Assembly: GCA_044229975.1 (NCBI GenBank)
Contig: JBGARZ010000009.1
Span: 219,947 to 283,946 of the forward strand
Direction of reading: 5' to 3'
DNA: 64,000 nucleotides
From: Polyangiales bacterium
Lineage (GTDB): Bacteria > Myxococcota_A > Polyangia > Polyangiales > Ga0077539
Shown: positions 1 through 64,000 of the stretch, one piece after another
Layout of the letters: every line of letters starts with the position of its first letter
Position numbering within the stretch: the stretch's first letter is position 1
The notes under the pieces: model-generated
What the model was told of the DNA's origin: nothing
Database searches by the model: none
Seen by the model: only the letters and a program-made list of their open reading frames with translations
Position numbers and translations under genes: made by a program

Positions 1-1148
1 ACGGATTGCTCGACCTGTCGGGGAACGTCGCCGAGTGGACTTCAGACTGGTATTTCCCGCGCTACGCGAGCGAACCCGCGATCAACCCGCTAGGGCCCGC
101 CTCTGGGACGGCCCGGGTGACGCGCGGCGGGAGTTGGCGCTCGTATGACGCGACGACCGTGCGGGTACGCGCCCGTGCGAGCGAGTCTCCCGCCGTGCGA
201 AGCGATAGGGTCGGCTTTCGGTGTGTCATCGGGTCCATCCCTGGTGCCGCACACGCGAACCTGACGAGTGCGGGCTCCGCGGAAGTCGTTGAGCCCGAAC
301 AGCGAGACGGTGGGACCGACGCGATGGCCACGGAACCCTCGGACGCCGGCAGTCGAGATGACGTCGTGCTCCCACCGGCGGGGAATGGAGTGCCGTTTGC
401 GGAGGATCTACGAAGCCTGGAGGCGCGTCTTGGCCGCATCATCCGCACGTGTGAGCCCGATGCGTCTCCTGCCGACATCGTTGGCTCGTTCGCCCTGGAA
501 GGCACAGGCCACATCGTCAATTCATCAATTTCGATACGATATCGGAATGGCCCGCGATATATGCAGGACGAGTGCATCCGGATATCGATGTACGGACTGA
601 GCGTCAGGCCGTTTGGCGGCCCGCTATATTGGACCAACCTGACGCCATACATGTCCAGATTAAGCTTGCACCATGGCGATAACTTGCAAGGCAGACCGGT
701 TGCGGATCCTACGGTTCGTGTGGGGACGACGCCCCGCATCTCGGGACTAGTTCCCGAGGAATCTATCGAGGTCGTCGTCGAACGGAACATGGGTCAGGTC
801 AATCATTGCATCGAGCAGGGCCGCGCGACCTCTCCGGAGTTGCAGGGCCGCGTCATGATCCGCTTCGTGATCGGCGGGACGGGTACGGTCATTGGTTCCA
901 GCGTGCTTGAAAGCTCCATCCCGGTTCCGAGCGTCGGAGAGTGCATCGCCAATGCGGTGCGGCGTTGGCCATTCCCTGTCCCGGCGGGGGGCGGTGTCAT
1001 CACCGTAAACTACCCGTTCCAGATTGCTGCGGGTGAGGCGCCTCGCCCTGGCTTTGATCCCTTGAATCGTGACTGCCAACGTCGTTGTGGATCGGACTCT
1101 AATTGCCTTGCAAGTTGCCTGATCGAGCCCGACGCCGGTCGGCCATAG
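1..1148 (+). CDS. FGE-sulfatase (formylglycine-generating enzyme) domain protein fused to a C-terminal TonB-C-like domain; 5' end outside the window
   Basis: Translation shows the FGE C-terminal signature (NVAEWT...RVTRGGSW...R..R.......RVGFRC), a Pro/Ala-rich linker, then a TonB_C-like fold (RVMIRFVIGGTGTV...ECIANAVRRWPFPVPAGGGVITVNYPFQIA). ORF is open from base 6 (TTG) with no start inside the window. Confidence 0.7.
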   Translation, partial: GLLDLSGNVAEWTSDWYFPRYASEPAINPLGPASGTARVTRGGSWRSYDATTVRVRARASESPAVRSDRVGFRCVIGSIPGAAHANLTSAGSAEVVEPEQRDGGTDAMATEPSDAGSRDDVVLPPAGNGVPFAEDLRSLEARLGRIIRTCEPDASPADIVGSFALEGTGHIVNSSISIRYRNGPRYMQDECIRISMYGLSVRPFGGPLYWTNLTPYMSRLSLHHGDNLQGRPVADPTVRVGTTPRISGLVPEESIEVVVERNMGQVNHCIEQGRATSPELQGRVMIRFVIGGTGTVIGSSVLESSIPVPSVGECIANAVRRWPFPVPAGGGVITVNYPFQIAAGEAPRPGFDPLNRDCQRRCGSDSNCLASCLIEPDAGRP

Positions 1149-1176
1149 CGCGAGTGCAAACCCCGTGGACCGTGGG

Positions 1177-1902
1177 CTACACGGACCATGGCGGGCGGCC
1201 TGAGCCGAGCGTCCTAACGCGATGAGACGGCAAGACGCGCGAGAACGGCAACAGTCGCTGCGACGTACTTGTTATCAACAAGGATCCACAATTCCACCGT
1301 AGGATTTGGGGGCTCATTTCATCGAGATTCCGATCGAGAAGTTCGGGAGGATAGAGCTTGCGATGGCACTCTTTGCATACCATCTCATAGTCCGGTCCTG
1401 ACGGCAGAGGCCCATCGAACACATGCTTTATCTGATTGTTATTACATCGCCAACTGAAGGACGACGCTGCCGTCCGAGCGGACGAGATTGAGGGCGCACT
1501 CGCTGGGCGAGCAGCCGGAATCGCCTCGGATTTCGGACGAAATGGCACATCCTCCAGCGTCACCGCCGTGGTGCGTTTTCGCACTAGAGCGCCGACCGCG
1601 ATGTTCGGGCAGCAGGAGCTCCGCCTCGGTAGCGCACACGATTTCGAATGGGGAGGGTGGTGAGATCTCGACCGAGAATTGAACGTAGAGTTTATGCCCT
1701 GAGATGACGGGGTGAAGTGGTGTGATGCGAACGTCCACCCAAACATCCCCTGCGTACCGAGTTCGAGCACGCCGAAGAACCCACCCCCGACGGGCGCGAC
1801 GCCAGCCGCACGCCTCGATCGATACAAGGGAAATTGATGAGCCTTCCAAATTTCACGGATCGAAGCCCGGTACCTCCGGCGGAAGTGACCGTGCGAGATC
1901 AC
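1177..1902 (-). CDS. Hypothetical ORF in a low-GC patch; the N-terminal part may be in another frame (1442..1849), so possibly frameshifted or a pseudogene
   Basis: Two minus-strand frames carry protein-like stretches: CKECHRKLYPPELLDRNLDEMSPQILRW in one frame, and ISPPSPFEIVCATEAELLLPEH...DSGCSPSECALNLV in the other. Local GC is clearly below the flanking ~70%. No recognisable domain. Confidence 0.2.
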   Translation of the reverse strand: MISHGHFRRRYRASIREIWKAHQFPLYRSRRAAGVAPVGGGFFGVLELGTQGMFGWTFASHHFTPSSQGINSTFNSRSRSHHPPHSKSCALPRRSSCCPNIAVGALVRKRTTAVTLEDVPFRPKSEAIPAARPASAPSISSARTAASSFSWRCNNNQIKHVFDGPLPSGPDYEMVCKECHRKLYPPELLDRNLDEMSPQILRWNCGSLLITSTSQRLLPFSRVLPSHRVRTLGSGRPPWSV

Positions 1903-2051
1903 GTCATCAACGGTCTCCCTCGGTAAGTCCTGTAATTCGCGTGTGTGGCATCGGGGGTGGCGGCAGTTCGACCTCCACGGGCACGACGTCCCGCTCGAAG
2001 TGCATGCGTCCCGACACCTTCATCGGCGCGCTCGCCCAGGAGTGACCTCCA

Positions 2052-2551
2052 CTACGCCCCGCCCCCACTCTCGCCGCGATGAAACACCTCGCTCCGCGCC
2101 GTGAGCCGCACCGCATACTCCTGCAGTTCCGCGCCGAGGATGCGCAGCGTCTCGCCCGCCGCGAAGGGTCCATGCACCACCGCCCCGTCGTCATCCCACA
2201 CCACAGGCAGCCGCCGCGCGCCCTGTGACGCCACGAACCCGTGCGCTCCGACGTCCTCGGGCACCCGCACCTCGACGTCGCCCCACCGCACCCCCACTCC
2301 CCGCAGCGCCTCTACGGACGGCAGCGCGCGCCAATGTTCGTCGCAGAACGGTCGCGTGTCGCACCAGGCACACTGGTCCCCCGTCCGCGTCGGCGCGGGT
2401 GTCTGTGCCACCGCCGCTCGCACGGCCTCGATGCGCGCCGCAAGGCGGTCTTCCAACGTCTCCAGCCGGGCCGCATCCACCCCGAAGACAGTGCTCCCCC
2501 GCGGGTGTCGCAGCGACAGCGCCACGGGCATGTCCCCCGTGCTGCGCCACC
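2052..2551 (-). pseudogene. C-terminal fragment of a Cas4-like PD-(D/E)XK nuclease, carrying the CxxCx5C cysteine cluster; separated from its N-terminal part by a transposon
   Basis: Translation RWRSTGDMPVALSL...TGDQCAWCDTRPFCDEHW. Reading frame continues exactly from the 6251..6934 fragment once the transposon and one TSD copy are removed. Confidence 0.65.
2545..2551. repeat. Target-site duplication CGCCACC, left copy
   Basis: Identical 7-mer CGCCACC directly flanks both transposon termini (2545-2551 and 6251-6257). Confidence 0.7.
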
Positions 2552-2576
2552 TGTTACCGGGCACGTTGGTTGATGG
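2552..2576. repeat. Left terminal inverted repeat of the transposon (TGTTACCGGGCACGTTGGTTGATGG)
   Basis: Matches the reverse complement of 6226-6250 at 19 of 25 positions, including the first 8 (TGTTACCG). Confidence 0.7.
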
Positions 2577-2750
2577 CGTAGTGCACCGGTTGGCTGATGG
2601 GCATCAACGGCGCGGCGCGATGACGCCCGTCGCTTGATGTCCATCGAGCCGACCGCGACTCGTTCGCCGTCTGCGCGATGGACATCATCGGGCGCGGCGG
2701 GGCGTCGCCGTAGGGCGATGGCCATCACCGTGGTGATGGAGTGGCAGCGA
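2566..2750. repeat. Subterminal array of transposase-binding-like repeats (motifs such as tgatggcgta, ctgatgggcatca, tgatgtccatcga, gatggacatcatcg, gatggccatcacc, gtgatggag)
   Basis: At least six copies of a GATGG(N)CATC-like motif within about 180 bp at the element end. Similar motifs recur at 5401-5428 and 6140-6200. Confidence 0.5.
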
Positions 2751-3052
2751 GCTTGAGGGAGATCAGAAAGGCAGGTCGTCGTGGTCGTCGTCGTGGCAGC
2801 GGCTCTCGCAGTCGACGGCGTCGCGGTAGCAGGCCAGCGCGCACAGCAGCGACTCCGCGTGCGCGATCACCAGGGTCGCCGCCTTCACCCGCAGCGCGCA
2901 GGCGACCGACCACGGCGCTGCGAGCTCGGGGTTGAGCGCCCGCGTCACCGCGATGGCGATGCGCAGCGTGTGCCCGAGGCCGTCCAGCACCGCGATCTCG
3001 GGCGACCCGCCGAGCACGGACGCCGACGCCCTGTCGTGGTCGCCACTCCCGT

Positions 3053-3880
3053 TCATCGATCGCCCTCCTCGCGCGAGGCGTCACTGGCCACCACCTGCCG
3101 CGCGACGGCGCGGTCCACCACGCGCTTGCCCTTGCGCGCCGCGGCGCGGAGCGCGTCGGTCGCCAGGCGATCGAGCTCGCGGTGTGCCCCCTGCGCCGCC
3201 TCGTGCAGCACGGCGATCGCGTCGTCGGCCAGGAGCTCGCTCGTGCACCCCACGCGCTCCAGCCGCAGCCGCAGGTAGGCCGCGCTGTCCTCGACGGTCA
3301 GCGGATCGATGCGTAGTCGGTGATGGAGGCGTGAGTAGAGCGAGCGGTTGATCCGTAGCGCGAGACGGTCGGCCAGCTCGGGCAGGCCCACGAGCACCAC
3401 CGAGAGCAGCGGGCGACGATCCCACTCGTAGTTGAGCAGGATGTGCAAGTGCGCGAGCGTGTCCTGGTGGAGCAGGTGGGCCTCGTCGAGGAGGAAGACC
3501 GGGTGCTGCCGCGACTCGCTCCCGAGCGCCTGCACGTCGGCGCTCACGGCGTGGAAGAGCGCCGCCGCGGTGGCCGACGGCGCGAGCCCGAGCGCGGTGC
3601 AGAGCTGGCGGTAGAAGTCGCGCCGGCCGAGCGTGGCGTTGTGGCAGTAGGTGAGCCGATAGCCCCGCTCGGGCAGCCGCGCCCGCATCGCCCGCAAGAG
3701 ACACGTCTTGCCCACGCCGGGCTCGCCCGTCAGCACCACCGAGGCGTGCTCGGAGACCGCCTCTTCGAGCGCCTGGCAGACCCCGAGCTTGGACGGCGGC
3801 AGCCACAGCGCGCGGTCGTCGAGGTCCTTGTGGAAGGGCGCCTCGCGCAACCCGAAGTGGCTCAGGTACGCGGGCGTCAC
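3053..3880 (-). CDS. Transposition ATPase, TniB/ExeA-like AAA (AAA_22)
   Basis: GTG start (VTPAYLSHFGLREAPF...) overlaps the TniA stop as GTGA. Walker A VLTGEPGVGKT, Walker B VFLLDEAH. The long N-terminal extension in the track ORF is a GC-rich open-frame artefact. Confidence 0.75.
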   Translation of the reverse strand: MTPAYLSHFGLREAPFHKDLDDRALWLPPSKLGVCQALEEAVSEHASVVLTGEPGVGKTCLLRAMRARLPERGYRLTYCHNATLGRRDFYRQLCTALGLAPSATAAALFHAVSADVQALGSESRQHPVFLLDEAHLLHQDTLAHLHILLNYEWDRRPLLSVVLVGLPELADRLALRINRSLYSRLHHRLRIDPLTVEDSAAYLRLRLERVGCTSELLADDAIAVLHEAAQGAHRELDRLATDALRAAARKGKRVVDRAVARQVVASDASREEGDR

Positions 3881-5289
3881 GAGCCCACCTCGGCGTCCAC
3901 GAGCGCCGCGTCGAGCGCGTCGCCGACGTCGTCGCCCAAGCTCGCGTTGGCCTTCGCGCGCGCCTGCTCCAGCAGGGCGCCCGCGGGGTCGAAGGGCACC
4001 CTCGCGCGCGGCGCCGTCGCGATGTGCTCGCGGCGCGCCGGACGCGGGCGCGTGGCGTTGGCCTTGGGGTCCACGCGGCGCAGGAGGTAGCGGTGCCCCT
4101 CGTGCTCGACCCACGGCGCCTCGGCGGGGTCGACCATGCAGCGCGCGACGGTCACCGTGCGCCCGGCGAGGAATCCCTGGTCGAGCTCCCAGGTGTGACC
4201 GGCCGCCGAGAGCGTGGTGTCCTTGCGCACGCGACGTGTCGAGCGGGCCGTGAGCGCCGTGCGCAGCGCCGCTTCGTCGAGGCGATCGACGGGACGCTCG
4301 GCGGTCGTCCACACGACGCCGGGCGAGCGGCCCATGAGCGAGGCGTGGGCGCTCGCGTGGTAGTGCTCCGAGAGGAAGGCGTTGAGCCTTGCCTGGAGGT
4401 CGTCGAGGGTCGCCAAGGCGCCGAGGTGGTCGAGGCAGCCCTGCCTCAGCGTGCGCCAGAAGCGCTCGATCTTGCCGCGCGCCTCGGGGTCGTAGGGCTT
4501 CGCGTGCACGAGCGTGATGCCCAGCCGGGCGCAGCACAGGCGCAGGATCTCGCCGCGGTAGGTCGACCCGTTGTCCAAATAAAGGACCTGTGGCGGGCCA
4601 TGGCGGCGCAGGGCGCGCACCAGCACGCCGAGCATGTCGACCTCGCGCTCGGTGGAGTGCACCTCCAGGGCGACGACGAAGCGCGAGGCGTCGTCGAGCA
4701 GGCCGTGCACCCGCACCGGCACCTTGTCGCCGCCGAGGGTGAGCGTGGGGCCGTGGCAGACGTCGCCGTGCCACAGGGCGCCGGGGCGCTCGGCCTCCCA
4801 GCGCAGCCGGGTGCGGGCGCCGGCGCCGTCGCGCATCGGGATGCGATCGAGCCCGTGGTCGGCGAGCAGCCGTCGCACGGTGGTCTCGGAGACCGCGCCC
4901 TCGGTGATGCGCCCGCTCGCGACGAGCTCGCGCAGGATGACGCTCGCGGTCGCCGCGGGGTGCTCGCGGCGGATGTCGAGCACCAGGTCACGCTGCGGCT
5001 CGGTGAGCTCGCGGGCGCGTCCGCGATCACTGCGCGGCTCGGGGCGCAGCGCTTCCAGGCCGCCCTCACGATGGGCGTACAGCCAGCGCTCCAAGGTCGG
5101 CAGACTGAAGGTGCGGGTGCGGGTCGCGCCCGGCGGGAGGAAGGTCTGCCTGGAGAGCGAGCGCATCTCGGCGCGCAGCTCGCCGCGGGCGAGGGTGCGC
5201 CGGGTGAGCGCGCCGATCACGCCGAAGCGGAAGAGGGCGATCTCTTCGCCGTGATCTCTGGGACGGATCTCGTGGTCATCGTTGGACAT
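3877..5289 (-). CDS. DDE transposase / integrase-core (rve) protein, TniA/Mu-like
   Basis: DDE triad context ALWHGDVCHG ... VLYLDNGSTYRG ... YDPEARGKIERFWRTL. Start MSNDDHEIRPRDHG at 5289; upstream in-frame extension judged spurious. Confidence 0.8.
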   Translation of the reverse strand: MSNDDHEIRPRDHGEEIALFRFGVIGALTRRTLARGELRAEMRSLSRQTFLPPGATRTRTFSLPTLERWLYAHREGGLEALRPEPRSDRGRARELTEPQRDLVLDIRREHPAATASVILRELVASGRITEGAVSETTVRRLLADHGLDRIPMRDGAGARTRLRWEAERPGALWHGDVCHGPTLTLGGDKVPVRVHGLLDDASRFVVALEVHSTEREVDMLGVLVRALRRHGPPQVLYLDNGSTYRGEILRLCCARLGITLVHAKPYDPEARGKIERFWRTLRQGCLDHLGALATLDDLQARLNAFLSEHYHASAHASLMGRSPGVVWTTAERPVDRLDEAALRTALTARSTRRVRKDTTLSAAGHTWELDQGFLAGRTVTVARCMVDPAEAPWVEHEGHRYLLRRVDPKANATRPRPARREHIATAPRARVPFDPAGALLEQARAKANASLGDDVGDALDAALVDAEVGS

Positions 5290-5413
5290 GGACGTCTCCT
5301 GCGCCGCGGCCGTGATGGGCGACGCGGAAGGAGCGGTAGCGGGGTCTGCCGCGCGGGGGAGGCGGCCCAACCGGGTGGGCCGCGGATCCCTCGGTGAATC
5401 AAGGCGATGGGCA

Positions 5414-6025
5414 TCATGGCGGGTGGCAGACGGCACGCGCGACGCGGGAGGGAATGGAGAGCGACTCGTCGGGGACGAGGGCCGCGAGGGTCATGGCGAC
5501 GCGCTCGGCGACGCGGCGCGAGGACCACTCGGCGGGCGACGGGCGCACGTCGGGGAAGAGCGTGGAGGCGATCGAGAGCCAGCGCAGGACCGAGTCCCAG
5601 CCGCGCGCCCCGTAGTTGCGAATGTGCGTTGGATTGAGCGCGCGGTAGACCGTGTCGAGCGACTGCCGAAGCGCGCCGTAGAGGGCGAACGCGAGGGCGA
5701 TGGTGACGGCGCCGAAGTGCTTGCGGGGGAGCACGTCGGCGGGCACGACGGTGGAGGTCGCGTCACACGCGGTGCAGCGGTAGCGGCGCGCGAAGAGCTC
5801 GTGGAAGGTCGCCGGCTCGTCGGGCGCGAGGACTCCGCGCACGGTGCGAGAGCGGAGCCCGTGACCATGGAGCACGAGAGGGCCGCCGGGCGGGGCGCTG
5901 GCGACGTGGCAGCACGGGGTGATGGGCGGTCGCGCGTCGTGGACGGTGGGGGGTCGGGCGATCCAGTCCTTGACGCAAAGCGCGAAGCGGACGACTCGTG
6001 GGGGGTCCCGGTGACTTTCTCCCAA
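5414..6025 (-). CDS. Hypothetical Cys-containing (zinc-ribbon-like) protein carried inside the transposon end region
   Basis: Strong GC3 codon bias on the minus strand. CCH...H ... CTAC motif (RRYRCTACDATSTV). No family assignment. Confidence 0.4.
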   Translation of the reverse strand: MGESHRDPPRVVRFALCVKDWIARPPTVHDARPPITPCCHVASAPPGGPLVLHGHGLRSRTVRGVLAPDEPATFHELFARRYRCTACDATSTVVPADVLPRKHFGAVTIALAFALYGALRQSLDTVYRALNPTHIRNYGARGWDSVLRWLSIASTLFPDVRPSPAEWSSRRVAERVAMTLAALVPDESLSIPSRVARAVCHPP

Positions 6026-6225
6026 GGCATCATCGGGGCCCGACGGGAGGGTGTTGGCGCACCGCTCCCGTCACCTTTTTCACTGGCCGACACAACGTCG
6101 CGGCCCGCTCCTGGGGCGCGACTACATCGCGGCGAGCGGCGAGCGCACGGGCAAACCGATGAGGGCCATCGTCGCGGTGGCGACCCCAGCACCATCAACG
6201 AGCCGGCGCGAAAGCGGGGCGCGAG

Positions 6226-6250
6226 ACCTCAACTCACGCGCTCGGTAACA
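6226..6250. repeat. Right terminal inverted repeat of the transposon
   Basis: Reverse complement TGTTACCGAGCGCGTGAGTTGAGGT matches the left TIR. Confidence 0.7.
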
Positions 6251-6257
6251 CGCCACC
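6251..6257. repeat. Target-site duplication CGCCACC, right copy
   Basis: See left copy. Confidence 0.7.
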
Positions 6258-6934
6258 AGAGCAGCGCATACAGTTGGAGCTGCTCTTCGTACTCGGGTCG
6301 CGGGTGACCCGTCTTGAAGTCCACCACGCAGGTACCTCCCGCGCCGAGCCGCAACATGTCGATCACGCCTCGCACCGGCAGTGTCGGGTGCGCCACCGAC
6401 CACTCCGTCAGCACGCCCTGCGCTCGCAGCCGCCGCAACGGGTCAACCTCTCCGCCGCCTCCCCCCTGGACCGAGACGATCGTCTCGGTCCCCTCGCGGT
6501 CGACGCTCGCGTACTCGCGCTGGAAGAGCGCGGCGACGCGGTTGTAAAGCGAGCGTGCGTCGTGGGGTAGCCGCAGCGCCGCGCGGCGCGGATGCCCGGC
6601 GAGCAGCGCGTTGGCCTCATCGATGCGCCGCTGGATCTCACCCATCACGTCGACCGCCCGCAGCGTGTGACGAAAGCCTTCGCTCCCCGGCGCCGGGAGC
6701 CCCGCGAAGGACAGCGCGCGGAACAGCCGGTCGAGCATCTCGTGCACGAGCGTTCCCTCTAGCGATGCCGCGTGCGGTCGCGTGGGGAAGCGCTCGAAGC
6801 CTGGCCACGACGAGCGCCGCAACTGCCACTGCCGCGGGCACTGCTCCAGTGTCCGCAGCGACGAGAAGCTCACGGTGCCGACGGTCGTCGCCCACGCCTC
6901 GGGCGCCGTCAGCCGGTGGAAGGGGTGGCTCACG
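6251..6934 (-). pseudogene. N-terminal fragment of a Cas4/RecB-like PD-(D/E)XK nuclease (motifs I-III and QxxxY), truncated by the transposon insertion
   Basis: LEQCPRQW (N-terminal Cys), GTLVHEMLD, GVIDML, VVDFKTG, QLQLYALL. GTG start overlaps the helicase stop (GTGA). The track ORF ends 6 codons into the transposon (..WWR|VTERVS*). Confidence 0.7.
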
Positions 6935-9900
6935 CGCTCCCTTCGAGCTTCGCCATCGCGGTCGGCAGCGCGTTCTCCAACGTCCACACGTCGAGCGTCA
7001 CCACCGGGAGCATGCGCGCCATGGCGGCGTCCATTACGGGCGTCGGCGAATGCTCGACGTCGACCAGTGGGTGATGGACCTCGACCCATGTCTCGCCGCC
7101 GTCTGGGAGGTCCACGATCAGCGGCACGTTGACCGTCCCGTCGCCCTCCGGCACGGCCTCCTCGCGATGGGCGATGCCGCGCAGCCGCAGCAGCTCACGC
7201 AGCGGCGCGATGGCCCGTTCCGCCGCGCCCACCTGCACGAGTGGGATCGCGCCTTCCGTGATCGCCGCGAGTAGCGAGAGCGCGAGTGTGCGATCGAGCT
7301 GCCCGTGGAGACGCTGGTTACCCCAATGGCGAAGGCAGCGGTAACACGACGCGGTGCAGTCGCAGCCAGCGAGCAGCTCACGGGTGGCGCCCAGCACCAG
7401 TGCGAGGTTCTCGCGGACCTGCCACGTGTAGCCCGCGCCGCCGGGAAGCAGGTCGTAGAAGTACACGTCGGCCTCGTAGGGGTCGCCGCTCGGGACGGGG
7501 TTCCAGTTGCCCGCGAGTTCACCCTCGTCGATCTGCAACGTGCGCGACGCGGCGAGGCCGATCGCCTCGACCAGCGACGTGAGTGCCGCCCGGCCCGCCG
7601 CACCCGATCGACCTGGCCGGTCCGCCACTGCGCAGTGCATCGGCGCCGTGAGCTTCACCCGCATGAGCAGAACGTCGGTCTTGAAGGTGTGCCCGAGGTA
7701 GAGCGGTCCGTCGCCCTGACCGCTGCACGTCACGCCCTCGCGGGTCGGGGGCGCGTGCACCTTCGAGGCGCCCTTGCCCGACAGCTTCGGGCTGCTGAAC
7801 CCGACACCCAGCGTGGGCTCGGCCAGTCCGCACGATCGGCAGATCATGAACCCGCGATCGCCGACACCCTTGTTCACCACGATGAGTTCACGAGCAGCGA
7901 CGCTCAGGCTCAGTCGTCCCGCGTAGCGGACCTCGTCCCAGTGATCGACGTGGGTCACCTCCAGCTTCGCGGGCGTGGTCTCGCCCGCGTACGAGACCGA
8001 GCCGCCGCGGTCGGGCTCGCGGCGCGCGTTGACGTCGGGCGCGAAGCCCTCCGGGCGCACGAAGGGGCGCTTGAGGAGGTCCGTGTTGCCGCACACCGGG
8101 CACGAGGCCAGCGCGCCCACCGCGAGTCCCCTGCCGACGTAGCCGCAGCCCCGACACGACGCGTACGGCGACTGCTTCGACAGGGTCTTCGCGACGTCGG
8201 GCTGGTAGGGGTTGTAGAGCGCCGCGGACACGAAGCGCTGGCCGTCGATGGTGAGGCTGCGGCCGGGCGCGTACTCGGTGAGCGCCACCTGGAGGTCGCG
8301 CTGCGGTTGATAGTCGAAGTCGAGCTTCCACTTCGGACCGCTCGCGCCCTTCTGCCGGTGCACCCAGAAGGCCACCGTGTCGGTCGGAAACGCGTAGCGC
8401 GGTAGGATCGCCCGCTCGATCAGCATCTGGAGGAGGTTCTCGTCGAGCCGGAGTTTGCGCGCCGTTTGCGCGGCCTCGTCCTGCGCCTCGTCCGCGGGTG
8501 CCTCCGTCGGTGGCAACGCGTCGCGCATCCGCAGCGTCAGCTCCTGAACCGCTCCGTCGAGCGCGGCATCAACGTCGAGCGCCTCGCGCGCGCCGTGCGA
8601 GAAGCTCGGCACCCACCGCCGCAGCTCCGCGAGCAGGCGCGCCTCGTGCGCGGCGAGCCAGGACTCCATCCGCACCAGGGAACACGGCTGCGCGGCGTCG
8701 AGGAAATCGCGCACCGTGCCCATGCTCTCGAAGAGCGCGTGCGCCGCCACCCCGCTCGGGACCTTCTCGTGGAAGAAGCGCTGCACCAGCCACGCGAAGG
8801 CGTGACGCCGCAGCACCCGGGTGTTCTCGACGTAGACCACGGGCGAGCGCACCGCGCCCGACACGATGCGCGTCGGGTCGTCGTAGTACCAGGCGTCGTG
8901 CGACCCGCCCTGCGCGTAGGTCACCACCGAGGCGATGGCGCGGCCCCGGCGGCCCGCGCGGCCGGCCCGCTGCTGGTAGTTGGCCACGTGCGGGGGGACG
9001 TTGCGCAGCGCCACACCGACAAGCGCGCCAATGTCGATGCCCACCTCCATGGTGGTCGTGCACGAGAGCACGTCGATGGGTGGCGCGTTGTCGATGCGGA
9101 GGTCCTGGAAGCGAAGCTCGTATCGCTCGGTGAGGTTGAAGGCCTGGTCGTCGTCGCCGAGACCAGTGAGCTGTGCGGTGTGCTCCTTCACCGTAAGGCC
9201 GAAGGGCTCGAGCGAGGTGCCGTCGAGCGCGCGCAGCACGGCGTCGCGGTAGTATCCGACCCGGGCTGAGAGCACCGCGCCGTCGGCAGGCAGGAGTTCG
9301 CCGCCGCAGTCGTCGCAGGCGCGGCCGAGGGTGTCGGCGTGCATGCGGTAGCAGCGCCCGCACATCCACCACGGACCTTCCGGGCGGAGGTTCATCGTGA
9401 GCAGTGAAGGCCCGAGGAAGTGCTGGTTGTTGATGAAGTGGAACATCCCGCTCCTGGGCAGGGACTCGAACCACTTCGTGACCGCGGCGCGCGCCGCTTC
9501 GTCCTCGACGAGAGTGCGGAGGTGCTCCTGGAAGCGCTGCGGGAGCAGGTCGAGCAGTTTGCCCGGGTTGATCCCGGCCGGCCTCTGGAACTCCTCGCCG
9601 AGACGCCCCGGCGACGCGCCCGGCGGCAGGAAGCAGCGGCGCTCGAGCTGCACGCGCATCCAACGATCGAGCAACGAACGGGTCTCGTCCGGCGAGAGCA
9701 CCCCCGCGGGGAATCCCTTGAGCAGCATCGCGGCCATGCGCGGGTCGACGATGTACTGCGCCACCCCGAGCTGCGAGAGCGACAGGAAGCGTTCGGTCAG
9801 CTCGCCGAAGAGCGCCTGCGCAAAGGCCTCGGGTTGCTGAAGCGAGTACGAGATCTGGAGGATTTGCGGGAGCGACATCGTCGCGGCGAGCACGAGGTGC

Positions 9901-12731
9901 CGGTGCCACTCGCCGGTCGGGTCGCCTTCCGGGAAGAGGTCGACGCTGCGCCTCGCACAGACATGCAGCACCGCCGGGTACAGGAGCCCGATTGAGGGCA
10001 CGTCGCCCTGCGACTCCAGGGTTCGCGCGGCGAGCACCAGCACCTGGCGGAAGGCATCTTGCGCGTGCCCGATGGCGAGCGCCGGCGCGAGGCGGGCGGC
10101 CTTCTGCCGACCATCGCTGAAGACCAGCACCTTGCGTCCGTGGTTGGGCAGGTCGGGTCGTGCGTCCTGCGGCGGCTGCTCGGCGAACTGCGTCTCCACC
10201 AGGGCGGTGAAGGGCTGTTCGCCGCGCGTGCGGTGGTCCTTGATGCGCCCCCGGCGCTGCGAGCCGGGCGGCTGACACGCCGGGCAGACCGGAAACTCCG
10301 CGGCCCGGCGGTCGTCGACCCGAGCCATCCACAGGTCGCGCACCTCCGCCGGCGGGAGCGTGTGCCCCGCATCGAGGAGCTTGCCCGTGCTGAGCTGTAC
10401 CGTGACCACCTCGGCGTCGTGCCCCGGCCGCGGGTCTCCCGGCAGTAGCTGCACCTGCACACCTTCCTCTTCGGCCGCCTCGCCCCAGAGGAAGTCCCAT
10501 TCGGACAGGTCGTGCGTCGGTGCATACGCGAGGCAGTACGCCCCGCCGCACTCGCGGCACGATGCGATCTCGAAGACCCGCGAGCGGCAGGCGTCGCAGA
10601 AGGTTCGCGCTGCCGTGAAGAGCTTGCCGAGCGGCGCGAACTCCCCGGGGTCGCACTGCCGACCCTCGCACCGCGGGTTCAGGCAGGCGTGCAGTCCGTC
10701 GATGCCACGGAACATCAGGTGGATGCGTGTCGGCAGCAGCCCCGGCTCGTCGGGCTGCGGGCGCGCGATGGCCCCAAGCGTAAGCAGGACTTCGGTAGCC
10801 TTGCGTGCGGTCGGCGCTCCCGGGAAGACCCGATCGGCGAGGGCGCCCAGCGCCACAGCCTGCGCCGAAGTCTCGTGAAGCACCTGCTGGAGAAAGGGCT
10901 GCGGCGAGAGCAGGCCGTGCAGCGACGCCACCAGCGCGGTCTCGTCGCCCGCTGGCATGGTGTGTCCGAGGTGCGCGAACAAGGGTGCAAGCACTGCCCC
11001 GAGCGCGTCGCTGGTGCGCGCGACGTGCAGTGCCTCCAGGTCGATGGCGGCGAGCACGTCGGCGGTTGCCGCGTCGCCGGGTCGCGGGCCCCTCGCCGCC
11101 TGGCGATGACCGGTGACGACCTCGAAGCCGTCGGGCGCGAGGCCGGTGAGGTCGGCCGCGAAGCGCCGCGCGACGTCCACCGCGTCGCCGCCGCCGAGCG
11201 AGGCGCTGGTGGCGATCATCGAGACCTTCTCGGGGCGGTCGATCACGCCGAGCCGGTCGAGGAGTCGGCGGATGAGGAACGCGACCTCCGCCCCCTTCGC
11301 CCCGCGGTACATGTGCGCCTCGTCCAGCACCAGCAGGAACCGGCTCCCCGGCTCTTCGAGCCAGCGCCGCGTCTCGTCGAAGATGGGCCGCTCGAAGGGG
11401 CGCATCAGCATGTACTCGAGCATCGAGTAGTTGGTGATGAGCACGTCGGGCGCGTTGCCCTGACCGGTCTCAGCGTCACAGACCATCTCCTGGCGAGTGA
11501 GCAGCTCGCGGTCGCCGTCGGCCGTGAGCAGCCGCCGCTCCCAGTTGTGCTTAGTGAACTTCTTCCCCTTCTTCTTGCCGCTCTTGTACTCGGCGGGCGC
11601 GGCCTGGTCGGCCGCGAGGAAGGCCGCGAGGTCCTTGGAGGGGTAGCGACCAAGGGTCTTCAGATGCGCCGCGAGCGCGGGCTCGTCGGTCTCCAGCGTG
11701 CGGTACCAGTTGAGCAGCGGAACCACGCGCTCGCGATCCTTGGTGGCGTCGCGCGGACCCGCGTAAGGCGTGCGGCCCGTATACATCCCGAAGGTCGGGT
11801 GACGGCCCGCGCCCGTGTCGTCGCGGAAGTCGCGCGCGAAGCCCTCGTCGCCGATCAGCCGTCGCAGGCGCGACACCTGGTCGTTCACCAGCGCGTTCAT
11901 CGGATACAGGATGAGCGCTCGGACGCCGCGCCTCTTCCAGGTCACTGGCGAGATGCGTGCCTCCTCATGGAGCTGCCCCACCATCGGCAGGAGGAAGCAC
12001 TCCGTCTTGCCCGACCCGGTGCCCGTCGCCACCACGAGGTTCTTCCGCGCGGGCCCGAGGAAGCCCTCGAGCGCCGCCGCCTGGTGCGCGTAGAGTGATG
12101 GGTAGATCAGCGCGCGGCGCCCCTCGGCGGCGCGAGAGAGCGAACCGAGGAAGGCCCTCGTCTTCGGGTCGATGCGCAGGTCGTCGAAGCCACCGCGAAA
12201 CTCCGTGTACCGCGGCGTGGTCTCGACGAAGGGCTCTTGCGCGAGGAGGTGCCCGTTGACGTCGGTCTCGAGCAGGGTGCGCCGCGCCTGCACGAGGCGC
12301 GGATCGTTGAGCGGCCACGCGGCCTCGAGGTAGCGCGTGAGCTGGCGCCGGAGCTGCGAGCTCAGCCGCGACGGCGTGTACCGCTCGTGCTTCGTGTCCA
12401 CGGACTCGAAGCGCAGCACCGGCGCCGGCGCCGCGGGCATCTTCTCGCGGGCAGCAGGGCGCGCGACCGGTGGTGCCGACGTCCGATCGAGCCAGCGCAC
12501 CATCGTGGCCTCGACGTCGGGGCACATCCCGCGGAAATCCATCTCGCCCAGCGACTCGGTCGAGCGCCCGCGCAGCAGCTCGTCGAGGAAGCCCAGCGTC
12601 ACGCTGACGACCCCGTCGAACTCCAGCGCGGTCGCGCCACCCATACGGTTCTCTCGCGCGAACGCGGCGTTCTTCACGTCGCGCAGCGTGTCGTCGTCGT
12701 CGGTAAACTTCGCCAGCTTCACGACGCTCAC
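6930..12731 (-). CDS. Giant SF2 DEAH-box helicase (about 1933 aa) with internal Zn ribbons and a C-terminal DUF1998/MrfA-like domain; DruE-like or fused DrmA-DrmB-like
   Basis: Walker A LVVATGTGSGKTECFLLP, DEAH box LVLDEAHMY, motif VI QRAGRAGRRG, multiple CxxC ribbons (CDACRS..CRECGG; CRGCGY..CPVCGN), terminal DUF1998-type CDCTASCYRCLRHWGNQ. Real start taken as GTG (VSVVKLAKF) overlapping the upstream stop; the first ~160 codons of the track ORF are a GC-frame artefact overlapping the UvrD-like gene. Confidence 0.8.
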   Translation of the reverse strand: MSVVKLAKFTDDDDTLRDVKNAAFARENRMGGATALEFDGVVSVTLGFLDELLRGRSTESLGEMDFRGMCPDVEATMVRWLDRTSAPPVARPAAREKMPAAPAPVLRFESVDTKHERYTPSRLSSQLRRQLTRYLEAAWPLNDPRLVQARRTLLETDVNGHLLAQEPFVETTPRYTEFRGGFDDLRIDPKTRAFLGSLSRAAEGRRALIYPSLYAHQAAALEGFLGPARKNLVVATGTGSGKTECFLLPMVGQLHEEARISPVTWKRRGVRALILYPMNALVNDQVSRLRRLIGDEGFARDFRDDTGAGRHPTFGMYTGRTPYAGPRDATKDRERVVPLLNWYRTLETDEPALAAHLKTLGRYPSKDLAAFLAADQAAPAEYKSGKKKGKKFTKHNWERRLLTADGDRELLTRQEMVCDAETGQGNAPDVLITNYSMLEYMLMRPFERPIFDETRRWLEEPGSRFLLVLDEAHMYRGAKGAEVAFLIRRLLDRLGVIDRPEKVSMIATSASLGGGDAVDVARRFAADLTGLAPDGFEVVTGHRQAARGPRPGDAATADVLAAIDLEALHVARTSDALGAVLAPLFAHLGHTMPAGDETALVASLHGLLSPQPFLQQVLHETSAQAVALGALADRVFPGAPTARKATEVLLTLGAIARPQPDEPGLLPTRIHLMFRGIDGLHACLNPRCEGRQCDPGEFAPLGKLFTAARTFCDACRSRVFEIASCRECGGAYCLAYAPTHDLSEWDFLWGEAAEEEGVQVQLLPGDPRPGHDAEVVTVQLSTGKLLDAGHTLPPAEVRDLWMARVDDRRAAEFPVCPACQPPGSQRRGRIKDHRTRGEQPFTALVETQFAEQPPQDARPDLPNHGRKVLVFSDGRQKAARLAPALAIGHAQDAFRQVLVLAARTLESQGDVPSIGLLYPAVLHVCARRSVDLFPEGDPTGEWHRHLVLAATMSLPQILQISYSLQQPEAFAQALFGELTERFLSLSQLGVAQYIVDPRMAAMLLKGFPAGVLSPDETRSLLDRWMRVQLERRCFLPPGASPGRLGEEFQRPAGINPGKLLDLLPQRFQEHLRTLVEDEAARAAVTKWFESLPRSGMFHFINNQHFLGPSLLTMNLRPEGPWWMCGRCYRMHADTLGRACDDCGGELLPADGAVLSARVGYYRDAVLRALDGTSLEPFGLTVKEHTAQLTGLGDDDQAFNLTERYELRFQDLRIDNAPPIDVLSCTTTMEVGIDIGALVGVALRNVPPHVANYQQRAGRAGRRGRAIASVVTYAQGGSHDAWYYDDPTRIVSGAVRSPVVYVENTRVLRRHAFAWLVQRFFHEKVPSGVAAHALFESMGTVRDFLDAAQPCSLVRMESWLAAHEARLLAELRRWVPSFSHGAREALDVDAALDGAVQELTLRMRDALPPTEAPADEAQDEAAQTARKLRLDENLLQMLIERAILPRYAFPTDTVAFWVHRQKGASGPKWKLDFDYQPQRDLQVALTEYAPGRSLTIDGQRFVSAALYNPYQPDVAKTLSKQSPYASCRGCGYVGRGLAVGALASCPVCGNTDLLKRPFVRPEGFAPDVNARREPDRGGSVSYAGETTPAKLEVTHVDHWDEVRYAGRLSLSVAARELIVVNKGVGDRGFMICRSCGLAEPTLGVGFSSPKLSGKGASKVHAPPTREGVTCSGQGDGPLYLGHTFKTDVLLMRVKLTAPMHCAVADRPGRSGAAGRAALTSLVEAIGLAASRTLQIDEGELAGNWNPVPSGDPYEADVYFYDLLPGGAGYTWQVRENLALVLGATRELLAGCDCTASCYRCLRHWGNQRLHGQLDRTLALSLLAAITEGAIPLVQVGAAERAIAPLRELLRLRGIAHREEAVPEGDGTVNVPLIVDLPDGGETWVEVHHPLVDVEHSPTPVMDAAMARMLPVVTLDVWTLENALPTAMAKLEGSA

Positions 12732-14826
12732 GCCGACACCTCCTGGATGTTCCAACCGCTTGCGTCGAGCGCACCGAGCGCGGGGTCGCTCCAGCCCTTC
12801 GGCTGCAATACCAGCAAGCCCCTCATCGCGCGGGTCATGCCCACGTACAGGAGCCTCCGGTGGGTGCGCATCGCCTCCTCGAACTCCTCCGTCGTCGCGA
12901 AGGCCTCCAGCACGGGGAAGCTCCCCGGGCGCAGGCCCGCGATCACCACCATCGGAAACTCCAGTCCCTTGGCCGAGTGCAGCGTGAGCACCTTCACGAC
13001 CGGCTCGCGCAGGTCGAGCTCGCGCCCCGGGAAGTACCGCGCCGCCACGCCCTCTCGCTGGAGCGCCGCTGCCAGCGCCGCGCCCGCCTCCGCGTCGGGC
13101 ACCAGCACCGCCGCGGTCTGTACCTGCAGCGCGAGGTGCTGCGCCATCTGCCGGAGAAAGCGCGCCGCCCATTTCCCCTCGTCGACGGGCGCGAGGCCCC
13201 TCGCGAGCACCGGCCACGGCCCCGACTTGGGGCTCTCCGACGCCTCCGGCGCGTCACCCGCATCGAGCAGCGCGAAGGCCGCCCGGTCGATCTCCGCTGT
13301 CGAGCGGTAGTTGCGAGCGAGCAGCGCCGTGCGCCCCTTGAACTGGAGCCGCGGGTGCGCGCTCGCGAAAGTGTAGTTGCGCGAGTAGAGCGACTGCTTG
13401 CTGTCGGCCGCGAGGAAGATCCCCTCCGGCGTCGCAGCTAGCTCGGCCAGGAGTGCGAGCGAGGCAGGCGACAGGTCCTGGGCCTCATCGACGACGACGT
13501 GGTCGTAACGACGCCCCCCGAGGCCAGCACGCACCCGTGCGAGCGCCTCTCTCCGCAGGTCGCTCCAGGTCTCCAGCTTCGCGAGCGCCAGGTCCTCCTG
13601 GAAGGCCACCCGCAGCGCCCACACCGTCGTGCGGAGCTTCTCGCCGAAGACGATCCCGCGGCCGGGTCGTGGCGCCGCCAGGTACTCGTCGAGCGTCGCC
13701 AGTTCGCGACCCTCGATCACCCACTCGAACTCGTCGAGCAGGTACTCGTCGGTGACGCCCGCCAGCGCCTTCGCCCGGAGCTTGCGCTCGAAGGCGCTCG
13801 GTCCGGGCGCCTCGAAGCTCGCGCGCAGGTCGCGCAGGCGTCGCCGCAGCACCGAAGCGTCCGCGAAGGGCCCCAGCGCCCGCGACGCCGCAACGATCTC
13901 ACGCGCGACGGTGTCGCAGGTCGCGACCCGCACCCGCTTGCGCTGATCGGGTGTCAGGAGCTGGTCGAGAAGCTGCCCGGTCGCCCGCTCGAGGGCCCGC
14001 GTGTACGTGGTGAAAAGCACCGTCTCGTCGCCGCGGGCGCCCTTCTGCTCGAGCACCGACTTCACACGGTAGAGGGCCACCGTGCTCTTGCCGGTGCCCG
14101 CGCCGCCCTTCACCAGCGTTGGGCCCTTGAGCGCCCAGCGGGTGAGCCGCTCCTGCTCGGGGTCGAGCTTCAGCAGGAACGCGATGAGCTCCCCCTCGGT
14201 GTACCGCACGAGGTCGTTCGAGTGCCGTACCACCAGGTCTGGCTGCGCGATCACCTCGTTGATCGGCCGGGGAAACAGCGCCTCCAGGACACGCTCGGCC
14301 ACGTCGGCGGGCACCAACGCGTCGAGGAGGTCGTCCTCGCTGCGACACCGCAGCAGCGCCGAGTGGTGGACCGGCTCAACCTTCAACTGCGCGAGCCACT
14401 CGGCGGTGACGGGCCGCGGCAGGGTGCGCCCCGCCTTCGTCGCCTTCGCATCGAAGTGGAACGTCGGCGCCTCGGCGCGGGCGAGCGCGGCGTCGAGGGC
14501 GTCATCGTCGACCTCGCGACCGGTGGGCTCTGGAGCGTCGGCCGTGACGCCGTCGATGCCGTCACGGTACGTGCGGTCGTCGCGCTTGCGGATCGCGAGC
14601 AACCGGATCCACGCCTCGCCGAAGGTGTAGAAGACGCGGTGATCGCCGACGCGCAGGCGGTAGATGTCGTCCTTGCCGACGAGCTTCTTCTTAAGCTTCC
14701 CATCGGGCAGCGGGTCGTCCGTGAGGAACCCGATCTTCTCCCAGAGCACCCCGGTCTTGTCGGGCGGAAAGGCGTTGAGCTCCCGCAGGAAACTCGGCTT
14801 CAGGTTCAGCTCTCGTCTCGTCGCAC
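12728..14826 (-). CDS. RelE/ParE-like toxin domain fused to a UvrD/Rep-type SF1 helicase
   Basis: N-terminus KPSFLRELNAFP...YRLRVGDHRVFYTF..IRLLAIRKRDDRTY (RelE/ParE fold signature). Then GGAGTGKST, DEAQD, NYRST, LTLHSAKGLEFPMVVIAG, LLYVGMTRA. GTG start overlaps the upstream stop (GTGA). Confidence 0.75.
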
Positions 14827-15831
14827 TCACGCCGTCACCCCCGACTCGTCCACTGCCATCCCCAACCGCGCGGACAACATCTCCCCCAACTCCGGCCAGG
14901 TCTCCGCCGGTACCGCGTAGCGCGCGATCCCATCGGCCGATTCGAGGCGATCGCCCACTCCCAACAGATACCGGTACTCCGCCCTCGGGATCCGACCGGG
15001 CACCGACACGGTGACCACATCGCCGGGCGTGGTCGTCGCCGTCACCGTGCGTCTCACCCCCGCCCTCGCCTCGACGGCCAGCATGGTGCGTGTCGCCTCG
15101 TCGCCCGTGAGCGCGCCCGTCCCCTCCTCGGTGCGCCACGCGTAGCGGTACCACCCACCGGGCTGTCGCAGCCGCTCGAGCCGCGGCAGCCCGACGTCGC
15201 TCCCTTCCGGGCGGCGCCACCGCCCGCGGTCGCCGTAGACCACGAACACTGCGAGATCCCGCTCATCGTCCCCCGCCGCCGCCTCGACCCGCCGCGACGC
15301 CAGCGTCTGCCACCATGCAGCCAGCGTCGGTGGCGCACGGTCGAGGCCCGCCCACACCGCGACCTCGATCACGCCACCACCGAGCGATGCCATGGCGCGC
15401 GCGAGCCCTACCCGGTCGTGGTGTCGCAGCATCATCTGCCTCACCCGCCCCCGCAGGATGTTCTCCTGAGGTAGCGCCGCCGCGAGCACCGAGGTCGGGA
15501 CGCTTCCCATGAGCAGCACGACCCGACTGTTGCCCACGACGGCTGCGCGCAGCGGGGCCGCCCCGACCAGCCCGCCGTCACCCACGAGCGCATCGCCCAC
15601 GCCGTCGAGCGCATCGATCACCTCGTGGATGCGCTCGCGCCGCGCGTCTTCGTCGGGCACGTCGTGCCAGCGCAGAACCCGATCGACCAGTGTGCGCCGA
15701 CGGATGCTGCCCTCAGCCGCGAGGTGCACGCGTATCGTCTCGCGCCATGCGTCGTCCTCGTCGGCGCCCATCCAGCAGACACCTGACGCCGCGGCCCGCT
15801 CGGTCAGCTCCTCCGCCGCCACGACCCTCAT
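14827..15831 (-). CDS. Hypothetical protein of the defence operon (334 aa)
   Basis: ATG 3 nt after the upstream stop; stop overlaps the next start. High GC3. No recognisable motif. Confidence 0.5.
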   Translation of the reverse strand: MRVVAAEELTERAAASGVCWMGADEDDAWRETIRVHLAAEGSIRRRTLVDRVLRWHDVPDEDARRERIHEVIDALDGVGDALVGDGGLVGAAPLRAAVVGNSRVVLLMGSVPTSVLAAALPQENILRGRVRQMMLRHHDRVGLARAMASLGGGVIEVAVWAGLDRAPPTLAAWWQTLASRRVEAAAGDDERDLAVFVVYGDRGRWRRPEGSDVGLPRLERLRQPGGWYRYAWRTEEGTGALTGDEATRTMLAVEARAGVRRTVTATTTPGDVVTVSVPGRIPRAEYRYLLGVGDRLESADGIARYAVPAETWPELGEMLSARLGMAVDESGVTA

Positions 15832-15834
15832 CGC

Positions 15835-18039
15835 CTACCTCCACGCCCCGTAGCGAACCAGGAACCCCTCCAGACCTTCATCCTCGTGGATGATCCCTTC
15901 GAGCGAATCCGCGAGAGGCGCGGCGGACCTTCGCACGTCGAGCGACCACCAGCGACGACCGTCCGAGACGATCGCGCGCGTGAGCCCCAGCGCCCCACAC
16001 AACGCCTCCAACGCCAATCGTACCGAGCCCTCCTCCCGCCCGCGCAGGCTCGCGTCCGATCGCACCAGCACCAGCAGCGCCGACGCCTGCACCCGGTACG
16101 CGCCCCCCTCCTCCAGGACGTCCTCCATGATCGCCGCGCACAGCTCCGGCGCCACGCGCCGCGCAGCCATCGGCAGTTCTCGCACGCCATAGCCCAGGGC
16201 CGCGCCGGCTGGGTGCGCCCACATCGCCAGCGCCAGGCTCGCGTCGAACGACCCCTGGGCGGCCAGCAGCGCGGCTGCGTCGAGCGACCGGCGCAGGCCG
16301 TCACGCGCCGTCGCGAGGGCGTGGTCGATCCGTTGGACGTGACGCAGCACCACCGTCCCTGATTCGCCGAGGTCGATGATCATCGCGCCCACGGGTGCCG
16401 CCTCGCGGAGGGAGCGCGTTCGCGCGATCACCACTGCGGTCGGCACCTCGCCACTCTCGTCGGCGCAGAGTGCCCCGGAGTCCCAGCGCAGCGCACCATC
16501 CCAGCGCACGCGCACTGTCGCCGCGGGCGGTGCGTGGATCGACCACGCAAGCATCCCCCCGAGCGCCGCGAGGTTCTCCTCGATCACGTCACCGCCACGC
16601 AGCGTGCGCCCGCCCAGGAGTACCGCCGGGGCCTCCGTCGGCCAGCGTCCCCGAGCTGCGTCCTCGATCGCGAACACGAGGCGCTCGGGCGACAGCGCGA
16701 GGTCCGCCGCGGTGACCTCCAGCAGATACCGCCCGGCCGCGAGTCCTTCCAACGCGAGCTCGGCGCGCGCGGTGGTCGCGAGCTCGAGCCGCTCCAGGTG
16801 ACCGTTTCCATGCAGAAAGACCACGAGGTCGTTGCGGGGGTTCGACGCCGACACCCGCACCACGGGAGGTGCCTCCGTTGTGAACACAGGGAAGCGCTGG
16901 CCCCGCGGCGTCGTGTCCCAGCGGACGGGCGGCGTGAGCACCCACTGCGCGCACAGCGCCTGCGCCGCGACTGAGAGCCCCACCGTCGCCAGCAACGCGA
17001 CCAGCGTCGCGTCGGGGGCCGCCGGGATCTGCACCGACCAGAGGCGCCACCCCTCGTCGAGCGCCGTCACTCCACCGTCCAACGTCAGCGCGAGCGACGG
17101 CGGAACCAGCACCGCATTGCGCCCGCCAGGAGACAGCATCGCGCCCGCGAGTCTCTGGGTCGGACCCTCCACGTCGCCCCGGAAAACCGTCGGCCGCTCG
17201 GAGACCAACCCCTCCGGCGTCATCGATGAGAGCAGCGCGGCGTAGGTGGCGTCGTCGTCTACATCCCCGGTGCTCCACGTCACCATTCCGCCTGGAGTGC
17301 CCACCGCGAGGCGCGCCCCGACACGCGCGAGGTTCTCCCGGCGCACCGCCCGATCGGCGCCCAACCCCTTCAGCGCGAGCGTCTTCACGAATGGCGCGAA
17401 GCCGTCGCACGGCGCGCAACACAGCCACAGCGCCAGCCCGCCATCGTCGCGTGCCGCGACCTCGTACCAGCCTCGCACCTCGGCCCCGGGTGGCTCCTCC
17501 CCTTCGCCGTCGACCGGAGGCTCGAGCGTCATGGTCCGCTCGTCGAAGGCCCGGGTGATGAGCAGCTCCAGCCGCCGCGCGACCCGCACCTCATCCAACG
17601 CCCGCAACCTCGTTGGCTCACGCAGGACCTCGACCTCGTCGTCCCCCCGCTCAGCGCTCGCGGACTGCCCGGCCTCGACGGGGCCAACCTCGCCCGCATC
17701 CGACGTCGGCAGCGCGCTGATTGTCACTGCCTCGCCCCGGGCCAACGCCGCGAGTTCGCGCATCCACTGGCCCCGCGCCGCGCGAATCGCCGCCTCTTCG
17801 CACCCGTCCAGGCGCGGCAGCACGAGCGCGCCGCCCTGCTGCATCACTTCCGCCACGACGGACGCCGTGAGTTCGCCATGCCGCGCCAGCAGGGCGACGC
17901 ACTCCTCCGCTCCGTGCCACATCAGCCGCGCCGGGCGCCCGCTGGCGCGGTGCAGCGCGAGCGCCCGGCGGCGGGCGAGCTCCCGCTCGGCGGAGGCCAG
18001 CCGGGTCACCAGCGTTCGCGCGACATCGTCAGAAGACAT
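15835..18039 (-). CDS. Hypothetical protein of the defence operon (734 aa)
   Basis: Long minus-strand ORF, 15 nt downstream of the DUF499 gene, tight coupling to the next gene. No recognisable catalytic motif. Confidence 0.5.
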   Translation of the reverse strand: MSSDDVARTLVTRLASAERELARRRALALHRASGRPARLMWHGAEECVALLARHGELTASVVAEVMQQGGALVLPRLDGCEEAAIRAARGQWMRELAALARGEAVTISALPTSDAGEVGPVEAGQSASAERGDDEVEVLREPTRLRALDEVRVARRLELLITRAFDERTMTLEPPVDGEGEEPPGAEVRGWYEVAARDDGGLALWLCCAPCDGFAPFVKTLALKGLGADRAVRRENLARVGARLAVGTPGGMVTWSTGDVDDDATYAALLSSMTPEGLVSERPTVFRGDVEGPTQRLAGAMLSPGGRNAVLVPPSLALTLDGGVTALDEGWRLWSVQIPAAPDATLVALLATVGLSVAAQALCAQWVLTPPVRWDTTPRGQRFPVFTTEAPPVVRVSASNPRNDLVVFLHGNGHLERLELATTARAELALEGLAAGRYLLEVTAADLALSPERLVFAIEDAARGRWPTEAPAVLLGGRTLRGGDVIEENLAALGGMLAWSIHAPPAATVRVRWDGALRWDSGALCADESGEVPTAVVIARTRSLREAAPVGAMIIDLGESGTVVLRHVQRIDHALATARDGLRRSLDAAALLAAQGSFDASLALAMWAHPAGAALGYGVRELPMAARRVAPELCAAIMEDVLEEGGAYRVQASALLVLVRSDASLRGREEGSVRLALEALCGALGLTRAIVSDGRRWWSLDVRRSAAPLADSLEGIIHEDEGLEGFLVRYGAWR

Positions 18040-18054
18040 CGCCCCCGCCCGCGC

Positions 18055-21000
18055 TCACTTCTCGAACGACGCGTCGGCGATGCCGAGCGTGCGGCAGTTC
18101 TCGCGTACGTTGCGAACGACCTCGGTGCTCGCCCCCTCGGGCATCTCTGCGTGCACCTCCAGCGTCACGGTCACCCTCGCCCCGGGCAGCGTCGCAAGGT
18201 GCTTCAGCACCTCCTTCGCGATGAGCTCCGCCCTGGCCGCGAGCTGGGTCGCTTCGACGTCGACGCTCGCGTGAAACCGCTTCGGCATCGCCTCTGGCGT
18301 CGGCGCCACCGCACCCGCCTTCGCCGCCCCACCGCGCGCGACCTCCACACCCGCTGGCGAGACCAGCGCGAAGGTACCCGACGGTGAGGCCTTCGGCACC
18401 GCCGTCCCCGCGCCCTCCGCCCGCGCCCGGTCGGCCTCCATCTGCGCTCGCGCGACCGCCGCCTTCACCAACACCGCGTCACCGTCCGCGCTCACCGCAG
18501 TGGAGGCAGTGCCCGCGCGCAGCCCCGCGTAGCGCCCCGTCTCGGCGTCGAGGCGCTCGGCCCAGGCGTAGGTCTCCGTCTCCCACGCGGTGTTGGCGAG
18601 CCCCTTGCCGATCGCGTCGATCAGCACCTTCGTACTCTGCAGCCGCGGGAGGTAGAGGTACTTCGCGAAGTCGTCCGCGAGCGTCTTCACCGGCACCGAA
18701 TCCCCGCGCCACAGCGGAACCCGGTCGAGGTGCATCTTCAGCATCGTCCCCCCGAGCTCGACGACCAGCAGGTCCTCCGCGCGCAGCTTCTTGCTCGCGC
18801 GCACCCCGAGGCCCTCGGCGCCGCCCGCTTGCAGTCGCAGCTCGCGCCACTCGCGCGCGGGCGGTGGGGCGCCGTCGTCCCCCCGTTCCTGCTCCGGGGC
18901 GAGCAGCAGACACCAGGTCTCGTGCAGGCGCAGTTGCACCGTCTCCCTCGCGGCCTTCTCCCGGGCCGTGGCCTGCGTCATCTGCGACGGTTGCAGATCG
19001 AGATCGTTCGCCTCCTTCACGATGCTCTTCCACGCGAGGAACTTCCGCACCGCCTCCTCCAGCTCCACCAGCCGCCGCCGGTCCGGCGCCAGGAACACCA
19101 CGCTGTTGCGATACGTCCGCGGCCCCGTCCCTCGGCCCTCAAGAATTTCCTCGGCGCGCAGCTTCCCCGGGCTGTCCGTCGCGTTGGGCGTGTGCGGATC
19201 GTCCGGGTCGAGCACCACCAGACCCGCCTCGCGCTCGTCAGGGACCTCCCCGCTCTTCCTCGGGGCCACGTACGTCGCGCGGAAGTCCCCGCGGTTCGCC
19301 GGGGTCTTGAAGTGCTCCTTCAGGCGCTCGACGATCTCCTGCGCGACCACGTCGGCCTTCCAGTCTGCAGCGCGGTCTTCCGCGAGGCGCGACACCGTCG
19401 CCTGGAGCCCGAGCCAGTAGCGCGAGCCCTCGGTGTAGAGGTGCGTGCCCCGCTCGACGAGCCGGCGCAGCGCGTCGCCGAAGGGCGCGATGGGCTCGCC
19501 GGGCTGCACGCACCCGAGGCGCACGCTCTTCTCGTCGATGCCGACGTGGGCCGCCCGCTGCACCGGCGCGGTCGCCATGAAGATGGTGCGCGCGACCCGC
19601 CGGGCGGCCGACACCTTGCCGAGGTTCACGTTCTCCTCGTCGATGCGCAGCGCGAGCGAACCCGGTCCGTCCACATCGCGCTCGATCACTGGACCCCACG
19701 GGTCGTCGAGGTAGCGGGCGAGCTCCGACTGCAGGTCCCGCGATGCCACCGGGATGCTCGCCGGGAGGATCATCAGCGTGCGGTCGCCCTCGTGGTAGAG
19801 GCGGTGCACCACCGTGGCCATGAAGCGCAGCACCCCGCGGGTGCGCTGGAAGCGCGGCAGGCTCGACCACTCCATCGACAGCCGATCGAAGAGCTCGGGG
19901 TGCAGCGGGTACGCCGCCTGGAGCTTGCGCTCGTAGTCCTTCTCCTTGCACTCCGCGGGGAACTCGTTCGGGTTCGAACGGTACAACTCCATGAACTTCC
20001 GGATCACCGTGTCGCGCGCCGCGAAGAGCGCGGGGTCGGTCACGGGCTGGAAGAGCCGACGCCGCACGATCTCGTAGCTCTCCTCCGACGAGGCGGCGCG
20101 CCAGGGCGACTCCACCCGCCCGATGGCGTTCTTCAGGCGCTCCAGGGCCTGGTGGCCGAAGGTGCCACCCACCTCGATGTCCTGCGCCTCGGTCTCCAGC
20201 CGCTGGCCCTTGCGGTCGCGCGCGACGAGGCTCTCAGACGCCGGGATGCTGACCACCAGCAGCGTGCGGGGGGCGGCCTTGGCGGCCTCGCTGAGCTGCT
20301 GCGCGAAGGTGAAGTGCGTGTCGAAGTTGCCGCCCGGCAGCTCCTTCGAGCCGAAGAGCTGGCGGGCGTAGGCGACCCACTCGTCGACCAGCACCACGCA
20401 CGGCGAGTAGCGCGCGAACACCTTGCGCAGCGCGTCGCCCGGGTTGGTCGCCGTCTCGTCGGACTCGCGCACCATCTCGTAGCCCTCGCGGCCGCCGAGC
20501 TGCCACGCGATCTCGCCCCAGAGCGTACGCACCTGGGTGCCGTCGTCCTTTCGCTCGGGCTGGCCCGGCGAGAGCTTGTTGCCCACGATCACCGCGCGGC
20601 GCACCGGCGGTAGGGACGAGACGCCCGCGCGTTCGAGCACCGGCTCCAGCCCCGGCAGGGTGGTCGGCGCCACGCCCGAGAACAGGTGATAGAGCGCCAA
20701 CATCGAGTGCGTCTTGCCGCCGCCGAAGGTTGTCTGGAGCTCGATCACCGGGTCGCCGCTGCCGCCACCAAGGCGCTGGAGCGCATTGGTCAGGAGCTGT
20801 TGCAATCCCTCGGTGAGGTAGGTGCGTCGGAAGAACTCCGCGGGGTCGCGGTACTCCTCGGAGGCGTCGCCAGTGACGACAGCCCAGAGGTCGGCCGCGA
20901 ACTGCGCGAGCTGGAAGGTGCCCTTCGCCACGTCGGCGTGCGGGAGCACGACCTCGCGCCACGGCTTGAGCCCGTCGCTCGGAGCGCCCTTGAGCTCGAC

Positions 21001-21399
21001 CTGGGAGTTCTTGCGCGACTCCTTGCGGGCCTCCTCCTCGAAGCGGGCGCGGAGGAGTTCCTGACGCAGGCGGTCGACCTCGGCCTCCTCGTCGCGCGCA
21101 GAGATGCCGGCGAGCAGGCGCGCGGCGTCGTCGAGCACCCGCCAGGTGGGGTCGGCGTCGAAGCGGGCGCGCTCGGAGATGCGCGCGCGGACCGCGCGGA
21201 GGTCTTCGACGAGGCGGCGGCCGGGCTCGCCGAGTACGCGCGCGGGGGCGGGCTCCCACTGGGCGAGGAGGTGGTCGAAGAGGCCGTCGGGCGATGCCGG
21301 GAGTTCGGCGGGGCCAAGCGCACGTTGGGCCCACGGGCGGAGCGCGGTGTCGATGAGGTCGAGGGCGCGGGTGACTCGTTCGAGGTTCGACAGGGACAT
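18055..21399 (-). CDS. DUF499 ATPase, BrxC/PglY-like, with an N-terminal Swt1-like HEPN domain
   Basis: Characteristic DUF499 P-loop ELQTTFGGGKTHSMLALYHLF and Walker-B-like VVLVDEWVAY. Size 1114 aa, typical of BrxC/PglY. Confidence 0.7.
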   Translation of the reverse strand: MSLSNLERVTRALDLIDTALRPWAQRALGPAELPASPDGLFDHLLAQWEPAPARVLGEPGRRLVEDLRAVRARISERARFDADPTWRVLDDAARLLAGISARDEEAEVDRLRQELLRARFEEEARKESRKNSQVELKGAPSDGLKPWREVVLPHADVAKGTFQLAQFAADLWAVVTGDASEEYRDPAEFFRRTYLTEGLQQLLTNALQRLGGGSGDPVIELQTTFGGGKTHSMLALYHLFSGVAPTTLPGLEPVLERAGVSSLPPVRRAVIVGNKLSPGQPERKDDGTQVRTLWGEIAWQLGGREGYEMVRESDETATNPGDALRKVFARYSPCVVLVDEWVAYARQLFGSKELPGGNFDTHFTFAQQLSEAAKAAPRTLLVVSIPASESLVARDRKGQRLETEAQDIEVGGTFGHQALERLKNAIGRVESPWRAASSEESYEIVRRRLFQPVTDPALFAARDTVIRKFMELYRSNPNEFPAECKEKDYERKLQAAYPLHPELFDRLSMEWSSLPRFQRTRGVLRFMATVVHRLYHEGDRTLMILPASIPVASRDLQSELARYLDDPWGPVIERDVDGPGSLALRIDEENVNLGKVSAARRVARTIFMATAPVQRAAHVGIDEKSVRLGCVQPGEPIAPFGDALRRLVERGTHLYTEGSRYWLGLQATVSRLAEDRAADWKADVVAQEIVERLKEHFKTPANRGDFRATYVAPRKSGEVPDEREAGLVVLDPDDPHTPNATDSPGKLRAEEILEGRGTGPRTYRNSVVFLAPDRRRLVELEEAVRKFLAWKSIVKEANDLDLQPSQMTQATAREKAARETVQLRLHETWCLLLAPEQERGDDGAPPPAREWRELRLQAGGAEGLGVRASKKLRAEDLLVVELGGTMLKMHLDRVPLWRGDSVPVKTLADDFAKYLYLPRLQSTKVLIDAIGKGLANTAWETETYAWAERLDAETGRYAGLRAGTASTAVSADGDAVLVKAAVARAQMEADRARAEGAGTAVPKASPSGTFALVSPAGVEVARGGAAKAGAVAPTPEAMPKRFHASVDVEATQLAARAELIAKEVLKHLATLPGARVTVTLEVHAEMPEGASTEVVRNVRENCRTLGIADASFEK

Positions 21400-21508
21400 C
21401 GGGGGGACTCCGAGAGGAGGGAGCTCAAGCGGTTACGTCGAGGAAGGCGCGGCGGTACATCAGCGGATGAAGGGAACGCTCTCTACCGGATTCGACATCC
21501 GCCCTCAT

Positions 21509-22960
21509 CTATCGGGTCTTTTCCATTCGCGCCTGTAACGCCGCCAGCCGAGCGTTCATCCCTTGATGGCGATCATCGAAATCACGATGAGCCTGCCCGA
21601 TACGAACGAGTTCTGCATTCATACGAACGCTCTGCACCTGCCAGGCTTGCGCGCTGACTGCAAACCGGTGTGCAAGCGCGTCCTGAGCGACGACCAGCCT
21701 GACAGCACCGTTGGCCGTCGCCTGCAAGGCCTCACCCACCGCGGCGATTTGGGTGATGAGCGCAACCTGGGCTTCCCATGCCTCGCGATTCTCCGCTCTC
21801 CGCACGCCCTTCTTGAGGCCGTCATAGCCCGCACTGCCCAACAAGGACCCGACAAACGATCCCACCAACGCGCCCACGACCGGGATGGGAATCAGCACCT
21901 GCCCCGCGGCCGCACCGTACATACCCGCCACACCGGCCACGCAGCCGCCTGCGGTTCTGTCGCCAAACTGGGTTGCCGAGATTTCCCCCTGCGACAACCT
22001 GTACGCGTCGACCATCGCGCGAAGCACGACAGCCGTCATCGCACCAACAACCCCCGGGGTGACTGTACGCGCGGCCTCCCCCAACACCCCCGTCCGGCAC
22101 ATCACTTGTACCCCCGACGCGACAGCGCCGCGAAGGAATCCAGCACCGCCGCCATTGATCCCTTCTCTCGCGGCGGCCTTCAACGACTGGGTTGCACGCT
22201 CGCGATCACCCTCATAGGCACTCCGAAGGGTCGCGATCACATGAGGAGCGGCGGCCATGGCGGCTGAAATCGCGACCGCGCTCAACCCAGCCTTGGCCGC
22301 CTCGCGCGCAACATCCAACGGTTCGATGACCTGGTCGATCGATACACCGTAGTCACGGAGGTTCGCGTCCCCACGCTGTCCGTCCCTGGCGAGGCGGATC
22401 GCATCTTGTTGGTCCAGTGCATGGGACCGAGCGCCCCCGCCTTCCAGATGGTCACTCACGACATCCGCGGTATCACGCAATTGTGCAGCCTGCTCAGGTC
22501 TGTGGCCGTGAATACGGGCAGCACGCGCCAACGCCTCGGCCTGCACTCCATCCAACTGATCCGCCGGAGCGACCTTTCCCATGCCAGCATACTGAGGGTC
22601 GCTCAAAGCCTTCGCGGTCGCACCCGCATCGCGATGGTATTTGACCTGGTAGTCGACATGGCTGTGGCCCACGTGCAGGCGAGCGTCCGCCGGACCGTTG
22701 CCTCCGAGGCGTTCAGCTCGAACTTCGTGCAGGCCACTGCGTGCCGCGTCGACGTTGAACGCGCCAACGTGAAAGACCTCCGCCAGGAAGCCTTTGGCCG
22801 AGTGAAGCGAGTTGTTCCGATACTGCGCAGCGACCTCGTCAAGCATCTTGGAGAAGACAGCGATCGCCCCATCTACCGCGTCGGCGTAGGCTGCCCCATG
22901 CATCGCTCCATCTTGTGCGCCCACATGATCGCGCGCTCTGTCCGCATGTTCGTCGTTCAT
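21509..22960 (-). CDS. Hypothetical protein with a C-proximal glycine-zipper membrane segment
   Basis: GGCVAGVAGMYGAAAGQVLIPIPVVGALVGSFVGSLLGSAGYDG (GxxxG repeats). Stop overlaps the upstream gene start (ATGA). Confidence 0.45.
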   Translation of the reverse strand: MNDEHADRARDHVGAQDGAMHGAAYADAVDGAIAVFSKMLDEVAAQYRNNSLHSAKGFLAEVFHVGAFNVDAARSGLHEVRAERLGGNGPADARLHVGHSHVDYQVKYHRDAGATAKALSDPQYAGMGKVAPADQLDGVQAEALARAARIHGHRPEQAAQLRDTADVVSDHLEGGGARSHALDQQDAIRLARDGQRGDANLRDYGVSIDQVIEPLDVAREAAKAGLSAVAISAAMAAAPHVIATLRSAYEGDRERATQSLKAAAREGINGGGAGFLRGAVASGVQVMCRTGVLGEAARTVTPGVVGAMTAVVLRAMVDAYRLSQGEISATQFGDRTAGGCVAGVAGMYGAAAGQVLIPIPVVGALVGSFVGSLLGSAGYDGLKKGVRRAENREAWEAQVALITQIAAVGEALQATANGAVRLVVAQDALAHRFAVSAQAWQVQSVRMNAELVRIGQAHRDFDDRHQGMNARLAALQARMEKTR

Positions 22961-23919
22961 CTTGCTCCTACACTCAAATAGACTTCCAGAACCAGAACCG
23001 ACACTGCAAGTCCAACTGCCGCGGCTAGCGCAACCACCTTCCGGGTTGTCATCGGTCGGACGCCCATCAGATGAGGAGCAGCCACTTCCATTGCCCCACG
23101 CAGACGGGCTATCTCACGAGCCTGAACGTCGTGATCAGATTCCCTCTGCGCAATCGATTGTCGCAGCAGGGCGAGCTCTTGCGAAGCGCGCCGAGTCTGA
23201 ATATCGTGATCAGACTCCTTTTGCGCAATCGATCGCCGCAGAAGAGCAAGCTCTTGCGAAGTGCGATCACGCTCTTCGTGCATGATCATCTGTTGCTCAG
23301 CGAGCAAGAGCATCTGGTCGACGGTTCCTTGCACCTGGAGCAGGCGATCTGCCTGACCCGACTGAGTCGTGATCGCACCACCGACGGTATGTCGAAACGC
23401 TTCAAGCTCGGCATGGATCACCTGCGTCATCGCCATACTACGGGCGTTCGCTGCAAGCGCGACCCGCACGAGATGCACGGTGACGGCCTGCATCTTGACG
23501 ACGTCTTGCATGGCCAGCGCGAGATCGCGAGTATTGTTAGCGAACATCCGTCCGAAGAATCCCCGTTCAGCGATCTCCCCCAATCGATCCTGCGTCGAGA
23601 GCACCAGCGACGACAGGTCGCGGAATGCAGTTCGGACCTCCTCGGCTCGCTGCATGATCTCGGAGCCGTGCGCAGCCTTCGCGAGGCTCGATGTCCATGG
23701 AACCATCGAGCCAGCGCCGTCCGAACCCGCCATGGCACCAAACCTCCCGGAACTCACATCAATCCGCGGTCGGACGCTGTCCGTTCCACTTCGGCCGCGG
23801 AGACTGCCAGCGAAGGGCCCTCGTGGGAAGGACCTTCTCGGACAGTCGAGCGTCAAAGGACGGACGACGATGTCGTTCCGTCGGTCGAACTCCCAGCGGA
23901 GCAGCTCGACCTCGCAGTT
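22957..23919 (-). CDS. Hypothetical coiled-coil protein with a C-terminal transmembrane helix; contains a 66-bp tandem repeat
   Basis: Two copies of SQELALLR.SIAQ.ESDHD.Q.R. C-terminus KVVALAAAVGLAVSVLVLEVYLSV. Lower GC than the surroundings. Start uncertain; I took the GTG after the upstream stop, and the track ORF extends to 24108. Confidence 0.4.
   Translation of the reverse strand, partial: NCEVELLRWEFDRRNDIVVRPLTLDCPRRSFPRGPFAGSLRGRSGTDSVRPRIDVSSGRFGAMAGSDGAGSMVPWTSSLAKAAHGSEIMQRAEEVRTAFRDLSSLVLSTQDRLGEIAERGFFGRMFANNTRDLALAMQDVVKMQAVTVHLVRVALAANARSMAMTQVIHAELEAFRHTVGGAITTQSGQADRLLQVQGTVDQMLLLAEQQMIMHEERDRTSQELALLRRSIAQKESDHDIQTRRASQELALLRQSIAQRESDHDVQAREIARLRGAMEVAAPHLMGVRPMTTRKVVALAAAVGLAVSVLVLEVYLSVGAR
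23110..23285. repeat. Intragenic tandem repeat, about 66 bp x 2.5
   Basis: cgtgatcagattccctctgcgcaatcgattgtcgcagcagggcgagctcttgcgaagcgcg and cgtgatcagactccttttgcgcaatcgatcgccgcagaagagcaagctcttgcgaagtgcg. Confidence 0.6.
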
Positions 23920-23947
23920 CACAGGGTGAATGGTCGCATGCGGACGC

Positions 23948-24478
23948 TCAACCCGCTCTTCGCCCGCCGTCGAGGCCGCCAGCACACTGCGCCTGCCAGC
24001 ACGCAACGGCCAGGGCGAGCGCCTCGTCGAGCGAGTCGCAGCGCCGCATGTGAGGATGGAGCTTCGCAGCGGCCCAGAGGTAGTTGCGGCCTTCGGTCGT
24101 GGGTGCAATCACGAAGAACGTCGGAATCCTCGCGCCGAGCAGGAAGCCGAACTCGCACCGGCTGGCGAGGGCCTTCGACGCCGCGTCCAGATGGAAGACC
24201 ACGCAGATGGCGTCGCGGAGGCCCGCGTGCTCTCGAGCGACGAGTGCGTCGACATCGGCCTGGCGAGCGTCCCCGTTGCTGGCATCGATGCCCGACCAGT
24301 CTGTGGCGGTCGGGTCGAAGCCGGGGACTCCCGCCTGATGGAGCGCCGCGAGCAATGGCAGACGCCACGGCGTCGATATGGAGCCATACAGTGCAACAAG
24401 ACCAGATCGTGATGCGACGGTGGACGAGGTTTCAGACTCAATCATTGGAGTCACGCGGGGAGGATGTTCGGCGAGCAC
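23948..24478 (-). CDS. Hypothetical protein (176 aa), possible Rossmann-like fold
   Basis: GC3-biased ORF directly downstream of the deaminase gene: LVALYGSISTPW...ICVVFHLD...FFVIAPTTEGRNYLW. No confident family. Confidence 0.4.
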   Translation of the reverse strand: MLAEHPPRVTPMIESETSSTVASRSGLVALYGSISTPWRLPLLAALHQAGVPGFDPTATDWSGIDASNGDARQADVDALVAREHAGLRDAICVVFHLDAASKALASRCEFGFLLGARIPTFFVIAPTTEGRNYLWAAAKLHPHMRRCDSLDEALALAVACWQAQCAGGLDGGRRAG

Positions 24479-24528
24479 TTCAACGCTCGGAAGATGGTAA
24501 ACGACGACGCCCGCGGATTGTACCGCTG

Positions 24529-27144
24529 TTAGGCCTTACGCCCACCCGTGGATGGTCGCGATGCAGTGCTCCACGGTGGCGGTAGCAGCTCCCGTAGTGC
24601 CTCCCGATCGGCGCTGGCCGCCAGCGTGAACCGTGCTCGCATCCCGTTGCGCCGCGCCTCGTCGAGCCACGCGAGCGCTTGCCGTGCCGAGAGGTCGCGC
24701 CGCGAGAGCGCGTGGAAGATGTGCGCGTACTCGTCCGAGAGGCAGCTCGCGAAGGTCGCGGGGTTGTCAGTGTTGATCGAGAGCAGTACGTCGGGTCCGA
24801 CCGCCGCCGTCGCCCCGCCCACGGCCTCCGGCAGCGGCTGCAACCTGAACGCGGGGTGGTGCTCCAACGAGTCCAGGTTGCCCAGCAGGAGGTTGCACGA
24901 GGGGTTCGCCTCGACGGTGATCTCCAGCTGCCCGAGCTTGCGCCGCAGCCACGCCTGCAGCCTCCCCGCGACTGCCGTCTCGGCCTCCGTCGAGACGACC
25001 TCGACGACGTCCTGACCGCGCGCGAAGACCTCGCCCTCGCGCAGGTAACGCCAGAGCAGCAGCTCCGCGCCCTTCAGCCCGTCCGAGGTCCGCCGCACGG
25101 GGTAGCCCAGCCTCCGCAGCACGCGCGGGTCGTGCCGCAGCCGCCGCGCCTCGCCGTGCTCGGCGAGTGAACGCTCCTCGTCATAGATCGCCTTCGCGAG
25201 CCTCGTCGCCTCAGCCCGCACGTACTCCACCCGGCCCGCGTCGCCACTGAGGTCGCCGGTGCCGTAGCGATCCAGTTCCCAGAGCAGATCGTCGAGGCGC
25301 TCCTCGGCGGGTTGCATCACCAGCGGGGCGGCCTGCGTGTGGCGGGCGACGTCGACCCCCAGCACCAGCGCGTGCCCGATGCGGTCGCCCGTGTGCAGCA
25401 CGTGAAACTCCACCAGTTCGTGCACTCGGCGCAGGCCCTCCATCGCCCGCCGCCAGTCCTCCCCGGCGTGCACCGAGGTGCGGAACAGCTCCGGCTTCCA
25501 CCGCGGCTGCCGCCGCGCCAGTACCCGCGCGACCTCCGACGAGGCCCTCCGCAGCTGGTCGAAGAGCGGAACCGTCACCCACGTCGGCACGGCGAGCTCG
25601 ACATTGCAGACGTCAACGCTCCGCAACAAAATCAGCAACTCGGGACGAAGTCGTAGCGCCGTCTCGATCGCCTGCACCCGTTGCCACTGGTCCCGAAACC
25701 ACGGACCGAAGCGGTAGCCGAAGGCGGCGTTGTCGGGGTCGCCCTGCATCCGCTGCTTGCCACCCTGCGTGCGCTCCCAGCGCTTTACGAAGTGGAAGAT
25801 GAGCCCGACCTCGGGGCGCACCCGCCCGATGAGCGGCTCGAAGTCATGCGCCTGCCGGGCGAGCGCCCGCACCTCGTTGCGCACCTTGAACCAGCGATTG
25901 GCTGGCGTCGTACGCATCTCCAGGGCGCGCAGGTTCAGGTCACGCGACTGGGACATCAGCGCCTCCGCGTAGTAGTCAAACGTGGCGAGGTCGCGCAGCG
26001 GCGCGAGCCGGTCGTAGCGCTGGGTGAACCAGTCGAGCCCGCCCGTTCCTGGTTCCTGCACCAGGAAGCGGAAGGTCAGGCTGCGCACCCGGGTGTATTG
26101 CCAGAAGAGCTGCGCGAAGGTCGTGTCGTCGCGTCCGTCGCGGAGGAGATATCCAATCGCGCGACTGGCGAATCGCGTCTCCGGCGAGACCGACTCGGTC
26201 GGCGGTAGCCACGCCTCCAGCGGATCACGCACCTTCGAGCGGGGACCCGGGCGATGGGAGAGGCTGATGTAGAAGCGCCGGAGGACGGCGTTAGGGTGAC
26301 GCTGGTCCTGGCCGAGGAGCAGGGAGTTGAGCACGCTGGAGAACAGCGAGCGGGCGCCCTCGCCCTGGAAGCGGCGCAGCGTAGCATCGAGTCTCGGCAG
26401 GAATCGACGGAGGTATTCGTCGAGGGTGCCGCGGATGGTCCCCTCCTCGCGTCCCTGGAGGAAGCCCGCGAGCACCAGCCGGGTGATCTGCGCCGCGAGG
26501 AGATGTCCGATGAAGACCTTCGCGCTGTCGAAAGGCACCCTACCGCCGCGGGCGAGCTTCTTCTCGTCGGGTAGCGCTTCGAGGAGGCCCCGTGCGAGCA
26601 GTCCCCAGAGGCAGCCGAAGGAGAGAGCGGCGCCGACGTGGAGATGGCCCTCCGCGCAACCCTCGTCGAGGACCTGGCGGAGCTGCGGAGTGACGAGGGT
26701 GACGTGTTCGGTGGCGGGGTCGCGCCGGTCGGCCGCCGCGAGGGCCGCGACGAGGAGGTCGGAGGGGAGCGCGAGGGTGATCCAGCGCCAGCACTCGGCG
26801 CGGGCGTGGAGGTCGGAGTCACGGTGGAGGCAGACGGTGGTCCCGTCGGCGGAGAGCCATTGGCAGGCGGTCGTGGCGAGCACCTCGGCGAGGGACGCCG
26901 ATCGCGCGGGGTGGGAGAGCCAGAGCTGGTTGCGCTGCTGGCGGAGGGCGTCGAGGGTGGTGCCGGAGGCGCGCGGGCGGAGCCAGTCCTCTAGGGACGT
27001 CCAGAGCCTGCCGGTGGACTTGTCGGGGACGCCGGCGGCGTCGCGGCCGAGGGTGACGGTCGCGGCGCGGAAGGCGGGCTCGGCGCCGAAGGGCCAGGCG
27101 ATGACCTCCGCGGCGGCGCGGTGGTGGTGGCTCGCGGGGTCCAT
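24529..27144 (-). CDS. rdrB: Large divergent adenosine deaminase (amidohydrolase fold), RADAR RdrB-like
   Basis: Adenosine/AMP-deaminase metal-binding signatures in order: HLHVG, SVHAGEDW, GDRIGHALVLG, SINTDNPATF. 871 aa. ATG 3 nt after the stop of the upstream ATPase. Confidence 0.6.
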   Translation of the reverse strand: MDPASHHHRAAAEVIAWPFGAEPAFRAATVTLGRDAAGVPDKSTGRLWTSLEDWLRPRASGTTLDALRQQRNQLWLSHPARSASLAEVLATTACQWLSADGTTVCLHRDSDLHARAECWRWITLALPSDLLVAALAAADRRDPATEHVTLVTPQLRQVLDEGCAEGHLHVGAALSFGCLWGLLARGLLEALPDEKKLARGGRVPFDSAKVFIGHLLAAQITRLVLAGFLQGREEGTIRGTLDEYLRRFLPRLDATLRRFQGEGARSLFSSVLNSLLLGQDQRHPNAVLRRFYISLSHRPGPRSKVRDPLEAWLPPTESVSPETRFASRAIGYLLRDGRDDTTFAQLFWQYTRVRSLTFRFLVQEPGTGGLDWFTQRYDRLAPLRDLATFDYYAEALMSQSRDLNLRALEMRTTPANRWFKVRNEVRALARQAHDFEPLIGRVRPEVGLIFHFVKRWERTQGGKQRMQGDPDNAAFGYRFGPWFRDQWQRVQAIETALRLRPELLILLRSVDVCNVELAVPTWVTVPLFDQLRRASSEVARVLARRQPRWKPELFRTSVHAGEDWRRAMEGLRRVHELVEFHVLHTGDRIGHALVLGVDVARHTQAAPLVMQPAEERLDDLLWELDRYGTGDLSGDAGRVEYVRAEATRLAKAIYDEERSLAEHGEARRLRHDPRVLRRLGYPVRRTSDGLKGAELLLWRYLREGEVFARGQDVVEVVSTEAETAVAGRLQAWLRRKLGQLEITVEANPSCNLLLGNLDSLEHHPAFRLQPLPEAVGGATAAVGPDVLLSINTDNPATFASCLSDEYAHIFHALSRRDLSARQALAWLDEARRNGMRARFTLAASADREALRELLPPPWSTASRPSTGGRKA

Positions 27145-27147
27145 GCG

Positions 27148-30100
27148 TCAGGGCTTGGCGGGCCGCTTCCGGGCGCCTCCCTTTGCCCCGGAGTCTTTCC
27201 GCGTAGTCGATGCGCGGGCGGAACGCTGCCCAACCTTCGGTGCTGCTACCTCATCAGAAGGCGCCTCGATCCGATCGACACGGTCATACCAGGGATGTTC
27301 TGGAAAGCTCGAGCGCAGATGAGTGAATATCGGGCGGATGGCATCTGGCGAGTCGCAGAATCGAGCGGCCCACTCCACTCGGAGAGCCTTGAGAGTGTCC
27401 ACCGTCTCGCCGCCGACACCTAGAACCGTGGTGAGAACATGGCCTGCAACGGCTGGTGACACGCCAAGTTCAGGGGTCGCGAAGAGACCAAGTTCCCGTC
27501 GGAAGGTAGCGTAGTCACCGTGGTCCACCATTTCCGGCTTAGACTTCTTCCATGTGACGAGATCGCGAAGGAGGGTCTGCCAGTTCTGCCCGGTTGGCTC
27601 ACCCGTAAAATGCGCCGTCTGAACGCTCGACTCCCCCAGCAACCGGCGCGTGTTCTGGAGACAGCTGTAGAGCATGGCATCTACACGCCACTGAGGATCT
27701 GACACAGACCGAAGCTCACGCTGGTCGATCTGCCGAAGCGCCTCGTTCCAGGCATCCTCAATCTCAGAAACGTCTCCATACTGAAACCAATACAGAGCAG
27801 GCCAATAGAACTCCGGTCCATTGTCTCCGACCATGCATCGGACACCCTCCCACGGAAAGAAACCTACCCTCCTCGGGGTTGGGATCACAGAATTCGACGC
27901 GGCGTAGTCTGTCGCAATGGAATACACTGCATCGCAAGGCGACTGAAGCCGTAGGTCGTCCACGGTGACTCGAATTTCCCCGATCTCGTAGGTCCCAACG
28001 ACCAGATCTCCAGGAAGTGCAACCTGCCTCGTCGGGTGCTCGACCGTTTCGCGCGTGAACCGAAGGCCGTTCGTCTCGATACGCTGTTCGTCGCCCGGGA
28101 CCACTCGAACGGCCTTTCCAAAACGCTGCTGCTTCGTCGCGGAGATCGAAGCGTGCCACAATTCTGCAATGATCCGAGCTGTCGGAACGCTGCCGAACCG
28201 GTTTTCCTCAAGCACCCTCCTCATGACGTCAACGGCGTTGCGCGGCGCGCGAGAGAGCCTCCGCCGAACGAAACCGCTCAGGCGGTTACTCCCAACCAGA
28301 TTTCCCAGGCTTTGAATGAGGTCGGCGACATCCTTGGTCGGCGCCCGTCCCGCAACTCCGACCCCAGCAAACTTCAACCATGGATGATCCGTGGCGGCCA
28401 CCTCGTCGATCGCGTTCCGATAAATCGCGATCTGCGCCTCGTCCGTCGGTCGCCTCCGCAACGGAACCATTCGATGCGCAACGCCACGTCGAATCATCTC
28501 ATTTCGCGCGATCACCAACTCATCACGCAACGCAGACGCCCAAAGTCTTTCTCCAAACTCCTTCCTGAGCAGTTTCAGCCAGGACATAGCTGACTCGGGA
28601 GGAAGTCCACATTCAGGTGCTCCCAGCAGAGCCACCCGGGAGCGGGCCCAGACGGCGAAGGACTTCGCTCGTGGTGTTGTCGCCCGTTGCACTCCTAACC
28701 TGGCAACGCGAGGCGCCAACTCGCTCCACTTCGGCGCCTGAGTTTCCGACTCGTTCAAACGAATAGTTGGATCAGCCAGCTCGGCCTGATCGAGAACTAA
28801 TCCGACCAGAGTCCGGGCGAGGTGGTCAATGTGTCCTGCCCCCCAGGCACTACCAAGGCATGATTCACGCCACCTTCTTTCGACAACAATCGCATCCAAC
28901 GGAGACACCCAATCCGGGACGGGCCACGAAATAGGCAACACATCATCCCAAATGGCACCCTCAGCGGTGTCCCGACTCTCGGCAGCACGAGACAAGAACC
29001 GAACACTCGAAATGCAGTACCGATCGAAGACTGAAACACTTCCAAATTCATTGAACGGCGGAAAAGGACCGTCGGTAAGTGCGTCCTCGTGCATCATCGC
29101 CACAAGTGCGGACGTCGATGCGCCAGACAAAGACGCCGCTTCCTGCGGACGGTCAGCGCTCAGACCCGACCCACCCGGCGGCTCGATCCACCAGTGCGCC
29201 AGGGTTTGGAATGTGAGATCCGTTCCGGATCCGCTGGATGACGTATGGATGCCACGCCAATCGGCCCGAAGTCGAAACTCGCCACTTCTGACTCGAATTG
29301 ATCCGTCATCGGTATCAAAGAGAACATCCCGGCTTCTGCTCCGGAGGGCCAAGGACTTCGCATCATCTTCAATCGCGTGTCTCCAGAGATCGCGGAGAGC
29401 TGCGGCGCGGTTTCGATCGCCGACCTTCAGCGTCGCCGCCCGTCGGGTGCGAGCAGTCGTGGTCCCTTCGGCGGATCGCGTCGGCATGATAGCTTCGGAC
29501 CAACCGAACCAAACCGAGTCCGCCCGCAAGACGCCTTCTTGGAGCTGTCGGAGATTGCCGGGTAGCGCAAGGAGAAGCTCCGGAAGAGCCTTCATATATC
29601 CGCTCAGAGGCAAGCGCCCGTCGTGCGTCAGGTCGTCAATGCGACAAACCAGGGAGTTCATGGATACTCGTGACGTTCCCCTTCCACTCTCCGCCCCGCG
29701 AACATCTGAGTCAAAGTGCACCTCCCATCGATCACGCACGGCAATCTCGCTCAACGCGAATCGCTGGCTTTCAGGCACCGACTTGCTGAAAATCTGCCTG
29801 GAGATCTTCGCCGCCTTTTCGAGGCTTCCGTCTTCGAACGCAGGCGTCCTTCCAGAGTCGGAGGCCGCACTACCCAGCCGAATGTCGCGCAGAACCGAAT
29901 GCCGCAAAACGAGCTCAAATAACTCGCTGTCACCGGCAAGGACGATAGCAAACCGAGGATGCCACAACATCCTGATAATATCGATCAACTCCGGTACTCT
30001 CATGACATTCATATCACCATCATCAATGGGCAATACAAACAGCGGCGCTCGATCCCTCCAGTGCATTGCGCTGGCAAAGTCCTTTGCGAAGCAGTCCATC

Positions 30101-30831
30101 AGCTTTCCGAAGGATGATCTCACATCCATTCGGTCCGCCTCAACCTGCTGAAGCTCGTCCACGTAGCTCTCGAGATCGAGTCCGCCGCTCCGCCCCTTCA
30201 TGACGTCGTCCCACCCGATCACGACGGTGCTCATAAAGCCCCTCCAGGCATCGAAGGCCCCTGATCGAGTGCCCATCGTTTGCCAGGCAGTTCGCTCGAT
30301 GGTCCCCTCACCCGGGAGCCCGCGCTGAATCGCCTCGGCGATCGGGCGAAGACGGGTGGCGATGTGCGCCAGAAGATGCGTCGACTTCGGCAAGGGCTGC
30401 AGATCGAGAATCTCAAGCGGCACCACTTGAGAGCCCGTATAGACCTTCTGGAGGCTCTCCGCGACGAGCTTGCTGTCGAGCATCGGCCCCTGCACCTTAG
30501 GCTGAGGACGGCCTCGAATTGCGTTATTCCAGTGACCGAGAATCGATAACAGTACCGCGGTCTTTCCCGTACCCCGATCGCCGTCGATTAGGGCAACGCG
30601 ATTCGATCGCGCCTGATCAATGCGAGGAAGCACCAATTCGATCACGCAATCGCGCGACTCTCCTTGGATGTTCCCGGCGGTCGTCTCCTTCGCCATCGCG
30701 TCGACTAGATCAAGGATTCGCCGCGTCGCCCACCGCTGGTCCTCAGTCATCTCGTGCCAGTCCAGCGGCCGCGCCTCCGCCCTCGGCCCGCCGCTCACCC
30801 GATTCTCCCCGCCGCCGTTCGCGCTCGTCAT
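27148..30831 (-). CDS. rdrA: Large P-loop NTPase (KAP/AAA-like, 1227 aa), RADAR RdrA-like
   Basis: Walker A ALIDGDRGTGKTAVLLSIL, Walker-B-like FVLPIDDGDM (KAP-type hhhhDDxD). GC about 57%, versus about 70% around it. Immediately precedes and is coupled to the deaminase gene. Confidence 0.5.
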   Translation of the reverse strand: MTSANGGGENRVSGGPRAEARPLDWHEMTEDQRWATRRILDLVDAMAKETTAGNIQGESRDCVIELVLPRIDQARSNRVALIDGDRGTGKTAVLLSILGHWNNAIRGRPQPKVQGPMLDSKLVAESLQKVYTGSQVVPLEILDLQPLPKSTHLLAHIATRLRPIAEAIQRGLPGEGTIERTAWQTMGTRSGAFDAWRGFMSTVVIGWDDVMKGRSGGLDLESYVDELQQVEADRMDVRSSFGKLMDCFAKDFASAMHWRDRAPLFVLPIDDGDMNVMRVPELIDIIRMLWHPRFAIVLAGDSELFELVLRHSVLRDIRLGSAASDSGRTPAFEDGSLEKAAKISRQIFSKSVPESQRFALSEIAVRDRWEVHFDSDVRGAESGRGTSRVSMNSLVCRIDDLTHDGRLPLSGYMKALPELLLALPGNLRQLQEGVLRADSVWFGWSEAIMPTRSAEGTTTARTRRAATLKVGDRNRAAALRDLWRHAIEDDAKSLALRSRSRDVLFDTDDGSIRVRSGEFRLRADWRGIHTSSSGSGTDLTFQTLAHWWIEPPGGSGLSADRPQEAASLSGASTSALVAMMHEDALTDGPFPPFNEFGSVSVFDRYCISSVRFLSRAAESRDTAEGAIWDDVLPISWPVPDWVSPLDAIVVERRWRESCLGSAWGAGHIDHLARTLVGLVLDQAELADPTIRLNESETQAPKWSELAPRVARLGVQRATTPRAKSFAVWARSRVALLGAPECGLPPESAMSWLKLLRKEFGERLWASALRDELVIARNEMIRRGVAHRMVPLRRRPTDEAQIAIYRNAIDEVAATDHPWLKFAGVGVAGRAPTKDVADLIQSLGNLVGSNRLSGFVRRRLSRAPRNAVDVMRRVLEENRFGSVPTARIIAELWHASISATKQQRFGKAVRVVPGDEQRIETNGLRFTRETVEHPTRQVALPGDLVVGTYEIGEIRVTVDDLRLQSPCDAVYSIATDYAASNSVIPTPRRVGFFPWEGVRCMVGDNGPEFYWPALYWFQYGDVSEIEDAWNEALRQIDQRELRSVSDPQWRVDAMLYSCLQNTRRLLGESSVQTAHFTGEPTGQNWQTLLRDLVTWKKSKPEMVDHGDYATFRRELGLFATPELGVSPAVAGHVLTTVLGVGGETVDTLKALRVEWAARFCDSPDAIRPIFTHLRSSFPEHPWYDRVDRIEAPSDEVAAPKVGQRSARASTTRKDSGAKGGARKRPAKP

Positions 30832-30895
30832 CTCGACACCCCTCTCTCGACTTAGCTCGACCCCTCGCCACCCGCCGCCCCCGCCCCTCGCCCGC

Positions 30896-33757
30896 TCACC
30901 CCATCCCCGGCAGTCCCCGTTGCGCCGGCGTCTCCGCCACGCTCGACGCCTCGCCCGCAGCCGCCGCCAGCTTCGCCACTTCGGGCCACGCGGTCACCAG
31001 CCCGTTGTAGGCCAGCGCCTCCGCCGCCCACTTCTTCCGTTCGCACAGGCTGTACAGCCGATAGGCCAGCTCGCGCGCCGCCTCGCCCTGCGCGCCTACC
31101 CGCGCCAGCAGCTCGCCCGCCGCCCGCTCGCCCTTCGCCTCCAGCGCGCGGATCAGGTGCTGCGCCACCTCCCACACCGTCCGCCGCGCGTCTGTCGCCG
31201 GGTCCCAGTCGGCCGACAGCTCCGCCCGCGTGAGCAGCGCCACCTTGCCGCGCGACGACCGCAGGACGCCCGCCTCCACCAGCCCCGCCACCGAGGTGTT
31301 CTTCGCCCGCGCCAGCGTGTCGGCACTCCCGAACTCCGCCTCGCCATACTGGTGCTGCTCGAACCACGCGAGGGCGCAGCGCGTGTCGGCGTCGAAGTCA
31401 CCCTCCTGCTCGGAGAGCACCTCGTCGAGCACCTGGTTGATGATCTGTAGCGCGGTGCGAACGCTCATCGCCGACCCGTCGGACTCCAGCACCTTCGCGT
31501 ACGACGAGAACACCGCCATCCCCGGTCCGATCGCCGCCTGCGCGAAGTCCACCGGGGCGATGTTGCCCTGCTGGAGCAGCTTGAGGTCCCGCGGGAGCGT
31601 GCGCTTCAGGGCGCGCAGGAAGTCCGATCGGGTCGCCGAGGGGGCGTCGTCCGCGCGCTTGCGGCAGACGAGTACGATCGAGGAGGCGAGGGCGTTGATG
31701 TGCTTCTTGATGTTACCGGTAAGCTCGGTCCTTACCGGCCAAGTCCCGTGCACGACGAATCCTGAACCCAATAGACTGGAAAGCATCGTCTCCCAACCAG
31801 ACGACGCAACCACGCCACCACCGGCATCGCCCTCGCCATCAGACTCAACCTGCTTGAATGCGTAGTAGACCGCGAGTGGATACCCTTCGACTTGACGCTC
31901 GTATATCCGACCGAATGCGATACGAATCTTCTCTTCGAAGAAGTCCTTCGCCCTCGCCAGATCGCCACCGTGTCGGTGCTGCGAAGCGACCAATTCCGAG
32001 TTCTTGGGGACGGTGATTGTGGCAAAAAGGTTCGGATACAACAGGCCCACCGAACGCCTGAGCCATACGTAGAAAAAATCCGAGAGGTCGGCGTAGCCGA
32101 TGTTGTCATAATACGGCGGATCGGTGCTCACCACGACCCCTTCGGGACCGCCCGGCTCACAGGCATCGGCTTGAAAGGCTCTCCCAAGGCATGTCAAATC
32201 GGCGGGAATTCTAAGCAGGTTCTGGTAGACACCGTCGACTTGGCTAATAAAATTTCCACTAGACTCGCTGAACGGATTCCCCTCGGCATAGTCCCACGTC
32301 ATCGTGAGCGCCTGCCTCGCAAACGTACTGGTGATCGTCTCGTACTTAGCTCCCGAGTGCCACGAGCACAGCATCGAAGAATAGTTCACCAGACGGTCAA
32401 CAGCGAATGACAAGAACACAGCAATCGCTTCCCCGTAACCAGCCTTGGCAGGATCACTCAACGGGCGGACGTCCTTCAATACCTCCGCTCGCACCTCTTC
32501 GACGAGACCGGAGAGGGTCGCGAGGGTGTTCAGTTGCCGAGGTGTGAAGGCGTCTGCCCATTCGTACATACCGTACATTGGCAACCGATCGACATCATGG
32601 CTCGGTGTCGTCACCCTCTCAGACGGACGCCAATGCGACTGTGCCGACGCTGCGATTGATGCGTGGCTATCGATGGACGACAGATATATCCTGGCCCTTT
32701 TGCCCTCGGCAACGATCGCGGTAGGAATCGATCCCATGCGTCCCGCCTGCGCCTCCTCGCGCACATAAGAGAGCTCAAATTCGTTCTTGCAGGCAAGGCA
32801 ATATGCGCTGCGAGCGCGAACGGTCCCCACTGACTCGCCAGCACCCTTTTCGACGCGAAATCCACCTCTACCTCCGAGCGCCTTGGGGTCGGCGACCAGG
32901 TGATATTCTTTGCCAGGCTTTGTCGCGAGGGATAGTGATCGAATCAGCGGCGCGGTGGCATTGCATGCGGGATTCGGACACTTCACCGTCCGAGCCCAAA
33001 GCCACGCGATGACCGTCGCCTCTCCGCCGCCGTGCTCCGTCGATAGTGTCACCTTCGGATACAGGTGTCCAATCCGCTTGAAGGCCTCATCCCTCATCCA
33101 CGTCCCGTAATACCGGACGTCCTCCGCGAGCCCCTCGGCGCCCTTCCACGTCCGCATCTTCTGGTTGCGCTGCGACTCCGGGTTCACCGGCGGCTGCCCC
33201 GCGAACTTCGGCGGAATCTCGATCAATGCCTTGTTGATCAGCACCGCCACCGGGTTGAGGTCCGTCGCGATGGCCCGCAGCCCGAGCCGCTGCGCCTCCA
33301 ATGGAATGGTCCCGCCCCCCGCGAAGGGGTCGTGCACCGGCGGCAGCGCCGTCGCGAGGTACTGATTGACCACCGCGGCCGCGGGCTTCTCCCCGAGGAT
33401 CACGTCGGCCCGCGGGTCGTCCCGGTGGAAGCGCGCGTGCGACTGCGCGATCTCCCGCCGCGCCTCGTTGATGATGGCCTCGTCGTGGCTCGCCTCCCAC
33501 GGCACCATCCGCTCGATCAGCCGGAACAGCCGCTCGCGCTCGCGCTTCTGCCCGGCCTCATCGCCCTGGAGTTCGGGCCAGGTGCTCGGGTCATCCACGA
33601 GTTGCGCGAACAGCACCGCGCGCGCCGCCGCCAGCGGTCGCCGCGCCCACCAGAGATGGAGCGTCGAGGGGTGCCCGTGGCGAATGGACTTCTCCCTCCC
33701 GGCGGCGGCGTTGATGGCTTCGAGCGGGAGCGCGACCTCGATGAGCTTCTTGGGCAT
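30896..33757 (-). CDS. DUF1156-type DNA methyltransferase (N6-adenine or N4-cytosine, DPPY class)
   Basis: N-terminus MPKKLIEVALPLEAINAAAGREKSIRHGHPSTLHLWWARRPLAAARAV (DUF1156 signature). Motif I DPFAGGGTIPLEA. Motif IV STDPPYYDNIGYADLSDFFYVWLRR. Confidence 0.75.
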   Translation of the reverse strand: MPKKLIEVALPLEAINAAAGREKSIRHGHPSTLHLWWARRPLAAARAVLFAQLVDDPSTWPELQGDEAGQKRERERLFRLIERMVPWEASHDEAIINEARREIAQSHARFHRDDPRADVILGEKPAAAVVNQYLATALPPVHDPFAGGGTIPLEAQRLGLRAIATDLNPVAVLINKALIEIPPKFAGQPPVNPESQRNQKMRTWKGAEGLAEDVRYYGTWMRDEAFKRIGHLYPKVTLSTEHGGGEATVIAWLWARTVKCPNPACNATAPLIRSLSLATKPGKEYHLVADPKALGGRGGFRVEKGAGESVGTVRARSAYCLACKNEFELSYVREEAQAGRMGSIPTAIVAEGKRARIYLSSIDSHASIAASAQSHWRPSERVTTPSHDVDRLPMYGMYEWADAFTPRQLNTLATLSGLVEEVRAEVLKDVRPLSDPAKAGYGEAIAVFLSFAVDRLVNYSSMLCSWHSGAKYETITSTFARQALTMTWDYAEGNPFSESSGNFISQVDGVYQNLLRIPADLTCLGRAFQADACEPGGPEGVVVSTDPPYYDNIGYADLSDFFYVWLRRSVGLLYPNLFATITVPKNSELVASQHRHGGDLARAKDFFEEKIRIAFGRIYERQVEGYPLAVYYAFKQVESDGEGDAGGGVVASSGWETMLSSLLGSGFVVHGTWPVRTELTGNIKKHINALASSIVLVCRKRADDAPSATRSDFLRALKRTLPRDLKLLQQGNIAPVDFAQAAIGPGMAVFSSYAKVLESDGSAMSVRTALQIINQVLDEVLSEQEGDFDADTRCALAWFEQHQYGEAEFGSADTLARAKNTSVAGLVEAGVLRSSRGKVALLTRAELSADWDPATDARRTVWEVAQHLIRALEAKGERAAGELLARVGAQGEAARELAYRLYSLCERKKWAAEALAYNGLVTAWPEVAKLAAAAGEASSVAETPAQRGLPGMG

Positions 33758-33977
33758 TGGGCGGCGCGCAGTCTGCGCCCCGACGCGTCCCGCCGGGAAG
33801 AGGGAACCACCCCGCGGCCTCGGCGCCGTTCCTCCATCGGGGGACTGCTTTGCCCCTGGTGGCGCTGACTATTCCTGACCGGTGGCTGCGGGCCGGTGCG
33901 CCACGAGTTCGGCACGAGCGCACCTGCATCAAGGAGCTTGCGTTCGCTCCCTTTTGTCCGCTCTCGGGGCGGTCCGC

Positions 33978-34502
33978 TCAGCTTGCGACACGCGGCGGAT
34001 CATGGCCCATGGTCACGCGGTAGAGGTCGCAGAGGTCCACGAGCTGGGCTGCGGCGATCGCGACCTGGCGCACATGGTACTGGGGTTCTCCCTCCCAGCC
34101 GTCCTTCCCTTCGTTGACGTCCACCCGGAAGTGCCGACGCGCCTCCTTCGCGCGCTCGGCGATCAGCCGTCCGAGACCCTCCATCGCGTCGAGCGCCACG
34201 CACGCCATTGTCTCGCCCTCGCCGTGCTCGCCCGGGTCGACCGCCATCGCGCCGCATTGCACGAAGACCACCTGGGCGAGCGCGAGCTCCGGGCACCAGA
34301 GATCGACCGACGCATCGAGGGCGTTCTGCGTGACCTCGGCCAGCACCGGGTGCGCCTCCAACCAGGTCAGCGGGCGGGTGAGAGCCGCACGATCCTTTCG
34401 GGCGCCACCAGCCTCCGTCGATGGAGGCACTTCAGCGGTGGACCTGGCGGACGAGCGGGCGGAACCCTCCGCCTCGGGGCGAGCCCTTCGCGGCGCGCTC
34501 AC
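33978..34502 (-). CDS. Hypothetical small protein (about 174 aa) of the operon
   Basis: GTG start overlaps the upstream stop (GTGA). GC3-biased. The track ORF's N-terminal 65 aa overlaps the upstream gene and is judged spurious. Confidence 0.4.
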   Translation of the reverse strand: MSAPRRARPEAEGSARSSARSTAEVPPSTEAGGARKDRAALTRPLTWLEAHPVLAEVTQNALDASVDLWCPELALAQVVFVQCGAMAVDPGEHGEGETMACVALDAMEGLGRLIAERAKEARRHFRVDVNEGKDGWEGEPQYHVRQVAIAAAQLVDLCDLYRVTMGHDPPRVAS

Positions 34503-35203
34503 GCGTCCGCCCCCGACCGGAACCACGTGCTTCCACGGTGGATCACGGGCACACCGCGTCTTGCCGCGAGCATCAGCCCATCGACTACCCGCCAGAGCCG
34601 CCGCAGGAGCAGGGCGATCTCCTGTTGGCGCTCGGACATCTCCATGATGTTCCCGGCGACCTTGCTCTCGTCCTCGGTTCCGATGGTCGCGTCGCACAGG
34701 CGGTCGACGATGCTGTCGATGTGGCGTCGCGCGGGCCTCGTGATTCGGCGGGCAACTCGCGCGAGCTGCTCGGCGTAGTCGAGCGGCCCGAGCCGGAAGA
34801 CCACACGCGTACCGAGATCGAACACCAGCAACTCTCGCGCGAGCTTCGGATCGCCGGCGTAGTAGGCGAAGAGCTTCAGGTCCCAGAGCAGCGAGGCCGG
34901 GACCTTCGTCCGGCGCGCTGGCGCGGCGGTCTTACTCGCGGGCGGCGGCGTGCGATGCGCTACGGCCGACGGCGATGTCGGTTGCAACTGGATGAGTTTC
35001 CCGCTGACGGGAGCGGCCTTCGTGGTCGTAGCCACGGGGACTCTCGGCTGTCCGATCGGCGGGCGAACGTCGCCCGCAGCGCCCAGTGGCGCGGCCTTGT
35101 TGTGCACGGTTCCCGTCTCCTGCGGCGCACGTTGGACAACCCCAGCGCCGTCGGAGCGACCCAACGATGGCTGCGTCGCGGATGTTCCACGGACAGTCGT
35201 CAC
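34499..35203 (-). CDS. Hypothetical protein (234 aa) between the SNF2 helicase and the methyltransferase; candidate DUF3780-type partner
   Basis: GC3-biased ORF 19 nt downstream of the SNF2 gene stop. DLKLFAYYAGDPKLARELLVFDLGTRVVF... No motif recognised; the DUF3780 idea comes only from known gene-neighbourhood context. Confidence 0.4.
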   Translation of the reverse strand: MTTVRGTSATQPSLGRSDGAGVVQRAPQETGTVHNKAAPLGAAGDVRPPIGQPRVPVATTTKAAPVSGKLIQLQPTSPSAVAHRTPPPASKTAAPARRTKVPASLLWDLKLFAYYAGDPKLARELLVFDLGTRVVFRLGPLDYAEQLARVARRITRPARRHIDSIVDRLCDATIGTEDESKVAGNIMEMSERQQEIALLLRRLWRVVDGLMLAARRGVPVIHRGSTWFRSGADA

Positions 35204-35222
35204 GAGCGGGTTCGGAGTGGGA

Positions 35223-38200
35223 TTATCCCAGCGCGACGACCACGACCGGCTCCTCGAAACCCGGCATCGCCCCAGCGAGTCCGTCGAGCACTACTGGAAT
35301 CCCGGTCGTCCCCTCGTCGTTGACCTCGACGACCACCAGCGCGACCCGCTCGGGCGCGTGCCGCAGCGCCATAGCCTCCGAGCGCCGCAGCGTCACCGAC
35401 GCGGCCCCCTCGGGCACCCCGCGCACGACCCAGAACCGCAGCGCCCCCGTCGCCGGTTCGCGCGCCTCGAGGTCCCACCCGGCCCGCTGCGCCCGCACGT
35501 CGCGCAGGTCGCGGCCGCGCAGCGCCTCGGCCCGCATCACCGCCGCGATCGCCACCTCGTCGCGCCCCCCGTCGAGCGCCAACCCACCTACGAGCCCGGC
35601 AGGGACCACCGGCACCACCGCGACGATATCCACGTCGCCCTCCGCCACGGCGCGCAACCCGGCGAGCTCGGCGCGGCGCTCGAACATCCGACCGCGCAGG
35701 GTCTTCTCCAGCTCGGACTGCTGCTGGGCCTTCTTGGCACCGTGGTGCCCACGCGCCTGCGCCTCGACCTTCAGCCGGTGGGCCTGCTGCGTCTCGGCCG
35801 AGAGCCGCGCCATCACCTCGCGCTCGATGACGTCGATCGCCTTCTCATGGCGCGTACGCACCGCCCGACGCCACGGCACGAGCAGCGCTTCATCGATCGC
35901 GGCGCGCAGGGAATCCGGCCGCGCCGGAAGCGCGGGGTCCATCGCCGCGAGGCACGCGCGCTCCTCGTCGGTGGTCGATCGAAGGTCGAGATGGGCGGGT
36001 CCCGCGAGGGGACGGACGGAGCCGTCGGCGCGGACGGCGACGAGCCACGCAGCTTCGTCGAGGCGCGCCCCTTCGCCGTGGGTGAGCGCCTGCGAGACGG
36101 CGACGAGCCACCAGGGCTCGCTCCCCCCGTCGAAGGGATCGACGTACGCCGCGGGCGTGTGCAGCGCGTCGCGGGCCACAGCGAGGGCGAGCGCGCGGGC
36201 CCACGGGTGTGCGGCGGTCAGGCGCACGACCTCGTCGCCAGCAAGGGGATCGAAGCCGATGGGAGGCGGCCGTTGCGGGAGGGTGGCGTCGTGCGCGCGC
36301 CACGCGGGCGGGGTGAAGTTGACGGCGTAGCGCCCTTCACTGCGGGGGAAGGCGCGGCCCTGTATCGACCCGAGCGCGGCGACGAACCAGGGCTCCAGGC
36401 AGGCGCGCCCGAGCTGCTGGCCGGCGGCGCGGTCCATGTCGTCGCGGAGGGCGCGTAGCTGGCGGGCAGCGGCCTCGCGCGCGGCGGTCTCATCGACGCG
36501 TCGCGAGAACTCGTGCTGGCGGGTGACGGCCTCATCCACCTGGCGGCCGACGGCGTCGCCGGCGCGGGCGGCCTCGTGGCGTCCGCCGCGCACCGCGTCG
36601 AGGAGGAAGTCCCGCAGCGGGCGCTCGCTGAAGGCCGCGCCGAGGACGTCGAAGACCTGTCCGCGGAGGGACTTCGACTCTTCTTCGAGGCGACGGCAGA
36701 GGGCCTGGAAGACCTCGGTCTCACGGGTGCCGTCGGCGACGAGGTTCCAGAGCTGGCAGGTCTCGGTCTGGCCGATGCGGTGCACGCGGCCGAAGCGCTG
36801 CTCGATGCGCGCGGGGCTCCAGGGGATGTCCCAATTGAGCACGAGCGAGGCGCACTGGAGGTTGATGCCCTCGCCCGCGGCGTCGGTCGCCACGAGGAAC
36901 TCCGTGCCCTCCTCGTCGGCGAAGGCACGCTGCGCGGCGAGGCGCTGGGCGCGGTCCATGGAGCCGTCGATGGTGACGACGCACTCGGCGCGGCCGCGCA
37001 GGTTGGCCAGGAAGTCGGCGACGTAGGTGAGGGTGTCGCGGTGCTCGGTGAAGACCACGAGCTTCCGCCGCCGGCCGAGGCGGTCGACCATGGCTGCGGA
37101 GGTGAGCAGCTCGGCGACGCGCTCGCGTTTGCAGTCCACCTTGGCCTGGAGCAGCGCGCGGCTCTCGACCTCGAGCTCGGCGAGGCGATCGACCTCGTCG
37201 GCGAGCTCGTCGATCGAGCGCGCCGCGGTGGCGCCTTCGGCGAGGGCGCTCTCTTCGGCTTCGGTCTCGGCGCCCGGGAGGTCGAGGGCGGACTCGAGCT
37301 CGTCGTCGGAGAGGCTCTCCTCCTCGGCGCGGAACGAGCGGGCGCGCAGGGCGGCGAGGCGCGCGGCGAGCTTCGCGCGGCGCGAGGAGAGCGAGCGGTG
37401 GATGGCGCTCGGGCTCGACGCGAGGCGGCGCTGGAGCACGGTGAGGGCGAAGCCGACGGTGCGTCCGCGGCCCTCGGTGGCCTCGGCACGGTCGAACTCG
37501 GTGCGCACATACTGGGTGACGGACTCGTAGAGGGACTTCTCCCGGGGTGAGAGCGCGAAGTTGACGGTGACCGCGCGGCGCGGGGGGAAGAGGGCCGAGC
37601 CGTCGAAGCGGACGAGGTCTTCCTTGAGGCGGCGGTGGATGAGGTCGTCGATGCGCGGGGTGTGGACGCCGTCGCGGAACTTGCCCGCGAAGCGGTCGCC
37701 GTCGACAAGCTGGAGGAAGGCCTGGAAGCGCTCCTCGCTGCCGTCGTGGGGAGTGGCACTCATCAGGAGGACGTCGCGAGCCTCGGCGGCGACGCGGCGC
37801 GCGAAGCTGAAGCGCTGGGTGGGGTCGAGGCGCTGGCCGTTCCAGCCGGTGGAGAGGCGGTGGGCCTCGTCGAAGACAGCGAGGTCCCAGTGCACGGCGG
37901 CGACGCGGGCGACGAAGGCCGGGTCGCGGGCGACCTGGTCGAGGCGCACGACGGCGAAGGGATGCTCGACGAACCACTCGTCGGCGCGGACGAGGTCGGT
38001 GCGCGTGGGGAGGTCGAAGCGGAGGTCGAAGCGGGTCCAGAGCTCGTCGCGCCACTGGTCAACGAGCGAGCCGGGCGCAACGACGACGCAGTTGCGGAGG
38101 AGACCACGGGCGCGCATCTCGGTGATGAGCAGGCCGGCCATGATGGTCTTGCCGGCGCCGGGGTCGTCGGCGAGCACGAAGCGCAGCGGGCGTTGTACGA

Positions 38201-38345
38201 GGAGGGTCTCGTAGACGGCGGAGACCTGGTGGGGCAGCGGATCGATGCGCGCGACGTGGACGGCGAGGCGCGGGTCGAAGAGCGCCGCGTGGAGGACGCG
38301 CCAGGACTCGAGGGCCAGTCGCACGGGGTCGGGGGTGGTTCCCAT
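35223..38345 (-). CDS. SNF2-family helicase (DrmD / MADS-helicase-like) with a long C-terminal extension
   Basis: LADDPGAGKT, DEAHRL, MSATPHDGS, helicase-C motifs FLVATDAAGEGINLQ and QRFGRVHRIGQ. 1040 aa. Confidence 0.8.
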   Translation of the reverse strand: MGTTPDPVRLALESWRVLHAALFDPRLAVHVARIDPLPHQVSAVYETLLVQRPLRFVLADDPGAGKTIMAGLLITEMRARGLLRNCVVVAPGSLVDQWRDELWTRFDLRFDLPTRTDLVRADEWFVEHPFAVVRLDQVARDPAFVARVAAVHWDLAVFDEAHRLSTGWNGQRLDPTQRFSFARRVAAEARDVLLMSATPHDGSEERFQAFLQLVDGDRFAGKFRDGVHTPRIDDLIHRRLKEDLVRFDGSALFPPRRAVTVNFALSPREKSLYESVTQYVRTEFDRAEATEGRGRTVGFALTVLQRRLASSPSAIHRSLSSRRAKLAARLAALRARSFRAEEESLSDDELESALDLPGAETEAEESALAEGATAARSIDELADEVDRLAELEVESRALLQAKVDCKRERVAELLTSAAMVDRLGRRRKLVVFTEHRDTLTYVADFLANLRGRAECVVTIDGSMDRAQRLAAQRAFADEEGTEFLVATDAAGEGINLQCASLVLNWDIPWSPARIEQRFGRVHRIGQTETCQLWNLVADGTRETEVFQALCRRLEEESKSLRGQVFDVLGAAFSERPLRDFLLDAVRGGRHEAARAGDAVGRQVDEAVTRQHEFSRRVDETAAREAAARQLRALRDDMDRAAGQQLGRACLEPWFVAALGSIQGRAFPRSEGRYAVNFTPPAWRAHDATLPQRPPPIGFDPLAGDEVVRLTAAHPWARALALAVARDALHTPAAYVDPFDGGSEPWWLVAVSQALTHGEGARLDEAAWLVAVRADGSVRPLAGPAHLDLRSTTDEERACLAAMDPALPARPDSLRAAIDEALLVPWRRAVRTRHEKAIDVIEREVMARLSAETQQAHRLKVEAQARGHHGAKKAQQQSELEKTLRGRMFERRAELAGLRAVAEGDVDIVAVVPVVPAGLVGGLALDGGRDEVAIAAVMRAEALRGRDLRDVRAQRAGWDLEAREPATGALRFWVVRGVPEGAASVTLRRSEAMALRHAPERVALVVVEVNDEGTTGIPVVLDGLAGAMPGFEEPVVVVALG

Positions 38346-38372
38346 CGGAGCGCGGAGGATGAGAGCGCGCGC

Positions 38373-40946
38373 CTAGACCACGATGGCCGCGAGAGTGGTC
38401 TCGACCTCGTCGAGGCCGGGCCGCGCTCCGGGCTCGTGGGTGGTGCATGCGCGCGAGAGCTTCACCCACGACGGCAGCATCACCTTGTCGACGTCGGTCT
38501 GGCCGGTGAGCAGATAGGCGAGCAGCTTGCCGAAGGCGTAGACGTCCGCGCTCGGGTGGGCCTCGGCGCCGTCGACCTGCTCGGGGGGCGCGAAGCCCGG
38601 CGTGCCGAGTCCTGCAAAGGTGCGGTGCTGCGTGACGAGGCGGCGGAGGTTCTTGGCGATGCCGAAGTCTCCGAGCTTCCAGCGGCCGCCTACGCAGAGC
38701 ACGTTCTCTGGCTTGAGGTCTCGGTGCACGACGTCGAGGGAGTGCAGCTCACGCAGGGCGGCGAGCACGGTGAGCGCGATGGCCTTCGACTCGGCAGGCG
38801 TGAGCGGCTCGGGCTTCGCGCGGACGAAGGCGTCGAGGGTGCCGCCATCGGCGAACTCGGTGAGCAGAGCCACGTGGGTGTCGTTGTGCTCGATGCCGAG
38901 CACCCGCAGCACGCCGTCGGAGTCGGCGCGGTGCAGCCGCGTGTAAACGTCGATCTCCCGGCGCAGCGCGTCGCCCGCGAGCCCGTCGACCGGGACCTTC
39001 TTCATGAACGCGATGGTGCCGTCGCGCCCGCGCACCTTGAAACCATCGGACATGCCGCCGCCGGGCATTCGCGCGAGCACCTCGTACTGATCGAAGAGCG
39101 TCTCGGTGGGGCGGCGGTCTTCGCTCACCACCGTCGGCAGCGGGCCGCCGAAGGTGCGACGGGTCTCCTCGGAGTCGCGGCCGTTGATGGGCTTGCCGGT
39201 CAGGCGCTCGACGCCGTCGAGGAGGCGTCGGGCGCGCTCGCGGTAGAAGGTCGCGAAGTCGTCCTGCCGCAGCGAGCGGGCGTCCATGCAGTGGGTGCGG
39301 AGGAGCTCGTCTAGGTCATTGGCCTTCACTCCGCCGCGCTCGACGCGCGCGAGGTACACCGATGGGTTGACCAGGCCGAGCCGCTTCCAGGTGCGCGAGG
39401 TGCGCGGCGTTTTGTTGAGGATCGACTTCTGGATCGACGGCGGAAACTGCCCCGTCTTCCCCGTGAACCACGAGTCGGGGAAGGCGTGGTGGAGGTCGAC
39501 GTCCTGGGCGAAGTAGGTCGACCGCTCGATCTCGTCGCCCGACAGAAGGTCGCGGGCGCCACGTTGCAGCAGCAGCGCCATGAAACCCTTGTAGGCGGCG
39601 CTGAGTCGCATCGAGAGGGTGGCGAGTCGCGACGGTGAGAAGTTGCAGTCGCGCACGGTGGATGGCTCAGGGCCGCCGTCGATCCAGAGCAGCACCTCGG
39701 AGATGTCCTTGCCGAAGCGCGTCTCGGTGGTTCCGCCGTAGAGCTCGCCGAAGACGCCGCACCAGTACCAGCGGAGGAGCTTCTCCCGCGCGGTGGGCTC
39801 GTCGACGCGCGGACCGAGCGCCGCCGCGATGGCCGCGAAGGGGATGAGCTGGCTCTTGTAGGGGAGGTACCGGGTGTCGAAGATGCGCTCGCGTTCGAGG
39901 AGCCGCGACGCGGTGACGAAGCCCTCGTACACGGCATCGGCGTGGACGTTGTACTCCTCCAGCGGGAGGTTGAGCATGTCGACGCGCCGGCAGCCGACGT
40001 GGATCCGGCGGTCGTTGGCGCCGCGCTTCCACGACGAGAGCAGGGAGATGGCCTGGAGGAAATCGGTGGCGATGATCTCACCGAGGATGCCGTGAGCGGC
40101 GAGCGCGCGCTGGCGCTTGTCCCACTCGACGCGCATGTCGACCGAGCGCGCGGCGTAGGTGGCGGTGACGAGTTCGAAGACGTCGAGGGGCTTGCCGCCG
40201 GTGTTCACCTTCTCGAAGACCATGCAGATGGCCTGTCGCGAGGTGGTGCGCCCGAGCTCGATGGAGGGCACGCGGTACTGCTGAATCGACTGGATCACCT
40301 CGCGCTCAAAGCGGTTCCAGAGTTTCGCGATCTCGGCCGCGTGCTGGTGAAAGTCGCTCAGCCCGTAGCGCCAGTCCTGACTCGCGGCGACGTCGAAGAC
40401 GGTGGCGACGGGAATGCAGAGGTTCTCGTAACACTTCTCCGGGGTCGACAGGTCGAGGTCGATGGTCCGATTGAAATTGCTCCGTACCTGCAAGGAAGGG
40501 TCGAGCGCGAGCACGGCTTCCTTCCGCTCGATGCCCTCGTCGAGGCACTTGCGGATGTCGAAGAAGTACACCCGCTTGATGGCGTTGCCCTTGGTGTCGA
40601 GAGTGGGCACCGGCACGCCCGCCCGGAAGGTCGAATAGAGGGCGGTGAGGCGCTGCTGCCCATCCAGGATGAGGCGCCGCTCCAGCCCCGGGTTTTCGGG
40701 CGCGCCCTCGACGGAGCGGGCCTTGAACTGCACGTCGCCCCCGCACTCGAGGAGCAACACCGCGCCGACAGGCCAGGCCTGCGACACCGACGCGACGAGG
40801 TCACTGATGCGATCGTCGTCCCAGACCCACGAGCGCTGGAAGTCGGGAAGCTGGAGCACCCCGCGGTGGATCTCTTCGAGGAGATCGCGGAGGGGCGTCT
40901 CGGCCGGACGAAAGGTCATCTGTGCGGGCATCGGGGCGCATGACAC
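38373..40946 (-). CDS. GmrSD-like type IV restriction enzyme (DUF262 ParB-like plus DUF1524 His-Me nuclease) fused to a C-terminal Ser/Thr protein kinase
   Basis: DUF262: LPDFQRSWVWDDDRISDL...LILDGQQRLTAL. DUF1524: DLHHAFPDSWF. Kinase: AFMK, HRDLKPENV, DFG, GTPGFAPPE. Confidence 0.7.
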   Translation of the reverse strand: MSCAPMPAQMTFRPAETPLRDLLEEIHRGVLQLPDFQRSWVWDDDRISDLVASVSQAWPVGAVLLLECGGDVQFKARSVEGAPENPGLERRLILDGQQRLTALYSTFRAGVPVPTLDTKGNAIKRVYFFDIRKCLDEGIERKEAVLALDPSLQVRSNFNRTIDLDLSTPEKCYENLCIPVATVFDVAASQDWRYGLSDFHQHAAEIAKLWNRFEREVIQSIQQYRVPSIELGRTTSRQAICMVFEKVNTGGKPLDVFELVTATYAARSVDMRVEWDKRQRALAAHGILGEIIATDFLQAISLLSSWKRGANDRRIHVGCRRVDMLNLPLEEYNVHADAVYEGFVTASRLLERERIFDTRYLPYKSQLIPFAAIAAALGPRVDEPTAREKLLRWYWCGVFGELYGGTTETRFGKDISEVLLWIDGGPEPSTVRDCNFSPSRLATLSMRLSAAYKGFMALLLQRGARDLLSGDEIERSTYFAQDVDLHHAFPDSWFTGKTGQFPPSIQKSILNKTPRTSRTWKRLGLVNPSVYLARVERGGVKANDLDELLRTHCMDARSLRQDDFATFYRERARRLLDGVERLTGKPINGRDSEETRRTFGGPLPTVVSEDRRPTETLFDQYEVLARMPGGGMSDGFKVRGRDGTIAFMKKVPVDGLAGDALRREIDVYTRLHRADSDGVLRVLGIEHNDTHVALLTEFADGGTLDAFVRAKPEPLTPAESKAIALTVLAALRELHSLDVVHRDLKPENVLCVGGRWKLGDFGIAKNLRRLVTQHRTFAGLGTPGFAPPEQVDGAEAHPSADVYAFGKLLAYLLTGQTDVDKVMLPSWVKLSRACTTHEPGARPGLDEVETTLAAIVV

Positions 40947-40978
40947 CCGATGGCCACCCGCAGCGTCAATGGCGGTGT

Positions 40979-41878
40979 TCAGGCCGCGCGCGAGAAGCGT
41001 TCGAAGCGTTGCGCGAGGAACTCTTCACGGGGCCGCACGCTCGACGGCCAGCGGACGCTCGCGCGGTCGAAGGGCTTGAGCGCTGCGTCGAGCACGGGCC
41101 CCGCACTCGGCGCCGCGGCGAGCGAGGGCGCGAGGTGGATGGTGCCCGCGTGCGAGACGCCCAGCAGGTCGAGGTCAAAGACGTCGCGGTGGAGGAGGCA
41201 GAGCGGGAGGGCGTTGTCCTCCTCGGGCGCTCCGCGGCGGGCGCCGTCAGGCCAGACCACCGAGGCGTCGAGGAGTGCCTGCGTTGAGAGCGAGCAGACG
41301 GCACAGCGATGCTCCCAGGCCGCGAGGGTGCGGTCGCGAAGGATGACGTGCTCCCAGCGGGGTTTGGCGACGACGGTGCGTCGGCGGAGTTCGGCGGTGG
41401 TGACGCGCGAGGCGAGGTCGTCGGCGGTACCGATGACGACCTCGGCGGTCAGCGCGCTCCGATCGATGCCGCTCGCATACGCCGGAAACAGGGCGAGGTA
41501 GCGGGCGGGTGCCACGCCAAAGAAGTAGATCATCGGCGCGTCGAGGCTCGCCGAGTATTCGAGTGCGTTGTTGTCGAAGGCGTCGGGATCGGTGCCCTGG
41601 AAGCGATAGACGAAGCCGCCCTCCACGGTGAGGTCGTCGTAGCGCGCGACTCGCCCCGCCTTCGGGATGGTCGACTTGATCGAGAGTGCGCCGGCGACCA
41701 TCTGCTTCGGCCGGAAGATGCCCCGCGCCCGATTGGCGAAGAGCACCCGCTCACCGCGGAACTGGAAGCCTTCCGCGATGACCTCCCACGGCAGGATCTC
41801 GCCGTATCGGCGGACCAGCGTGCGCAGTCCATCGAAGGCCGCGAGTCGAATCTCCAGATCGGGATCGGTGACGCTCAT
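40979..41878 (-). CDS. HNH endonuclease with an N-terminal uncharacterised (possibly modification-sensing) domain
   Basis: C-terminal HNH: HRCAVCS...WPDG...DNALPLCLLHRDVFD. Start chosen at MSVTDPD (41878); the upstream extension is in a GC-rich artefact frame. Confidence 0.55.
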   Translation of the reverse strand: MSVTDPDLEIRLAAFDGLRTLVRRYGEILPWEVIAEGFQFRGERVLFANRARGIFRPKQMVAGALSIKSTIPKAGRVARYDDLTVEGGFVYRFQGTDPDAFDNNALEYSASLDAPMIYFFGVAPARYLALFPAYASGIDRSALTAEVVIGTADDLASRVTTAELRRRTVVAKPRWEHVILRDRTLAAWEHRCAVCSLSTQALLDASVVWPDGARRGAPEEDNALPLCLLHRDVFDLDLLGVSHAGTIHLAPSLAAAPSAGPVLDAALKPFDRASVRWPSSVRPREEFLAQRFERFSRAA

Positions 41879-42114
41879 CGGACGCCAGGCTACCGGCGAG
41901 CAGGGCGACGTCAACGACTGGGCGGAAGGGTTGCGGTGCTGCCGGAGTACCGTGGCGATCTCGGTTCTCACTTCTCTCGACCTCGTCCGATGCGGCCGAG
42001 CCCACTGCCAATCGGTGGGCGAGATGTCAGATCGTTCACCGGAGGGGCGTCGAACCGGTGCTTTGTCCAAGAACACCGGTGGTGGGGCGCAGGCCCACCA
42101 AGGATGCTCGCCGC
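41879..42114. promoter_or_regulatory. Divergent intergenic region; likely promoter(s) for the minus-strand defence super-operon and the plus-strand enzyme cluster
   Basis: Only sizeable non-coding gap between the two oppositely oriented gene arrays. AAGGA is 10 nt upstream of the 42115 ATG. Confidence 0.35.
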
Positions 42115-44196
42115 ATGTCCAACTCGCTTCCACTGCCGCTCTCCCAGCAGATCATGGCGTGGCTCGTCCAGGCACTCGGTCTCGATACCGCGCCCTCGCG
42201 GAACCGCCGCCTGTCCTCCGGCACGCTCAAGGGTGCCCGGCTGGGCAAGATCATCGCGCGAAGCTGGCGCGATCTCGTGAAGGAAGTGACCGCGCTGCTC
42301 GGTCTTCCGCAGGTCGCACACGAACTGTGGCCGACTCTGCTCCGCCGTTGGGACGCCACCGTGAGCGCGATGCACGCTCCGGAGCTCGACCCTGGCGACG
42401 CGCTCCTCCCGGTGCTGCGCATGGCCGTCCCGCGGATCGGGATCCGACTGGGCGCGCTGGCCGCGCTCGCCTGCTCCGCGTCGGGAGCTTCGAAGGACCG
42501 ATGGGAGTGGCTCTGTGATCCCCTCGACCCGCACCTGCCGCGACGGGTGCTGGAGGGATTGCTCTCGGTGCATCGTCCCGAGTGGCGGACCTGGGAGCAG
42601 CGCTACGAAAAGCTCAGAGGCGCAGTCGACCAACGAACGATCGAGAGCTGGAACGCCGGGGCCATCCTGGGGCCCAAGGTCATCGCGAAGATCGCCGCAG
42701 CGGTGCACCCCAGAGTCGCAGCACCGCTCCGTTGGGCGCGGGCGGCGATGGTCTTGCGGCGCGACCTGGAAGAGTCGGTCGACGCCGCGGCGGTGGACTC
42801 CTGGCGGGACGCCGTCCGACAGGTCGCGTCCTCGACCCTGGCGACCCTCATGGATCCGATGGCGGTGTCCCGCGTCGCCGAACTCTGGACCGAAGAGATC
42901 GCCCACGCGAGCGGTCCAGAGGTCACGGTCCTCCTCGCCAACCTTGCACAGATGGCCGGCGTCGAAACGCGTGCGGACGACACGGCTCCGTGGCTCGAGC
43001 GAGCCGCAGCAGCGAAGTTCAGCGATCGCTCCCCGAGGCGGGCGGAGACCCATGCCGTACTCCTGCTGACGATCCTGCAGCCGCACGCCCGACTCGTCAG
43101 CGCGGCGATCGGACGCGACAACTCCCAGAACGCGGAGGCGCTGGCCTCGGCGGATCTCGGGCGCTGGCTGATGGGCGAGTGGGAGCTTCTGTCGATGCTC
43201 CGTCGCCTCGCGCGAGGGAAGCCGATCGCGTTGCAGCTTGACGGTCGCCTCAGGACGACCGGCCCGGTCCCCGACGAGGTGCGCGACGCCGCAACGATGG
43301 AGCTCGAGCGGGCGGCCCGTTTCGTCCAGAGTCGAGAAGACGTCGCACGGTCGGACGAGGCCGAGAGCACCGTGTTCTCCTTCCTCTTCGACGGAAACGG
43401 CGATGCGTACCGGGCGGCGCGCTCCGCCTCGATGTTGGAGTTTCCGCTCGCGGTGATCGATCGAGGCGTGGAGCGCTCGATGTCGGAAGAAGACGTGCGC
43501 GCGATCCCCGAACTCGCCTGCGCGCGGGCGCGTCGGCTGGCGGAGGGCGGCGATGTTATCGCCGCGATGGCCATGCTCGAATCTGTAGGCGTCCATGATC
43601 ATCTCCCGGATCGGTCGGCGCGACGCGATCTCTCTCGGGCACTGATCGCGGTCGCGCACGCGCAACTGGACCAACACTACGAGAGTGTTCGAGAGTGGCT
43701 GGAGGTAAGGGCGTCGTTCATCGTCGGGGATGACGCGCTGGCGATCGGTGACGCGCTCATGGCGCTCGCCGACCAGATCGTCTCCGCACTCTCCGCGCTG
43801 AGTTCACTGCACGACTCCGCGGCCTTCATGCTCGCCCTACCCGGTGTTGCCGAGCCACCCATCGACTCCTTTGTGATGTCCTTCCCGTTTGCCCTGCGAT
43901 GCGAAGGCGTCTTTCGAGCACTCGACCGCGAGAGCACGCTGCGGCCCGACTCGCGGACCTCCGCGGCGGTGCTTGCTTCTTGGGCAGAGAAGAACCCGAA
44001 CGACGGCGAAGTGGCCGCGCTCCTCGCCGTCTGGGCTCGATTCAACGGCAGCTCTCCGGCGACGCAAGCCAAGGCCGACAAGGGCTGTGAGCACCTCGGC
44101 ACCGCGCCGCTGCGTGACCAATGGATCAATCGCCTCAAGCGCGACCTCTCTTTGATGATGAACGCCGGTTCTGGGCTGAAGGCGGGGGAGGCATGA
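42115..44196 (+). CDS. Hypothetical alpha-helical protein (693 aa), first gene of the plus-strand cluster
   Basis: ATG with an upstream AAGGA. High GC3. No recognisable domain. Confidence 0.5.
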   Translation: MSNSLPLPLSQQIMAWLVQALGLDTAPSRNRRLSSGTLKGARLGKIIARSWRDLVKEVTALLGLPQVAHELWPTLLRRWDATVSAMHAPELDPGDALLPVLRMAVPRIGIRLGALAALACSASGASKDRWEWLCDPLDPHLPRRVLEGLLSVHRPEWRTWEQRYEKLRGAVDQRTIESWNAGAILGPKVIAKIAAAVHPRVAAPLRWARAAMVLRRDLEESVDAAAVDSWRDAVRQVASSTLATLMDPMAVSRVAELWTEEIAHASGPEVTVLLANLAQMAGVETRADDTAPWLERAAAAKFSDRSPRRAETHAVLLLTILQPHARLVSAAIGRDNSQNAEALASADLGRWLMGEWELLSMLRRLARGKPIALQLDGRLRTTGPVPDEVRDAATMELERAARFVQSREDVARSDEAESTVFSFLFDGNGDAYRAARSASMLEFPLAVIDRGVERSMSEEDVRAIPELACARARRLAEGGDVIAAMAMLESVGVHDHLPDRSARRDLSRALIAVAHAQLDQHYESVREWLEVRASFIVGDDALAIGDALMALADQIVSALSALSSLHDSAAFMLALPGVAEPPIDSFVMSFPFALRCEGVFRALDRESTLRPDSRTSAAVLASWAEKNPNDGEVAALLAVWARFNGSSPATQAKADKGCEHLGTAPLRDQWINRLKRDLSLMMNAGSGLKAGEA

Positions 44197-44218
44197 CGTC
44201 CGTGGAGGTCACTCATCC

Positions 44219-44542
44219 ATGGAACATCCCGATTCATCAGCACCCCAGGCCCGCGCGGGCCGCGTCGCCGTCTTCGGTGGAGACGCCCGACAGAAGCGCC
44301 GCTTCCAACACCTCGGCGAGGTCGCCTTCTACCCGGCCGCGGAGTGCGGTGGCCCCCACCACGCGCAGCGGCTCATCGATTCGATCCGGCATGGCGGTGT
44401 CGTGCGGGTCTTCATTCTCGCGCGGTGGAACGGCCACAGCACATCGGGCCGTGTCCGCGACGTCGCCCGACGACACGGCGTTCCCGTGACGATTCTCACG
44501 GGGGTACAGGCTCCCCGCATCGACGCTTCGAAGAAGGGATGA
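44219..44542 (+). CDS. Small conserved hypothetical protein (107 aa; DUF2325-like fold suspected)
   Basis: RVAVFGGDARQ...VRVFILARWNGHS...GVPVTILTG. GC3-biased. Confidence 0.4.
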   Translation: MEHPDSSAPQARAGRVAVFGGDARQKRRFQHLGEVAFYPAAECGGPHHAQRLIDSIRHGGVVRVFILARWNGHSTSGRVRDVARRHGVPVTILTGVQAPRIDASKKG

Positions 44543-44547
44543 CACGC

Positions 44548-44793
44548 ATGACCAGGCAGATTCTCATTGCGGGGTCGTGCGGCCTCGTCGAACGCGCTCG
44601 GCCCCCCTCGCTCACCGCCACGGGCTACGCCGTAGGTGGTTTCGACGTGGCGCCGCCGCGCACCTACGACGTCGCGCGCTTCGTGGGCAACCCGTCGCAC
44701 GCCCTCGACCGGCTCGACTGGCGCCCGACGACTCCGCTGTCCGAGAGCCTCGACCGACTGATCACGACGTTCCGCGAGGAGGGATCCCAATGA
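44548..44793 (+). CDS. Micro-ORF resembling the fused N- and C-termini of an NAD-dependent epimerase/dehydratase; gene remnant or small coupled ORF
   Basis: MTRQILIAGSCG resembles the Rossmann N-terminus; YDVARFVGNPSHALDRLDWRPTTPLSESLDRLITTF resembles the epimerase C-terminal tail. Stop overlaps the next ATG (ATGA). RBS AAGGGA. Confidence 0.3.
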   Translation: MTRQILIAGSCGLVERARPPSLTATGYAVGGFDVAPPRTYDVARFVGNPSHALDRLDWRPTTPLSESLDRLITTFREEGSQ

Positions 44794-47144
44794 AGGTGCT
44801 CCAGGTCATCCACGGCTACCCCATGCGCTACAACGCCGGGTCCGAGGTTTACACGCAGACTCTCTGTCACGGCCTCTCCGACGCAGGCCACGAGGTGCAC
44901 GTCTTCACCCGCGAGGAGGACTCTTTCGCCGAAGACTTCGCGATTCACCGCGAGCGCGACGCCGACGATTCGCGCGTAGCGCTCCACGTCATCAACAACC
45001 CGCGCAGCCGCGACCGCTACCGTCACGCCGGCATCGATGCCCGCTTTGTCGAGGTGCTCGAATCCCTCCGCCCCGACGTGGTGCACATCGGGCACCTCAA
45101 CCATCTGTCGACCTCGATCGTGCGCGAGGCAGCGGCCCGCGGTGTTCCGGTGGTGTTCACGCTGCACGACTACTGGGTGATGTGCCCGCGCGGACAGTTC
45201 ATGCAGATGCACCCCGCCGACGGAGGCGAACTCTGGGCCGCCTGCGACGGGCAGCAGGATCGCAAGTGCGCCGAGCGTTGCTACGCGCGCTACTTCTCGG
45301 GTGCCTCCGACGAGTACGAGGAGGACGTCCGCCACTGGGAGCGCTGGGTCGCGCGCCGGATGCAGGACCTCCGCGAGGTCGCCGATCTCGTCGATCTGTT
45401 CATCGCTCCGACCCGCTACCTCCACGACCGCTACCGCGACGAGTTCGGTCTGCCCGAGCGCAAGCTGGCTCATCTCGACTACGGCTTCGACCTCGCGCGA
45501 TTGCGCGGAAGACAGCGCCAACCCGGCGAGCCCTTCACCTTCGGCTACATCGGGACGCACATCCCGGCCAAAGGGATCCACCAGCTCATCGCGGCCTTCG
45601 GCGACGTGCGAGGCGACGTGCGTCTCCGCATCTGGGGGCGCCCGCGCGGGCAGGACACCGAAGCCCTGCGAGCGTTGGCGGCGGCGCTCCCCGGCGACGC
45701 GGCGAGCCGGGTCGAGTGGACCTCGGAGTATCGCAATCAGGACATCGTCGCCGAGGTCTTCGATCGGGTCGACGCCATCGTGGTCCCTTCGATCTGGGTC
45801 GAAAACTCGCCTCTCGTCATCCACGAGGCCCAGCAGTCGCGCGTGCCGGTCATCACCGCCGACGTCGGCGGGATGGCGGAGCTCGTTCACCACGAGGTCA
45901 ACGGCCTCCTCTTCGAACATCGCAACCCGCGAGCGCTCGCCGCGGCCATGCAGCGCCTGGCGGACGACCCCGCCCTCGCCCGCGAGCTCGGCGCGCACGG
46001 CTACGTCCATTCGAAGGACGGCGACGTGCCCGACCTGAACGAGCACGTCCGCGCGATCGAGGGGCTCTATCGTCGCGTGATCGCGCAGCGCGAATCGACC
46101 CGCGTGACGCACGCGGCGGGGCCGTGGCGCATCACCTTCGATACCAACCCCGATACCTGCAATATGAAGTGCGCGATGTGCGAGGAGCACTCGCCACACA
46201 GCCTGTCGCAGCTCGGGCGGAAGAAGGAGGCGCAGCCGCGGCGGGTGATGCCGATCGAACTGCTCGAGCGCATCGTCGTCGAGGCCGCGCCCAAAGGGCT
46301 GCGCGAGGTGATCCCTTCGACGATGGGTGAGCCACTGTTCTACGAGCACTTCGAGCGGATCATCGGGGTCTGCAAGGCCCATGGGGTGATGCTCAACCTC
46401 ACGACCAACGGCTCCTTCCCCCGGCTCGGCGCGCGGGCGTGGGCCGAGCGGCTCGTGCCCATTACCTCCGACATCAAGGTCTCCTGGAACGGCGCCACGA
46501 AGCACACCCACGAGGCGGTGATGATCGGCTCCAACTGGGAGCAGTGCCTGGCCAACGTCCGCACGCTCATCGAGGTGCGCGACGCCCACGCGGCGGCGGG
46601 CGGCAACCGCTGCCGCGTGACCTTCCAGATGACCTTCCTTGAGACCAACGTGGGCGAGCTCGCGGACATCGTCCGTCTCGCGGCGAAGTTGGGAGTCGAT
46701 CGACTCAAGGGACACCACCTCTGGGCGCACTTCGGGGAGATCGAGTCGCTCTCGATGCGACGCGACCTCGGGTCCATCCGCCGATGGAACGACGCCGTCC
46801 GCGACGCCCAGGCGGCCGCGCGCTCCGACCGCCTGCCCGATGGGCGCGAGGTGCTCCTGGAGAACATCTTCCCCCTCGCTGAGGACGCCACGCAAGATCT
46901 CGCGCCGGGCGGCCCGTGTCCCTTCCTCGGTCAGGAGGCATGGGTCAGCGCGCTCGGTCGCTTCGACCCGTGCTGTGCGCCCGACGCCCAGCGACGGACG
47001 CTCGGCGAGTTCGGATCGCTTCATGATCAGAGTCTCAACGCGGTCTGGCAGTCGGAGCCCTACCGCAAACTTGTCGCGACCTACCGCAACCGCGCTCTCT
47101 GCCTCTCCTGCAACATGCGCCGACCGGCCGCGGAGTCCCGATGA
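44790..47144 (+). CDS. Fusion protein: GT4-family glycosyltransferase (GT-B) plus radical SAM domain with a SPASM-like C-terminus
   Basis: GT4: EAQQSRVPVITADVGGMAELVHHEVNGLLFE. Radical SAM: CNMKCAMCEE (CxxxCxxC). Auxiliary Cys motifs: CPFLGQEAW, RFDPCCAPD, CLSCN. Strong RBS GAGGAGGG before the ATG at 44790. Confidence 0.7.
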   Translation: MKVLQVIHGYPMRYNAGSEVYTQTLCHGLSDAGHEVHVFTREEDSFAEDFAIHRERDADDSRVALHVINNPRSRDRYRHAGIDARFVEVLESLRPDVVHIGHLNHLSTSIVREAAARGVPVVFTLHDYWVMCPRGQFMQMHPADGGELWAACDGQQDRKCAERCYARYFSGASDEYEEDVRHWERWVARRMQDLREVADLVDLFIAPTRYLHDRYRDEFGLPERKLAHLDYGFDLARLRGRQRQPGEPFTFGYIGTHIPAKGIHQLIAAFGDVRGDVRLRIWGRPRGQDTEALRALAAALPGDAASRVEWTSEYRNQDIVAEVFDRVDAIVVPSIWVENSPLVIHEAQQSRVPVITADVGGMAELVHHEVNGLLFEHRNPRALAAAMQRLADDPALARELGAHGYVHSKDGDVPDLNEHVRAIEGLYRRVIAQRESTRVTHAAGPWRITFDTNPDTCNMKCAMCEEHSPHSLSQLGRKKEAQPRRVMPIELLERIVVEAAPKGLREVIPSTMGEPLFYEHFERIIGVCKAHGVMLNLTTNGSFPRLGARAWAERLVPITSDIKVSWNGATKHTHEAVMIGSNWEQCLANVRTLIEVRDAHAAAGGNRCRVTFQMTFLETNVGELADIVRLAAKLGVDRLKGHHLWAHFGEIESLSMRRDLGSIRRWNDAVRDAQAAARSDRLPDGREVLLENIFPLAEDATQDLAPGGPCPFLGQEAWVSALGRFDPCCAPDAQRRTLGEFGSLHDQSLNAVWQSEPYRKLVATYRNRALCLSCNMRRPAAESR

Positions 47145-48409
47145 GCTGGCGCGGCTTACTTCCCTCCGCCGACGGGACTCATCACGTCCGCGCGGGCGTC
47201 CCGGCCTACGCGGATCGCTTCGATGAGGTGCTGAAGTTCCATGAGCCCGGCCTCGCTCCGGTGCGGCGCGGCGCGGCGGCGTGGCACATCGACCCGGCTG
47301 GCGTGGCCGCGTACGTCCGTCGCTTCCAGCGCACCTTTGGCTTCTACGAAGGGCTCGCGGCGGTCGAGTCCGGCGACGGCTGGCACCACGTCGCCCCCGA
47401 TGGTGCCAACGCCTTCGATCAACGCTTCGCGTGGTGCGGCAACTTCCAGGGCGGACGGGCGACGGTGCGCGCGCGCGACGGGCGCTACCACCACATCCTC
47501 CCCGACGGCAGGCCCTGCTATGCCGAGCGCTGGTGCTACGCGGGTGACTACCGTGACGACGTCGCGGTGGTGAAGCGCCACGACGGGCTCGCCACCCACA
47601 TCGACCTGAACGGCCGTGCCTTGCACGACCGCTGGTTCGTCGACCTCGACGTGTTCCACAAGGGGCACGCAAGGGCCCGCGACCGCGAGGGCTGGTTCCA
47701 CATCGACGCCCGCGGCGAGGCCCTTTATGGACGGCGTTTCGCGAGCGTCGAACCCTTCTACAACGAGCAGGCCTTCGCAGAACTCCACGACGGCAGCCAG
47801 GCGGTCATCGGCCACGACGGGGTCGGCCTCGTGCAGGTGTCGGCGCCCTGGTCGGGAGGGCGCGCTCCGGGCGGGCGCACAGGCGGGCGACGCCTGCTGC
47901 TCGTGGGGCTTGCCGCCGCGGGCAAGACGACGGTCGGCCGCGCGCTCGCGGCACGTTGGGGCGTCGAGCTGGTGAGCCTCGACGACTGCCGACGACGCTG
48001 GGGCGATGGGACGACGGCGGGCGACCACCTCGCGCGGGCTATGTTCCTGCGCACCTGCGCGACCCTCGACGCCGGAGTGTTCGAGACCTCTGGCGCGGGC
48101 CCGTATCGACACGCTACGCGCGCAGCGCTGGCCGAGCGCCGAGGGCCACTCGTGGTCTGCTGGCTCGACGCGCCCGCCAACGTCCGCCGCGCGCGCCGCG
48201 ATGCGCCCCCGCGCGACATCCCCCATCCCCCGGCGGCGACGGGCGGGTGGAGCGAGGCCGACGCCGAGGCCGCGCTGACCGACGACATCGCGCACGGGTG
48301 GTGGACGCTGCTCGATGATTGGCGAGCGCATCGGGTCGACGCGACGGTCCCGGCCGATGAGCTCGCGTCAACAATCGACGCGCTGGTGTCAGGAACCCGG
48401 GACCCGTGA
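47141..48409 (+). CDS. WG-repeat domain protein fused to a P-loop kinase (AAA_33-like)
   Basis: Six repeats of the WHxDxxG type (WHIDPAG, WHHVAPDG, YHHILPDG, ATHIDLNG, WFHIDARG, IGHDGVG). Then LLLVGLAAAGKTTVGRALA. ATG overlaps the upstream stop. Confidence 0.6.
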   Translation: MSWRGLLPSADGTHHVRAGVPAYADRFDEVLKFHEPGLAPVRRGAAAWHIDPAGVAAYVRRFQRTFGFYEGLAAVESGDGWHHVAPDGANAFDQRFAWCGNFQGGRATVRARDGRYHHILPDGRPCYAERWCYAGDYRDDVAVVKRHDGLATHIDLNGRALHDRWFVDLDVFHKGHARARDREGWFHIDARGEALYGRRFASVEPFYNEQAFAELHDGSQAVIGHDGVGLVQVSAPWSGGRAPGGRTGGRRLLLVGLAAAGKTTVGRALAARWGVELVSLDDCRRRWGDGTTAGDHLARAMFLRTCATLDAGVFETSGAGPYRHATRAALAERRGPLVVCWLDAPANVRRARRDAPPRDIPHPPAATGGWSEADAEAALTDDIAHGWWTLLDDWRAHRVDATVPADELASTIDALVSGTRDP

Positions 48410-49251
48410 GCGTCTTCCCTGACGTGAACCCCGAGTCGGTGCTGCTGGTTACGCTCGACTCGTGCCGCTACGACACCGCGGCGTTGGCCGACACGCCCAC
48501 GCTCCGCACGCTGGGCGAACCCCTACGGGCGATGGCACCGTCGTACTTCACCCTCGCGTCGCACGCGGCCATCTGGGTCGGCGCGACGCCGGGCGTCCCC
48601 GGGCTCCGCGCGCCGTGGCTCAACCCAAAGTGGCGTCGGCTCTTCCGCCTGGAGACGGGCTCTATCAAGGCGCGCGACGACGAGGCCTTCGCGCTGCCCG
48701 GGCGCACGATCATCGACGGCTTCAACCGGCTCGGGTACGCGACGATCGGAACCGGTGCGGTCGACTGGTTCGACCCGCAGACGGCGGCGGGGCGATCGCT
48801 CTGCGAGGACTTCTCGGAGTTCCATTACGTCCGAGGCGAGGGCGCGAATCGGCAGGTCGCGTGGCTCGCCGATCGGGCGCGCGCGGCCGGAGGGCGGCCG
48901 GTGTTCGCCTTCCTGAACGCTGGTGAGACGCACGTCCCGTACTGGCACGAGGGCGCGACGTGGCCCCGCGACGACAACCCCTGCGTGCCCTTCGGCGAGG
49001 CGAACCGACGCGCCGACTGCGAGTCGCGACAGCGTGCGTGCCTGGAGCACGTCGACCGTGCGCTCGCCCCGTTGCTCGACGCGTACCGCAACGCGACGGT
49101 GCTGGTCACCGCCGACCACGGCGACTGCTGGGGCGAGGACGGCCTCTGGGAGCACGGCGTCTGGCACGCCAAGGCGATGGAGGTCCCGCTATGGCTGCGC
49201 GTGCGCGGCCGGGTCGTGCGCGACGATCGGCGCGCAACGCCGGAGATCTGA
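48406..49251 (+). CDS. Alkaline-phosphatase-superfamily metalloenzyme (phosphodiesterase/NPP- or phosphomutase-like)
   Basis: LLVTLDSCRYD and VLVTADHGDCWGEDGLWEHG. GTG start overlapping the upstream stop (GTGA). Confidence 0.55.
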   Translation: MSVFPDVNPESVLLVTLDSCRYDTAALADTPTLRTLGEPLRAMAPSYFTLASHAAIWVGATPGVPGLRAPWLNPKWRRLFRLETGSIKARDDEAFALPGRTIIDGFNRLGYATIGTGAVDWFDPQTAAGRSLCEDFSEFHYVRGEGANRQVAWLADRARAAGGRPVFAFLNAGETHVPYWHEGATWPRDDNPCVPFGEANRRADCESRQRACLEHVDRALAPLLDAYRNATVLVTADHGDCWGEDGLWEHGVWHAKAMEVPLWLRVRGRVVRDDRRATPEI

Positions 49252-49294
49252 AGAGCGAGCGCTGGTGCGCGAGGGGAGAGGGAGCCAGGGAGTC

Positions 49295-49969
49295 ATGGGA
49301 GAAGATCGGTCGTATCCACCCGGGGAGATCCCCGCGTCGTTGGTCGATAGCTGGGCGCTGGTGCCGGAGGGCGTCCACGCGGCGCTCTTCATGCGGCACT
49401 CGTATCGACCATCGATCCCGCGAGAAGGTCCCGACGAGGTCGACCTCACCGAGGAGGGCGTGCGGCTGGCGCGAGAGCTGGGCGCCCTATTCCGCTCGCG
49501 CCCGGTGGGCCGACTGCTCGCGAGCAAGGTGCCGCGCTGCATGACGACGGCACGCGCGCTCGCCGAGGGTGCAGGCTGGTCGGCCGAGCCCGTCGTGGAC
49601 GAGCGACTGCGAAACCCGTGGACCGCCGATGAGGCGGGCAAGCGGCTCGCACACGGCTACTGGAGCACGCGCCCGCGCACGATCGACGCGCTTCGGCTCG
49701 CGATGGCGGAGGGTATCCCCGGCTGGAGGCCCTTCGGCGAGGCCGTGGCGGTGATGGTCGACGCGATGATCGAGGCGCCCGTCCCCGGCGCGCTCGACGT
49801 GCTCGTGACACACGACCTGATGGTGGGTGCCGTCGTCGAGTGGCTGCTGCGGCCCGGACTCGAGCGGGTGCCGCGCTTCCTGGAAGGTGTGTTCGTATGG
49901 AAGACCGGGTCCGGCATCGCGGTCGCCTGGCGCGGCGAGACACGGGAGCTGCCGTGGCCTCCGCGCTGA
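49295..49969 (+). CDS. Histidine phosphatase (phosphoglycerate-mutase-like) family protein
   Basis: ALFMRHSYR (RHG-type) and LVTHDLMVG. RBS GGGAG before the ATG. Confidence 0.55.
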   Translation: MGEDRSYPPGEIPASLVDSWALVPEGVHAALFMRHSYRPSIPREGPDEVDLTEEGVRLARELGALFRSRPVGRLLASKVPRCMTTARALAEGAGWSAEPVVDERLRNPWTADEAGKRLAHGYWSTRPRTIDALRLAMAEGIPGWRPFGEAVAVMVDAMIEAPVPGALDVLVTHDLMVGAVVEWLLRPGLERVPRFLEGVFVWKTGSGIAVAWRGETRELPWPPR

Positions 49970-50613
49970 GCGAGGAGGCCGTCGCACGTTGCGGCGAGGC
50001 GCTGATCGGTGAGGCGCTGGGGCGGGACTTCGACGGCGAGGTCTTCCTCGCGGGCGGGGCGTTCCGTACCCTGCTGACCGGCGAGGCTCCGCGCGACCTC
50101 GACCTTTGGGCGCCCGACGAGGCCAACCGCACCGCGCTCATCGCGTGGCTCGCTCGGCGCGGCGCGACGATCGAGCGGGACCACCCGCCGTTCCAAACGA
50201 TGTTCCGCTGCGGTCACCATCGGGTCGACGTTCCCTATGCGTTGGGAACCACGCGCCTGGCCGACCGGCTCGCGCGCTTCGACCTGGGGCTCTCGGCGGT
50301 CGGAGTCAGTTGGCGGGACGGGCGCATCGTCGAAGCGGTCATCGACCCGTGCGCAGTGCGCTCTGTCGAGGCGCGGGCGGTGCTCGTACTTCGCCCACTG
50401 CGCAACGCCTCGTACCTGCTCAACACCGTCGAGCGAGCGCGCCGCTACGCGCGTGAACTGGGCTTTGCGCTCCCTGACGCCGAGGAGGAGTTTCTCTGGG
50501 AGACCTACGCGTCGATGCCGCGCGACCGTCGCGAGAAGGTCCTCGCCAACTTCACCTGGGCCGGAGGCGCGGACGGGCAGATTGCCGCCCACGCACGAGA
50601 GCTGGTTGGGTGA
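49897..50613 (+). CDS. Minimal nucleotidyltransferase-like protein (pol-beta/CCA-head fold)
   Basis: FLAGGAFRTLLTGEAPRDLDLWAPD matches the GG..R..L.G....D.D NTase signature. Start uncertain (ATG 49897 or GTG about 49950). Confidence 0.4.
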   Translation: MEDRVRHRGRLARRDTGAAVASALSEEAVARCGEALIGEALGRDFDGEVFLAGGAFRTLLTGEAPRDLDLWAPDEANRTALIAWLARRGATIERDHPPFQTMFRCGHHRVDVPYALGTTRLADRLARFDLGLSAVGVSWRDGRIVEAVIDPCAVRSVEARAVLVLRPLRNASYLLNTVERARRYARELGFALPDAEEEFLWETYASMPRDRREKVLANFTWAGGADGQIAAHARELVG

Positions 50614-50668
50614 GGGCGGTGCGCCGAGGGCGCTTCGATCGCAGGGACGGTGCGCGCGTCGATCCGGC

Positions 50669-52486
50669 TCAAGATGAGAACGGCAGGGCGAGAAACCGCC
50701 CGAGCATCGCGGGCGCATCGAGCGCCAGCGCCCGTTTGATGGCGTCGACTGCTACACGTTCAAGCGGCGCTGCGGTTCGCCCGTGGGCGACGGCATTGCG
50801 AACCTCCACCAGGCTGAAAGGTGCCCCCGACACTGGCGCGATCGACCTCGCCGCGCCCGCGACCGAAGCGAGGGCGTCGAGCGTCGGCCCGTCGACCACT
50901 TTATCGATGCACGCGCGCGCCGCGCCCGGCCTGCTCACCAACTCCATCACCTGCAGCAGCGTACTGAGCGTCGGTTCCTTCGTGGGCTTCAGGAGGAGGG
51001 CCCACTCGCCCTTCGGCTTGAAGGCGTGGACGTTGTCCTCGGCGACCTTGCGCAGGGGCGTGAGGACACGCTCTCGCAGCTCGCGCTCAAGCGTGATCGC
51101 CAGTAGATGAGCGCTGCGCCCGAGATCATCGACGGCGCCGTGATAGGTGATCTCCGAGCGCACGAGGTCGGTTTGTGATTCGGGATGCAAGCTCCCGAAG
51201 GCGTCCCCCAGGATCAGCGCCCAGCGTCGCTGGGACTGCTCGCGGAGCCGGTCGTGCCATCGCCAGGGATCCACCGCGGCCGACGTCGCGAGGGGTCTGA
51301 CATCGGCGCCGAGGATGCCCTCGATCCTGACGAAGAGCGCGTCGAACGTCTCCCGCTCAGCCGCGTCGCGCGGCAGCAAATACGCCTCGGCCTGCAGCTC
51401 GTTCGCCAGGGAACGCAGTTGCTCGACCCACGCCCCTGCCATGCCGCGCACGCGATCGTTCTTGAGGCCCGCGATGACCTCGACCCGTCGCCCCGTGGCC
51501 CGCTCCAGATACCAGAGCGCCTCGCCGTGGAGACCTGCGTCGGCGCAGACCCTCGCGCGCAGCTGATACAGCTTGGGGGTCAGCACCGGATGGTCCAGCG
51601 CCTCAGCCATCGGGCTCACTTCGCCGAGTACGGCGTGCGCCTCCGCGATGCGACCGCGGCCTCGATAGAACTCGGCGCGCCTCATCGCGATGCGCACGCG
51701 GACCTTCCGATCGTCGCCCGCGTCACTCTCGGCCCACGCCGCAGCGAGCGCCTCTTCTGCTTCCTTGGAGTGTCGTTCGATGTCCTTCGGATCTCCGCCC
51801 ACCGTACGTCCGAGGCGCGCGATCGCCAGCTCAGCGCGATGCTTCTGCGCGCTGCATCGACGGCGGCGGTCGTCGAGCACCGCGCCGGCTTTCAGCTCGT
51901 CGTCGAAGCGCCACGCCGCCCCGTCGAGGTCGCCCCGGAGCAGCGCCGCCCGGCCTGCGAGGGCGCGAGCGTTGGCCAGGCGCCGCGGATCCCCGACGTT
52001 CTCCAGCAACTCCTCGTAGCGCGCGTAGCAGTCATCAGCGCTGGCCCTCTGATCGAGCTCATCGAAGAGCGCTCCGAGGTTCCCCAACAGTCGAGCGCGC
52101 ACCCCGACGAGCGCAGGCCCGACCGCATCGCGCAACGCCTCGCGGAACAGGTCGTACGCCTCATCGTGGCGACCGAGGTCCCGGAGCGTCGCGCCGAGGT
52201 GGTTGCTCACCGCGAGCCGTAGCTCCTTGTCGTCGGACTGACGTGCAAGGTCGAGTGCTCGTCGGAAGTAAACCTCCGAGCGGGCCAGGGCAGCCGCTCC
52301 ACCGGCGCGATAGCAGGACAATCCGACGAAGCGCTGGCAGACCGCCTCCGCGCTTGTGTCGCCGCTCTCCTCCGCGAGTGCGAGCGCCCGCTCGTTGCAC
52401 GCGAGCGCCGCCGTCCAGTCCTGGCGCAGATACGCTTCCTTCCCTCGCGCCAGGTGTGCCTCGACCTCGCCCGCCGCGGTCGCCAT
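50669..52486 (-). CDS. TPR-repeat protein (605 aa)
   Basis: Repeated TPR-like helical hairpins in the N-terminal half (AYDLFREAL, CYARYEELL, and similar). Coupled to an upstream small ORF. Confidence 0.55.
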   Translation of the reverse strand: MATAAGEVEAHLARGKEAYLRQDWTAALACNERALALAEESGDTSAEAVCQRFVGLSCYRAGGAAALARSEVYFRRALDLARQSDDKELRLAVSNHLGATLRDLGRHDEAYDLFREALRDAVGPALVGVRARLLGNLGALFDELDQRASADDCYARYEELLENVGDPRRLANARALAGRAALLRGDLDGAAWRFDDELKAGAVLDDRRRRCSAQKHRAELAIARLGRTVGGDPKDIERHSKEAEEALAAAWAESDAGDDRKVRVRIAMRRAEFYRGRGRIAEAHAVLGEVSPMAEALDHPVLTPKLYQLRARVCADAGLHGEALWYLERATGRRVEVIAGLKNDRVRGMAGAWVEQLRSLANELQAEAYLLPRDAAERETFDALFVRIEGILGADVRPLATSAAVDPWRWHDRLREQSQRRWALILGDAFGSLHPESQTDLVRSEITYHGAVDDLGRSAHLLAITLERELRERVLTPLRKVAEDNVHAFKPKGEWALLLKPTKEPTLSTLLQVMELVSRPGAARACIDKVVDGPTLDALASVAGAARSIAPVSGAPFSLVEVRNAVAHGRTAAPLERVAVDAIKRALALDAPAMLGRFLALPFSS

Positions 52487-52487
52487 C

Positions 52488-52794
52488 TCAGCTCCCTGAT
52501 CTCACGACGTCCTCAACGACGGTCGGCATCTGGAGGTCGCGGTGCAGCTCATCGAGGTCGAGCATCCTTCCGCTGGGCCCGTACGCAGCCTGGCCTCGCA
52601 GATCGAGTCCCTGCAGACACGACTCGACCGCGGCACGCCCCTCCTCCGTCGTCATCTGCCGTCGCCGAACGCCGCCCACCGCGGCAAGCCGCCTATCGAG
52701 CGAGTCGCGCAGCGAGGGCGCCGTGAGCTTCGCCGCGATGGCCATCGCCTCCTCTGACGAGCCCACGACCACCGGGTGGTTGGAGATCACCATG
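52488..52794 (-). CDS. Small hypothetical protein (about 102 aa)
   Basis: GC3-biased. ATG start MVISNHPVVVGSSEEAMAIAAKL. Stop 1 nt before the TPR gene ATG. The track ORF extends further upstream in an artefact frame. Confidence 0.35.
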
Positions 52795-53125
52795 GTCTCG
52801 TCGGCTTCTGTCTTCGTCCGGGCGACGTTGTGGGTCGTCCTTGCACGGCGACGTTGTGGGAGCGGGCCGAGCCGCGTCGCGAGCCGCACGCCGACCCATT
52901 CGACCGACGCTCGGAAGTGCGACGACGCGACGCGGAGGGGAATGACCGGAGGAACCTTTGCGTGGCGTCCCATGGACGACGACGCTCGCATGGTCGGCGC
53001 GCACGATTCAATCTCTCGAAGCGGCCCGCGATGCGGCGCGATGTGGCGGCGCTCCCCGCTATGACTCGCGTCGGCCCGACAGCGGCGCCATGGACCTGCG
53101 CCTCGCAGTCCTGCCGCCGCGGCTG

Positions 53126-54334
53126 CTACTGCGGTCGCAGCGTGAAGTTCCACCGCCCGCTACCGCAGGCTCGCGAGCCACCGCCAGCGACGAAGGTCTC
53201 TCGCGTGAACCCCAAGGTGATGTCTTCGCAGATCGCGTCGGAGCCTGCGACGTCGCGGTCTCGGAATGTCGTCGGCACGCCGGCCATCAACATTCCGGCG
53301 GTCACTACGGGCAGCGCGTAGTTCCAGTTCGGCGCGACGGTGTCGCTCGCCTCCGGCGTGCAGTTCTGCCGCCCGTTGAAGGTGACGCACACGAACGGGT
53401 CCGGCGCTCCACCCAACGAGTCCCACGAGGCGCCGGTTCCCGTGCGCTCGGCGACCGTTCCGCTCGTCACGGTGATGACCCACCCCGAGCCCGGCACGAC
53501 GTTGCAGGTTCCAGCACTACCGCATGCGAATCCACGCCCACACTCGGCGCCGCATGTCCCGCCGCAACCATCCGAGCCGCAGGTGCGCCCGGCGCAATTC
53601 GGCGTACAGACGCAACGCCCCGCCGCTGAACACGGCTGCCCCGATGGGCAAGCCCCACAGGTCCCACCGCATCCGTCGGAGCCGCAGGTTCGTCCTGCAC
53701 ACCGCGGGCTGCAGACGCAGCGTCCCAGCATGCAGCTCGACCCCGCAGGACAAGCACCACCGAGCGACCCACAGCTGCGACCTTCGCAGTAGAGGCCCGG
53801 ATCGGCGCCGCACTCCCGGCCCGTGCACTCCGAGCGGCAGACCATCGTGGGCGTCACGCACTGCCCCTGCCCGTTGCAAGACTGCCCGCTCGGACAGCCT
53901 CCACCGTTCGCCCCGCAGACGCGCCCACCGCAGCCAACACCTGGGTCGGCTCCGCATTGGCGACCGCCACAACCCGACTGGCAAGTCAGTGCAGTTCGCA
54001 GACATACGCCGAGCACGCAGTCACCGCCGTCGGAGCAGGTGCCACACGATGTGACCGACCCGTCGGCGCCGCAGGTCCCGCGGCTGCAATCTCCGGCGCC
54101 GCAGCTGCCGCAGCCACTCCATGACCCTGGGAGGCCGGCGCATTCCTGAAGACCCTGTGTGCCGTTGTCGCAGCGACAGAGACGTGCCTGTCCTTCGAAG
54201 CACGGGTCGTCCTGCGACCCGTCGATGCTCGTCGTTCCCGAGTCCACCCTGAGCAGCGGGTCCGGGCGGGGACTGCATGCCAGCGTCCCCACGACCAACA
54301 CCCCCGCGAGCACCCACCCGTTCCGCCCTGCCAT
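53126..54334 (-). CDS. Secreted lipoprotein with Myxococcus-type cysteine-rich repeats
   Basis: Signal peptide plus lipobox MAGRNGWVLAGVLVVGTLAC. About 10 tandem repeats CxxxCGxDxCGGxCGxCxxGxxC. Confidence 0.65.
   Translation of the reverse strand: MAGRNGWVLAGVLVVGTLACSPRPDPLLRVDSGTTSIDGSQDDPCFEGQARLCRCDNGTQGLQECAGLPGSWSGCGSCGAGDCSRGTCGADGSVTSCGTCSDGGDCVLGVCLRTALTCQSGCGGRQCGADPGVGCGGRVCGANGGGCPSGQSCNGQGQCVTPTMVCRSECTGRECGADPGLYCEGRSCGSLGGACPAGSSCMLGRCVCSPRCAGRTCGSDGCGGTCGACPSGQPCSAAGRCVCTPNCAGRTCGSDGCGGTCGAECGRGFACGSAGTCNVVPGSGWVITVTSGTVAERTGTGASWDSLGGAPDPFVCVTFNGRQNCTPEASDTVAPNWNYALPVVTAGMLMAGVPTTFRDRDVAGSDAICEDITLGFTRETFVAGGGSRACGSGRWNFTLRPQ
53390..54160. repeat. Tandem coding repeats (Cys-rich repeat units) inside the lipoprotein gene
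   Basis: Repeated nucleotide units encoding the ...CGSDGCGGTCGAC... modules. Confidence 0.5.
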
Positions 54335-54471
54335 CGCGCGCTCCTGACGTTGCACCGCGAGCAGCGGAAGCATCAGAAACGCCTCATGCGCCGATGTTCA
54401 CGCTGCCCGCGAGGGGCAACCATATGCCAGGGCGTCTGTTACGCAATAACTCTTTGTAGCCACGATCGAGC

Positions 54472-55257
54472 GTGCGGCGGAAAGCCACCTTGCGTGACCC
54501 GCTGTATCGCTCGCCCGAGTACCTGGACCTTATCGGCCGGGTCGCGACCAACGTCCGAAACCTGCGGCAAGGCCACGGGTGGACGCAGGAGGAAGCCGCG
54601 ACCCGCTGCGGCCAGTTGTCGGTCTACGTACTGCGGCAGATCGAGAGCGCGCAGACCAACGTCACGGCCGTGACCCTGGCCCGTCTCAGCGCCGGCTTCG
54701 GAGTCGATGTCGCGACCTTCCTGGTTCCGGCTCCCACTCCCACTCGACGCACACCCGGACGACCAGCGCTGATTCCCCAGGTCGTTGCCCCGGGTCCGCT
54801 CCCACGACGACAAAACGGAAGCGCTGAAGAGAGAACGACCGGAGACACCTCAACGGCCCAGAGCGACCCGACCGCTCGCATTGGGAGCGTCGAGACTCAG
54901 CCAGCCTCCTCGACTGTCCCCGTCCATGTGGGCACTTCCACTCGGCTCGTCGCCACGGACGTCGTCGTACCGACCTATCCCTCAGCGCAGACCCAGACCT
55001 TCACCCTGCCCGAGCTCCGCGACTTCATCGCGACGGTTCTGGCGGCGAACCCCGCGGGACTCACGGCGAGCGAACTCCTCCATGTCGCCCGCTCCGCTGG
55101 TCAGGAACGCCTGGTCGCCAACAGCCTCCACTACGCCCTCCACCACCTCGTGCGCAGCGGCTACGTCCAGCGGACGGGCGCTCGCGGCAGCTACCTGCAC
55201 CGGTGGTTGGGCGGGAAGACTTCTGCCGTCTCGGATCGTCAACCGTTGCAGGACTGA
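54472..55257 (+). CDS. XRE-family HTH transcriptional regulator with a C-terminal winged-helix-like domain
   Basis: HTH_3: LRQGHGWTQEEAATRCGQLSVYVLRQIESAQTNVTAVTLARLSAGFGV. Confidence 0.6.
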   Translation: MRRKATLRDPLYRSPEYLDLIGRVATNVRNLRQGHGWTQEEAATRCGQLSVYVLRQIESAQTNVTAVTLARLSAGFGVDVATFLVPAPTPTRRTPGRPALIPQVVAPGPLPRRQNGSAEERTTGDTSTAQSDPTARIGSVETQPASSTVPVHVGTSTRLVATDVVVPTYPSAQTQTFTLPELRDFIATVLAANPAGLTASELLHVARSAGQERLVANSLHYALHHLVRSGYVQRTGARGSYLHRWLGGKTSAVSDRQPLQD

Positions 55258-55347
55258 CCCGGCCGCCACCACGACAACCGGACACCTCGTCATCACCAGC
55301 AGGGTAGGCGAAGGGGCGGGATGGGTCCGGCCACCTTCGTGCACTCG

Positions 55348-55392
55348 AAGAGTCACTTGCTTTGACTGTCACTTCTGTCACGATTGTCATGT
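55348..55392. promoter_or_regulatory. Operator-like cluster of TGTCAC repeats upstream of the 55384 gene
   Basis: gagtcacttgc tttgactgtcacttctgtcacgattgtcatg: four GTCAC half-sites in 45 bp. Confidence 0.3.
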
Positions 55393-57051
55393 TCACCGAC
55401 GATGCCCTCACGCAAACCATCACCTCCAAAACCTCCGGTATCCAAGAGATCTCCGGGCGTCTCTCCAGGTCATCGGCCTCGGCGGCGACCTCTGCGAGCC
55501 CCACCGGTCGGCCCGTCGAACACCGACGCGCCAACAACGGTCCGCGAGATCGTCGTCGGCTTCGACGAGGAGGCCGTAGCCAACGCCGGCATCGCGGCAC
55601 TCGCAGCGTGCCCCGAGCTGTTCACCCACGCCGGACAGCTCGTCACGCTGGTGCCCCGCTCAATTCCTGGCGCCGCGCTCGACCGCTCTCCGCAGACCCT
55701 GCGTATCGAGCGCCTGCCCACGCCTCGCCTGCGCGAACTCTTGAGTCGCTCAGCGCGTTGGCTGGTCCCCCGGACCGACGACCCCCAGGACCACATCGTC
55801 AGTCACGTTCCGCAGTGGGTCGTGGCCGGCATCGCCGCGCGCCGTGAATGGCCCGGTCTGCGCCCGCTCGCGGGCCTCATCCACACGCCCGTGCTGCGAT
55901 CCGACGGGACGGTTCTGGAGACCCCCGGCTACGATCCGGCGACAGGGCTCTATCTCACCCCCAACGCCGAGTACCCGCGGATCGCTGCCCGGCCGACTCT
56001 CTCCGACGCACGTGCTGCCGCTGATCTCCTCGTCGAGACCGTGACTCACGTCCCCTTTGCGACGGCGGCCGATCGGGCCGCGTGGCTCACGATCGTGCTC
56101 ACGATCTTCGCGCGCTTCGCCGTCGGCGCCGCCTCTCCGCTCTACGTGGTCGAGGACTCGCGCCCCGCGAGTTGGACCAACGAGCTGGTGGACCATACCG
56201 CCTCCATCGTCGGCCTCGGCCCCGTCGCTGCGGTTGAAGCCGACGATTTCATTCCGGCGCCCCGTCGATGGATCGACCTCCTGCTGGCGCAGGGTGAGTC
56301 CCTCGTCGTCTTGCGCAACCCCTCCGTCCAAACGCCGACCGGCTGGCGACGGATTCGCGAGGTACTTGAGCGCTCTCACGCCACCAGTGGATTGACCTGG
56401 TGCACGACGCTTGTTCGGGCGCAGCGCGACCTCGACCTGCTCCGTACGGGGCTGTCCATCCGCTGCGAAAGCAGCGACGGACTCGCACGCATCGGACCGC
56501 AAGAAACACCTCACCGAGGGCTCCGCCAAGGGCCGACGCCGCGGCTCGCGGTCGCGGCGCTAACGATGCTCCGCGCCTATCAGGCCGCCGGAGTCCCTGA
56601 CCAGCATCTCGTACCGTGGTCGGGCTTCGAGCGCTGGTCGCACTTCATTCGCTCGGCAGTGGTCTGGTGCGGCTACCCCGACCCGGTTCTGACGAACGTC
56701 CCCTCGTCGGAGCCGACGACGTCGGCGCTCGCGACGGACGCCGCTGCCGCTGATCTCGTCCTGGGTTGGGCGGACCTGATGGTCGACCACCCTGGGGGGT
56801 GCAGCGCCAGGCAAGCGCTCGATGCGTTGAGTCTCGAACCGACGAAGTACCCGCGTCTCCAAGCAGCGTTGAAAGTCTTCGCCCCGGGCCCCCTAAACGA
56901 TCGCAGTACGGCCGACCGCCTGGGCCGCTGCTTGACCCGGCTCCGCGACGTCGAACACGAGGGATACGCCCTCGTCTTCGTGACCAGCGGAAACCAGGGC
57001 AACCGATGGACGGTGCGACCGACGACGACGGCCCGGGGGCGCGAAAGGTGA
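55384..57051 (+). CDS. Hypothetical protein of the integrative element (555 aa); start uncertain
   Basis: Long GC3-biased ORF with no P-loop. N-terminal ~45 aa are Pro/Arg-rich and may be non-coding. Confidence 0.45.
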   Translation: MSCSPTMPSRKPSPPKPPVSKRSPGVSPGHRPRRRPLRAPPVGPSNTDAPTTVREIVVGFDEEAVANAGIAALAACPELFTHAGQLVTLVPRSIPGAALDRSPQTLRIERLPTPRLRELLSRSARWLVPRTDDPQDHIVSHVPQWVVAGIAARREWPGLRPLAGLIHTPVLRSDGTVLETPGYDPATGLYLTPNAEYPRIAARPTLSDARAAADLLVETVTHVPFATAADRAAWLTIVLTIFARFAVGAASPLYVVEDSRPASWTNELVDHTASIVGLGPVAAVEADDFIPAPRRWIDLLLAQGESLVVLRNPSVQTPTGWRRIREVLERSHATSGLTWCTTLVRAQRDLDLLRTGLSIRCESSDGLARIGPQETPHRGLRQGPTPRLAVAALTMLRAYQAAGVPDQHLVPWSGFERWSHFIRSAVVWCGYPDPVLTNVPSSEPTTSALATDAAAADLVLGWADLMVDHPGGCSARQALDALSLEPTKYPRLQAALKVFAPGPLNDRSTADRLGRCLTRLRDVEHEGYALVFVTSGNQGNRWTVRPTTTARGRER

Positions 57052-57054
57052 ACC

Positions 57055-57165
57055 CCAGATGGAAGTGGAAGTGCTTGAATTGAAGCGCTTCCACGAAGCT
57101 TCCACGACGTGAAACCACTTTCACAGAGCTTCCACGAGTTTCCTGTGGAAGTGACGATCCTCCGC
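57055..57165. repeat. Iteron-like cluster A: GTGGAAG / CTTCCACGA(G) motifs in both orientations
   Basis: ggaagtggaagtg, gcttccacgaagcttccacgacg, ctttcacag, gcttccacgag, tgtggaagtgacg. Confidence 0.55.
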
Positions 57166-57244
57166 CCATGAACCGGTCGTGGACCCACGCGAACGACGCC
57201 GGAGGCTCTCCGCCCCTCGCGTCCGCACTCATCCTACCGGGTCC

Positions 57245-58801
57245 CTACAGCCGAACGACCTTCACCGCGCGCCCGCCCGCCGTGGTGACCGCCTCGACGG
57301 CCTGTCGCTCGGGCAGCGCGGGGACGTTCTTCCGCTGATCGAAGAGCACCAACCACCCCTCCGCCACGCCCAGTCGCGCGAGGTATCCGTCGAGCTGCGT
57401 GAGTCCATCGACCGTCGGGTCCTTCGCCTTGTCGGCGTCGCGCCAGGTCTTGACCTCAATGCCCAGCCGCTCGCCGCGATACGCCACGCAGAGGTCGAGC
57501 CGCTTGGAGCCGATGGCGTACTCGCGCTCAATCCTCCCGCCGCCGTTCACCACCCGGTGCAGGAAGGCCATCATCACCAGCTGCGGTGCCGCCTCGTTGT
57601 ACGGCGAGCTCGCGAGCAACGCCTCGCCGTGCTGCACCCAGAACGCGATGAAGGCCTCCAGCAGCCGGTCGAAGTCCATGCGCCCGTCCGCCGCGAGCCA
57701 CGTCGGCGTCATCACTGGCAGCGACGCGCGCATCGTCACCGTGAGCTGCCGCGCGATGATCTCCCGGTAGATCGGGTTCGCCACCTCGACACCGCCGTCG
57801 GCGCGCTCGCGCACCAGCCCGAGGTCGAGCACGAAGCGAAGGTCGTCGGGCGCGAGCGCCGCCAGCGATTCCCCCTGGATCATCGGCTCGATCACCGCGC
57901 GCACCCGCGGGTCGCGCAGCCGCTCGGCCAGCGAGTCCAGGTGCGTGTCCTGCCGATCGACGAGGACATCGCGGGCGCGGTCGATGTCGGCGACGGTGAT
58001 CGACGTCGCGCGGTCGGGCTTCAGCTCCGTCGTCACGACGTACGCGAGCGCGTTGACCAGCCATGGCTGCCCCTGGGTGTGGGCGAAGGCCTGCCGAAGC
58101 GCGTCGTCCTCGAACCGCTGCCCCGTGTCGGCGGTGTGCTGCCCGTAGAGCTCGCCGACCTCGTCGGCCGTGAACTCGCGCATCGTCAGCGAGCGCACCT
58201 TGATGTTGAACGGCGACGCCGTGTGCAGGTGCTCGCTACCGCCCGAGGCGACCTTGTAGTCGCGCACGTCCCGCAGCCCCACGAGTCCCAGCGCCCACGG
58301 GAAGCCCGCTGGCCTCGAGCGGTGCCCCGCGCGGAGCTGTCGCAGCACCGACAGCAGCACGTTGTCCCGCAGCGCGTCGATCTCGTCGAGGAAGAGCACC
58401 AGCGGCCGCACGCTCGCCTCCGACCACGCCTCGAGCGCCGAGCCGATGCGCGAACCCGCCTGCGTGTCGGGCCACGGCGGCGGCTGCAGGTCGGCCGGGA
58501 GCTGGTGTCGCGCCGACCGACGCCACTCGGCGAGGATCGCGTGCTCGGCGGCGCCCACGTCGTCAGGGAAGGCGGCCCCGGTCTCCATCGACACGAGCAA
58601 CGCTGCGTACCGGCCCTCGGCCGTCAGCGCTGCGCCAAGCGAGAGCAGCGCGGTGGTCTTGCCCACCTGCCGCGGCGCATGCAGGACGAAGTAGCCTTGC
58701 TGGTCGATCAACTCCCTGACCCCGGGAAGCCGTCGATCCGGCGGCAGCATGAAGTGCAGGTCCGGCTTGCACGGCCCGGCGGTGTTGAAGTGGCGGCTCA
58801 T
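57245..58801 (-). CDS. AAA ATPase (Orc1/AAA_14-like) with a C-terminal PD-(D/E)XK-like domain
   Basis: MSRHFNTAGPCKPDLHFMLPP...FVLHAPRQVGKTTAL...LVLFLDEID. C-terminal IGSKRLDLCV...GIEVKTW. Start chosen at 58801. Confidence 0.65.
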   Translation of the reverse strand: MSRHFNTAGPCKPDLHFMLPPDRRLPGVRELIDQQGYFVLHAPRQVGKTTALLSLGAALTAEGRYAALLVSMETGAAFPDDVGAAEHAILAEWRRSARHQLPADLQPPPWPDTQAGSRIGSALEAWSEASVRPLVLFLDEIDALRDNVLLSVLRQLRAGHRSRPAGFPWALGLVGLRDVRDYKVASGGSEHLHTASPFNIKVRSLTMREFTADEVGELYGQHTADTGQRFEDDALRQAFAHTQGQPWLVNALAYVVTTELKPDRATSITVADIDRARDVLVDRQDTHLDSLAERLRDPRVRAVIEPMIQGESLAALAPDDLRFVLDLGLVRERADGGVEVANPIYREIIARQLTVTMRASLPVMTPTWLAADGRMDFDRLLEAFIAFWVQHGEALLASSPYNEAAPQLVMMAFLHRVVNGGGRIEREYAIGSKRLDLCVAYRGERLGIEVKTWRDADKAKDPTVDGLTQLDGYLARLGVAEGWLVLFDQRKNVPALPERQAVEAVTTAGGRAVKVVRL

Positions 58802-58974
58802 CGGCGGCGCAGCATAGCCGACGAGCCCGGGGGCTCGCGCTGGTTCGGCGGTCGATGGCGACGGCAGGTCACGATCGTCGCGACCACCCCGCGAGAGGAT
58901 CGCCTCGGACATGGGCAGCTCGTGGAAGTACCCGCGGGACGACACCATCCGTAAGCTATTGAAACCAGGCAGCT

Positions 58975-59280
58975 TACACTTCTCGTGAAAGTCATCTGTA
59001 CGTACCCGCACTCAGCTTTCACGTCGCGCATGTGAAAGTGGGTGGCCGACTTTCACGAGCGGGTGACCTCGAAGGCGCGGTGGCCCTCGACGGCCAACGC
59101 GGGCTGGTGGTCGAGGACGTGGCCGCGGTCCCGGGAGCGAGATAGCGAACGCGAGCAAACGGCTTGCGGGCAGAGCGATCGCGCACTTGTGCGACGGCCC
59201 GCGTGGCTCCGATCGGGCGAACGTAAGCCCTCGTGAAAGCCCTCGTGAAAGCCCTCGTGAAAGTCGTGGAAGTCGTCCTT
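58975..59280. repeat. Iteron-like cluster B: CTCGTGAAAG / CTTTCACG motifs, including 3 perfect tandem 12-mers (gccctcgtgaaa x3) followed by gtcgtggaagtcgtcc
   Basis: tctcgtgaaagtc, gctttcacgtcg, tgtgaaagtgg, gactttcacgagc. Tandem array at about 59226-59275. Confidence 0.6.
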
Positions 59281-59409
59281 CAAGCGCCACCTCTTCGAGG
59301 GCCCTGCAGCGGACGACACCGGCGCGGCCGGCCGCCCTGATCCCCGCTATCGGCGGCACCGTGCCCATCAAGTTGGCACCCTGGGATTCGTCGGTCAGGA
59401 AGAGGGACC

Positions 59410-60384
59410 ATGCCGAAACCCTCGCGTGACTCTCAACCTCCGACGACCTCAACCTCGGAACCCAGACGGCGCCTCCGCTTGAACGCGAAGTTGTCGTCGA
59501 TGGGTGCCGCCCCAGCGCTGGGTGTGCCTGCGCCTGTCGATGAGGCCTTCTCCGAGACGCTGCAGCTCACCGCGGAGTCGCGCCTCGTGATGAGTACGAC
59601 CGGCAACCTGTCGTCCTGGTGGACGCGGATTGAAAAGCTCCGACCGGACGGCAGCTGGCAGGTGGATCCATCTCCTGGTCTGCGGCTCGAGGACGTTCAT
59701 GTGGATCAGTACCGCGATCTGCTGGAGGCGCGCTTGCTGAGGGCCGGCGCCCTTCCACCCCCGGTCCCGTTGATCGCCCTCGCAGAACGTCACGAGTGGG
59801 ATGCTCGCACTGGTGACCCGGACGCTCTCGTCATCGCGAGGGTGCTGCAGGCGCTGGCCTACGCCCTGCGAGACGATCCGGAGGTGGTCACTGAGTTACT
59901 CAACTTCGCGCACGCCTACATGCTCCAGCGGCGCCCAGGCCACGTTCCACTGGGGTCGGGAGACCCGCGGATCAAGCGTTCGGGGCGACGACCCGTCGCG
60001 GCGCTCCGCCTCCTCAAGTGCGCCCGCAACGCGATGCGTGATCTGCCTCCACTTCGGCGAGAAGGTCCAACCGAGGAGGAGAACGATGAGTACCTCGACG
60101 AAGCCGAGCACCTCGCCTGGGAGGTCGAACATCTGTACCCGGCCGTCTACCCGAAGAAGTTCTCCGAGCAGCAGTCGGCCATCACGGCGCTCAGCGAGGA
60201 GCTGATGGCCATGCGGAAACGTGAGCCGGATCGCATCGCCAAGGCAGCGCTGCGAGCGTGCGGGATGTCCTCGAGGCAGGCGTCCGACACGTTCGCCTTC
60301 CTCGACAAGAAGTCGAAGCGCAAGGCGGAGACAGAGCCCGGAGCATCGGCTGGTCGCGTTTCGCCCTCGGAGAATTCTCGGTGA
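59410..60384 (+). CDS. Hypothetical protein of the integrative element (324 aa)
   Basis: GC3-biased ORF divergent from the ATPase gene. No recognisable domain. Confidence 0.45.
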   Translation: MPKPSRDSQPPTTSTSEPRRRLRLNAKLSSMGAAPALGVPAPVDEAFSETLQLTAESRLVMSTTGNLSSWWTRIEKLRPDGSWQVDPSPGLRLEDVHVDQYRDLLEARLLRAGALPPPVPLIALAERHEWDARTGDPDALVIARVLQALAYALRDDPEVVTELLNFAHAYMLQRRPGHVPLGSGDPRIKRSGRRPVAALRLLKCARNAMRDLPPLRREGPTEEENDEYLDEAEHLAWEVEHLYPAVYPKKFSEQQSAITALSEELMAMRKREPDRIAKAALRACGMSSRQASDTFAFLDKKSKRKAETEPGASAGRVSPSENSR

Positions 60385-60434
60385 GAGTCCGATGACCGTG
60401 GTGGAGGCGTAACGCGTCTGCTCCGCTGCGGGTC

Positions 60435-60890
60435 GTGAGATCTCGGTCAGCGATCACTGCACGACCCACCGGCCCCGTCGCCGAGTCGTCCCTCCACGCA
60501 TCCCAAGGACACACTGTTGGCGATGCCGCCCGTGAGGCCGTCGAACTCCCGCGCCACCTCACGGCGCGCGAGATCTTCGTGCAGTTGCCTGGCCGAAGTC
60601 TCCGCTGGATCTACGATCACATGCACAAGGCCGGGGGCGCACGCGGACTGGTCCGCGCTGACCTCTGGGCCCGACACCTGGAGCAACTCACCTCATGGCA
60701 ACCCTCCGACGCAAAGGCCGCTACTGGTACCTCCGCGACCGCTCCGGCGGCACCGACACCGAGGTCGGGACCGGCTGTACCGACCGCAAAGCCGCCGAAG
60801 CGTGGCAACGCCAGTGGGAGCGTGACCGCGCCGATCCCGAAGGTGCCGCCCGTCGCACGGCGGCGGCGACCACGCTCCAACGCGCCGTAG
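60435..60890 (+). CDS. Excisionase/AlpA-like small HTH protein (Xis candidate); 3' end uncertain
   Basis: LTAREIFVQLPGRSLRWIYDHMHKAGGARGL resembles AlpA/Xis HTH_17. Lies directly upstream of the integrase; the tail overlaps the integrase frame. Confidence 0.35.
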   Translation: MRSRSAITARPTGPVAESSLHASQGHTVGDAAREAVELPRHLTAREIFVQLPGRSLRWIYDHMHKAGGARGLVRADLWARHLEQLTSWQPSDAKAATGTSATAPAAPTPRSGPAVPTAKPPKRGNASGSVTAPIPKVPPVARRRRPRSNAP

Positions 60891-61894
60891 ACCTCGAGCA
60901 CGACCGGCACCTCGCCGAGGAGAGCGCGGGGAAGCTCGCGAGCAACACGGTCGCCTTCTACAAGAGCAAGCTTGGCGTGGTGCTCGACGTGATCGGCGGC
61001 GAGACCCCGATCGTCGAGGTGAGCTCCGCGACCGTGGACCAGTACATCCAAACCCGCCGCGACGACGGCGCCTCGGACCACACCATCGCCAAGGAGCTAC
61101 ACGCGCTGAAGGGTGTCCTCGCGACAGCCCGACGCGCGAAGCTCTGGTACGGCCGCGTCGATGAGGTGATGCCCGAGCGCTTCTCGCCCAACTATCGACC
61201 GCGGACGCGCTTCCTGACGGTCGCTGAGGTCCTCAAGGTGATCGGCGAGCTCACGCACGACCGGGCCGCGTGGGTTGCTCTCGCCGTCGGGGCAGGTGCC
61301 GAGCTCTCGGCGCTGCAACGCGCCGAGCGCGGCGACCTCGACCTCAAGCGCGGCCTCGTTCGCGTGCGCGGCACCAAGAACGAGCGGCGCGACCGTGAGG
61401 TGCCCATCGTCCTGCCCGAGTGCGAGCAGCTCGTCGAGCTTGCGTTCAAGTGGGGACAGGGAACCGACGGCAAGCTCCTGCGCCCTTGGGGCAAGAACTG
61501 GCGCGACCTCGACGACGTCGCGACCGACCTCGGCATCGAGCCCTTCTCGCTGCACTCGCTGCGGCACACCTTCGCTACGTGGCACCTCGCCGCGGGCATC
61601 CCCTGGGACGAAGTCGCCCGCGCGATGGGGCACGCGGACACGACGATGCTCCACCGAATCTACGGGCACATCAGCGGGGACGAGCTGCGCAACCGCCTGC
61701 TCCGCGCGCTCAACGAGAGCAAACCGACTTCCCCGGATGTTCCCCGCGACGGGGCGCAAGAGGCGCATTCGGCGCGCCCGGCGCGCGACCCCAGAAATGA
61801 CGAAAGCCCTTCTCTCGAAGGGCTTTCTGGGTACCGGCGGTCGGACTTGAACCAACGACCTGAGGATTATGATTCCCCTGCTCTAACCAGCTGA
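60695..61894 (+). CDS. int: Tyrosine recombinase / phage-type integrase whose ORF reads into the adjacent tRNA gene
   Basis: Catalytic residues in context: R (VRVRGTKNERRDREV), HSLRHTFATW, GHADTTMLHRIYGH (R..H..R..Y). The ORF's last ~20 codons overlap tRNA-CAT. Confidence 0.8.
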   Translation: MATLRRKGRYWYLRDRSGGTDTEVGTGCTDRKAAEAWQRQWERDRADPEGAARRTAAATTLQRAVDLEHDRHLAEESAGKLASNTVAFYKSKLGVVLDVIGGETPIVEVSSATVDQYIQTRRDDGASDHTIAKELHALKGVLATARRAKLWYGRVDEVMPERFSPNYRPRTRFLTVAEVLKVIGELTHDRAAWVALAVGAGAELSALQRAERGDLDLKRGLVRVRGTKNERRDREVPIVLPECEQLVELAFKWGQGTDGKLLRPWGKNWRDLDDVATDLGIEPFSLHSLRHTFATWHLAAGIPWDEVARAMGHADTTMLHRIYGHISGDELRNRLLRALNESKPTSPDVPRDGAQEAHSARPARDPRNDESPSLEGLSGYRRSDLNQRPEDYDSPALTS

Positions 61895-61905
61895 GCTACA
61901 CCGGC
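61832..61905 (-). tRNA. tRNA-Met(CAT): tRNA with anticodon CAT (elongator Met or Ile2/lysidine type)
   Basis: Minus strand: GCCGGTG-TA-GCTC-AGCTGGTTA-GAGC-A-GGGGA-ATCATAA-TCCTC-AGGTC-GTTGG-TTCAAGT-CCGAC-CGCCGGT-A, then CC. Clean cloverleaf, U33, A37. T-arm resembles tRNA-Ile2. Confidence 0.8.
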
Positions 61906-62036
61906 GTGGGGCGCGGACTCTACTGATCGGCGCTTCGCTGTCAACCCTTTCCTCCCGCCGTCCTCCGCTTCCGTCGGTCCGCTTCGCACCTTCCGGCGCC
62001 GCGGGCGATGGGGATATAACCGCGCCCAACCCACCG

Positions 62037-62696
62037 ATGAGCGACATCTCCCCCAACGAACGCGATCGCCTGCTCGAACACTTCGGCCGGCGCTACGCCA
62101 ACGGCGAGGTGATCTTCCGCGAGGGCGACGCCGCGCGCGAGGTGTTCATGCTACAGGAGGGCCGCGTGCGCGTCGCCAAGCGCGTGCGCAACGTCGAGCG
62201 CTCGATGCACATCCTCAAGCCCGGCGACCTCTTCGGCGAGGTGGCCCTCGTGCCCGGATCGCTCCGCAACGGCAGCGCCTTCGCCCTCTCCGACGTCGTC
62301 GTCCTCGCCCTCGACCCCGACACCTTCACGCAGCTCCTCTCCGGCTCGCCCGCCGTCGCCACGCGCCTCGTGCAGCAGCTCGTTCGGCGCCTGCGCGACT
62401 CCGAAGACCAGCTCGAAAACGTCCTCCTCCGCGACCCCACCTCCAAGGTCGTCAACACGCTCCTCAAGCTCGCCGCCGAGACCGGCCGCACCTCCGGCGG
62501 CGCGCAGATCGCCGTCTCGCCCCTCGAGCTCTCCGCCCGCGCGTCCCTCGACGTCGACGCCGTGAAGCGCGCCGTGCTCCAGCTCCGCGAGCTGCAGTAC
62601 ATCCGCATCGCCGAGGAGAAGGTCGCCATCGACGACATCGACGCCCTCCGCCGCCTCTACACGCTCCTTGGCATGCAGGAGCAGGTGCGCGGCTGA
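62037..62696 (+). CDS. Crp/Fnr-family transcriptional regulator (cNMP-binding domain plus C-terminal HTH)
   Basis: GEVIFREGD...FMLQEGRVRV...GDLFGEVAL and a C-terminal HTH (TSGGAQIAVSPLELSARASL). Confidence 0.65.
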   Translation: MSDISPNERDRLLEHFGRRYANGEVIFREGDAAREVFMLQEGRVRVAKRVRNVERSMHILKPGDLFGEVALVPGSLRNGSAFALSDVVVLALDPDTFTQLLSGSPAVATRLVQQLVRRLRDSEDQLENVLLRDPTSKVVNTLLKLAAETGRTSGGAQIAVSPLELSARASLDVDAVKRAVLQLRELQYIRIAEEKVAIDDIDALRRLYTLLGMQEQVRG

Positions 62697-62790
62697 CCCA
62701 CCGCGGCCCAGGGCAGTCAAGTTCCTGGTTGACCGACCGCGGACCCTTCGGTTAGATGCGGCGCTCTACGGCTCGCGGAAACGTGACGAG

Positions 62791-63615
62791 ATGCCCCTCC
62801 CCGACATCAGTCGCCCCCGCGGCTTCGCTTGCTTGATCGTCGGTTGGCTTGCGGTCGCAGGGTGGTCCTGCACCGGCGTCAGTGAAGAAGCACGACTGCA
62901 ATCACAGGCGGACTTGAACCTGGGACGAGCCATGTTTGCGGAGGAGCACAACGCCGAAGGGGCCCTCGTCCCCTTGGAGCGCGCCATCCGCCTCGACCCC
63001 GAAAACGCCGACGCCAACGCCACCCTCGGCCTGGTGCTGGGGCAGCTCGGGTTCTTCGACCGCGCCGAGGCCCCGCTCCGCCGCGCGGTCGAGCTCTTCG
63101 CCGTGCAGTCCGTCAACAACGAGAGCCTGCGCGCCTCGCTCGCCGACGCCCGCAACTCCCTCGGCGTCGTGCTGATGAACCTCAACCGCTACGACGACGC
63201 GCTCCCGCTGCTTCGCCTGGCCACCGAGGAGATCACCTACGGCAGCCAGCACCTCGCCCTCGGCAACCTCGGCCGCGTGTACATCCAACTGCGCCGCTAT
63301 CCCGAGGCCATCGAGGTGCTCCAGCGCGCCATCCGCCGCCAGCCCAACTTCTGCGTCGGCAACGCCCGCCTCGGCGAAGCCTTCGCCCGCTCGGGTGACC
63401 CCACCCACGCCGTCGAAGCCCTCGACCGCGCCATCGGCACCCAGGTCGCAGGGTGCGATCAGTTTCAAGAAGCCTTCCTCTGGCGCGCCCGCGCGCGCAT
63501 CGAGCTTCATCAGCCAGACCAGGCGCGGGAAGACATCCAGCGCTGCATCGCCCTCGGCGCGCGAACCCCCGAAGGCCAGGAGTGCACGACGCTCGGGAGG
63601 TCCGTCGCCCCATGA
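62791..63615 (+). CDS. TPR-repeat (lipo)protein
   Basis: N-terminal hydrophobic signal MPLPDISRPRGFACLIVGWLAVAGWSC, then TPR motifs (ALGNLGRVYIQLRRYPEAIEVLQRAI and similar). Confidence 0.5.
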   Translation: MPLPDISRPRGFACLIVGWLAVAGWSCTGVSEEARLQSQADLNLGRAMFAEEHNAEGALVPLERAIRLDPENADANATLGLVLGQLGFFDRAEAPLRRAVELFAVQSVNNESLRASLADARNSLGVVLMNLNRYDDALPLLRLATEEITYGSQHLALGNLGRVYIQLRRYPEAIEVLQRAIRRQPNFCVGNARLGEAFARSGDPTHAVEALDRAIGTQVAGCDQFQEAFLWRARARIELHQPDQAREDIQRCIALGARTPEGQECTTLGRSVAP

Positions 63616-63673
63616 GCGCGCGTCACCACAACCATCCAACAGCCCAGCGGGCTGCTGCCCGCTCCGAGGTGTA

Positions 63674-64000
63674 GATGGAACCCATCGGGACATTCCTCCG
63701 ACGCGAGCGCGAAGACCGCGGCCTCTCCCTCGACGAGATCGCCGACGTCACCCGCATCCCGTCGACGTCCCTGAGCCTCCTCGAAGAGGGCCGCTTCGAA
63801 GCCCTCCCCGGCGACCCCTTCGTCCGCGGCTTCCTCCGCGCCTACGCCCGCGCCCTCGGCGTGAAGACCGACGACGTCCTCGCCCGCTACTCCATCGAGG
63901 TGCGCCTCCGCGACGTGCTCCCGCTCCCGCCGCGCATGCTCGATGACGGCGACGCCCGCGGCCGCCGCTTCGGCCTCGCCATCGCCCTCGTCGTGTTCGC
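63674..64000 (+). CDS. RodZ-like HTH (XRE) cytoskeleton protein; 3' end outside the window
   Basis: MEPIGTFLRREREDRGLSLDEIADVTRIPSTSLSLLEEGRFEALPGDPFVRGFLRAYARALGV is the conserved RodZ N-terminus. No stop before the window end. Confidence 0.55.

Follow-up and report, generated by a model that had tools for sequence, protein, structure and literature searches.

The locus analysed here, part of a window of 64,000 nucleotides from a Polyangiales bacterium (the whole stretch of DNA studied), is, judged from its sequence, the HmaA–HmaB part of an Hma system with three core genes. Hma (Payne et al. 2021, PMC8565338), which acts against phages in the manner of restriction-modification, is the system also named Type-1 DUF499-centred BREX-related, or Type-1 BR (Rakesh & Krishnan 2026, PMC12839542). 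We consider it very probable that the full combination holds: an Hma system with cargo at both junctions between its core genes, two small open reading frames (ORFs) that are strain-specific passengers rather than subunits, and a helicase of a short, kinase-linked HmaA clade. The system type is known, and it is present here as a possibly undescribed kinase-linked variant.

The Hma core and related systems

The core genes are the following:

35223..38345, minus strand: HmaA, SNF2 helicase, short form, 1040 aa (PADLOC HmaA, 1.1e-255)
30896..33757, minus strand: HmaB, DUF1156 N6-adenine DNA methyltransferase, 953 aa (PADLOC HmaB, E=0; Pfam DUF1156, 4.9e-30)
18055..21399, minus strand: HmaC, DUF499 AAA+ ATPase with an N-terminal HEPN-like domain, 1114 aa (PADLOC HmaC, 4.6e-299; Pfam DUF499, 5.1e-28; HEPN_Swt1, 1.9e-6)

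All three proteins matched their PADLOC profiles over nearly the full length, and the genes lie co-directionally in the order A-B-C on a single strand, which is the canonical Hma arrangement. Among 80 related loci, 54 have the same single-strand order, and the remainder mostly lack one of the genes in the sequence covered. In addition to gene content, order and orientation, the window resembles described Hma systems in the HEPN-like N-terminus of HmaC, in the DUF1156 N-terminus of HmaB with its target-recognition insert between motifs I and IV, and in the presence of embedded genes at both junctions, as reported for 63–67% of Hma loci. It differs from them in five respects: the helicase is devoid of the N-terminal TUDOR-like domain, VxR stands in place of its C-terminal PD-(D/E)xK motif, HmaC has lost the HEPN catalytic motif, a GmrSD-like/kinase fusion gene lies directly upstream in most of the small clade to which the window belongs, and four genes are embedded in the 9.5 kb between HmaB and HmaC, whereas the published survey of embedded genes allowed no more than three.

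A sequence-only reading of this stretch had proposed a DPPY methyltransferase, and this was borne out by the 953-aa ORF with its DUF1156 match. Motif I (DPFAGGG, residues 143–149) and motif IV (DPPY, at 546) were present in all 80 HmaB relatives. The same reading had suggested looking for a missing catalytic or SAM-binding motif; both were intact on alignment, and HmaB looks active. In HmaC, the Walker A motif is intact (GGGKT), while an alignment with 66 relatives revealed that the HEPN motif RNxWAH has degenerated to RARISE, with a deletion of approximately 23 aa.

The locus had also been likened to predicted DUF1156/DUF499/DUF3780/helicase systems. The general part of this comparison stands, as the locus encodes a restriction-like system of methyltransferase, helicase and DUF499 ATPase, but the family is Hma and not the DUF3780-containing type. 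DUF3780 is found specifically in Type-2 BR, where the helicase bears a PLD nuclease (PMC12839542), and a standalone DUF3780 (MtsB) gene occurs in 98% of Type-2 BR taxa. MANTIS, the biochemically dissected sister system, comprises the DUF499 protein MtsA, the small MtsB, the DUF1156 methyltransferase MtsC and the PLD-helicase MtsD (preprint 10.64898/2026.09.23.753747). An assignment to Gao_RL, MANTIS or Type-2 BR was rejected: the window has neither a DUF3780 gene nor a PLD/HKD nuclease on its helicase, its small ORFs are unrelated to MtsB, and the NCBIfam scores are 7–9 times under the cut-offs (DUF499_antiphage, 162 vs. 1200 bits; DUF1156_antiphage, 111 vs. 1000 bits; phospholipD_antiphage, 146.5 vs. 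1100 bits, with a match over the helicase core only). Nevertheless, the DUF499 ATPase and DUF1156 methyltransferase are homologous in both systems and both have an SF2 helicase-type effector. No better mechanistic model is available than MANTIS, in which ATPase-loaded hemimethylation precedes restriction by a helicase-nuclease.

A further likeness, to MADS, did not withstand comparison. In its authors' model, MAD6, MAD7 and MAD8 are mandatory and accompanied by a type-I-like methylase and a specificity subunit. In the window, the MAD6 match is confined to the kinase domain of an 857-aa protein (78 bits vs. a cut-off of 460), MAD7 was not found, and the methyltransferase is of the DUF1156 type; for mad8 there was a weak match (1.4e-6), to a UvrD-like helicase encoded some 20 kb distant.

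Cargo at both junctions

Both the A-B and the B-C junction are known insertion hotspots (for the Halomonas hma hotspot, see PMC11232893), and both bear cargo here. Four genes occupy the B-C junction:

27148..30831, minus strand: distant RdrA-like P-loop ATPase, 1227 aa (PADLOC RdrA, 6.1e-9; NCBIfam RdrA, 34 bits vs. cut-off 600)
24529..27144, minus strand: distant RdrB-like protein with a deaminase-like region, 871 aa (PADLOC RdrB, 1.5e-26; NCBIfam RdrB, 111 bits vs. cut-off 800)
21509..24108, minus strand: two overlapping genes encoding 383 and 483 aa (the sole match being a weak one of the 483-aa product to PADLOC PDC-M09B, 7.3e-14)

By these profile matches the cargo is a distant RADAR-like pair plus two further genes, in agreement with the earlier suggestion that extra defence genes accompany the core. 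The RdrB-like protein showed weak adenosine-deaminase matches. The GC3 of the 383-aa and 483-aa genes (0.65–0.69) is well under that of HmaA and HmaC.

At the A-B junction, a gap of 1465 bp separates HmaA from HmaB and holds two minus-strand ORFs:

34499..35203, minus strand: ORF1, at most 234 aa (public gene call P0001, 202 aa, start 35107), with a conserved helical domain in codons 95–234 (34502–34921)
33978..34346, minus strand: ORF2, most likely 122 aa (public gene call P0002); the earlier 174-aa model extends to 34502

Inserts of 455 bp to 8 kb with varied contents were found between HmaA and HmaB in 49 of 57 related loci. The sister locus L082, whose helicase is 96% identical, illustrates the turnover. 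Identity with L082 is 95.8% across 41000–35227 and breaks off at the HmaA stop, to return 70 nt ahead of the HmaB start; between these points L082 carries three opposite-strand genes unrelated to the small ORFs, including a CHAT protease. Unrelated larger genes likewise take the place of the small ORFs in L083 and in the contig encoding the HmaA relative P0007. The comparison with L082 also revealed a replaced segment within HmaB:

31697..32983, minus strand: swapped central HmaB module (approximately residues 230–700), including the target-recognition insert

Its flanks are 96–100% identical to L082, while the module itself is 24–64% identical in 50-column windows (mostly 25–45%), and GC3 is reduced within it.

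The A-B insert thus has the features of embedded cargo, as it lies between core genes, is co-directional with them and is swapped between near-identical loci. This corresponds to the guilt-by-embedding pattern of Payne et al. (2024), in which most Hma-embedded genes are defence-related or candidates and seven of nine tested candidates defended (10.1101/2024.01.29.577857); GmrSD-like genes are among the commonest Hma-associated cargo. The window differs from that pattern in that its A-B cargo matches no PADLOC candidate family, ORF1 belonging to a rare mobile-element family and ORF2 being an orphan.

The small open reading frames

The sequence-only reading had described two small ORFs of 234 and 174 aa, coupled through a GTGA overlap. 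Both ORFs exist and the GTGA at 34499–34502 is real, but neither the coupling nor the 174-aa length was upheld. The first 52 codons of the longer ORF2 have no coding periodicity (GC1/2/3 of 0.71/0.75/0.75), codons 53–174 give 0.80/0.43/0.87, and a GGAGG lies 7 nt ahead of the GTG at 34346. A 122-aa ORF2 with its own ribosome-binding site, which would begin about 150 nt past the ORF1 stop, therefore appears more likely than a 174-aa protein with a GTGA overlap. In ORF1, coding signal and homology are confined to codons 95–234 (GC1/2/3 of 0.71/0.48/0.86), preceded by some 94 aa of low-complexity N-terminal sequence with no counterpart in the relatives.

For ORF1, a word-seeded search of 5.8 billion proteins returned only the protein itself. 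An exhaustive search retrieved eight remote relatives (116–221 aa), seven of which (116–149 aa) align convincingly; the ORF1 domain is 28–43% identical to these and shares with them its conserved start, RTKVPASLLxDLK, and the motif WRVVxGLM. The four relatives looked up all have mobile-element surroundings, namely the early-gene runs of integrative elements and a P2-like prophage. The domain belongs to a rare family of actinobacterial mobile elements and prophages. The protein search with ORF2 returned only a self match, and no match was found in the loci with ORF1 relatives even at E<=5; for its low-confidence model (pLDDT 63), a predicted four-helix bundle, Foldseek retrieved nothing from the PDB below E=0.9. 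Neither protein had a family match in Pfam (E<=10), NCBIfam or PADLOC, and PHROGs was negative for the ORF1 domain family.

These results bear on the earlier proposal that the 234-aa and 174-aa proteins are translationally coupled, DUF3780-type (MtsB-like) specificity or adaptor subunits required by the system. Their position on the same strand between helicase and methyltransferase would suit such a role, as would the stimulation of methylation by the small MtsB in MANTIS (10.64898/2026.09.23.753747) and the fact that HmaA here is devoid of the TUDOR-like domain which DUF3780 is proposed to replace in Type-2 systems (PMC12839542). However, the Pfam check suggested for the two proteins gave no match to DUF3780 or any other family even at the permissive threshold given above, the 174-aa model is without coding signal in its first 52 codons, and DUF3780 is an alpha+beta domain with a four-stranded sheet (PMC12839542), whereas the low-confidence models of the small ORFs are predicted to be mostly or wholly helical. 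Further, conservation beside DUF1156 methyltransferases, on which the proposal depended, was found in none of the 80 related loci; in the sister locus L082, 96% identical in its helicase, other genes stand in their place, and the ORFs are equally absent from the other TUDOR-less short-clade loci, L083 and the P0007 contig. The adaptor role is already largely refuted by this non-conservation, and we regard it as very improbable.

From the same non-conservation, we infer that the small ORFs are strain-specific passengers, which may have a strain-specific regulatory role. As passengers, they might form a functional module independent of the Hma core, i.e., a mini defence, superinfection-exclusion or anti-defence-derived gene or a captured regulator, to which we give slightly less than an even chance. 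Such a module would be in line with the record of Hma-embedded genes cited above, with the co-direction of the ORFs with the operon and the strong coding periodicity in both cores, and with the integrative-element and prophage settings of the ORF1 relatives; against it, no known domain was recognised, ORF2 is a complete orphan, ORF1 carries its low-complexity extension, the pair was found together nowhere else and the structure predictions are poor. Alternatively, the ORFs might be non-functional, either left over from an old insertion or arisen by chance in DNA of 70% GC. Long spurious ORFs arise in numbers in high-GC DNA, these two are orphan or near-orphan with N-terminal stretches devoid of coding signal, and no start codon is conserved at the position where the ORF1 relatives begin. 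This reading, which we hold to be rather unlikely, is opposed by in-frame values of approximately 0.45 for GC2 and approximately 0.87 for GC3 across the stretches of 140 and 122 codons, by the identity of the ORF1 domain to seven independent relatives with conserved motifs, and by the good ribosome-binding site ahead of ORF2.

A short helicase with a kinase-linked neighbour

The SNF2 helicase noted previously is present as the 1040-aa ORF. A long region beyond the helicase-C motifs was also confirmed, at about 515 aa past the Helicase_C match, which ends near residue 525, but it is not unusually long: HmaA family members are typically about 1190 aa, and the window protein is about 150 aa below this. 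The PADLOC HmaA profile covers the tail (residues 8–1015; profile positions 77–1139 of 1176), and a tail of about 500 aa past the core has been described in three parts: inactive REase, alpha+beta domain and NOV_C/DUF3883 PD-(D/E)xK nuclease (PMC12839542). On alignment, the tail is the family-standard C-terminal module.

HmaA also aligns with profiles of DrmD, the DISARM class 1 helicase, to about residue 880, indicating that the post-helicase region is common to these families, the BREX type-3 helicase BrxHII among them. DISARM class 1 was rejected, as the NCBIfam DrmD score was 328 bits vs. a cut-off of 610 and the partners are of the Hma type, with no DrmA, DrmB, DrmC or PglZ at the locus. 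Among the 20 window proteins scanned, DrmB, DrmC and DrmMI had no match, and the sole DrmA match fell on the helicase itself.

Where HmaA departs from its family is at both ends. An N-terminal TUDOR domain is a common architecture of Type-1 helicases (PMC12839542); relatives extend about 76–77 aa upstream of the start of the window protein, and the open frame upstream of its ATG is only 9 codons. At the C-terminus, an active PD-(D/E)xK (NOV_C/DUF3883) nuclease is found on the Hma helicase in 79% of taxa. The corresponding domain of the window protein aligns with relatives but has no Pfam PF13020 match, and IEVKG has become WVVRG (ExK to VxR), at the positions of E1104 and K1106 of Halomonas HmaA (PMC11232893). 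The short-clade proteins P0003–P0007 are likewise without PF13020, the TUDOR-like N-terminus and ExK. The clade members that share VxR, among them one from a Polyangiales MAG, are only 52–62% identical, and this implies long-term retention. The helicase motifs are invariant in our alignment.

Directly upstream lies the clade's partner gene:

38373..40946, minus strand: GmrSD-like (DUF262 + HNH-like) protein fused to a Ser/Thr kinase, 857 aa (Pfam GmrSD_N, 9.1e-28; Pkinase, 3.4e-31)

Its stop is 27 nt ahead of the HmaA start. The same fusion adjoins the short HmaA upstream in L082, L083 and the P0007 contig, so that four of six clade members carry it (P0005 does not); it is usually the upstream partner of the clade, a linkage seen in few independent loci. 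Residues 1–603 represent a widespread protein family, about 595 aa in length, with the DUF262 motifs DFQR and DGQQR and a DxHH/NK HNH-like motif, as in BrxU and GmrSD type IV enzymes; it differs from these in that two at least 90% conserved Asn of the HNH-like motif are changed (N to K and N to W). The Ser/Thr kinase domain is complete, with HRD, DFG and APE; kinases also occur in the BREX-family components PglW (BREX type 2) and MAD6 (MADS). No description of a GmrSD and kinase fusion was found in the literature searched.

Taken together, three nuclease-type modules are substituted at conserved motifs: ExK of HmaA, RNxWAH of HmaC and the Asn pair of the GmrSD HNH-like motif. These changes, including the deletion in HmaC, could mean that the whole Hma locus is decaying and inactive, the more so as defence by Halomonas HmaA needed its nuclease residues (PMC11232893). 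However, all ORFs of 850–1100 aa are intact, as are the helicase, methyltransferase, ATPase and kinase motifs, and VxR recurs across the diverged clade. In addition, dN/dS is 0.03–0.18 (0.15 for HmaA, 0.18 across its nuclease-like domain and 0.065 for the GmrSD-kinase gene), which indicates that the genes are maintained by selection. We therefore consider decay improbable.

For a maintained system, a mechanism can be modelled on MANTIS, in which the AAA+ ATPase would load the methyltransferase at short asymmetric sites, the loaded methyltransferase would adenine-methylate self DNA and unmodified sites would license a helicase-linked effector. Halomonas HmaA alone is the sole Hma component assayed so far, and the nuclease residues lost here were required there (PMC11232893); the window variant may thus work differently from both the Halomonas HmaA and the MANTIS models. 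The GmrSD-kinase fusion presumably supplies the effector or signalling function missing from the short HmaA. Relatives of the fusion at 46–48% identity adjoin PglX or DrmD/DrmMI, and the arrangement in the window parallels both BrxU as a BREX accessory and PglW, which combines nuclease and kinase.

Gene chain and assignment of the locus

With a GC content of approximately 70%, the window contains abundant spurious ORFs, and coding frames were picked by codon-position GC. This composition, together with a codon bias resembling that of Streptomyces, would point to an actinobacterium. On the minus strand, an unbroken chain of co-directional genes was observed, which extends from an 857-aa gene through a 1114-aa gene.

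Genes of the minus-strand chain, in order of transcription
38373-40946 (-), 857-aa gene, first in the chain
35223-38345 (-), 1040-aa gene, SNF2 helicase (SNF2-rel_dom, ResIII and Helicase_C)
1465-bp gap between the 1040-aa and 953-aa genes (-), two small ORFs
30896-33757 (-), 953-aa gene, N-terminal DUF1156 (Pfam, 4.9e-30)
27148-30831 (-), 1227-aa gene
24529-27144 (-), 871-aa gene
22957-24108 (-), 383-aa gene
21509-22960 (-), 483-aa gene
18055-21399 (-), 1114-aa gene, PADLOC HmaC, Pfam DUF499, N-terminal HEPN_Swt1

The DUF1156 methyltransferase and the SNF2 helicase are thus located exactly where the earlier, sequence-only reading had placed them. Near full-length matches to PADLOC profiles were obtained for HmaA (the helicase; 1.1e-255, residues 8-1015 against profile positions 77-1139 of 1176), HmaB (the methyltransferase; E=0, residues 2-938) and HmaC (4.6e-299), whose gene lies 9.5 kb downstream of HmaB. 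By these profile matches, the locus is an Hma (Helicase, Methylase, ATPase) system with embedded genes, a kind of system already known, to which Payne et al. 2021 gave the name (PMC8565338) and which was described again in 2026 under the title 'Type-1 DUF499-centred BREX-related (BR) system' (PMC12839542).

The sequence-only reading had likened the locus to a DUF3780 system and to MADS, and while it was right about the class of system, it chose the wrong family. The DUF3780 system is the sister Type-2 BR, also called Gao_RL or MANTIS (bioRxiv 10.64898/2026.09.23.753747), in which the helicase has a PLD nuclease attached; the window proteins reached only 162, 111 and 147 bits against the respective cut-offs of 1200, 1000 and 1100 of the NCBIfam equivalogs of MANTIS. 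The composition of MADS, whose model requires mad6, mad7 and mad8 plus a type-I-like methylase (10.1101/2023.03.30.534895), is unrelated to that of the locus, and likeness to MAD6 was limited to a kinase domain (78 bits vs. a cut-off of 460). Membership tests led us to reject both MADS and DISARM. Megablast of the locus against plasmids returned only short helicase or methyltransferase fragments. The arrangement as originally described is largely explained by published work and, therefore, it does not open a new class.

The small ORFs between HmaA and HmaB

Strong coding periodicity was confined to codons 95-234 of ORF1 (34499..35203, minus strand; GC1/2/3 = 0.71/0.48/0.86) and to codons 53-174 of a 174-aa model of ORF2 (0.80/0.43/0.87). 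The GTGA overlap through which this 174-aa ORF2 had been thought to be coupled to ORF1 is unsupported and probably an artefact of choosing the longest ORF, because codons 1-52 of the model show no periodicity (GC1/2/3 0.71/0.75/0.75), a GGAGG motif is present 7 nt ahead of a GTG at 34346, and the public gene call (P0002) has 122 aa.

Both ORFs had been proposed as candidates for a DUF3780-type specificity or adaptor subunit. Neither matched Pfam, even at E<=10, nor NCBIfam or PADLOC, and we consider the proposed role wrong. Furthermore, we collected 80 loci encoding HmaB relatives (the best 56% identical) from GTDB species representatives of many phyla, including archaea. HmaA was present in 68 and HmaC in 69 of these loci, while ORF1 and ORF2 were found in none of the 80. 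In a sister locus (L082, assembly GCA_044228995.1), whose HmaA is 96% identical and whose DNA is 95.8% identical to window positions 41000-35227, identity ends no more than 4 nt from the HmaA stop codon and returns at 33827, 70 nt before the HmaB start; the stretch between HmaA and HmaB (the A-B junction) measures 4.7 kb in L082 and holds three genes on the opposite strand, one of them for a CHAT protease, which replace the two small ORFs. Given their absence from the 80 loci and their replacement in L082, the small ORFs are not conserved neighbours of the methyltransferase, and it is very improbable that they constitute a core adaptor. The comparison with L082 offers a clean natural cassette exchange between loci that are otherwise approximately 96% identical.

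Variable junctions are common among the related loci. Of 57 A-B junctions, 8 were empty (at most 51 bp) and 49 contained assorted genes spanning 455 bp to 8 kb, and the junction between HmaB and HmaC measured at least approximately 490 bp in 35 of 68. This agrees with the published 'embedded genes' phenomenon of Hma, reported in 62.7% and 66.5% of loci (10.1101/2024.01.29.577857; PMC11232893).

A word-seeded homology search of 5.8 billion proteins with ORF1 and ORF2 recovered only the queries themselves. When codons 95-234 of ORF1 were run exhaustively with HMMER against 1.84 billion representatives, eight remote relatives of 116-221 aa were detected, seven of which (116-149 aa, 28-43% identity) aligned convincingly; these seven start MKPRTKVPASLLRDLK, exactly at the start of the conserved ORF1 domain of the window. 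The four relatives looked up were all located in mobile-element contexts of 71-75% GC.

Genomic contexts of four ORF1 relatives
Context 1, run of small overlapping early-type genes adjoining Xre-type regulators, RNase H, DUF3854 and a tyrosine integrase
Context 2, similar run with a DEAD helicase and DUF3854
Context 3, very short contigs bearing a run of small ORFs that overlap
Context 4, P2-like tail-gene cluster

In two loci (L164, 3048-12265; L165, 7215-16420), the ORF1 relatives mark out small integrative elements of actinobacteria, arranged in a conserved way: a regulator of the Xre type, some ten small ORFs that overlap, RNase H or a DEAD helicase, DUF3854 and a protein of approximately 800 aa, joined in L164 by a tyrosine integrase. 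Almost none of the element genes has a Pfam family.

Our reading of these comparisons is that the ORF1-ORF2 pair represents strain-specific cargo, with ORF1 captured from a mobile element. Whether such cargo does anything was considered in two forms. That the pair is functional and acts autonomously is a plausible, though tentative, proposal. That it is inert appears rather doubtful. Single-sequence AlphaFold2 predictions were mostly or wholly helical, with an unusable model for the ORF1 domain (pLDDT 46) and a four-helix bundle for ORF2 (pLDDT 63); Foldseek against the PDB retrieved nothing more specific than generic bundles of helices (best E=0.9). Against PDB sequences, an ORF1-family profile produced only spurious designed-ankyrin matches without a significant stretch, and the ORF1 domain family had no match in PHROGs. 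In tblastn searches, no match was obtained for ORF1 in INPHARED phages and PLSDB plasmids or for ORF2 in INPHARED phages. Repeats, promoters and terminators in the A-B gap did not exceed chance, and att-like repeats were not found.

Two further relationships were rejected. ORF1 and ORF2 are not halves of one frameshifted gene, since neither half has longer-protein relatives and the relatives of ORF1 end where ORF1 does; nor is ORF2 the counterpart of the gene downstream of the ORF1 relatives, with no match in the contexts looked up even at E<=5. As a member, inside a defence operon, of a small protein family from actinobacterial mobile elements, ORF1 would be inexpensive to test as a regulator, a decoy or a counter-defence factor; a built-in regulator or decoy derived from a phage is a weaker side possibility.

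Hma proteins and the upstream kinase fusion

The motifs DPPY and DPF[AC]GGG of HmaB (METHYLTRANSFERASE) are present in the window (motif I, DPFAGGG, at residues 143-149; motif IV, DPPY, at 546) and in 80/80 relatives and, therefore, the methyltransferase does not look inactive, which would have counted against the sequence-only reading. Set against L082, HmaB has a mosaic structure: identity is 96-100% over residues 1-230 and 700-953 (dN/dS 0.03-0.09), whereas the central ~470 aa (residues ~230-700; window 31697-32983 vs. L082 18682-19956) show 24-64% identity per 50-column window, mostly 25-45%. This central portion, of lower GC3, holds the target-recognition insert and the surroundings of motif IV, and its divergence looks like a specificity-module swap by recombination, which should change the recognised sequence and predicts differing methylation motifs in the window and L082.

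In the window HmaC, RARISE (within N-terminal residues ~60-100) takes the place of the HEPN motif RNxWAH, which 90% or more of 66 relatives share, and approximately 23 aa are deleted upstream of the motif, while Walker A is intact. Judging by these changes, the HEPN 'suicide' RNase proposed for the HmaC family is probably inactive here.

The Helicase_C match of HmaA ends at about residue 525, leaving ~515 aa downstream. This tail had been described as unusually long, but it falls within the HmaA family profile, and DrmD profiles also cover part of it, to approximately residue 880. HmaA ORFs from 51 related loci are typically ~1190 aa long and begin 76-77 residues or so ahead of the start of the window protein, whose ATG is preceded by just 9 open codons; the window HmaA is thus about 150 aa short of the norm. 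BR helicases comprise an N-terminal TUDOR, a Swi2/Snf2 core, an inactive REase, an alpha+beta domain and, in 79% of Type-1 taxa, an active C-terminal PD-(D/E)xK nuclease, Pfam NOV_C/DUF3883 (PF13020) (PMC12839542). Alignment with the family revealed that the window protein lacks the TUDOR-like N-terminus and reads GWDLE...RFWVVRG against a consensus of GYDIES...RFIEVKG that at least 90% of sequences share: the Asp remains, and E and K are replaced by V and R (ExK to VxR). In Halomonas HmaA, the equivalents of the changed positions are E1104 and K1106, and a quadruple mutant of that protein (D1084, E1104, K1106, E1121) lost nicking activity and phage defence (PMC11232893).

In the five closest relatives (985-1044 aa; identities of 96, 62, 61, 61 and 52%), one of which comes from a Polyangiales MAG, PF13020, the TUDOR-like N-terminus and ExK are missing throughout, whereas the remaining matches among those listed are ~40% identical, mostly 1100-1215 aa long and carry PF13020. 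By this comparison, the short HmaA is a clade and not an accident. Between the window and L082, dN/dS was 0.15 over the whole of HmaA and 0.18 over the nuclease-like tail, and 0.065 for the 857-aa gene upstream, values which indicate that function is maintained despite the motif changes.

The 857-aa gene, whose stop lies 27 nt ahead of the HmaA ATG, encodes a fusion: residues 1-603 form a GmrSD-like module with DFQR, DGQQR and DxHH/NK motifs, a member of a widespread family of ~595 aa found mostly outside Hma, and the remaining residues make up a complete Ser/Thr kinase domain, in which the HRD, DFG and APE motifs are present. In both the window and L082, two Asn of the HNH-like motif that are at least 90% conserved are changed, N to K and N to W. 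The fusion also lies immediately upstream of the short HmaA in L082, in the locus of the Polyangiales MAG and in a further contig (P0007), is indeterminate in one truncated contig and is absent in one. Remoter fusions (46-48% identity) adjoin BREX PglX (L084, 9959-12574) or sit in a DISARM-like DrmD/DrmMI locus (L106, 8099-11054). From these neighbourhoods, the fusion seems to be a general accessory of methylation-based systems, and the kinase-bearing GmrSD form may recur in this way in methylation-based defence.

By analogy with MANTIS, the DUF499 AAA+ ATPase would load the DUF1156 methyltransferase at short asymmetric sites, leading to hemimethylation of self DNA, and unmodified sites would activate a helicase-linked effector (10.64898/2026.09.23.753747; PMC12839542). 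In the short-HmaA clade, the helicase would lack a competent PD-(D/E)xK site, and of the candidates for an effector or signalling arm, the co-inherited GmrSD-kinase protein would be the best; the HEPN domain of the window HmaC is probably inactive too. Where Type-1 BR loci lack the helicase-nuclease fusion, other nucleases, including HNH types, are encoded nearby (PMC12839542). We consider it possible, although unlikely, that the short HmaA clade, with no TUDOR-like domain and ExK changed to VxR, together with the upstream GmrSD-kinase, forms an undescribed Hma/BR subtype in which a kinase-coupled effector replaces the helicase nuclease. If so, HmaB, HmaC and HmaA would sense unmodified DNA and trigger phosphorylation-based signalling or abortive infection, or else a kinase-regulated type IV-like nuclease, rather than direct restriction. 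No description of this rare kinase-linked helicase clade with degenerate nuclease motifs was found in the literature searched. The clade has lost nuclease residues essential in the only HmaA tested, yet it shows purifying selection and linkage to the GmrSD-kinase, and it bears on what the effector of Hma/BR is and on how kinases enter methylation-based immunity (cf. PglW, MAD6).

The surrounding island

The defence genes are co-directional over approximately 34 kb, from the GmrSD-kinase to DruE. The 'RADAR' pair at 24529-30831 is very divergent (NCBIfam RdrA 34 bits vs. 600, RdrB 111 vs. 800), with only partial matches, a weak adenosine-deaminase signal and an unusually low GC3 (0.65) in the RdrA-like gene. 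Downstream of HmaB in L082, an RdrA-like N-terminus begins as well, beyond two extra genes.

Directly downstream of HmaC lies a Druantia-like cluster (6930-18039, minus strand), in which no clear DruA, DruB or DruC was found.

Genes of the Druantia-like cluster (6930-18039)
(-), DruE1, 2095 aa, PADLOC E=0
(-), UvrD/GajB-like helicase, 830 aa
(-), DruD-like protein, 334 aa, weak match
(-), 734-aa protein without assignment

On the other side, approximately 20 kb of the window (41001-61397) are missing from L082, in which positions 7283 and 7346 correspond to window positions 61398 and 41000, respectively. Among its genes are those for a 384-aa HNH-like protein, an 855-aa fusion of a GT4 glycosyltransferase with a radical-SAM/SPASM domain, a sulfatase-like protein and an AAA_33/WG-repeat protein. 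By this comparison, the stretch is a second variable island adjoining the Hma locus. At the far end of the defence island, a 519-aa rve-family integrase/transposase with an HTH_32 domain (3877-5436, minus strand) suggests that the island or its flank is mobile.

Follow-up and report, generated by a model that had tools for sequence, protein, structure and literature searches.

The gene at nt 38373-40931 (minus strand) of the 64,000-nucleotide window, by which we mean the whole stretch of DNA that was analyzed, encodes a GmrSD/BrxU-like scaffold joined in a single polypeptide to a catalytically complete Hanks-type Ser/Thr kinase. We propose that the scaffold serves as a sensor and the kinase as its conserved output, probably the effector step or a switch of the adjoining Hma locus in the lineage of the window, a reading to which we give about even weight. 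How defense kinases sense infection is largely unexplained, and here a putative sensor of known fold is wired to a kinase, making the question directly testable. The locus is also a natural experiment, with the kinase and NTPase kept and three or four of its nuclease sites mutated; if it still protects, a restriction-type system can switch its output from cleavage to phosphorylation.

A first-pass annotation had described one 857-aa ORF fusing a restriction enzyme to a kinase. The frame is indeed uninterrupted from 38373 to 40946 on the minus strand, but the 857 residues are counted from an alternative GTG start at 40946; the ATG at 40931 ("MPAQMTF"), which gives 852 aa in the ORF listing and translation, is backed by homologues and by an identical 852-aa database protein. 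Two separate genes, or a frameshift or sequencing error, can be ruled out as the origin of this frame because 32 protein clusters have the same fusion, with the linker region conserved, and the fusion is therefore not a sequencing artifact. The GC3 of the gene (0.92) is like that of native genes, and its dN/dS of 0.115 against the closest homologue points to purifying selection, such values being read for the closest pair and for the relative ranking of domains only, since distant pairs are unreliable under a strong GC3 bias that compresses dS to ∼0.5-0.7. The relatives of the source organism are Polyangiales MAGs.

Homologous fusions number ∼32 (45-100% identity), and a tree of N-terminal scaffold sequences places the fused clusters in a single clade within a large GmrSD-like family of unfused, ∼605-aa proteins; on this phylogeny the fusion arose essentially once. 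There are about six full-length fusion representatives at 50% identity among 1.84 billion, only 8 representatives of the 1.84 billion span the domain junction (E ≤ 1e-30), a metagenome scan with a narrow junction alignment returned four loci only, and a scan of viral contigs found unfused relatives and no fusion. A single-sequence PDB search with the whole protein retrieved only kinases, and a profile of the N-terminal part reached BrxU and SspE. The earlier description of the combination as unusual is thus borne out by representative counts and by the published record: the additional domains inventoried for the GmrSD family are DUF4268, DUF4357, and DNA_binding_1, with no kinase among them (Machnicka 2015), and a literature search for GmrSD or DUF262 together with a Ser/Thr kinase found no description of the fusion.

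All segments of the protein are read from the minus strand. The N-terminal DUF262 domain, a ParB/Srx-fold NTPase (residues 7-265, nt 40137-40913; Pfam GmrSD_N/DUF262, E 9e-28), contains DFQR, DGQQR (nt 40650-40664), and FEKVNTGG, so that the QR and DGQQR motifs claimed for it are both present, and DGQQR is kept in 32/32 fused proteins. It is followed by an all-helical connector (residues 266-470, nt 39522-40136), a DUF1524-like ββα-Me HNH core (residues 471-530, nt 39342-39521), and modeled C-terminal helices (residues 531-600, nt 39132-39341) that are conserved in the unfused relatives, whose ends fall here. An N-terminal DUF262 domain with (I/V)DGQQR and a C-terminal His-Me/HNH domain behind a helical connector are the hallmarks of the GmrSD/BrxU family, and both are found. 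A flexible linker (residues 601-614, nt 39090-39131), with pLDDT <50 at residues 604-609 and the least conserved of all segments, leads into the kinase (residues 615-852, nt 38376-39089).

The kinase matches Pfam Pkinase with an E value of 3.4e-31, and by Foldseek it superimposes on solved kinases with TM values of 0.7-0.79, up to 0.79 over ∼265 columns. It has the bilobal fold and the full set of Hanks residues from the Gly-rich loop to the αH-I arginine: G625/G626, K644 (nt 39000-39002), E659, H736-R737-D738, K740, and N743 within HRDLKPEN (nt 38703-38726), D755-F756-G757 (nt 38661-38669), E784, D796, and R837. The claim of a complete Hanks kinase thus stands, with the detail that the "APE" motif reads A-P-P-E, its Glu being E784; the VAIK lysine and the HRD and DFG aspartates, whose absence was to count against it, are K644, D738, and D755. 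These catalytic residues are invariant in 32/32 fused proteins, except for two glycines of the Gly-rich loop, which rules out a pseudokinase.

The closest library kinases are C-terminal modules on BrxL, DUF4011 helicase-REase, ResIII-TnsA, UvrD, and MZB proteins, and also on dynamin-like GTPase, HerA, and PLD proteins. The four best-scoring matches that looked like standalone kinases (P0121-P0124) are contig-end fragments of fused proteins, and the only truly different architectures among the kinase matches are a ∼320-aa family and the larger fusions. The same kinase clade recurs as a C-terminal module on many defense NTPases and nucleases, and its spread over BrxL, helicase, HerA, and PLD proteins suggests that defense proteins with kinase effectors form a broader class, of which the literature searched held no description.

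The HNH core is in a different state. The His-Me motif HHAFPDSWF reported by the first-pass annotation is present, and D479, H481, H482 (nt 39486-39491), and N506 are all in place, but the catalytic set is incomplete because the last Asn, a metal ligand, has been replaced: position 515 is Trp (nt 39387-39389), where 114/120 relatives have Asn. N506 and N515 were equated with N169 and N178 of GmrD by their identical spacing and helix position; the counterparts of N515, GmrD N178 and Gme HNH N77, bind metal. The Pfam HNH and GmrSD_C models no longer recognize the window copy. All 114 other relatives retain H481, H482, and N515, which are lost in 4, 4, and 6 members, respectively, of the subclade of the window. 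The HNH core is also the least conserved domain of this subclade (mean identity 0.46, compared with 0.64-0.73 for the other domains), whereas in other clades its identity (0.66-0.70) is the same as that of the remaining domains. Together, these substitutions indicate that the HNH site is eroding in the Polyangiales-type subclade to which the window belongs, and the earlier label of restriction enzyme is doubtful for this copy, given N515W and the loss of the His pair in its closest relatives.

As first reported, 27 nt separate the stop codon of the fused gene from the ATG of a downstream SNF2 gene, which we identify as an HmaA-type helicase (nt 35223-38345, minus strand; PADLOC HmaA, E 1e-255). 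Further downstream on the same strand are HmaB, a DUF1156 N6-adenine methyltransferase with FAGGG and DPPY motifs in a motif scan (nt 30896-33757; PADLOC HmaB, E 0; Pfam DUF1156), and HmaC, a DUF499 ATPase with an N-terminal Swt1-type HEPN domain (nt 18055-21399; PADLOC HmaC, E 5e-299; Pfam DUF499 and HEPN_Swt1). Between the fused gene and hmaA the coding strand carries no terminator-like site, and a σ70 promoter scan, uninformative in a 69% GC genome, found nothing.

Helicase motifs I, II, and VI of the window HmaA and methyltransferase motifs I and IV of HmaB are intact, and the nuclease sites of the locus are altered. Aligned with plasmid HmaA from Meiothermus and Bradyrhizobium, found by tblastn of plasmids, the window HmaA lacks the ∼70-aa N-terminal domain of the canonical protein, and its C-terminal PD-(D/E)XK motif reads RFWVVRG (nt 35418-35435) compared with the canonical RFIEVKG; the orthologues in the subclade have the same changes, Glu to Val or Ile and Lys to Arg. 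A Pfam search gave no match to the NOV_C nuclease domain in this protein, and a homology search with its C-terminal third returned no matches, low-complexity Ala/Arg-rich sequence being suspected of filling the candidate list. Nuclease-domain activity of HmaA is essential for HmaA-mediated defense (PMC11232893). In the window HmaC, the Rx4H motif of the HEPN domain is RARISE (nt 21169-21192), with Glu in place of His, compared with RNKWAH in Meiothermus HmaC, and an HNH-like gene upstream is substituted at a catalytic position.

The first-pass annotation had suggested that the fused gene may be coupled to the downstream system and proposed looking for fusions beside DUF1156/DUF499 operons; coupling is partly supported, within one part of the clade. 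In all six sampled members of the window subclade the fused gene immediately precedes an HmaA orthologue (47-83% identity), at spacings from -4 to +27 nt. Two of these loci have overlapping stop and start codons, and the divergence of the fused gene is roughly matched by that of HmaA. This juxtaposition with a co-diverging, nuclease-mutated HmaA fits a lineage-specific functional partnership. Across the whole clade, by contrast, the gene is a portable guest: six of six sampled members with an intact HNH are located elsewhere, in BREX type 2 (two loci), DISARM, an Mrr-helicase locus, an AIPR/UvrD/PglZ island, and one other context. The fused gene is therefore not an intrinsic Hma component, and the compact operon of a Meiothermus plasmid consists of the helicase, DUF1156, and HEPN-DUF499 genes only. 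Because it comes from one clade, the correlation between context and HNH motif amounts effectively to a single evolutionary event.

The same distribution could be explained by an autonomous single-gene defense that has its own effector, the kinase and/or the nuclease, and nests like BrxU/HEC-05 for co-regulation and co-transfer, its adjacency to hmaA being an accident followed by vertical inheritance with no functional link to Hma. We think this explanation rather unlikely. At least five unrelated contexts house fused relatives, BREX type 1 and Druantia-like islands as well as viral or prophage contigs house unfused ones, and canonical Hma operons exist without the fused gene. Embedding of GmrSD-like genes, most often co-oriented, has been documented for Hma, BREX, and type I RM systems (bioRxiv 10.1101/2024.01.29.577857; PMC11232893). 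The BREX type 2 loci with fused members also carry PglW, so that the kinase does not have to communicate with the host system. Against independence stand the tight, conserved juxtaposition with hmaA and the parallel divergence of the two genes, as well as the co-occurrence of HNH erosion and an HmaA that lacks both its nuclease residues and its N-terminal domain, a coincidence that pure hitch-hiking does not predict.

Returning to the scaffold as sensor and the kinase as output, from the architecture, motif states, phylogeny, and gene contexts we infer the following scheme of sensing, kinase activation, substrates, and Hma coupling. The scaffold would bind DNA, as its homology implies, and on encountering some feature of the invader's DNA it would change state through NTP binding or hydrolysis; its characterized relatives sense a modified base or a phosphorothioate. 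The scaffold is joined by the ∼15-residue flexible linker to the catalytically complete kinase, which its engagement or oligomerization on DNA would switch on, with trans-phosphorylation of T767 and T771, two conserved threonines of the activation loop, as the probable route; the active kinase would phosphorylate phage or host proteins so that infection is stopped. In the window subclade, the fused gene has become a fixed and probably co-transcribed partner of an HmaA without its nuclease Glu and Lys. Because the HNH is eroding and the nuclease residues of its HmaA partner are lost, it is likely that the Hma locus of this lineage uses phosphorylation as its effector step, in place of DNA cleavage, or else as a switch acting on HmaA/HmaC. 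Carried further, the window-lineage Hma might be nuclease-free, its HmaA, HmaC HEPN, and HNH sites all lost or weakened, with the fused kinase having taken over as effector and its clade serving as a general swappable effector domain of defense. In this view the methyltransferase, both ATPases, and the helicase stay intact, and the readout of non-self DNA would be protein phosphorylation (abortive infection or signaling) instead of DNA or RNA cleavage; we put this extension forward only tentatively and regard it as unlikely.

GmrSD/BrxU-type enzymes are understood as NTP-gated nucleases, and the protein might simply remain one, its HNH cutting modified DNA as in BrxU and GmrSD and its kinase being a regulatory add-on, for example by autophosphorylation that gates the NTPase, nuclease, or dimerization. 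The complete HNH motif persists in 26/32 fused proteins, among them P0003, which is nested in the window subclade, and D479, H481, H482, and N506 are retained in the window protein. Defense by BrxU and HEC-06 depends on their D/E-H pair (bioRxiv 10.1101/2024.01.29.577857). Moreover, in the comparison of the window protein with its closest homologue no segment is better conserved than the HNH core, which is under very strong purifying selection (dN/dS 0.024), and because of this value and the intact HH pair the window nuclease could still work despite N515W. The missing metal ligand and the failure of the Pfam HNH and GmrSD_C models argue the other way, as do four sister proteins that have lost the general-base His pair with intact ORFs and complete kinase and DGQQR motifs; in these four the nuclease cannot be the selected activity, and continued type IV cleavage seems to us quite improbable. 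That the locus is merely decaying, with the nuclease substitutions marking early pseudogenization and the kinase kept by chance, is very hard to credit, for although four independent nuclease sites within 25 kb are substituted (fused HNH, HmaA, HmaC HEPN, and the upstream HNH-like gene) and two MAG HmaA orthologues have C-terminal frameshifts, equally explicable as assembly errors, ORFs of 850-1040 codons stay open in six lineages at 47-88% identity, the fused gene is constrained, every non-nuclease motif (DGQQR, kinase, helicase I/II/VI, methyltransferase I/IV) is intact, and codon usage is fully ameliorated.

Among known systems, BrxU (PADLOC HEC-05; PDB 7P9K), a type IV restriction enzyme of the GmrSD family that is found embedded in BREX and Hma, shares the domain order of the window protein, in which DUF262 and its DGQQR precede a helical connector and then the HNH, and like the window fusion it nests inside methylation-based defense operons. 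The two share only ∼17% identity (∼50-78 bits with the PADLOC HEC-05 models), the window motif is DIHH..P where BrxU has DHIYP, and the window protein differs in its extra 240-aa kinase and the loss of the last HNH Asn. Membership in HEC-05 (50 bits), HEC-06 (20 bits), or PDC-M55C (98 bits, with the best stretch confined to residues 9-118) is ruled out on PADLOC score and coverage, and the unfused relatives likewise reach only ∼100 bits against the PADLOC candidate models. The phosphorothioate-sensing DUF262-DUF1524 proteins SspE/DndI (PDB 6JIV/7DRR/7DRI and 9JFL) have no kinase and are very distantly similar (E 0.003), and the window lacks Ssp and Dnd modification genes. GmrSD proper (E. coli CT596/Eco94GmrSD) shares the DUF262 plus His-Me architecture and the pattern (D/H)-H...N-x8-N, but its Pfam GmrSD_C model misses the window copy and the extra domains of its family do not include a kinase.

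Kinases are established as defense effectors in Stk2 and KKP (PMC11341870) and in PglW (PMC12839542), and the models of Mad6 of MADS (E 2.6e-37), PD-T4-6 (E 3.5e-33), Stk2 (E 3e-20), and PglW of BREX type 2 (E 1e-10) all match the window kinase, at the level of this domain only. The window protein has none of the NERD, pseudokinase, or other accessory domains of these kinases, and its N-terminal partner is entirely different. It is not a PglW, which combines NERD, pseudokinase, kinase, and a C-terminal wHTH/sensor (PMC12839542), an architecture absent here; the match is confined to the kinase N-lobe at 40 bits against a cut-off of 990 (NF033442). Nor does it belong with Mad6, PD-T4-6, or Stk2, the mad6 alignment covering model positions 45-253 of 659 and NCBIfam MAD6 scoring 78 bits against a cut-off of 460. 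Compared with canonical Hma, a DUF499-centered, BREX-related type 1 system, the window locus is a variant without the HmaA N-terminal domain, the nuclease Glu and Lys, and the HEPN His; its genes are clear HmaA, HmaB, and HmaC, and guest genes, GmrSD-like ones among them, are typical of such loci.

The fused gene lies at 38373-40946 on the minus strand. The ORF reported there in the first-pass annotation exists, but its length of 857 aa was counted from a GTG; we place the start at the ATG at 40931, because a database protein of identical sequence has 852 aa and all homologues open with 'MP.QMTF', and residues are numbered throughout on the 852-aa protein. Pfam recognizes GmrSD_N/DUF262 (E 9e-28) and Pkinase (E 3.4e-31), and the motifs already named, DFQR, DGQQR, HHAFPDSWF, HRDLKPEN and DFG, are all found in the translation; the kinase "APE" is also at its site but actually reads APPE. 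That the ORF might be two separate genes joined by a frameshift is ruled out by a search of 5.8 billion proteins, in which 32 clusters share the same DUF262 plus kinase architecture. These fused clusters (~850 aa, 45-100% identity) stand among 120 matches listed, the other 88 being unfused proteins of ~605 aa with ~50% identity across the N-terminal 70%; the source names, present for few fused clusters, are Polyangiales or 'Deltaproteobacteria' MAGs. A neighbour-joining tree built on the N-terminal part groups the fused proteins into one clade, within which only a single unfused sequence falls, a topology indicating essentially one acquisition of the kinase. As had been proposed, the fusion is unusual, being rare in all three collections scanned (50%-identity clusters, species genomes and viral contigs). 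Of 1.84 billion 50%-identity clusters, a junction-spanning query matched the representatives of just 8 at E<=1e-30, some six of which are full length; 185,579 species genomes gave >586 relatives, with 1 of the 80 loci kept being fused; and IMG/VR viral contigs yielded ~33 close relatives, every one of them unfused.

Because the Pfam GmrSD_C/DUF1524 model has no match on the fused protein, the proposed DUF1524-type nuclease was examined by other routes. A family profile search matches BrxU (7P9K) and SspE. Foldseek, given the confident AlphaFold model of the N-terminal part (pLDDT 87.9; 90.9 for the full-length protein), likewise aligns it with both, and the BrxU alignment runs the whole length (E 6.8e-12). 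Pfam scans of residues 425-600 in 19 family members find HNH_4 in 14 and GmrSD_C in 5, whereas the window copy has no match in this region. The family motif, [VI]D-I-H-H-x-F-P ... N-K-x-P-x-x-x-x-T-N, carries an Asn pair spaced by 9, as in GmrD, where N169 is structural and N178 a metal ligand (PMC4619093). In the model H481/H482 sit at the end of a strand and position 515 in the next helix, the layout of a beta-beta-alpha-Me site. The HNH fold and its HH pair are present in the window protein, but N515 is not. Across the 120 sequences, H481, H482, N506 and N515 are invariant in 88/88 unfused and 26 fused proteins; the remaining six have lost N515, to Trp in the window protein, P0002 and P0004 and to Ala in P0005-7, with both His residues also gone in P0004-7 (P-numbers denote database homologues). 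These six belong to one subclade of the tree, which also holds P0003 with its motif intact. DGQQR is invariant save for one Q-to-H change, in an unfused protein, and all kinase catalytic residues are kept in 32/32 fused proteins (K644, E659, HRD, K740, N743, DFG, E784, D796 and R837).

The closest kinases in the whole library are C-terminal modules of other conflict-type proteins, not housekeeping kinases. Their partners include a DUF4011 SF1 helicase with an MTES REase, ResIII with a TnsA-like nuclease, UvrD, an MZB/DUF1998 protein, a dynamin-like GTPase, a HerA/FtsK ATPase and a PLD nuclease. In BrxL_N plus BrxL_ATPase proteins (P0330, P0154 and P0162) the Lon-like protease domain gives way to a kinase from this clade (~46% identity), and a ~320-aa family (P0125-P0146; kinase identity 52-58%) has a conserved 85-residue N-terminal domain, 'WSRPYKIVRVLQALGMDVPQRLRRERL...GIEAKIRLR'. 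Such a spread is the pattern that would be expected of a swappable effector or output domain.

The intact-HNH fused proteins are guests in varied defence settings: one lies within a BREX type 2 operon, flanked by PglX and PglY, one is divergent beside a second BREX type 2 locus, one is upstream of a class 1 DISARM, one adjoins an Mrr-DEAD helicase and an integrase, and one sits in an AIPR / UvrD-PD-(D/E)XK / PglZ-like island. Unfused relatives adjoin BREX type 1 and Druantia-like genes. That the window's gene is likewise a self-contained guest, unconnected with Hma, is possible, if doubtful. In its subclade 6/6 sampled members lie directly upstream of an SNF2 gene (gap -4 to +27 nt), with overlapping stop and start codons in two loci; in the four of five relatives for which DNA was at hand, the SNF2 gene is an HmaA orthologue (47-83% identity), and its divergence roughly parallels that of the fusion. 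In the window the spacing of 27 nt from stop codon to ATG holds as annotated, and a coding-strand scan between the fused gene and HmaA found no terminator-like site. One Polyangiales MAG (GCA_046351555.1) carries two diverged fusion plus HmaA pairs on different contigs, loci L001 and L002, whose fusion copies are P0004 and P0006; each pair has CHAT or caspase-like protease genes on its upstream side.

The window's HmaA-type helicase (35223-38345, minus; PADLOC E 1e-255) is followed further downstream by HmaB, a DUF1156 methyltransferase, and HmaC, a DUF499 ATPase with an N-terminal Swt1-type HEPN domain (18055-21399, minus). The fused gene has a GC3 of 0.92, matching HmaA and HmaC, in a window of 69% GC. 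Aligned with canonical HmaA of Meiothermus and Bradyrhizobium plasmids, subclade HmaA is without the ~70-residue N-terminal domain, and its C-terminal PD-(D/E)XK motif reads RFWVVRG or LWIVRG against RFIEVKG; the window has RFWVVRG at 35418-35435, with the same change in orthologues at L002, L090 and L091. The nickase activity of this domain is essential for HmaA-mediated defence (PMC11232893). In HmaC the HEPN motif at 21169-21192 is RARISE, compared with RNKWAH (Rx4H) in the one canonical sequence compared, from Meiothermus, so that Glu apparently stands in place of the catalytic His. Motifs I, II and VI of the helicase remain intact, as do FAGGG and DPPY of the methyltransferase. Together these motif states indicate a selective alteration of nuclease sites, with the NTPase, helicase, methyltransferase and kinase sites kept. 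Upstream of the fusion, a small HNH-like gene (40979-42133, minus; probable start M86, ~41878; PADLOC HNH E 1e-12) weakly matches phosphorothioate-DNA-binding HNH restriction enzymes (NCBIfam E 1e-7) and has LLDASVVWP at 41249-41269 where the general-base His is expected; for HNH_2-type enzymes the DASVVWP position is expected to read 'AAHIxP'. A 78%-identical copy with the same LLDASVVWP sequence is also upstream of the fused gene at L090.

Other defence genes are nested between HmaB and HmaC. Two large minus-strand genes (24529-30831) bear a distant likeness to RADAR, an RdrA-like protein of 1227 aa (E 1e-8) and an RdrB-like adenosine deaminase of 871 aa (E 7e-32), both far below NCBIfam cut-offs; the GC3 of the former, 0.65, is much below its neighbours and suggests recent acquisition. 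A pair of 383 and 483 aa (21509-24108, minus), the second matching PADLOC candidate PDC-M09B (E 7e-14), also has low GC3 (0.65-0.69). Directly downstream of hmaC is a Druantia type I-like block (6930-18039, minus) with DruE (2095 aa, PADLOC E 0), DruD (334 aa) and further large ORFs without matches, such as 15835-18039 (734 aa). The 1.46-kb hmaA-hmaB gap (33758-35222) holds overlapping ORFs on both strands (GC3 0.68-0.81) with no clear coding signal, and the single ORF searched had no family match; at L001 small opposite-strand genes occupy the equivalent gap. On the plus strand, 44577-47144 is an 855-aa ORF in which a GT4 glycosyltransferase, including the 'GT4-conflict' Pfam family, is fused to radical SAM/SPASM, with a weak PADLOC pVip (viperin-like) match, followed by a WG-repeat/AAA_33 kinase-like ORF (47141-48409).

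Architecture, motif states, phylogeny and gene contexts are the established part. By analogy with BrxU, SspE and GmrSD, the scaffold would bind DNA and couple recognition of an invading-DNA feature to an NTP-dependent conformational or oligomeric change, which may switch on the tethered kinase, the probable route being trans-phosphorylation at two conserved residues of the activation loop, T767 and T771. The output under selection would then be the phosphorylation of phage or host targets. Within the window's lineage, the fusion would act together with a translocating HmaA that has lost the E and K of its nuclease motif. The most radical form of this reading, a nuclease-free Hma with the kinase as output, we consider unlikely. 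A nuclease that is still active, with the kinase regulatory, appears improbable. The subclade's HNH core is its least conserved domain (mean identity 0.46, the others 0.64-0.73), whereas other fused clades show no such difference between it and the remaining domains. Between the window protein and its closest homologue, however, it is the most conserved segment (dN/dS 0.024 versus 0.115 overall). The domain clearly retains a function in this lineage, which may be residual catalysis or DNA binding. A decaying locus is highly improbable, since the ORFs remain open, dN/dS is low and the non-nuclease motifs are undamaged.

Among known systems, the fused protein belongs to the GmrSD/BrxU superfamily by fold and NTPase motif, although its HNH motif is incomplete, and its C-terminal domain is a bona fide Hanks kinase. 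Identity with PglW or Mad6 is rejected, the kinase scoring far below the NCBIfam cut-offs for both, as is PD-T4-6, the PADLOC matches to it and to mad6 being at domain level only; the protein is likewise neither HEC-05/06 nor a core Hma gene. The literature open to search, itself incomplete, yielded no account of a fusion joining DUF262, HNH and kinase domains. GmrSD-like genes such as BrxU/HEC-05 and HEC-06 nest within BREX, Hma and type I RM systems (bioRxiv 10.1101/2024.01.29.577857; PMC11232893), and this published habit matches the settings of both the fused and the unfused relatives.

What the first reader, a model, noticed from the sequence alone, without database searches (positions are those of the whole stretch)
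42115..50613. Eight-gene plus-strand cluster with a GT4-radical SAM/SPASM fusion and nucleotide-handling enzymes, divergent from the defence operon
The genes are tightly coupled by ATGA/GTGA overlaps. The set is: a 693-aa unknown, a small conserved protein, an epimerase-remnant micro-ORF, a glycosyltransferase fused to a radical SAM enzyme with extra Cys clusters, a WG-repeat-P-loop kinase, an alkaline-phosphatase-superfamily enzyme, a histidine phosphatase and a minimal nucleotidyltransferase. The kinase, phosphatase and NTase combination suggests synthesis or modification of a nucleotide, a nucleotide-sugar or a glycosylated small molecule or peptide. Its placement directly beside a defence island and its divergent promoter arrangement hint at a defence-associated (for example DNA or nucleotide glycosylation or signalling) function rather than cell-wall biosynthesis. 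I do not recognise this gene set as a described pathway.
Basis: inference. Interest (0 to 1): 0.75.

Follow-up and report, generated by a model that had tools for sequence, protein, structure and literature searches.

The report
Mobile sugar-modifying radical SAM operon
This stretch holds a myxobacterial variant of a widespread, horizontally mobile operon, built around a glycosyltransferase fused to a radical SAM enzyme, that most likely makes a still-unknown modified sugar compound; its core is already described, without a function, as part of the Wolbachia phage WO "Undecim Cluster", and nothing shows it to be an anti-phage defence system.

Summary

**Core.** The conserved core is the GT4-radical SAM fusion (D, 44790-47144) plus a WG-repeat partner (N-terminal half of E). 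The two were linked in 74 of 74 assessable species genomes, from Myxococcota to Rickettsia/Wolbachia, Bacteroidota, Planctomycetota, Cyanobacteria and Heimdallarchaeota.

**Frequent companions.**
- an SDR epimerase/dehydratase, which here is an in-frame deletion remnant
- a histidine phosphatase (G)
- a CCA-enzyme-like nucleotidyltransferase (H)

**Rare or local parts.**
- The P-loop kinase half of E and the alkaline-phosphatase-type hydrolase F form a rare module that replaces the usual O-methyltransferase.
- A and B occur only in close relatives.

**Supporting evidence.**
- Eukaryotic giant proteins fuse these domains with a sugar kinase, an NDP-sugar pyrophosphorylase or a carbamoyltransferase.
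- The "SPASM" region is a BtrN-type twitch domain with one auxiliary cluster.
- SDR, D and WG correspond to UC2-UC4 of the Wolbachia prophage WO Undecim Cluster (50% identity for D), whose function is unknown.

**Verdict.** Small-molecule glycoside biosynthesis with lineage-specific tailoring. The defence reading rests only on local neighbourhood.

The parts
42115..44196 (+). Gene A: 693-aa all-alpha protein of unknown function. It is a lineage-specific neighbour, not part of the widely conserved operon.
   Evidence: No Pfam, NCBIfam or PADLOC hit. Only 18 homologues among 5.8 billion protein clusters. AlphaFold model has pLDDT 84.6 and is a helical solenoid with no PDB fold match at E<0.1. 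Absent next to the operon in L007-L009 and in 64/64 other genomes. A 28%-identical homologue again lies beside the operon in L094.
44219..44542 (+). Gene B: 107-aa small protein, lineage-specific.
   Evidence: No HMM hit. Found only in L003-L006 at 64-84% identity. 0/64 in other genomes. Not homologous to the small ORFs that follow distant A homologues.
44539..44793 (+). Gene C: 84-aa in-frame deletion remnant of the operon's NAD-dependent SDR epimerase/dehydratase (UC2 equivalent).
   Evidence: Alignment to intact 300-308-aa orthologues from L003, L004, L007 and L090 shows only the Rossmann start and the last ~60 residues retained. An intact SDR sits at -900 nt in 44/74 genomes.
44790..47144 (+). 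Gene D: GT4 glycosyltransferase fused to a radical SAM enzyme with a twitch domain (UC3/WD0613 equivalent). This is the core enzyme.
   Evidence: Pfam hits. At least 70% identical over full length in more than 120 clusters. At least 598 loci in species genomes. 50% identity over 99% of its length to Wolbachia phage WO.
45183..45281 (+). Invariant four-cysteine insert in the GT4 N-terminal half (C132, C152, C160, C164). Probably a metal or Fe-S site.
   Evidence: Invariant in 9 fusions at 35-73% identity to the window protein. Coordinates.
45801..45827 (+). GT4 EX7E catalytic motif (E338...E346).
   Evidence: Invariant in alignment A1. Coordinates.
46158..46181 (+). Radical SAM CX3CX2C cluster motif (C457, C461, C464).
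   Evidence: Invariant in alignment A1. Coordinates.
46917..47111 (+). Twitch-type auxiliary-cluster domain (C710, C728, C771, C774, plus C729).
   Evidence: All four cysteines align to BtrN C169, C188, C232 and C235. BtrN is the best PDB hit for this segment, E 0.013. The later CX5CX3C part of a full SPASM motif is absent.
47141..47854 (+). Gene E, N-terminal WG-repeat domain (UC4 N-terminal equivalent). It is the universal partner of D.
   Evidence: Found in 74/74 genomes, directly adjacent in 65. Occurs standalone at ~240 aa, or fused to OMT, P-loop kinase, protein-kinase/APH fold, class II aldolase or His-phosphatase+NTase.
47855..48409 (+). Gene E, C-terminal P-loop small-molecule kinase domain (Walker A GLAAAGKTT at 47906-47932). 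It replaces the usual O-methyltransferase.
   Evidence: AAA_33/SKI hits. Shikimate kinase is the best PDB hit, E 0.0025. Kinase variant in 4/70 genomes plus the window lineage.
48406..49251 (+). Gene F: alkaline-phosphatase-superfamily hydrolase related to the STM4013/SEN3800 family. It travels with the kinase variant.
   Evidence: NCBIfam NF038075 at 122 bits, below the 250-bit cut-off. Motifs D18, T49, H176 and D237-H238 are present. Outside the lineage it is found only in Planctomycetota L040, at 61% identity and together with the kinase.
49295..49969 (+). Gene G: histidine phosphatase (branch 1).
   Evidence: His_Phos_1 at 1.7e-10. RH and a second His are present. Found in 29/65 genomes by HMM. 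Fused to H, or to WG+H, in several genomes and to a carbamoyltransferase-GT-rSAM protein in a choanoflagellate.
49954..50613 (+). Gene H: truncated class II (CCA-adding/poly(A) polymerase-like) nucleotidyltransferase, head and neck only.
   Evidence: Profile A2 against PDB gives E about 1e-3 with GG...DxD and RxD..S motifs aligned. Found in 11/65 genomes. Fused to G in L010, L015, L016, L024, L025 and L094.
50669..52486 (-). Convergent TPR protein. A syntenic neighbour in the close lineage only.
   Evidence: TPR_12 hit. 54-74% identity at the same position in L003, L004, L007 and L009. 1/58 elsewhere.
41880..42114 (.). Divergent intergenic region between the HNH gene of the defence operon and gene A.
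   Evidence: Sequence read. No sigma-70 consensus. No Rfam match.

Best explanation
Genes C-H are one variant of a widespread, horizontally mobile biosynthetic operon whose invariant core is a bifunctional enzyme (D) plus a WG-repeat partner protein.

**Proposed sequence of steps (inferred)**
1. An NDP-sugar is supplied or reshaped by the SDR. In relatives a sugar kinase plus pyrophosphorylase, or UDP-glucose dehydrogenase, supplies it.
2. The retaining GT4 domain of D transfers the sugar to a phosphorylated small acceptor.
3. The fused radical SAM/twitch domain abstracts a hydrogen from the sugar or cyclitol part. This would oxidise, dehydrate, epimerise or rearrange it, as BtrN, DesII and BlsE do.
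4. The WG-repeat protein delivers a tailoring activity. That is usually O-methylation; here it is phosphorylation by a shikimate-kinase-like domain, with the alkaline-phosphatase-type hydrolase F acting on the resulting phosphoester.
5. The histidine phosphatase G removes the acceptor's phosphate, following the logic of sucrose-phosphate synthase followed by its phosphatase.
6. The CCA-like nucleotidyltransferase H nucleotidylates a hydroxyl of the product or an intermediate.

**Shown**
- gene content
- conservation
- fusions
- motifs

**Inferred**
- the substrate, the order of steps and the product

**In this genome**
- The SDR gene is destroyed by an in-frame deletion. The pathway either depends on an SDR encoded elsewhere or is impaired.
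- A, B and the TPR gene are lineage-specific neighbours.
For: **Conservation**
- The GT-rSAM fusion is 46-77% identical across at least 15 phyla-level groups.
- Neighbouring genes in the 80 species genomes: WG partner 74/74, O-methyltransferase 51/70, SDR 44/74, histidine phosphatase 29/65, H 11/65.

**Fusions that link the parts**
- P0127 is WG-OMT-GalU-like pyrophosphorylase-GHMP kinase-GT4-rSAM.
- Chromera Cvel_1502 has a similar architecture.
- Stephanoeca P0129 is His-phosphatase-carbamoyltransferase-GT4-rSAM-WG.
- L094 fuses WG, His-phosphatase and H.

**Interchangeable tailoring modules on one scaffold, as in natural-product clusters**
- O-methyltransferase
- P-loop kinase
- APH/protein-kinase fold
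- class II aldolase
- carbamoyltransferase
- extra radical SAM enzymes
- PhyH dioxygenase plus ABC exporter plus PLP aldolases

**Nearest relatives of the domains**
- The solved relatives of the GT domain use phospho-sugar or inositol-phosphate acceptors: sucrose-phosphate synthase, MshA, GlgM.
- The four auxiliary-cluster cysteines align one-to-one with the BtrN twitch.
- Sugar- or nucleotide-acting radical SAM enzymes (viperin, BlsE, DesII) are among the top fold matches.

**No sign of a RiPP or regulatory RNA**
- There is no precursor-sized conserved ORF and no RRE domain.
- No riboswitch was found.
Against: - No product, substrate or activity is known for any member.
- The radical SAM model is only moderate (pLDDT 67.8). 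Its fold matches also include peptide maturases (SkfB, SuiB, PqqE), so a protein or peptide substrate is not excluded.
- The BtrN match is weak statistically (E 0.013).
- G and H are absent from about half or more of the loci, so the steps assigned to them cannot be universal.
- The SDR is deleted here.
- The authors of the Undecim Cluster favoured exopolysaccharide/LPS roles (PMC9203015).
Confidence: 0.6

Rival explanations
1. Cell-envelope glycan modification. The operon would build or decorate an exopolysaccharide, LPS or another surface glycoconjugate, as proposed from annotation for the Wolbachia Undecim Cluster.
For: - GT4, SDR epimerase/dehydratase, UDP-glucose 6-dehydrogenase and a GlmU-like gene are typical of polysaccharide loci.
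- The Undecim Cluster authors assign UC1-UC3 and UC10 to EPS/LPS precursors.
Against: - Only one GT is present.
- No initiating phosphoglycosyltransferase, flippase, polymerase or chain-length gene occurs in the window or in any of the annotated contexts.
- All the proteins look cytosolic.
- The module is fused with sugar-activating enzymes in protists.
- The tailoring set (kinase, His phosphatase, NTase, carbamoyltransferase) and the ABC exporter fit a small molecule better.
Confidence: 0.13
2. Defence or conflict function. The operon would make a modified nucleotide or sugar-nucleotide antiviral, or glycosylate DNA/RNA, and would work with the neighbouring defence island.
For: **Neighbourhood**
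- In this lineage the operon always borders variable defence genes: Hma/GmrSD-kinase here, SNF2+PLD, dynamin-like and BREX-like genes in relatives.
- Defence genes also flank it in L001, L091 and L094.

**Mobility**
- It rides on prophage WO and on plasmids.
- It may lie within a tRNA-Met/integrase island.

**Sequence hints**
- Viperins are among the top fold matches.
- PF20706 GT4-conflict hit at 48 bits.
- The kinase/phosphatase/NTase set could act on nucleotides.
Against: - E-H have no PADLOC match beyond a marginal VakA hit on the P-loop of E (E 0.0045). D has only weak generic radical SAM hits to pVip, 25.6 bits.
- Only a few of the 80 species loci carry homologues of the ten defence-type query proteins tested.
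- D is 46-77% identical across phyla, which is unlike the rapid divergence I would expect of defence proteins (expectation from general knowledge).
- The eukaryotic fusions carry free-sugar activation enzymes.
- Only 5 full-length copies were found in 2.9 million viral contigs.
- The generic GT4 families score higher than GT4-conflict (93 vs 48 bits).
Confidence: 0.12
3. Protein or peptide modification. D would glycosylate and radically cross-link or oxidise a protein substrate, possibly the WG-repeat protein itself.
For: - Peptide maturases (SkfB, SuiB, PqqE, anSME) are among the best sequence and fold matches of the radical SAM core.
- The WG protein is the one invariant neighbour, and it can be standalone.
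Against: - There is no short precursor gene and no RRE/PqqD-like domain.
- The auxiliary domain is a single-cluster twitch of the BtrN kind, not the two-cluster SPASM typical of peptide maturases.
- The WG domain is fused to small-molecule enzymes such as OMT, shikimate-kinase-like and class II aldolase domains.
Confidence: 0.1

Closest known systems
Undecim Cluster of Wolbachia prophage WO (UC1-UC11, WD0611-WD0621; Bordenstein & Bordenstein 2022, PMC9203015)
   Same: - The UC2 SDR, UC3 GT-radical SAM fusion and UC4 WG-repeat protein lie in the same order and on the same strand.
- D is 50% identical to UC3 over 99% of its length.
- The WG domain is about 43% identical and the SDR about 38% identical.
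- Both are mobile between unrelated bacteria.
   Different: - The window lacks UC1 and UC5-UC11: the GlmU-like gene, PhyH dioxygenase, ABC exporter, two PLP aldolases, the G3P transporter, UDP-glucose dehydrogenase and UC11, which the paper groups under methylation.
- It has instead a P-loop kinase in place of the OMT half of UC4, an alkaline-phosphatase-type hydrolase, a histidine phosphatase and a CCA-like NTase.
- Its SDR is a deletion remnant.
- The Undecim Cluster itself has no known function.
BtrN (butirosin 2-deoxy-scyllo-inosamine dehydrogenase), the twitch-domain radical SAM enzyme
   Same: - Same radical SAM core, followed by a single auxiliary [4Fe-4S] domain.
- All four BtrN ligand cysteines align with invariant cysteines of D at nearly the same spacing.
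- BtrN acts on a carbohydrate-like small molecule.
   Different: - Similarity is weak (E 0.013) and confined to the twitch segment.
- D is fused to a GT4 and carries an extra Cys4 insert.
- The substrate and reaction type are unknown.
Tunicamycin cluster gene set (TunA SDR, TunB radical SAM, TunD GT, TunG phosphatase, TunH pyrophosphatase; PMC6105854)
   Same: - Same combination of enzyme classes in a translationally coupled operon: SDR, radical SAM, GT, a ~200-aa phosphatase and a pyrophosphatase/phosphodiesterase-type hydrolase.
- TunA (3vps) is a PDB hit of the intact SDR at 4e-21.
   Different: - TunA is only the fifth-best hit.
- TunB and TunD could not be compared because no sequences were available to the tools.
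- There is no acyltransferase, deacetylase or ACP here.
- The resemblance is by enzyme class and comes partly from memory.
Synthase-phosphatase pairs for small glycosides (sucrose-phosphate synthase/SPP, MshA/MshA2, GpgS/GpgP)
   Same: - The GT4 domain's best solved relatives are sucrose-phosphate synthase 6kih (1e-12) and MshA 3c48 (2e-8).
- A dedicated phosphatase is encoded alongside.
- The mycobacterial GpgP being a histidine phosphatase is from my own knowledge.
   Different: - Those pathways have no radical SAM step, no WG-repeat partner and no NTase.
- Similarity is at GT4 family level only.
STM4011-STM4015 cassette (NCBIfam STM4013/SEN3800 family hydrolase)
   Same: - F is related to the STM4013 family (2e-35).
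- Going by the NCBIfam names as I recall them, that cassette also includes radical SAM proteins.
   Different: - F scores 122 bits against a cut-off of 250, so it is not a member.
- No STM4011, STM4012, STM4014 or STM4015 matches were found for the other proteins.
- The cassette is itself uncharacterised.

Membership tests
Radical SAM superfamily | CX3CX2C motif binding the SAM-cleaving [4Fe-4S] cluster, in a partial TIM barrel | tested here: met
   C457, C461 and C464 are invariant in 9 diverse fusions. PF04055 scores 43 bits against a cut-off of 29.5. Foldseek matches radical SAM structures at probability 1.0.
SPASM domain (two auxiliary clusters) | Seven-cysteine motif CX9-15GX4C ... CX2CX5CX3C ... 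C | tested here: not met
   Only C710-x12-G-x4-C728(C729) and C771-x2-C774 are conserved, and the CX5CX3C part is absent. The four cysteines align to the BtrN twitch ligands. Pfam SPASM does score above its cut-off (33.7 vs 21.5), so the domain is homologous but of the shorter twitch kind.
GT4 retaining glycosyltransferases (GT-B) | Two Rossmann-like halves with the EX7E motif in the C-terminal half | tested here: met
   Glyco_trans_1_4 at 93 bits, Glycos_transf_1 at 90.5 bits and Glyco_transf_4 at 74 bits. E338-x7-E346 is invariant.
PF20706 GT4-conflict (effector of NTP-dependent conflict systems, PMC7159879) | Best match to this family, and a position as effector within vWA-MoxR or related ternary conflict systems | tested here: not met
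   48 bits, above the cut-off of 26 but well below the generic GT4 families at 93 bits. No vWA, MoxR or other partner of those systems is adjacent.
Wolbachia Undecim Cluster | Contiguous UC1-UC11 gene set associated with prophage WO | tested here: not met
   Only UC2 (as a remnant), UC3 and the N-terminal half of UC4 have counterparts. UC1 and UC5-UC11 are absent. The window shares the core module and is not a member of the eleven-gene island.
Prokaryotic viperin (pVip) defence | Full-length match to viperin models, including the C-terminal nucleotide-binding extension | tested here: not met
   PADLOC pVip scores 25.6 bits over profile positions 9-150 of 257 only. NCBIfam viperin_w_prok is not among the listed hits of D or its radical SAM domain. 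The C-terminal domain is a Cys-rich twitch instead.
Known anti-phage defence systems (PADLOC-DB 2.0) | Any component protein matching a defence-system model | tested here: not met
   A, B, F, G and H have no hits. E has a marginal VakA P-loop hit (E 0.0045). D has only the weak pVip hits.
RiPP biosynthetic cluster | A precursor peptide gene and a RiPP recognition element next to the radical SAM maturase | tested here: not met
   The gaps between genes are at most 43 nt, or the genes overlap. No conserved small ORF occurs across loci. No PqqD/RRE domain was found.
STM4013/SEN3800 family hydrolase (NF038075) | Score at or above the curated cut-off of 250 bits | tested here: not met
   F scores 122.3 bits. 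It is related within the alkaline-phosphatase superfamily but is not a member.
Tunicamycin-type nucleoside pathway | Orthologues of TunA (5,6-dehydratase), TunB and TunD | not testable with these tools
   TunA 3vps is a hit of the intact SDR but only ranks fifth. No TunB or TunD sequence could be obtained from the available collections.
Class II (CCA-adding/poly(A) polymerase) nucleotidyltransferases | Head domain with GGxxR/K...DxD and the RRD-type motif | tested here: inconclusive
   The profile of H homologues matches poly(A) polymerase 4wby and CCA enzymes at E 9e-4 to 3e-3, with the motifs aligned. G34-G35, D48, D50 and D110 are invariant. No Pfam family reaches significance. The body and tail domains are absent.

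The most novel reading that the evidence does not exclude
The GT4-twitch radical SAM enzyme with its WG-repeat partner would be the scaffold-forming machinery for an undescribed class of radical-tailored glycosides, for example a keto-, deoxy- or carbocyclic sugar derivative.

- These compounds would serve as chemical weapons or signals between organisms.
- That would explain why the module travels on prophage WO, on endosymbiont plasmids and in genomic islands next to defence systems.
- It would also explain why the tailoring enzymes are swapped between close relatives.
- In this myxobacterium the kinase, alkaline-phosphatase hydrolase, His phosphatase and NTase could form a pro-drug or self-protection cycle, analogous to streptomycin 6-phosphate and StrK.
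Probability: 0.2. Interest if true: 0.85.

Novelty: new variant of a known kind. Interest (0 to 1): 0.55.

Why it matters
**What the comparison shows**
- The three-gene core of the Wolbachia Undecim Cluster is highly expressed, is transferred between insect symbionts and is duplicated in an obligate strain. No function is known for it.
- That core is not a symbiont peculiarity. It is one instance of a module found in hundreds of free-living bacteria, in Heimdallarchaeota bins and, as giant fusion proteins, in protists.
- The fusions and the swappable tailoring genes narrow the function to a modified glycoside.

**What it makes testable**
- There are culturable sources in which to find the product, including myxobacteria, Halomonas, Azospira, Flavobacterium and Sorangium.
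- If a product is found, it would name a new radical SAM sugar chemistry.
- It would also give the Wolbachia field a concrete hypothesis for a long-unexplained island.

**This window**
- It is a decayed variant, so it matters mainly as the lead that exposes the family.

Tried and rejected
1. **Actinomycete origin.** I assumed this from the 70% GC content. Homologues show a myxobacterium.
2. **STM4011-4015 cassette.** Only F is related, and it scores below the cut-off. The literature is silent on the cassette.
3. **GT4-conflict or Aravind-type conflict system.** The hit is cross-family and the partner genes are missing.
4. **General link to SNF2 helicases or GmrSD.** These are seen in the window lineage, Sorangium and WO, but only a few of the 80 species loci have such neighbours.
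5. **Polyangium neighbours.** The TPR gene and the small upstream ORF in Polyangium are not homologues of the window's TPR and B.
6. **Riboswitch as a clue to the ligand.** None was found in the window or in six diverse loci.
7. **Fold of A.** The model is confident, but it gives only generic helical-repeat matches at E>0.1.
8. **Fold search with the radical SAM domain.** It does not discriminate between peptide-acting and sugar-acting enzymes.
9. **PDB sequence search for F.** No hits.
10. **att repeat for the tRNA-Met/integrase island.** None was found inside the window.
11. **Literature searches for the fusion under Rickettsia/aminoglycoside terms.** No results.
12. **Promoter and terminator scan.** Nothing above chance.

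Full report
**Observation**

The window is about 70% G+C, so I called genes from third-position GC. Eight plus-strand ORFs fill 42115-50613:

| Gene | Coordinates | Length |
|---|---|---|
| A | 42115-44196 | 693 aa |
| B | 44219-44542 | 107 aa |
| C | 44539-44793 | 84 aa |
| D | 44790-47144 | 784 aa |
| E | 47141-48409 | 422 aa |
| F | 48406-49251 | 281 aa |
| G | 49295-49969 | 224 aa |
| H | 49954-50613 | 219 aa |

B/C, C/D and D/E overlap by ATGA. E/F overlaps by GTGA and G/H by 16 nt.

- D is a GT4 glycosyltransferase plus Radical_SAM plus SPASM.
- E is WG_beta_rep plus a P-loop kinase.
- F is in the alkaline-phosphatase superfamily. Its closest NCBIfam family is STM4013/SEN3800, at 122 bits against a cut-off of 250.
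- G is His_Phos_1.
- A, B, C and H have no hit on their own.

The upstream minus-strand genes are defence genes: HNH, a GmrSD_N-protein kinase fusion, and HmaA at 1e-255. Further left are HmaC, an RdrB-like gene, a GajB-like gene and others.

**Which genes belong together**

The best homologues of D are myxobacterial, and more than 120 protein clusters share at least 70% identity over the full 784 residues. Close relatives gave these contexts:
- **86% identity (L004-L006):** the same order A, B, intact 300-aa SDR, D, E, F, G, H, then a convergent TPR gene. A different SNF2/PLD-like set lies upstream.
- **79% identity (L007-L009):** SDR-D-E-F-G-H-TPR, but no A or B. BREX-like genes take their place.
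- **91% identity (L003):** A, B, SDR and D are kept. The tail is WG-repeat+class II aldolase, His phosphatase, carbamoyltransferase and two more radical SAM genes.
- **Sorangium and Polyangium:** only D followed by a WG-repeat+O-methyltransferase protein.

The first ~235 residues of E align with that protein's N-terminus; the full local alignment (356 columns) is 46% identical.

A scan of one genome per species found at least 598 loci. The 80 best range from 46 to 77% identity. They come from Myxococcota, Alpha-, Beta- and Gammaproteobacteria, Desulfobacterota, Nitrospinae, Planctomycetota, Verrucomicrobia, Cyanobacteria, Chloroflexia, Bacteroidota, Rickettsia, Wolbachia, Midichloriaceae and Heimdallarchaeota bins.

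I searched these loci with a panel of the window's proteins and the alternative tail proteins:

| Neighbour of D | Genomes with it / assessable |
|---|---|
| WG domain | 74/74 (directly adjacent in 65) |
| O-methyltransferase | 51/70 |
| SDR, immediately upstream | 44/74 |
| G-type histidine phosphatase | 29/65 |
| H | 11/65 |
| Kinase domain of E | 4/70 |
| Carbamoyltransferase | 2/65 |
| F | 1/65 |
| TPR | 1/58 |
| A | 0/64 |
| B | 0/64 |

- A universal pair: D plus the WG domain.
- Frequent companions: SDR, OMT, His phosphatase and H.
- A rare kinase+F module. Outside this lineage it recurs in a Planctomycetota genome, with F at 61% identity.
- Lineage-specific neighbours: A, B and TPR.

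C is an in-frame deletion remnant of the SDR that has lost the catalytic region.

**Fusions**

A search of 50%-identity cluster representatives found 1353 clusters at E<1e-30. They include split GT and radical SAM versions and giant fusion proteins. The informative architectures are:
- **P0127:** WG-OMT-GalU-like NDP-sugar pyrophosphorylase-GHMP kinase-GT4-radical SAM.
- **Chromera velia Cvel_1502:** a similar architecture.
- **A Stephanoeca (choanoflagellate) protein:** His phosphatase-carbamoyltransferase-GT4-radical SAM-WG.
- **Bacteria:** G and H are fused in several genomes, and L094 has WG+His phosphatase+H in one 684-aa protein.
- **WG domain:** it also occurs alone at about 240 aa, fused to a protein-kinase/APH fold, or fused to a class II aldolase.

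These fusions tie the parts into one pathway that begins with sugar activation.

**Anatomy of D**

In nine fusions at 35-73% identity to the window protein, the invariant features are:
- the GT4 EX7E motif (E338, E346)
- a four-cysteine insert in the GT N-terminal half (C132, C152, C160, C164)
- the radical SAM CX3CX2C motif (C457, C461, C464)
- C-terminal cysteines C710, C728, C729, C771 and C774

The C-terminal pattern is the first part of a SPASM motif without the second cluster's CX5CX3C. A profile of this segment finds BtrN as the best PDB match (E 0.013). All four BtrN auxiliary-cluster cysteines (169, 188, 232, 235) align with C710, C728, C771 and C774.

The GT half is closest to sucrose-phosphate synthase, MshA, PimB and GlgM among solved structures.

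An AlphaFold model of the radical SAM half is moderate (pLDDT 67.8). It matches SkfB, viperin, SuiB, PqqE, BlsE, DesII and anSME about equally well, so it does not discriminate.

**The other proteins**

- **H:** a profile of its homologues aligns with class II CCA-adding enzymes and poly(A) polymerases over the head and neck, with the GG...DxD and RxD motifs conserved. "Minimal nucleotidyltransferase" is reasonable but only weakly supported.
- **Kinase half of E:** its best solved match is shikimate kinase.
- **F:** it keeps the metal and nucleophile motifs of the alkaline-phosphatase superfamily.
- **G:** it keeps the RH motif and the second histidine.
- **A:**
  - It has only 18 homologues in 5.8 billion clusters.
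  - It models confidently as a helical solenoid but has no fold match.
  - A 28%-identical homologue lies beside a divergently oriented copy of the operon and a GmrSD gene in L094. A 39%-identical one has no operon nearby.
  - Its role is open.

**What is already known**

The literature search led to the Undecim Cluster of Wolbachia prophage WO (WD0611-WD0621). There, UC3/WD0613 is described as a glycosyltransferase-radical SAM fusion (PMC9203015).
- D is 50% identical over 99% of its length to the WO copy, and to copies on Rickettsia and Arsenophonus plasmids.
- The WO and Rickettsia loci read: GlmU-like (WO only), SDR, GT-radical SAM, WG protein, PhyH dioxygenase, ABC exporter, two PLP aldolases. 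In WO these are followed by a G3P transporter and UDP-glucose dehydrogenase.
- The cluster's function was inferred from annotation only, and was still called unknown in December 2025 (PMC12801941).

The window therefore shares the UC2-UC4 core but has a different tail.

**Defence or not**

For a defence reading:
- The operon borders variable defence genes in all close relatives, and also in L001, L091 and L094.
- It travels on a prophage and on plasmids.
- It may lie in an island bounded by an integrase and tRNA-Met at 60.7-61.9 kb.

Against:
- None of E-H matches a PADLOC model convincingly, and D only weakly and generically.
- Few of the 80 species loci have homologues of the ten defence-type query proteins I tested.
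- D is unusually conserved across phyla.
- Protist fusions include free-sugar activation enzymes.
- Only five full-length copies occur in 2.9 million viral contigs.

The simplest reading is that the operon is accessory island cargo that often sits beside other island cargo.

**Mechanism proposed**

The steps below are inferred; the parts themselves are shown by the evidence above.
1. An NDP-sugar is reshaped by the SDR, or supplied by a kinase plus pyrophosphorylase or a dehydrogenase in relatives.
2. The GT4 domain transfers it to a phosphorylated acceptor.
3. The fused radical SAM/twitch domain modifies the sugar by hydrogen abstraction.
4. The WG protein brings a tailoring step. This is methylation in most genomes. 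Here it is phosphorylation, with F acting on the phosphoester.
5. G removes the acceptor phosphate.
6. H nucleotidylates a hydroxyl.

The product is unknown. In this genome the SDR is deleted, so the pathway may be impaired or may depend on another SDR.

**Verdict**

- The system is a new variant (kinase plus alkaline-phosphatase-type hydrolase in place of O-methyltransferase) of a described but functionally unknown module.
- Interest is moderate to good. The window's copy is ordinary within its family, but the family itself is a widespread, unexplained radical SAM sugar pathway with culturable hosts.

Noticed in passing
window 6930-42133 (minus strand): A stacked defence island on the minus strand:
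- 2095-aa DEAD/Helicase_C/MZB helicase (6930-13217)
- GajB/UvrD-like helicase (12728-15220)
- DruD-like protein (14827-15831)
- HmaC with HEPN_Swt1+DUF499 (18055-21399)
- RdrB-like protein (24529-27144)
- DUF1156 methylase (30896-33757)
- HmaA (35223-38345)
- GmrSD_N fused to a Ser/Thr protein kinase (38373-40946)
- HNH protein (40979 to about 41879)
   Followed up: partly
window 60695-61905: A tyrosine integrase gene (60695-61894, +) abuts, and by its ORF end overlaps, a tRNA-Met gene (61830-61905, -). The region to its left, including the operon and the defence genes, may be one integrated island. No att-like repeat of the tRNA was found inside the window.
   Followed up: partly
window 1-2000, 22001-24000, 28001-30000: Patches of lower G+C (0.59-0.63 against about 0.70), which may mark separately acquired segments within the island.
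   Followed up: no
window 45183-45281 (D residues 132-164): An invariant Cys-x19-Cys-x7-Cys-x3-Cys insert inside the GT4 N-terminal half, conserved in fusions down to 35% identity. It could bind zinc or a further iron-sulfur cluster. I do not know of this in other GT4 enzymes.
   Followed up: partly
L079 10070-12337 (Heimdallarchaeota bin): Here the GT and radical SAM halves are two adjacent ORFs rather than a fusion. The locus carries SDR, WG, carbamoyltransferase, His phosphatase and a second radical SAM/SPASM. It also has a methyltransferase fused to a Pol-beta NTase of a different family from H, which suggests the NTase role is filled by a non-homologous enzyme. Contamination of the bin was not checked.
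   Followed up: partly
L094 10001-16006 and L093 10001-12397: Distant homologues of gene A (28-39% identity) are each followed by a small Cys-rich ORF of 55-59 aa, unrelated to B. In L094 there is also an 1182-aa GmrSD_N protein and a UDG-family protein. A may belong to an undescribed island-borne gene pair rather than to the sugar operon.
   Followed up: partly
L092 12346-13890: In this metagenomic relative the WG-repeat domain is fused to a eukaryotic-type protein kinase/APH fold instead of the P-loop kinase. Phosphorylation as the tailoring step therefore appears to have arisen twice, with unrelated kinase folds.
   Followed up: no
window 40979-42133 (minus-strand ORF): The long HNH ORF overlaps the start of gene A only because of an upstream GTG. 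tblastn hits of its N-terminus in L003 and L004 are antisense to gene A, and an ATG at 41877-41879 is the more likely start.
   Followed up: partly
L055 22095-22172 (Hormoscilla): A group II intron domain 5 match lies about 10 kb downstream of the operon in this cyanobacterial locus.
   Followed up: no
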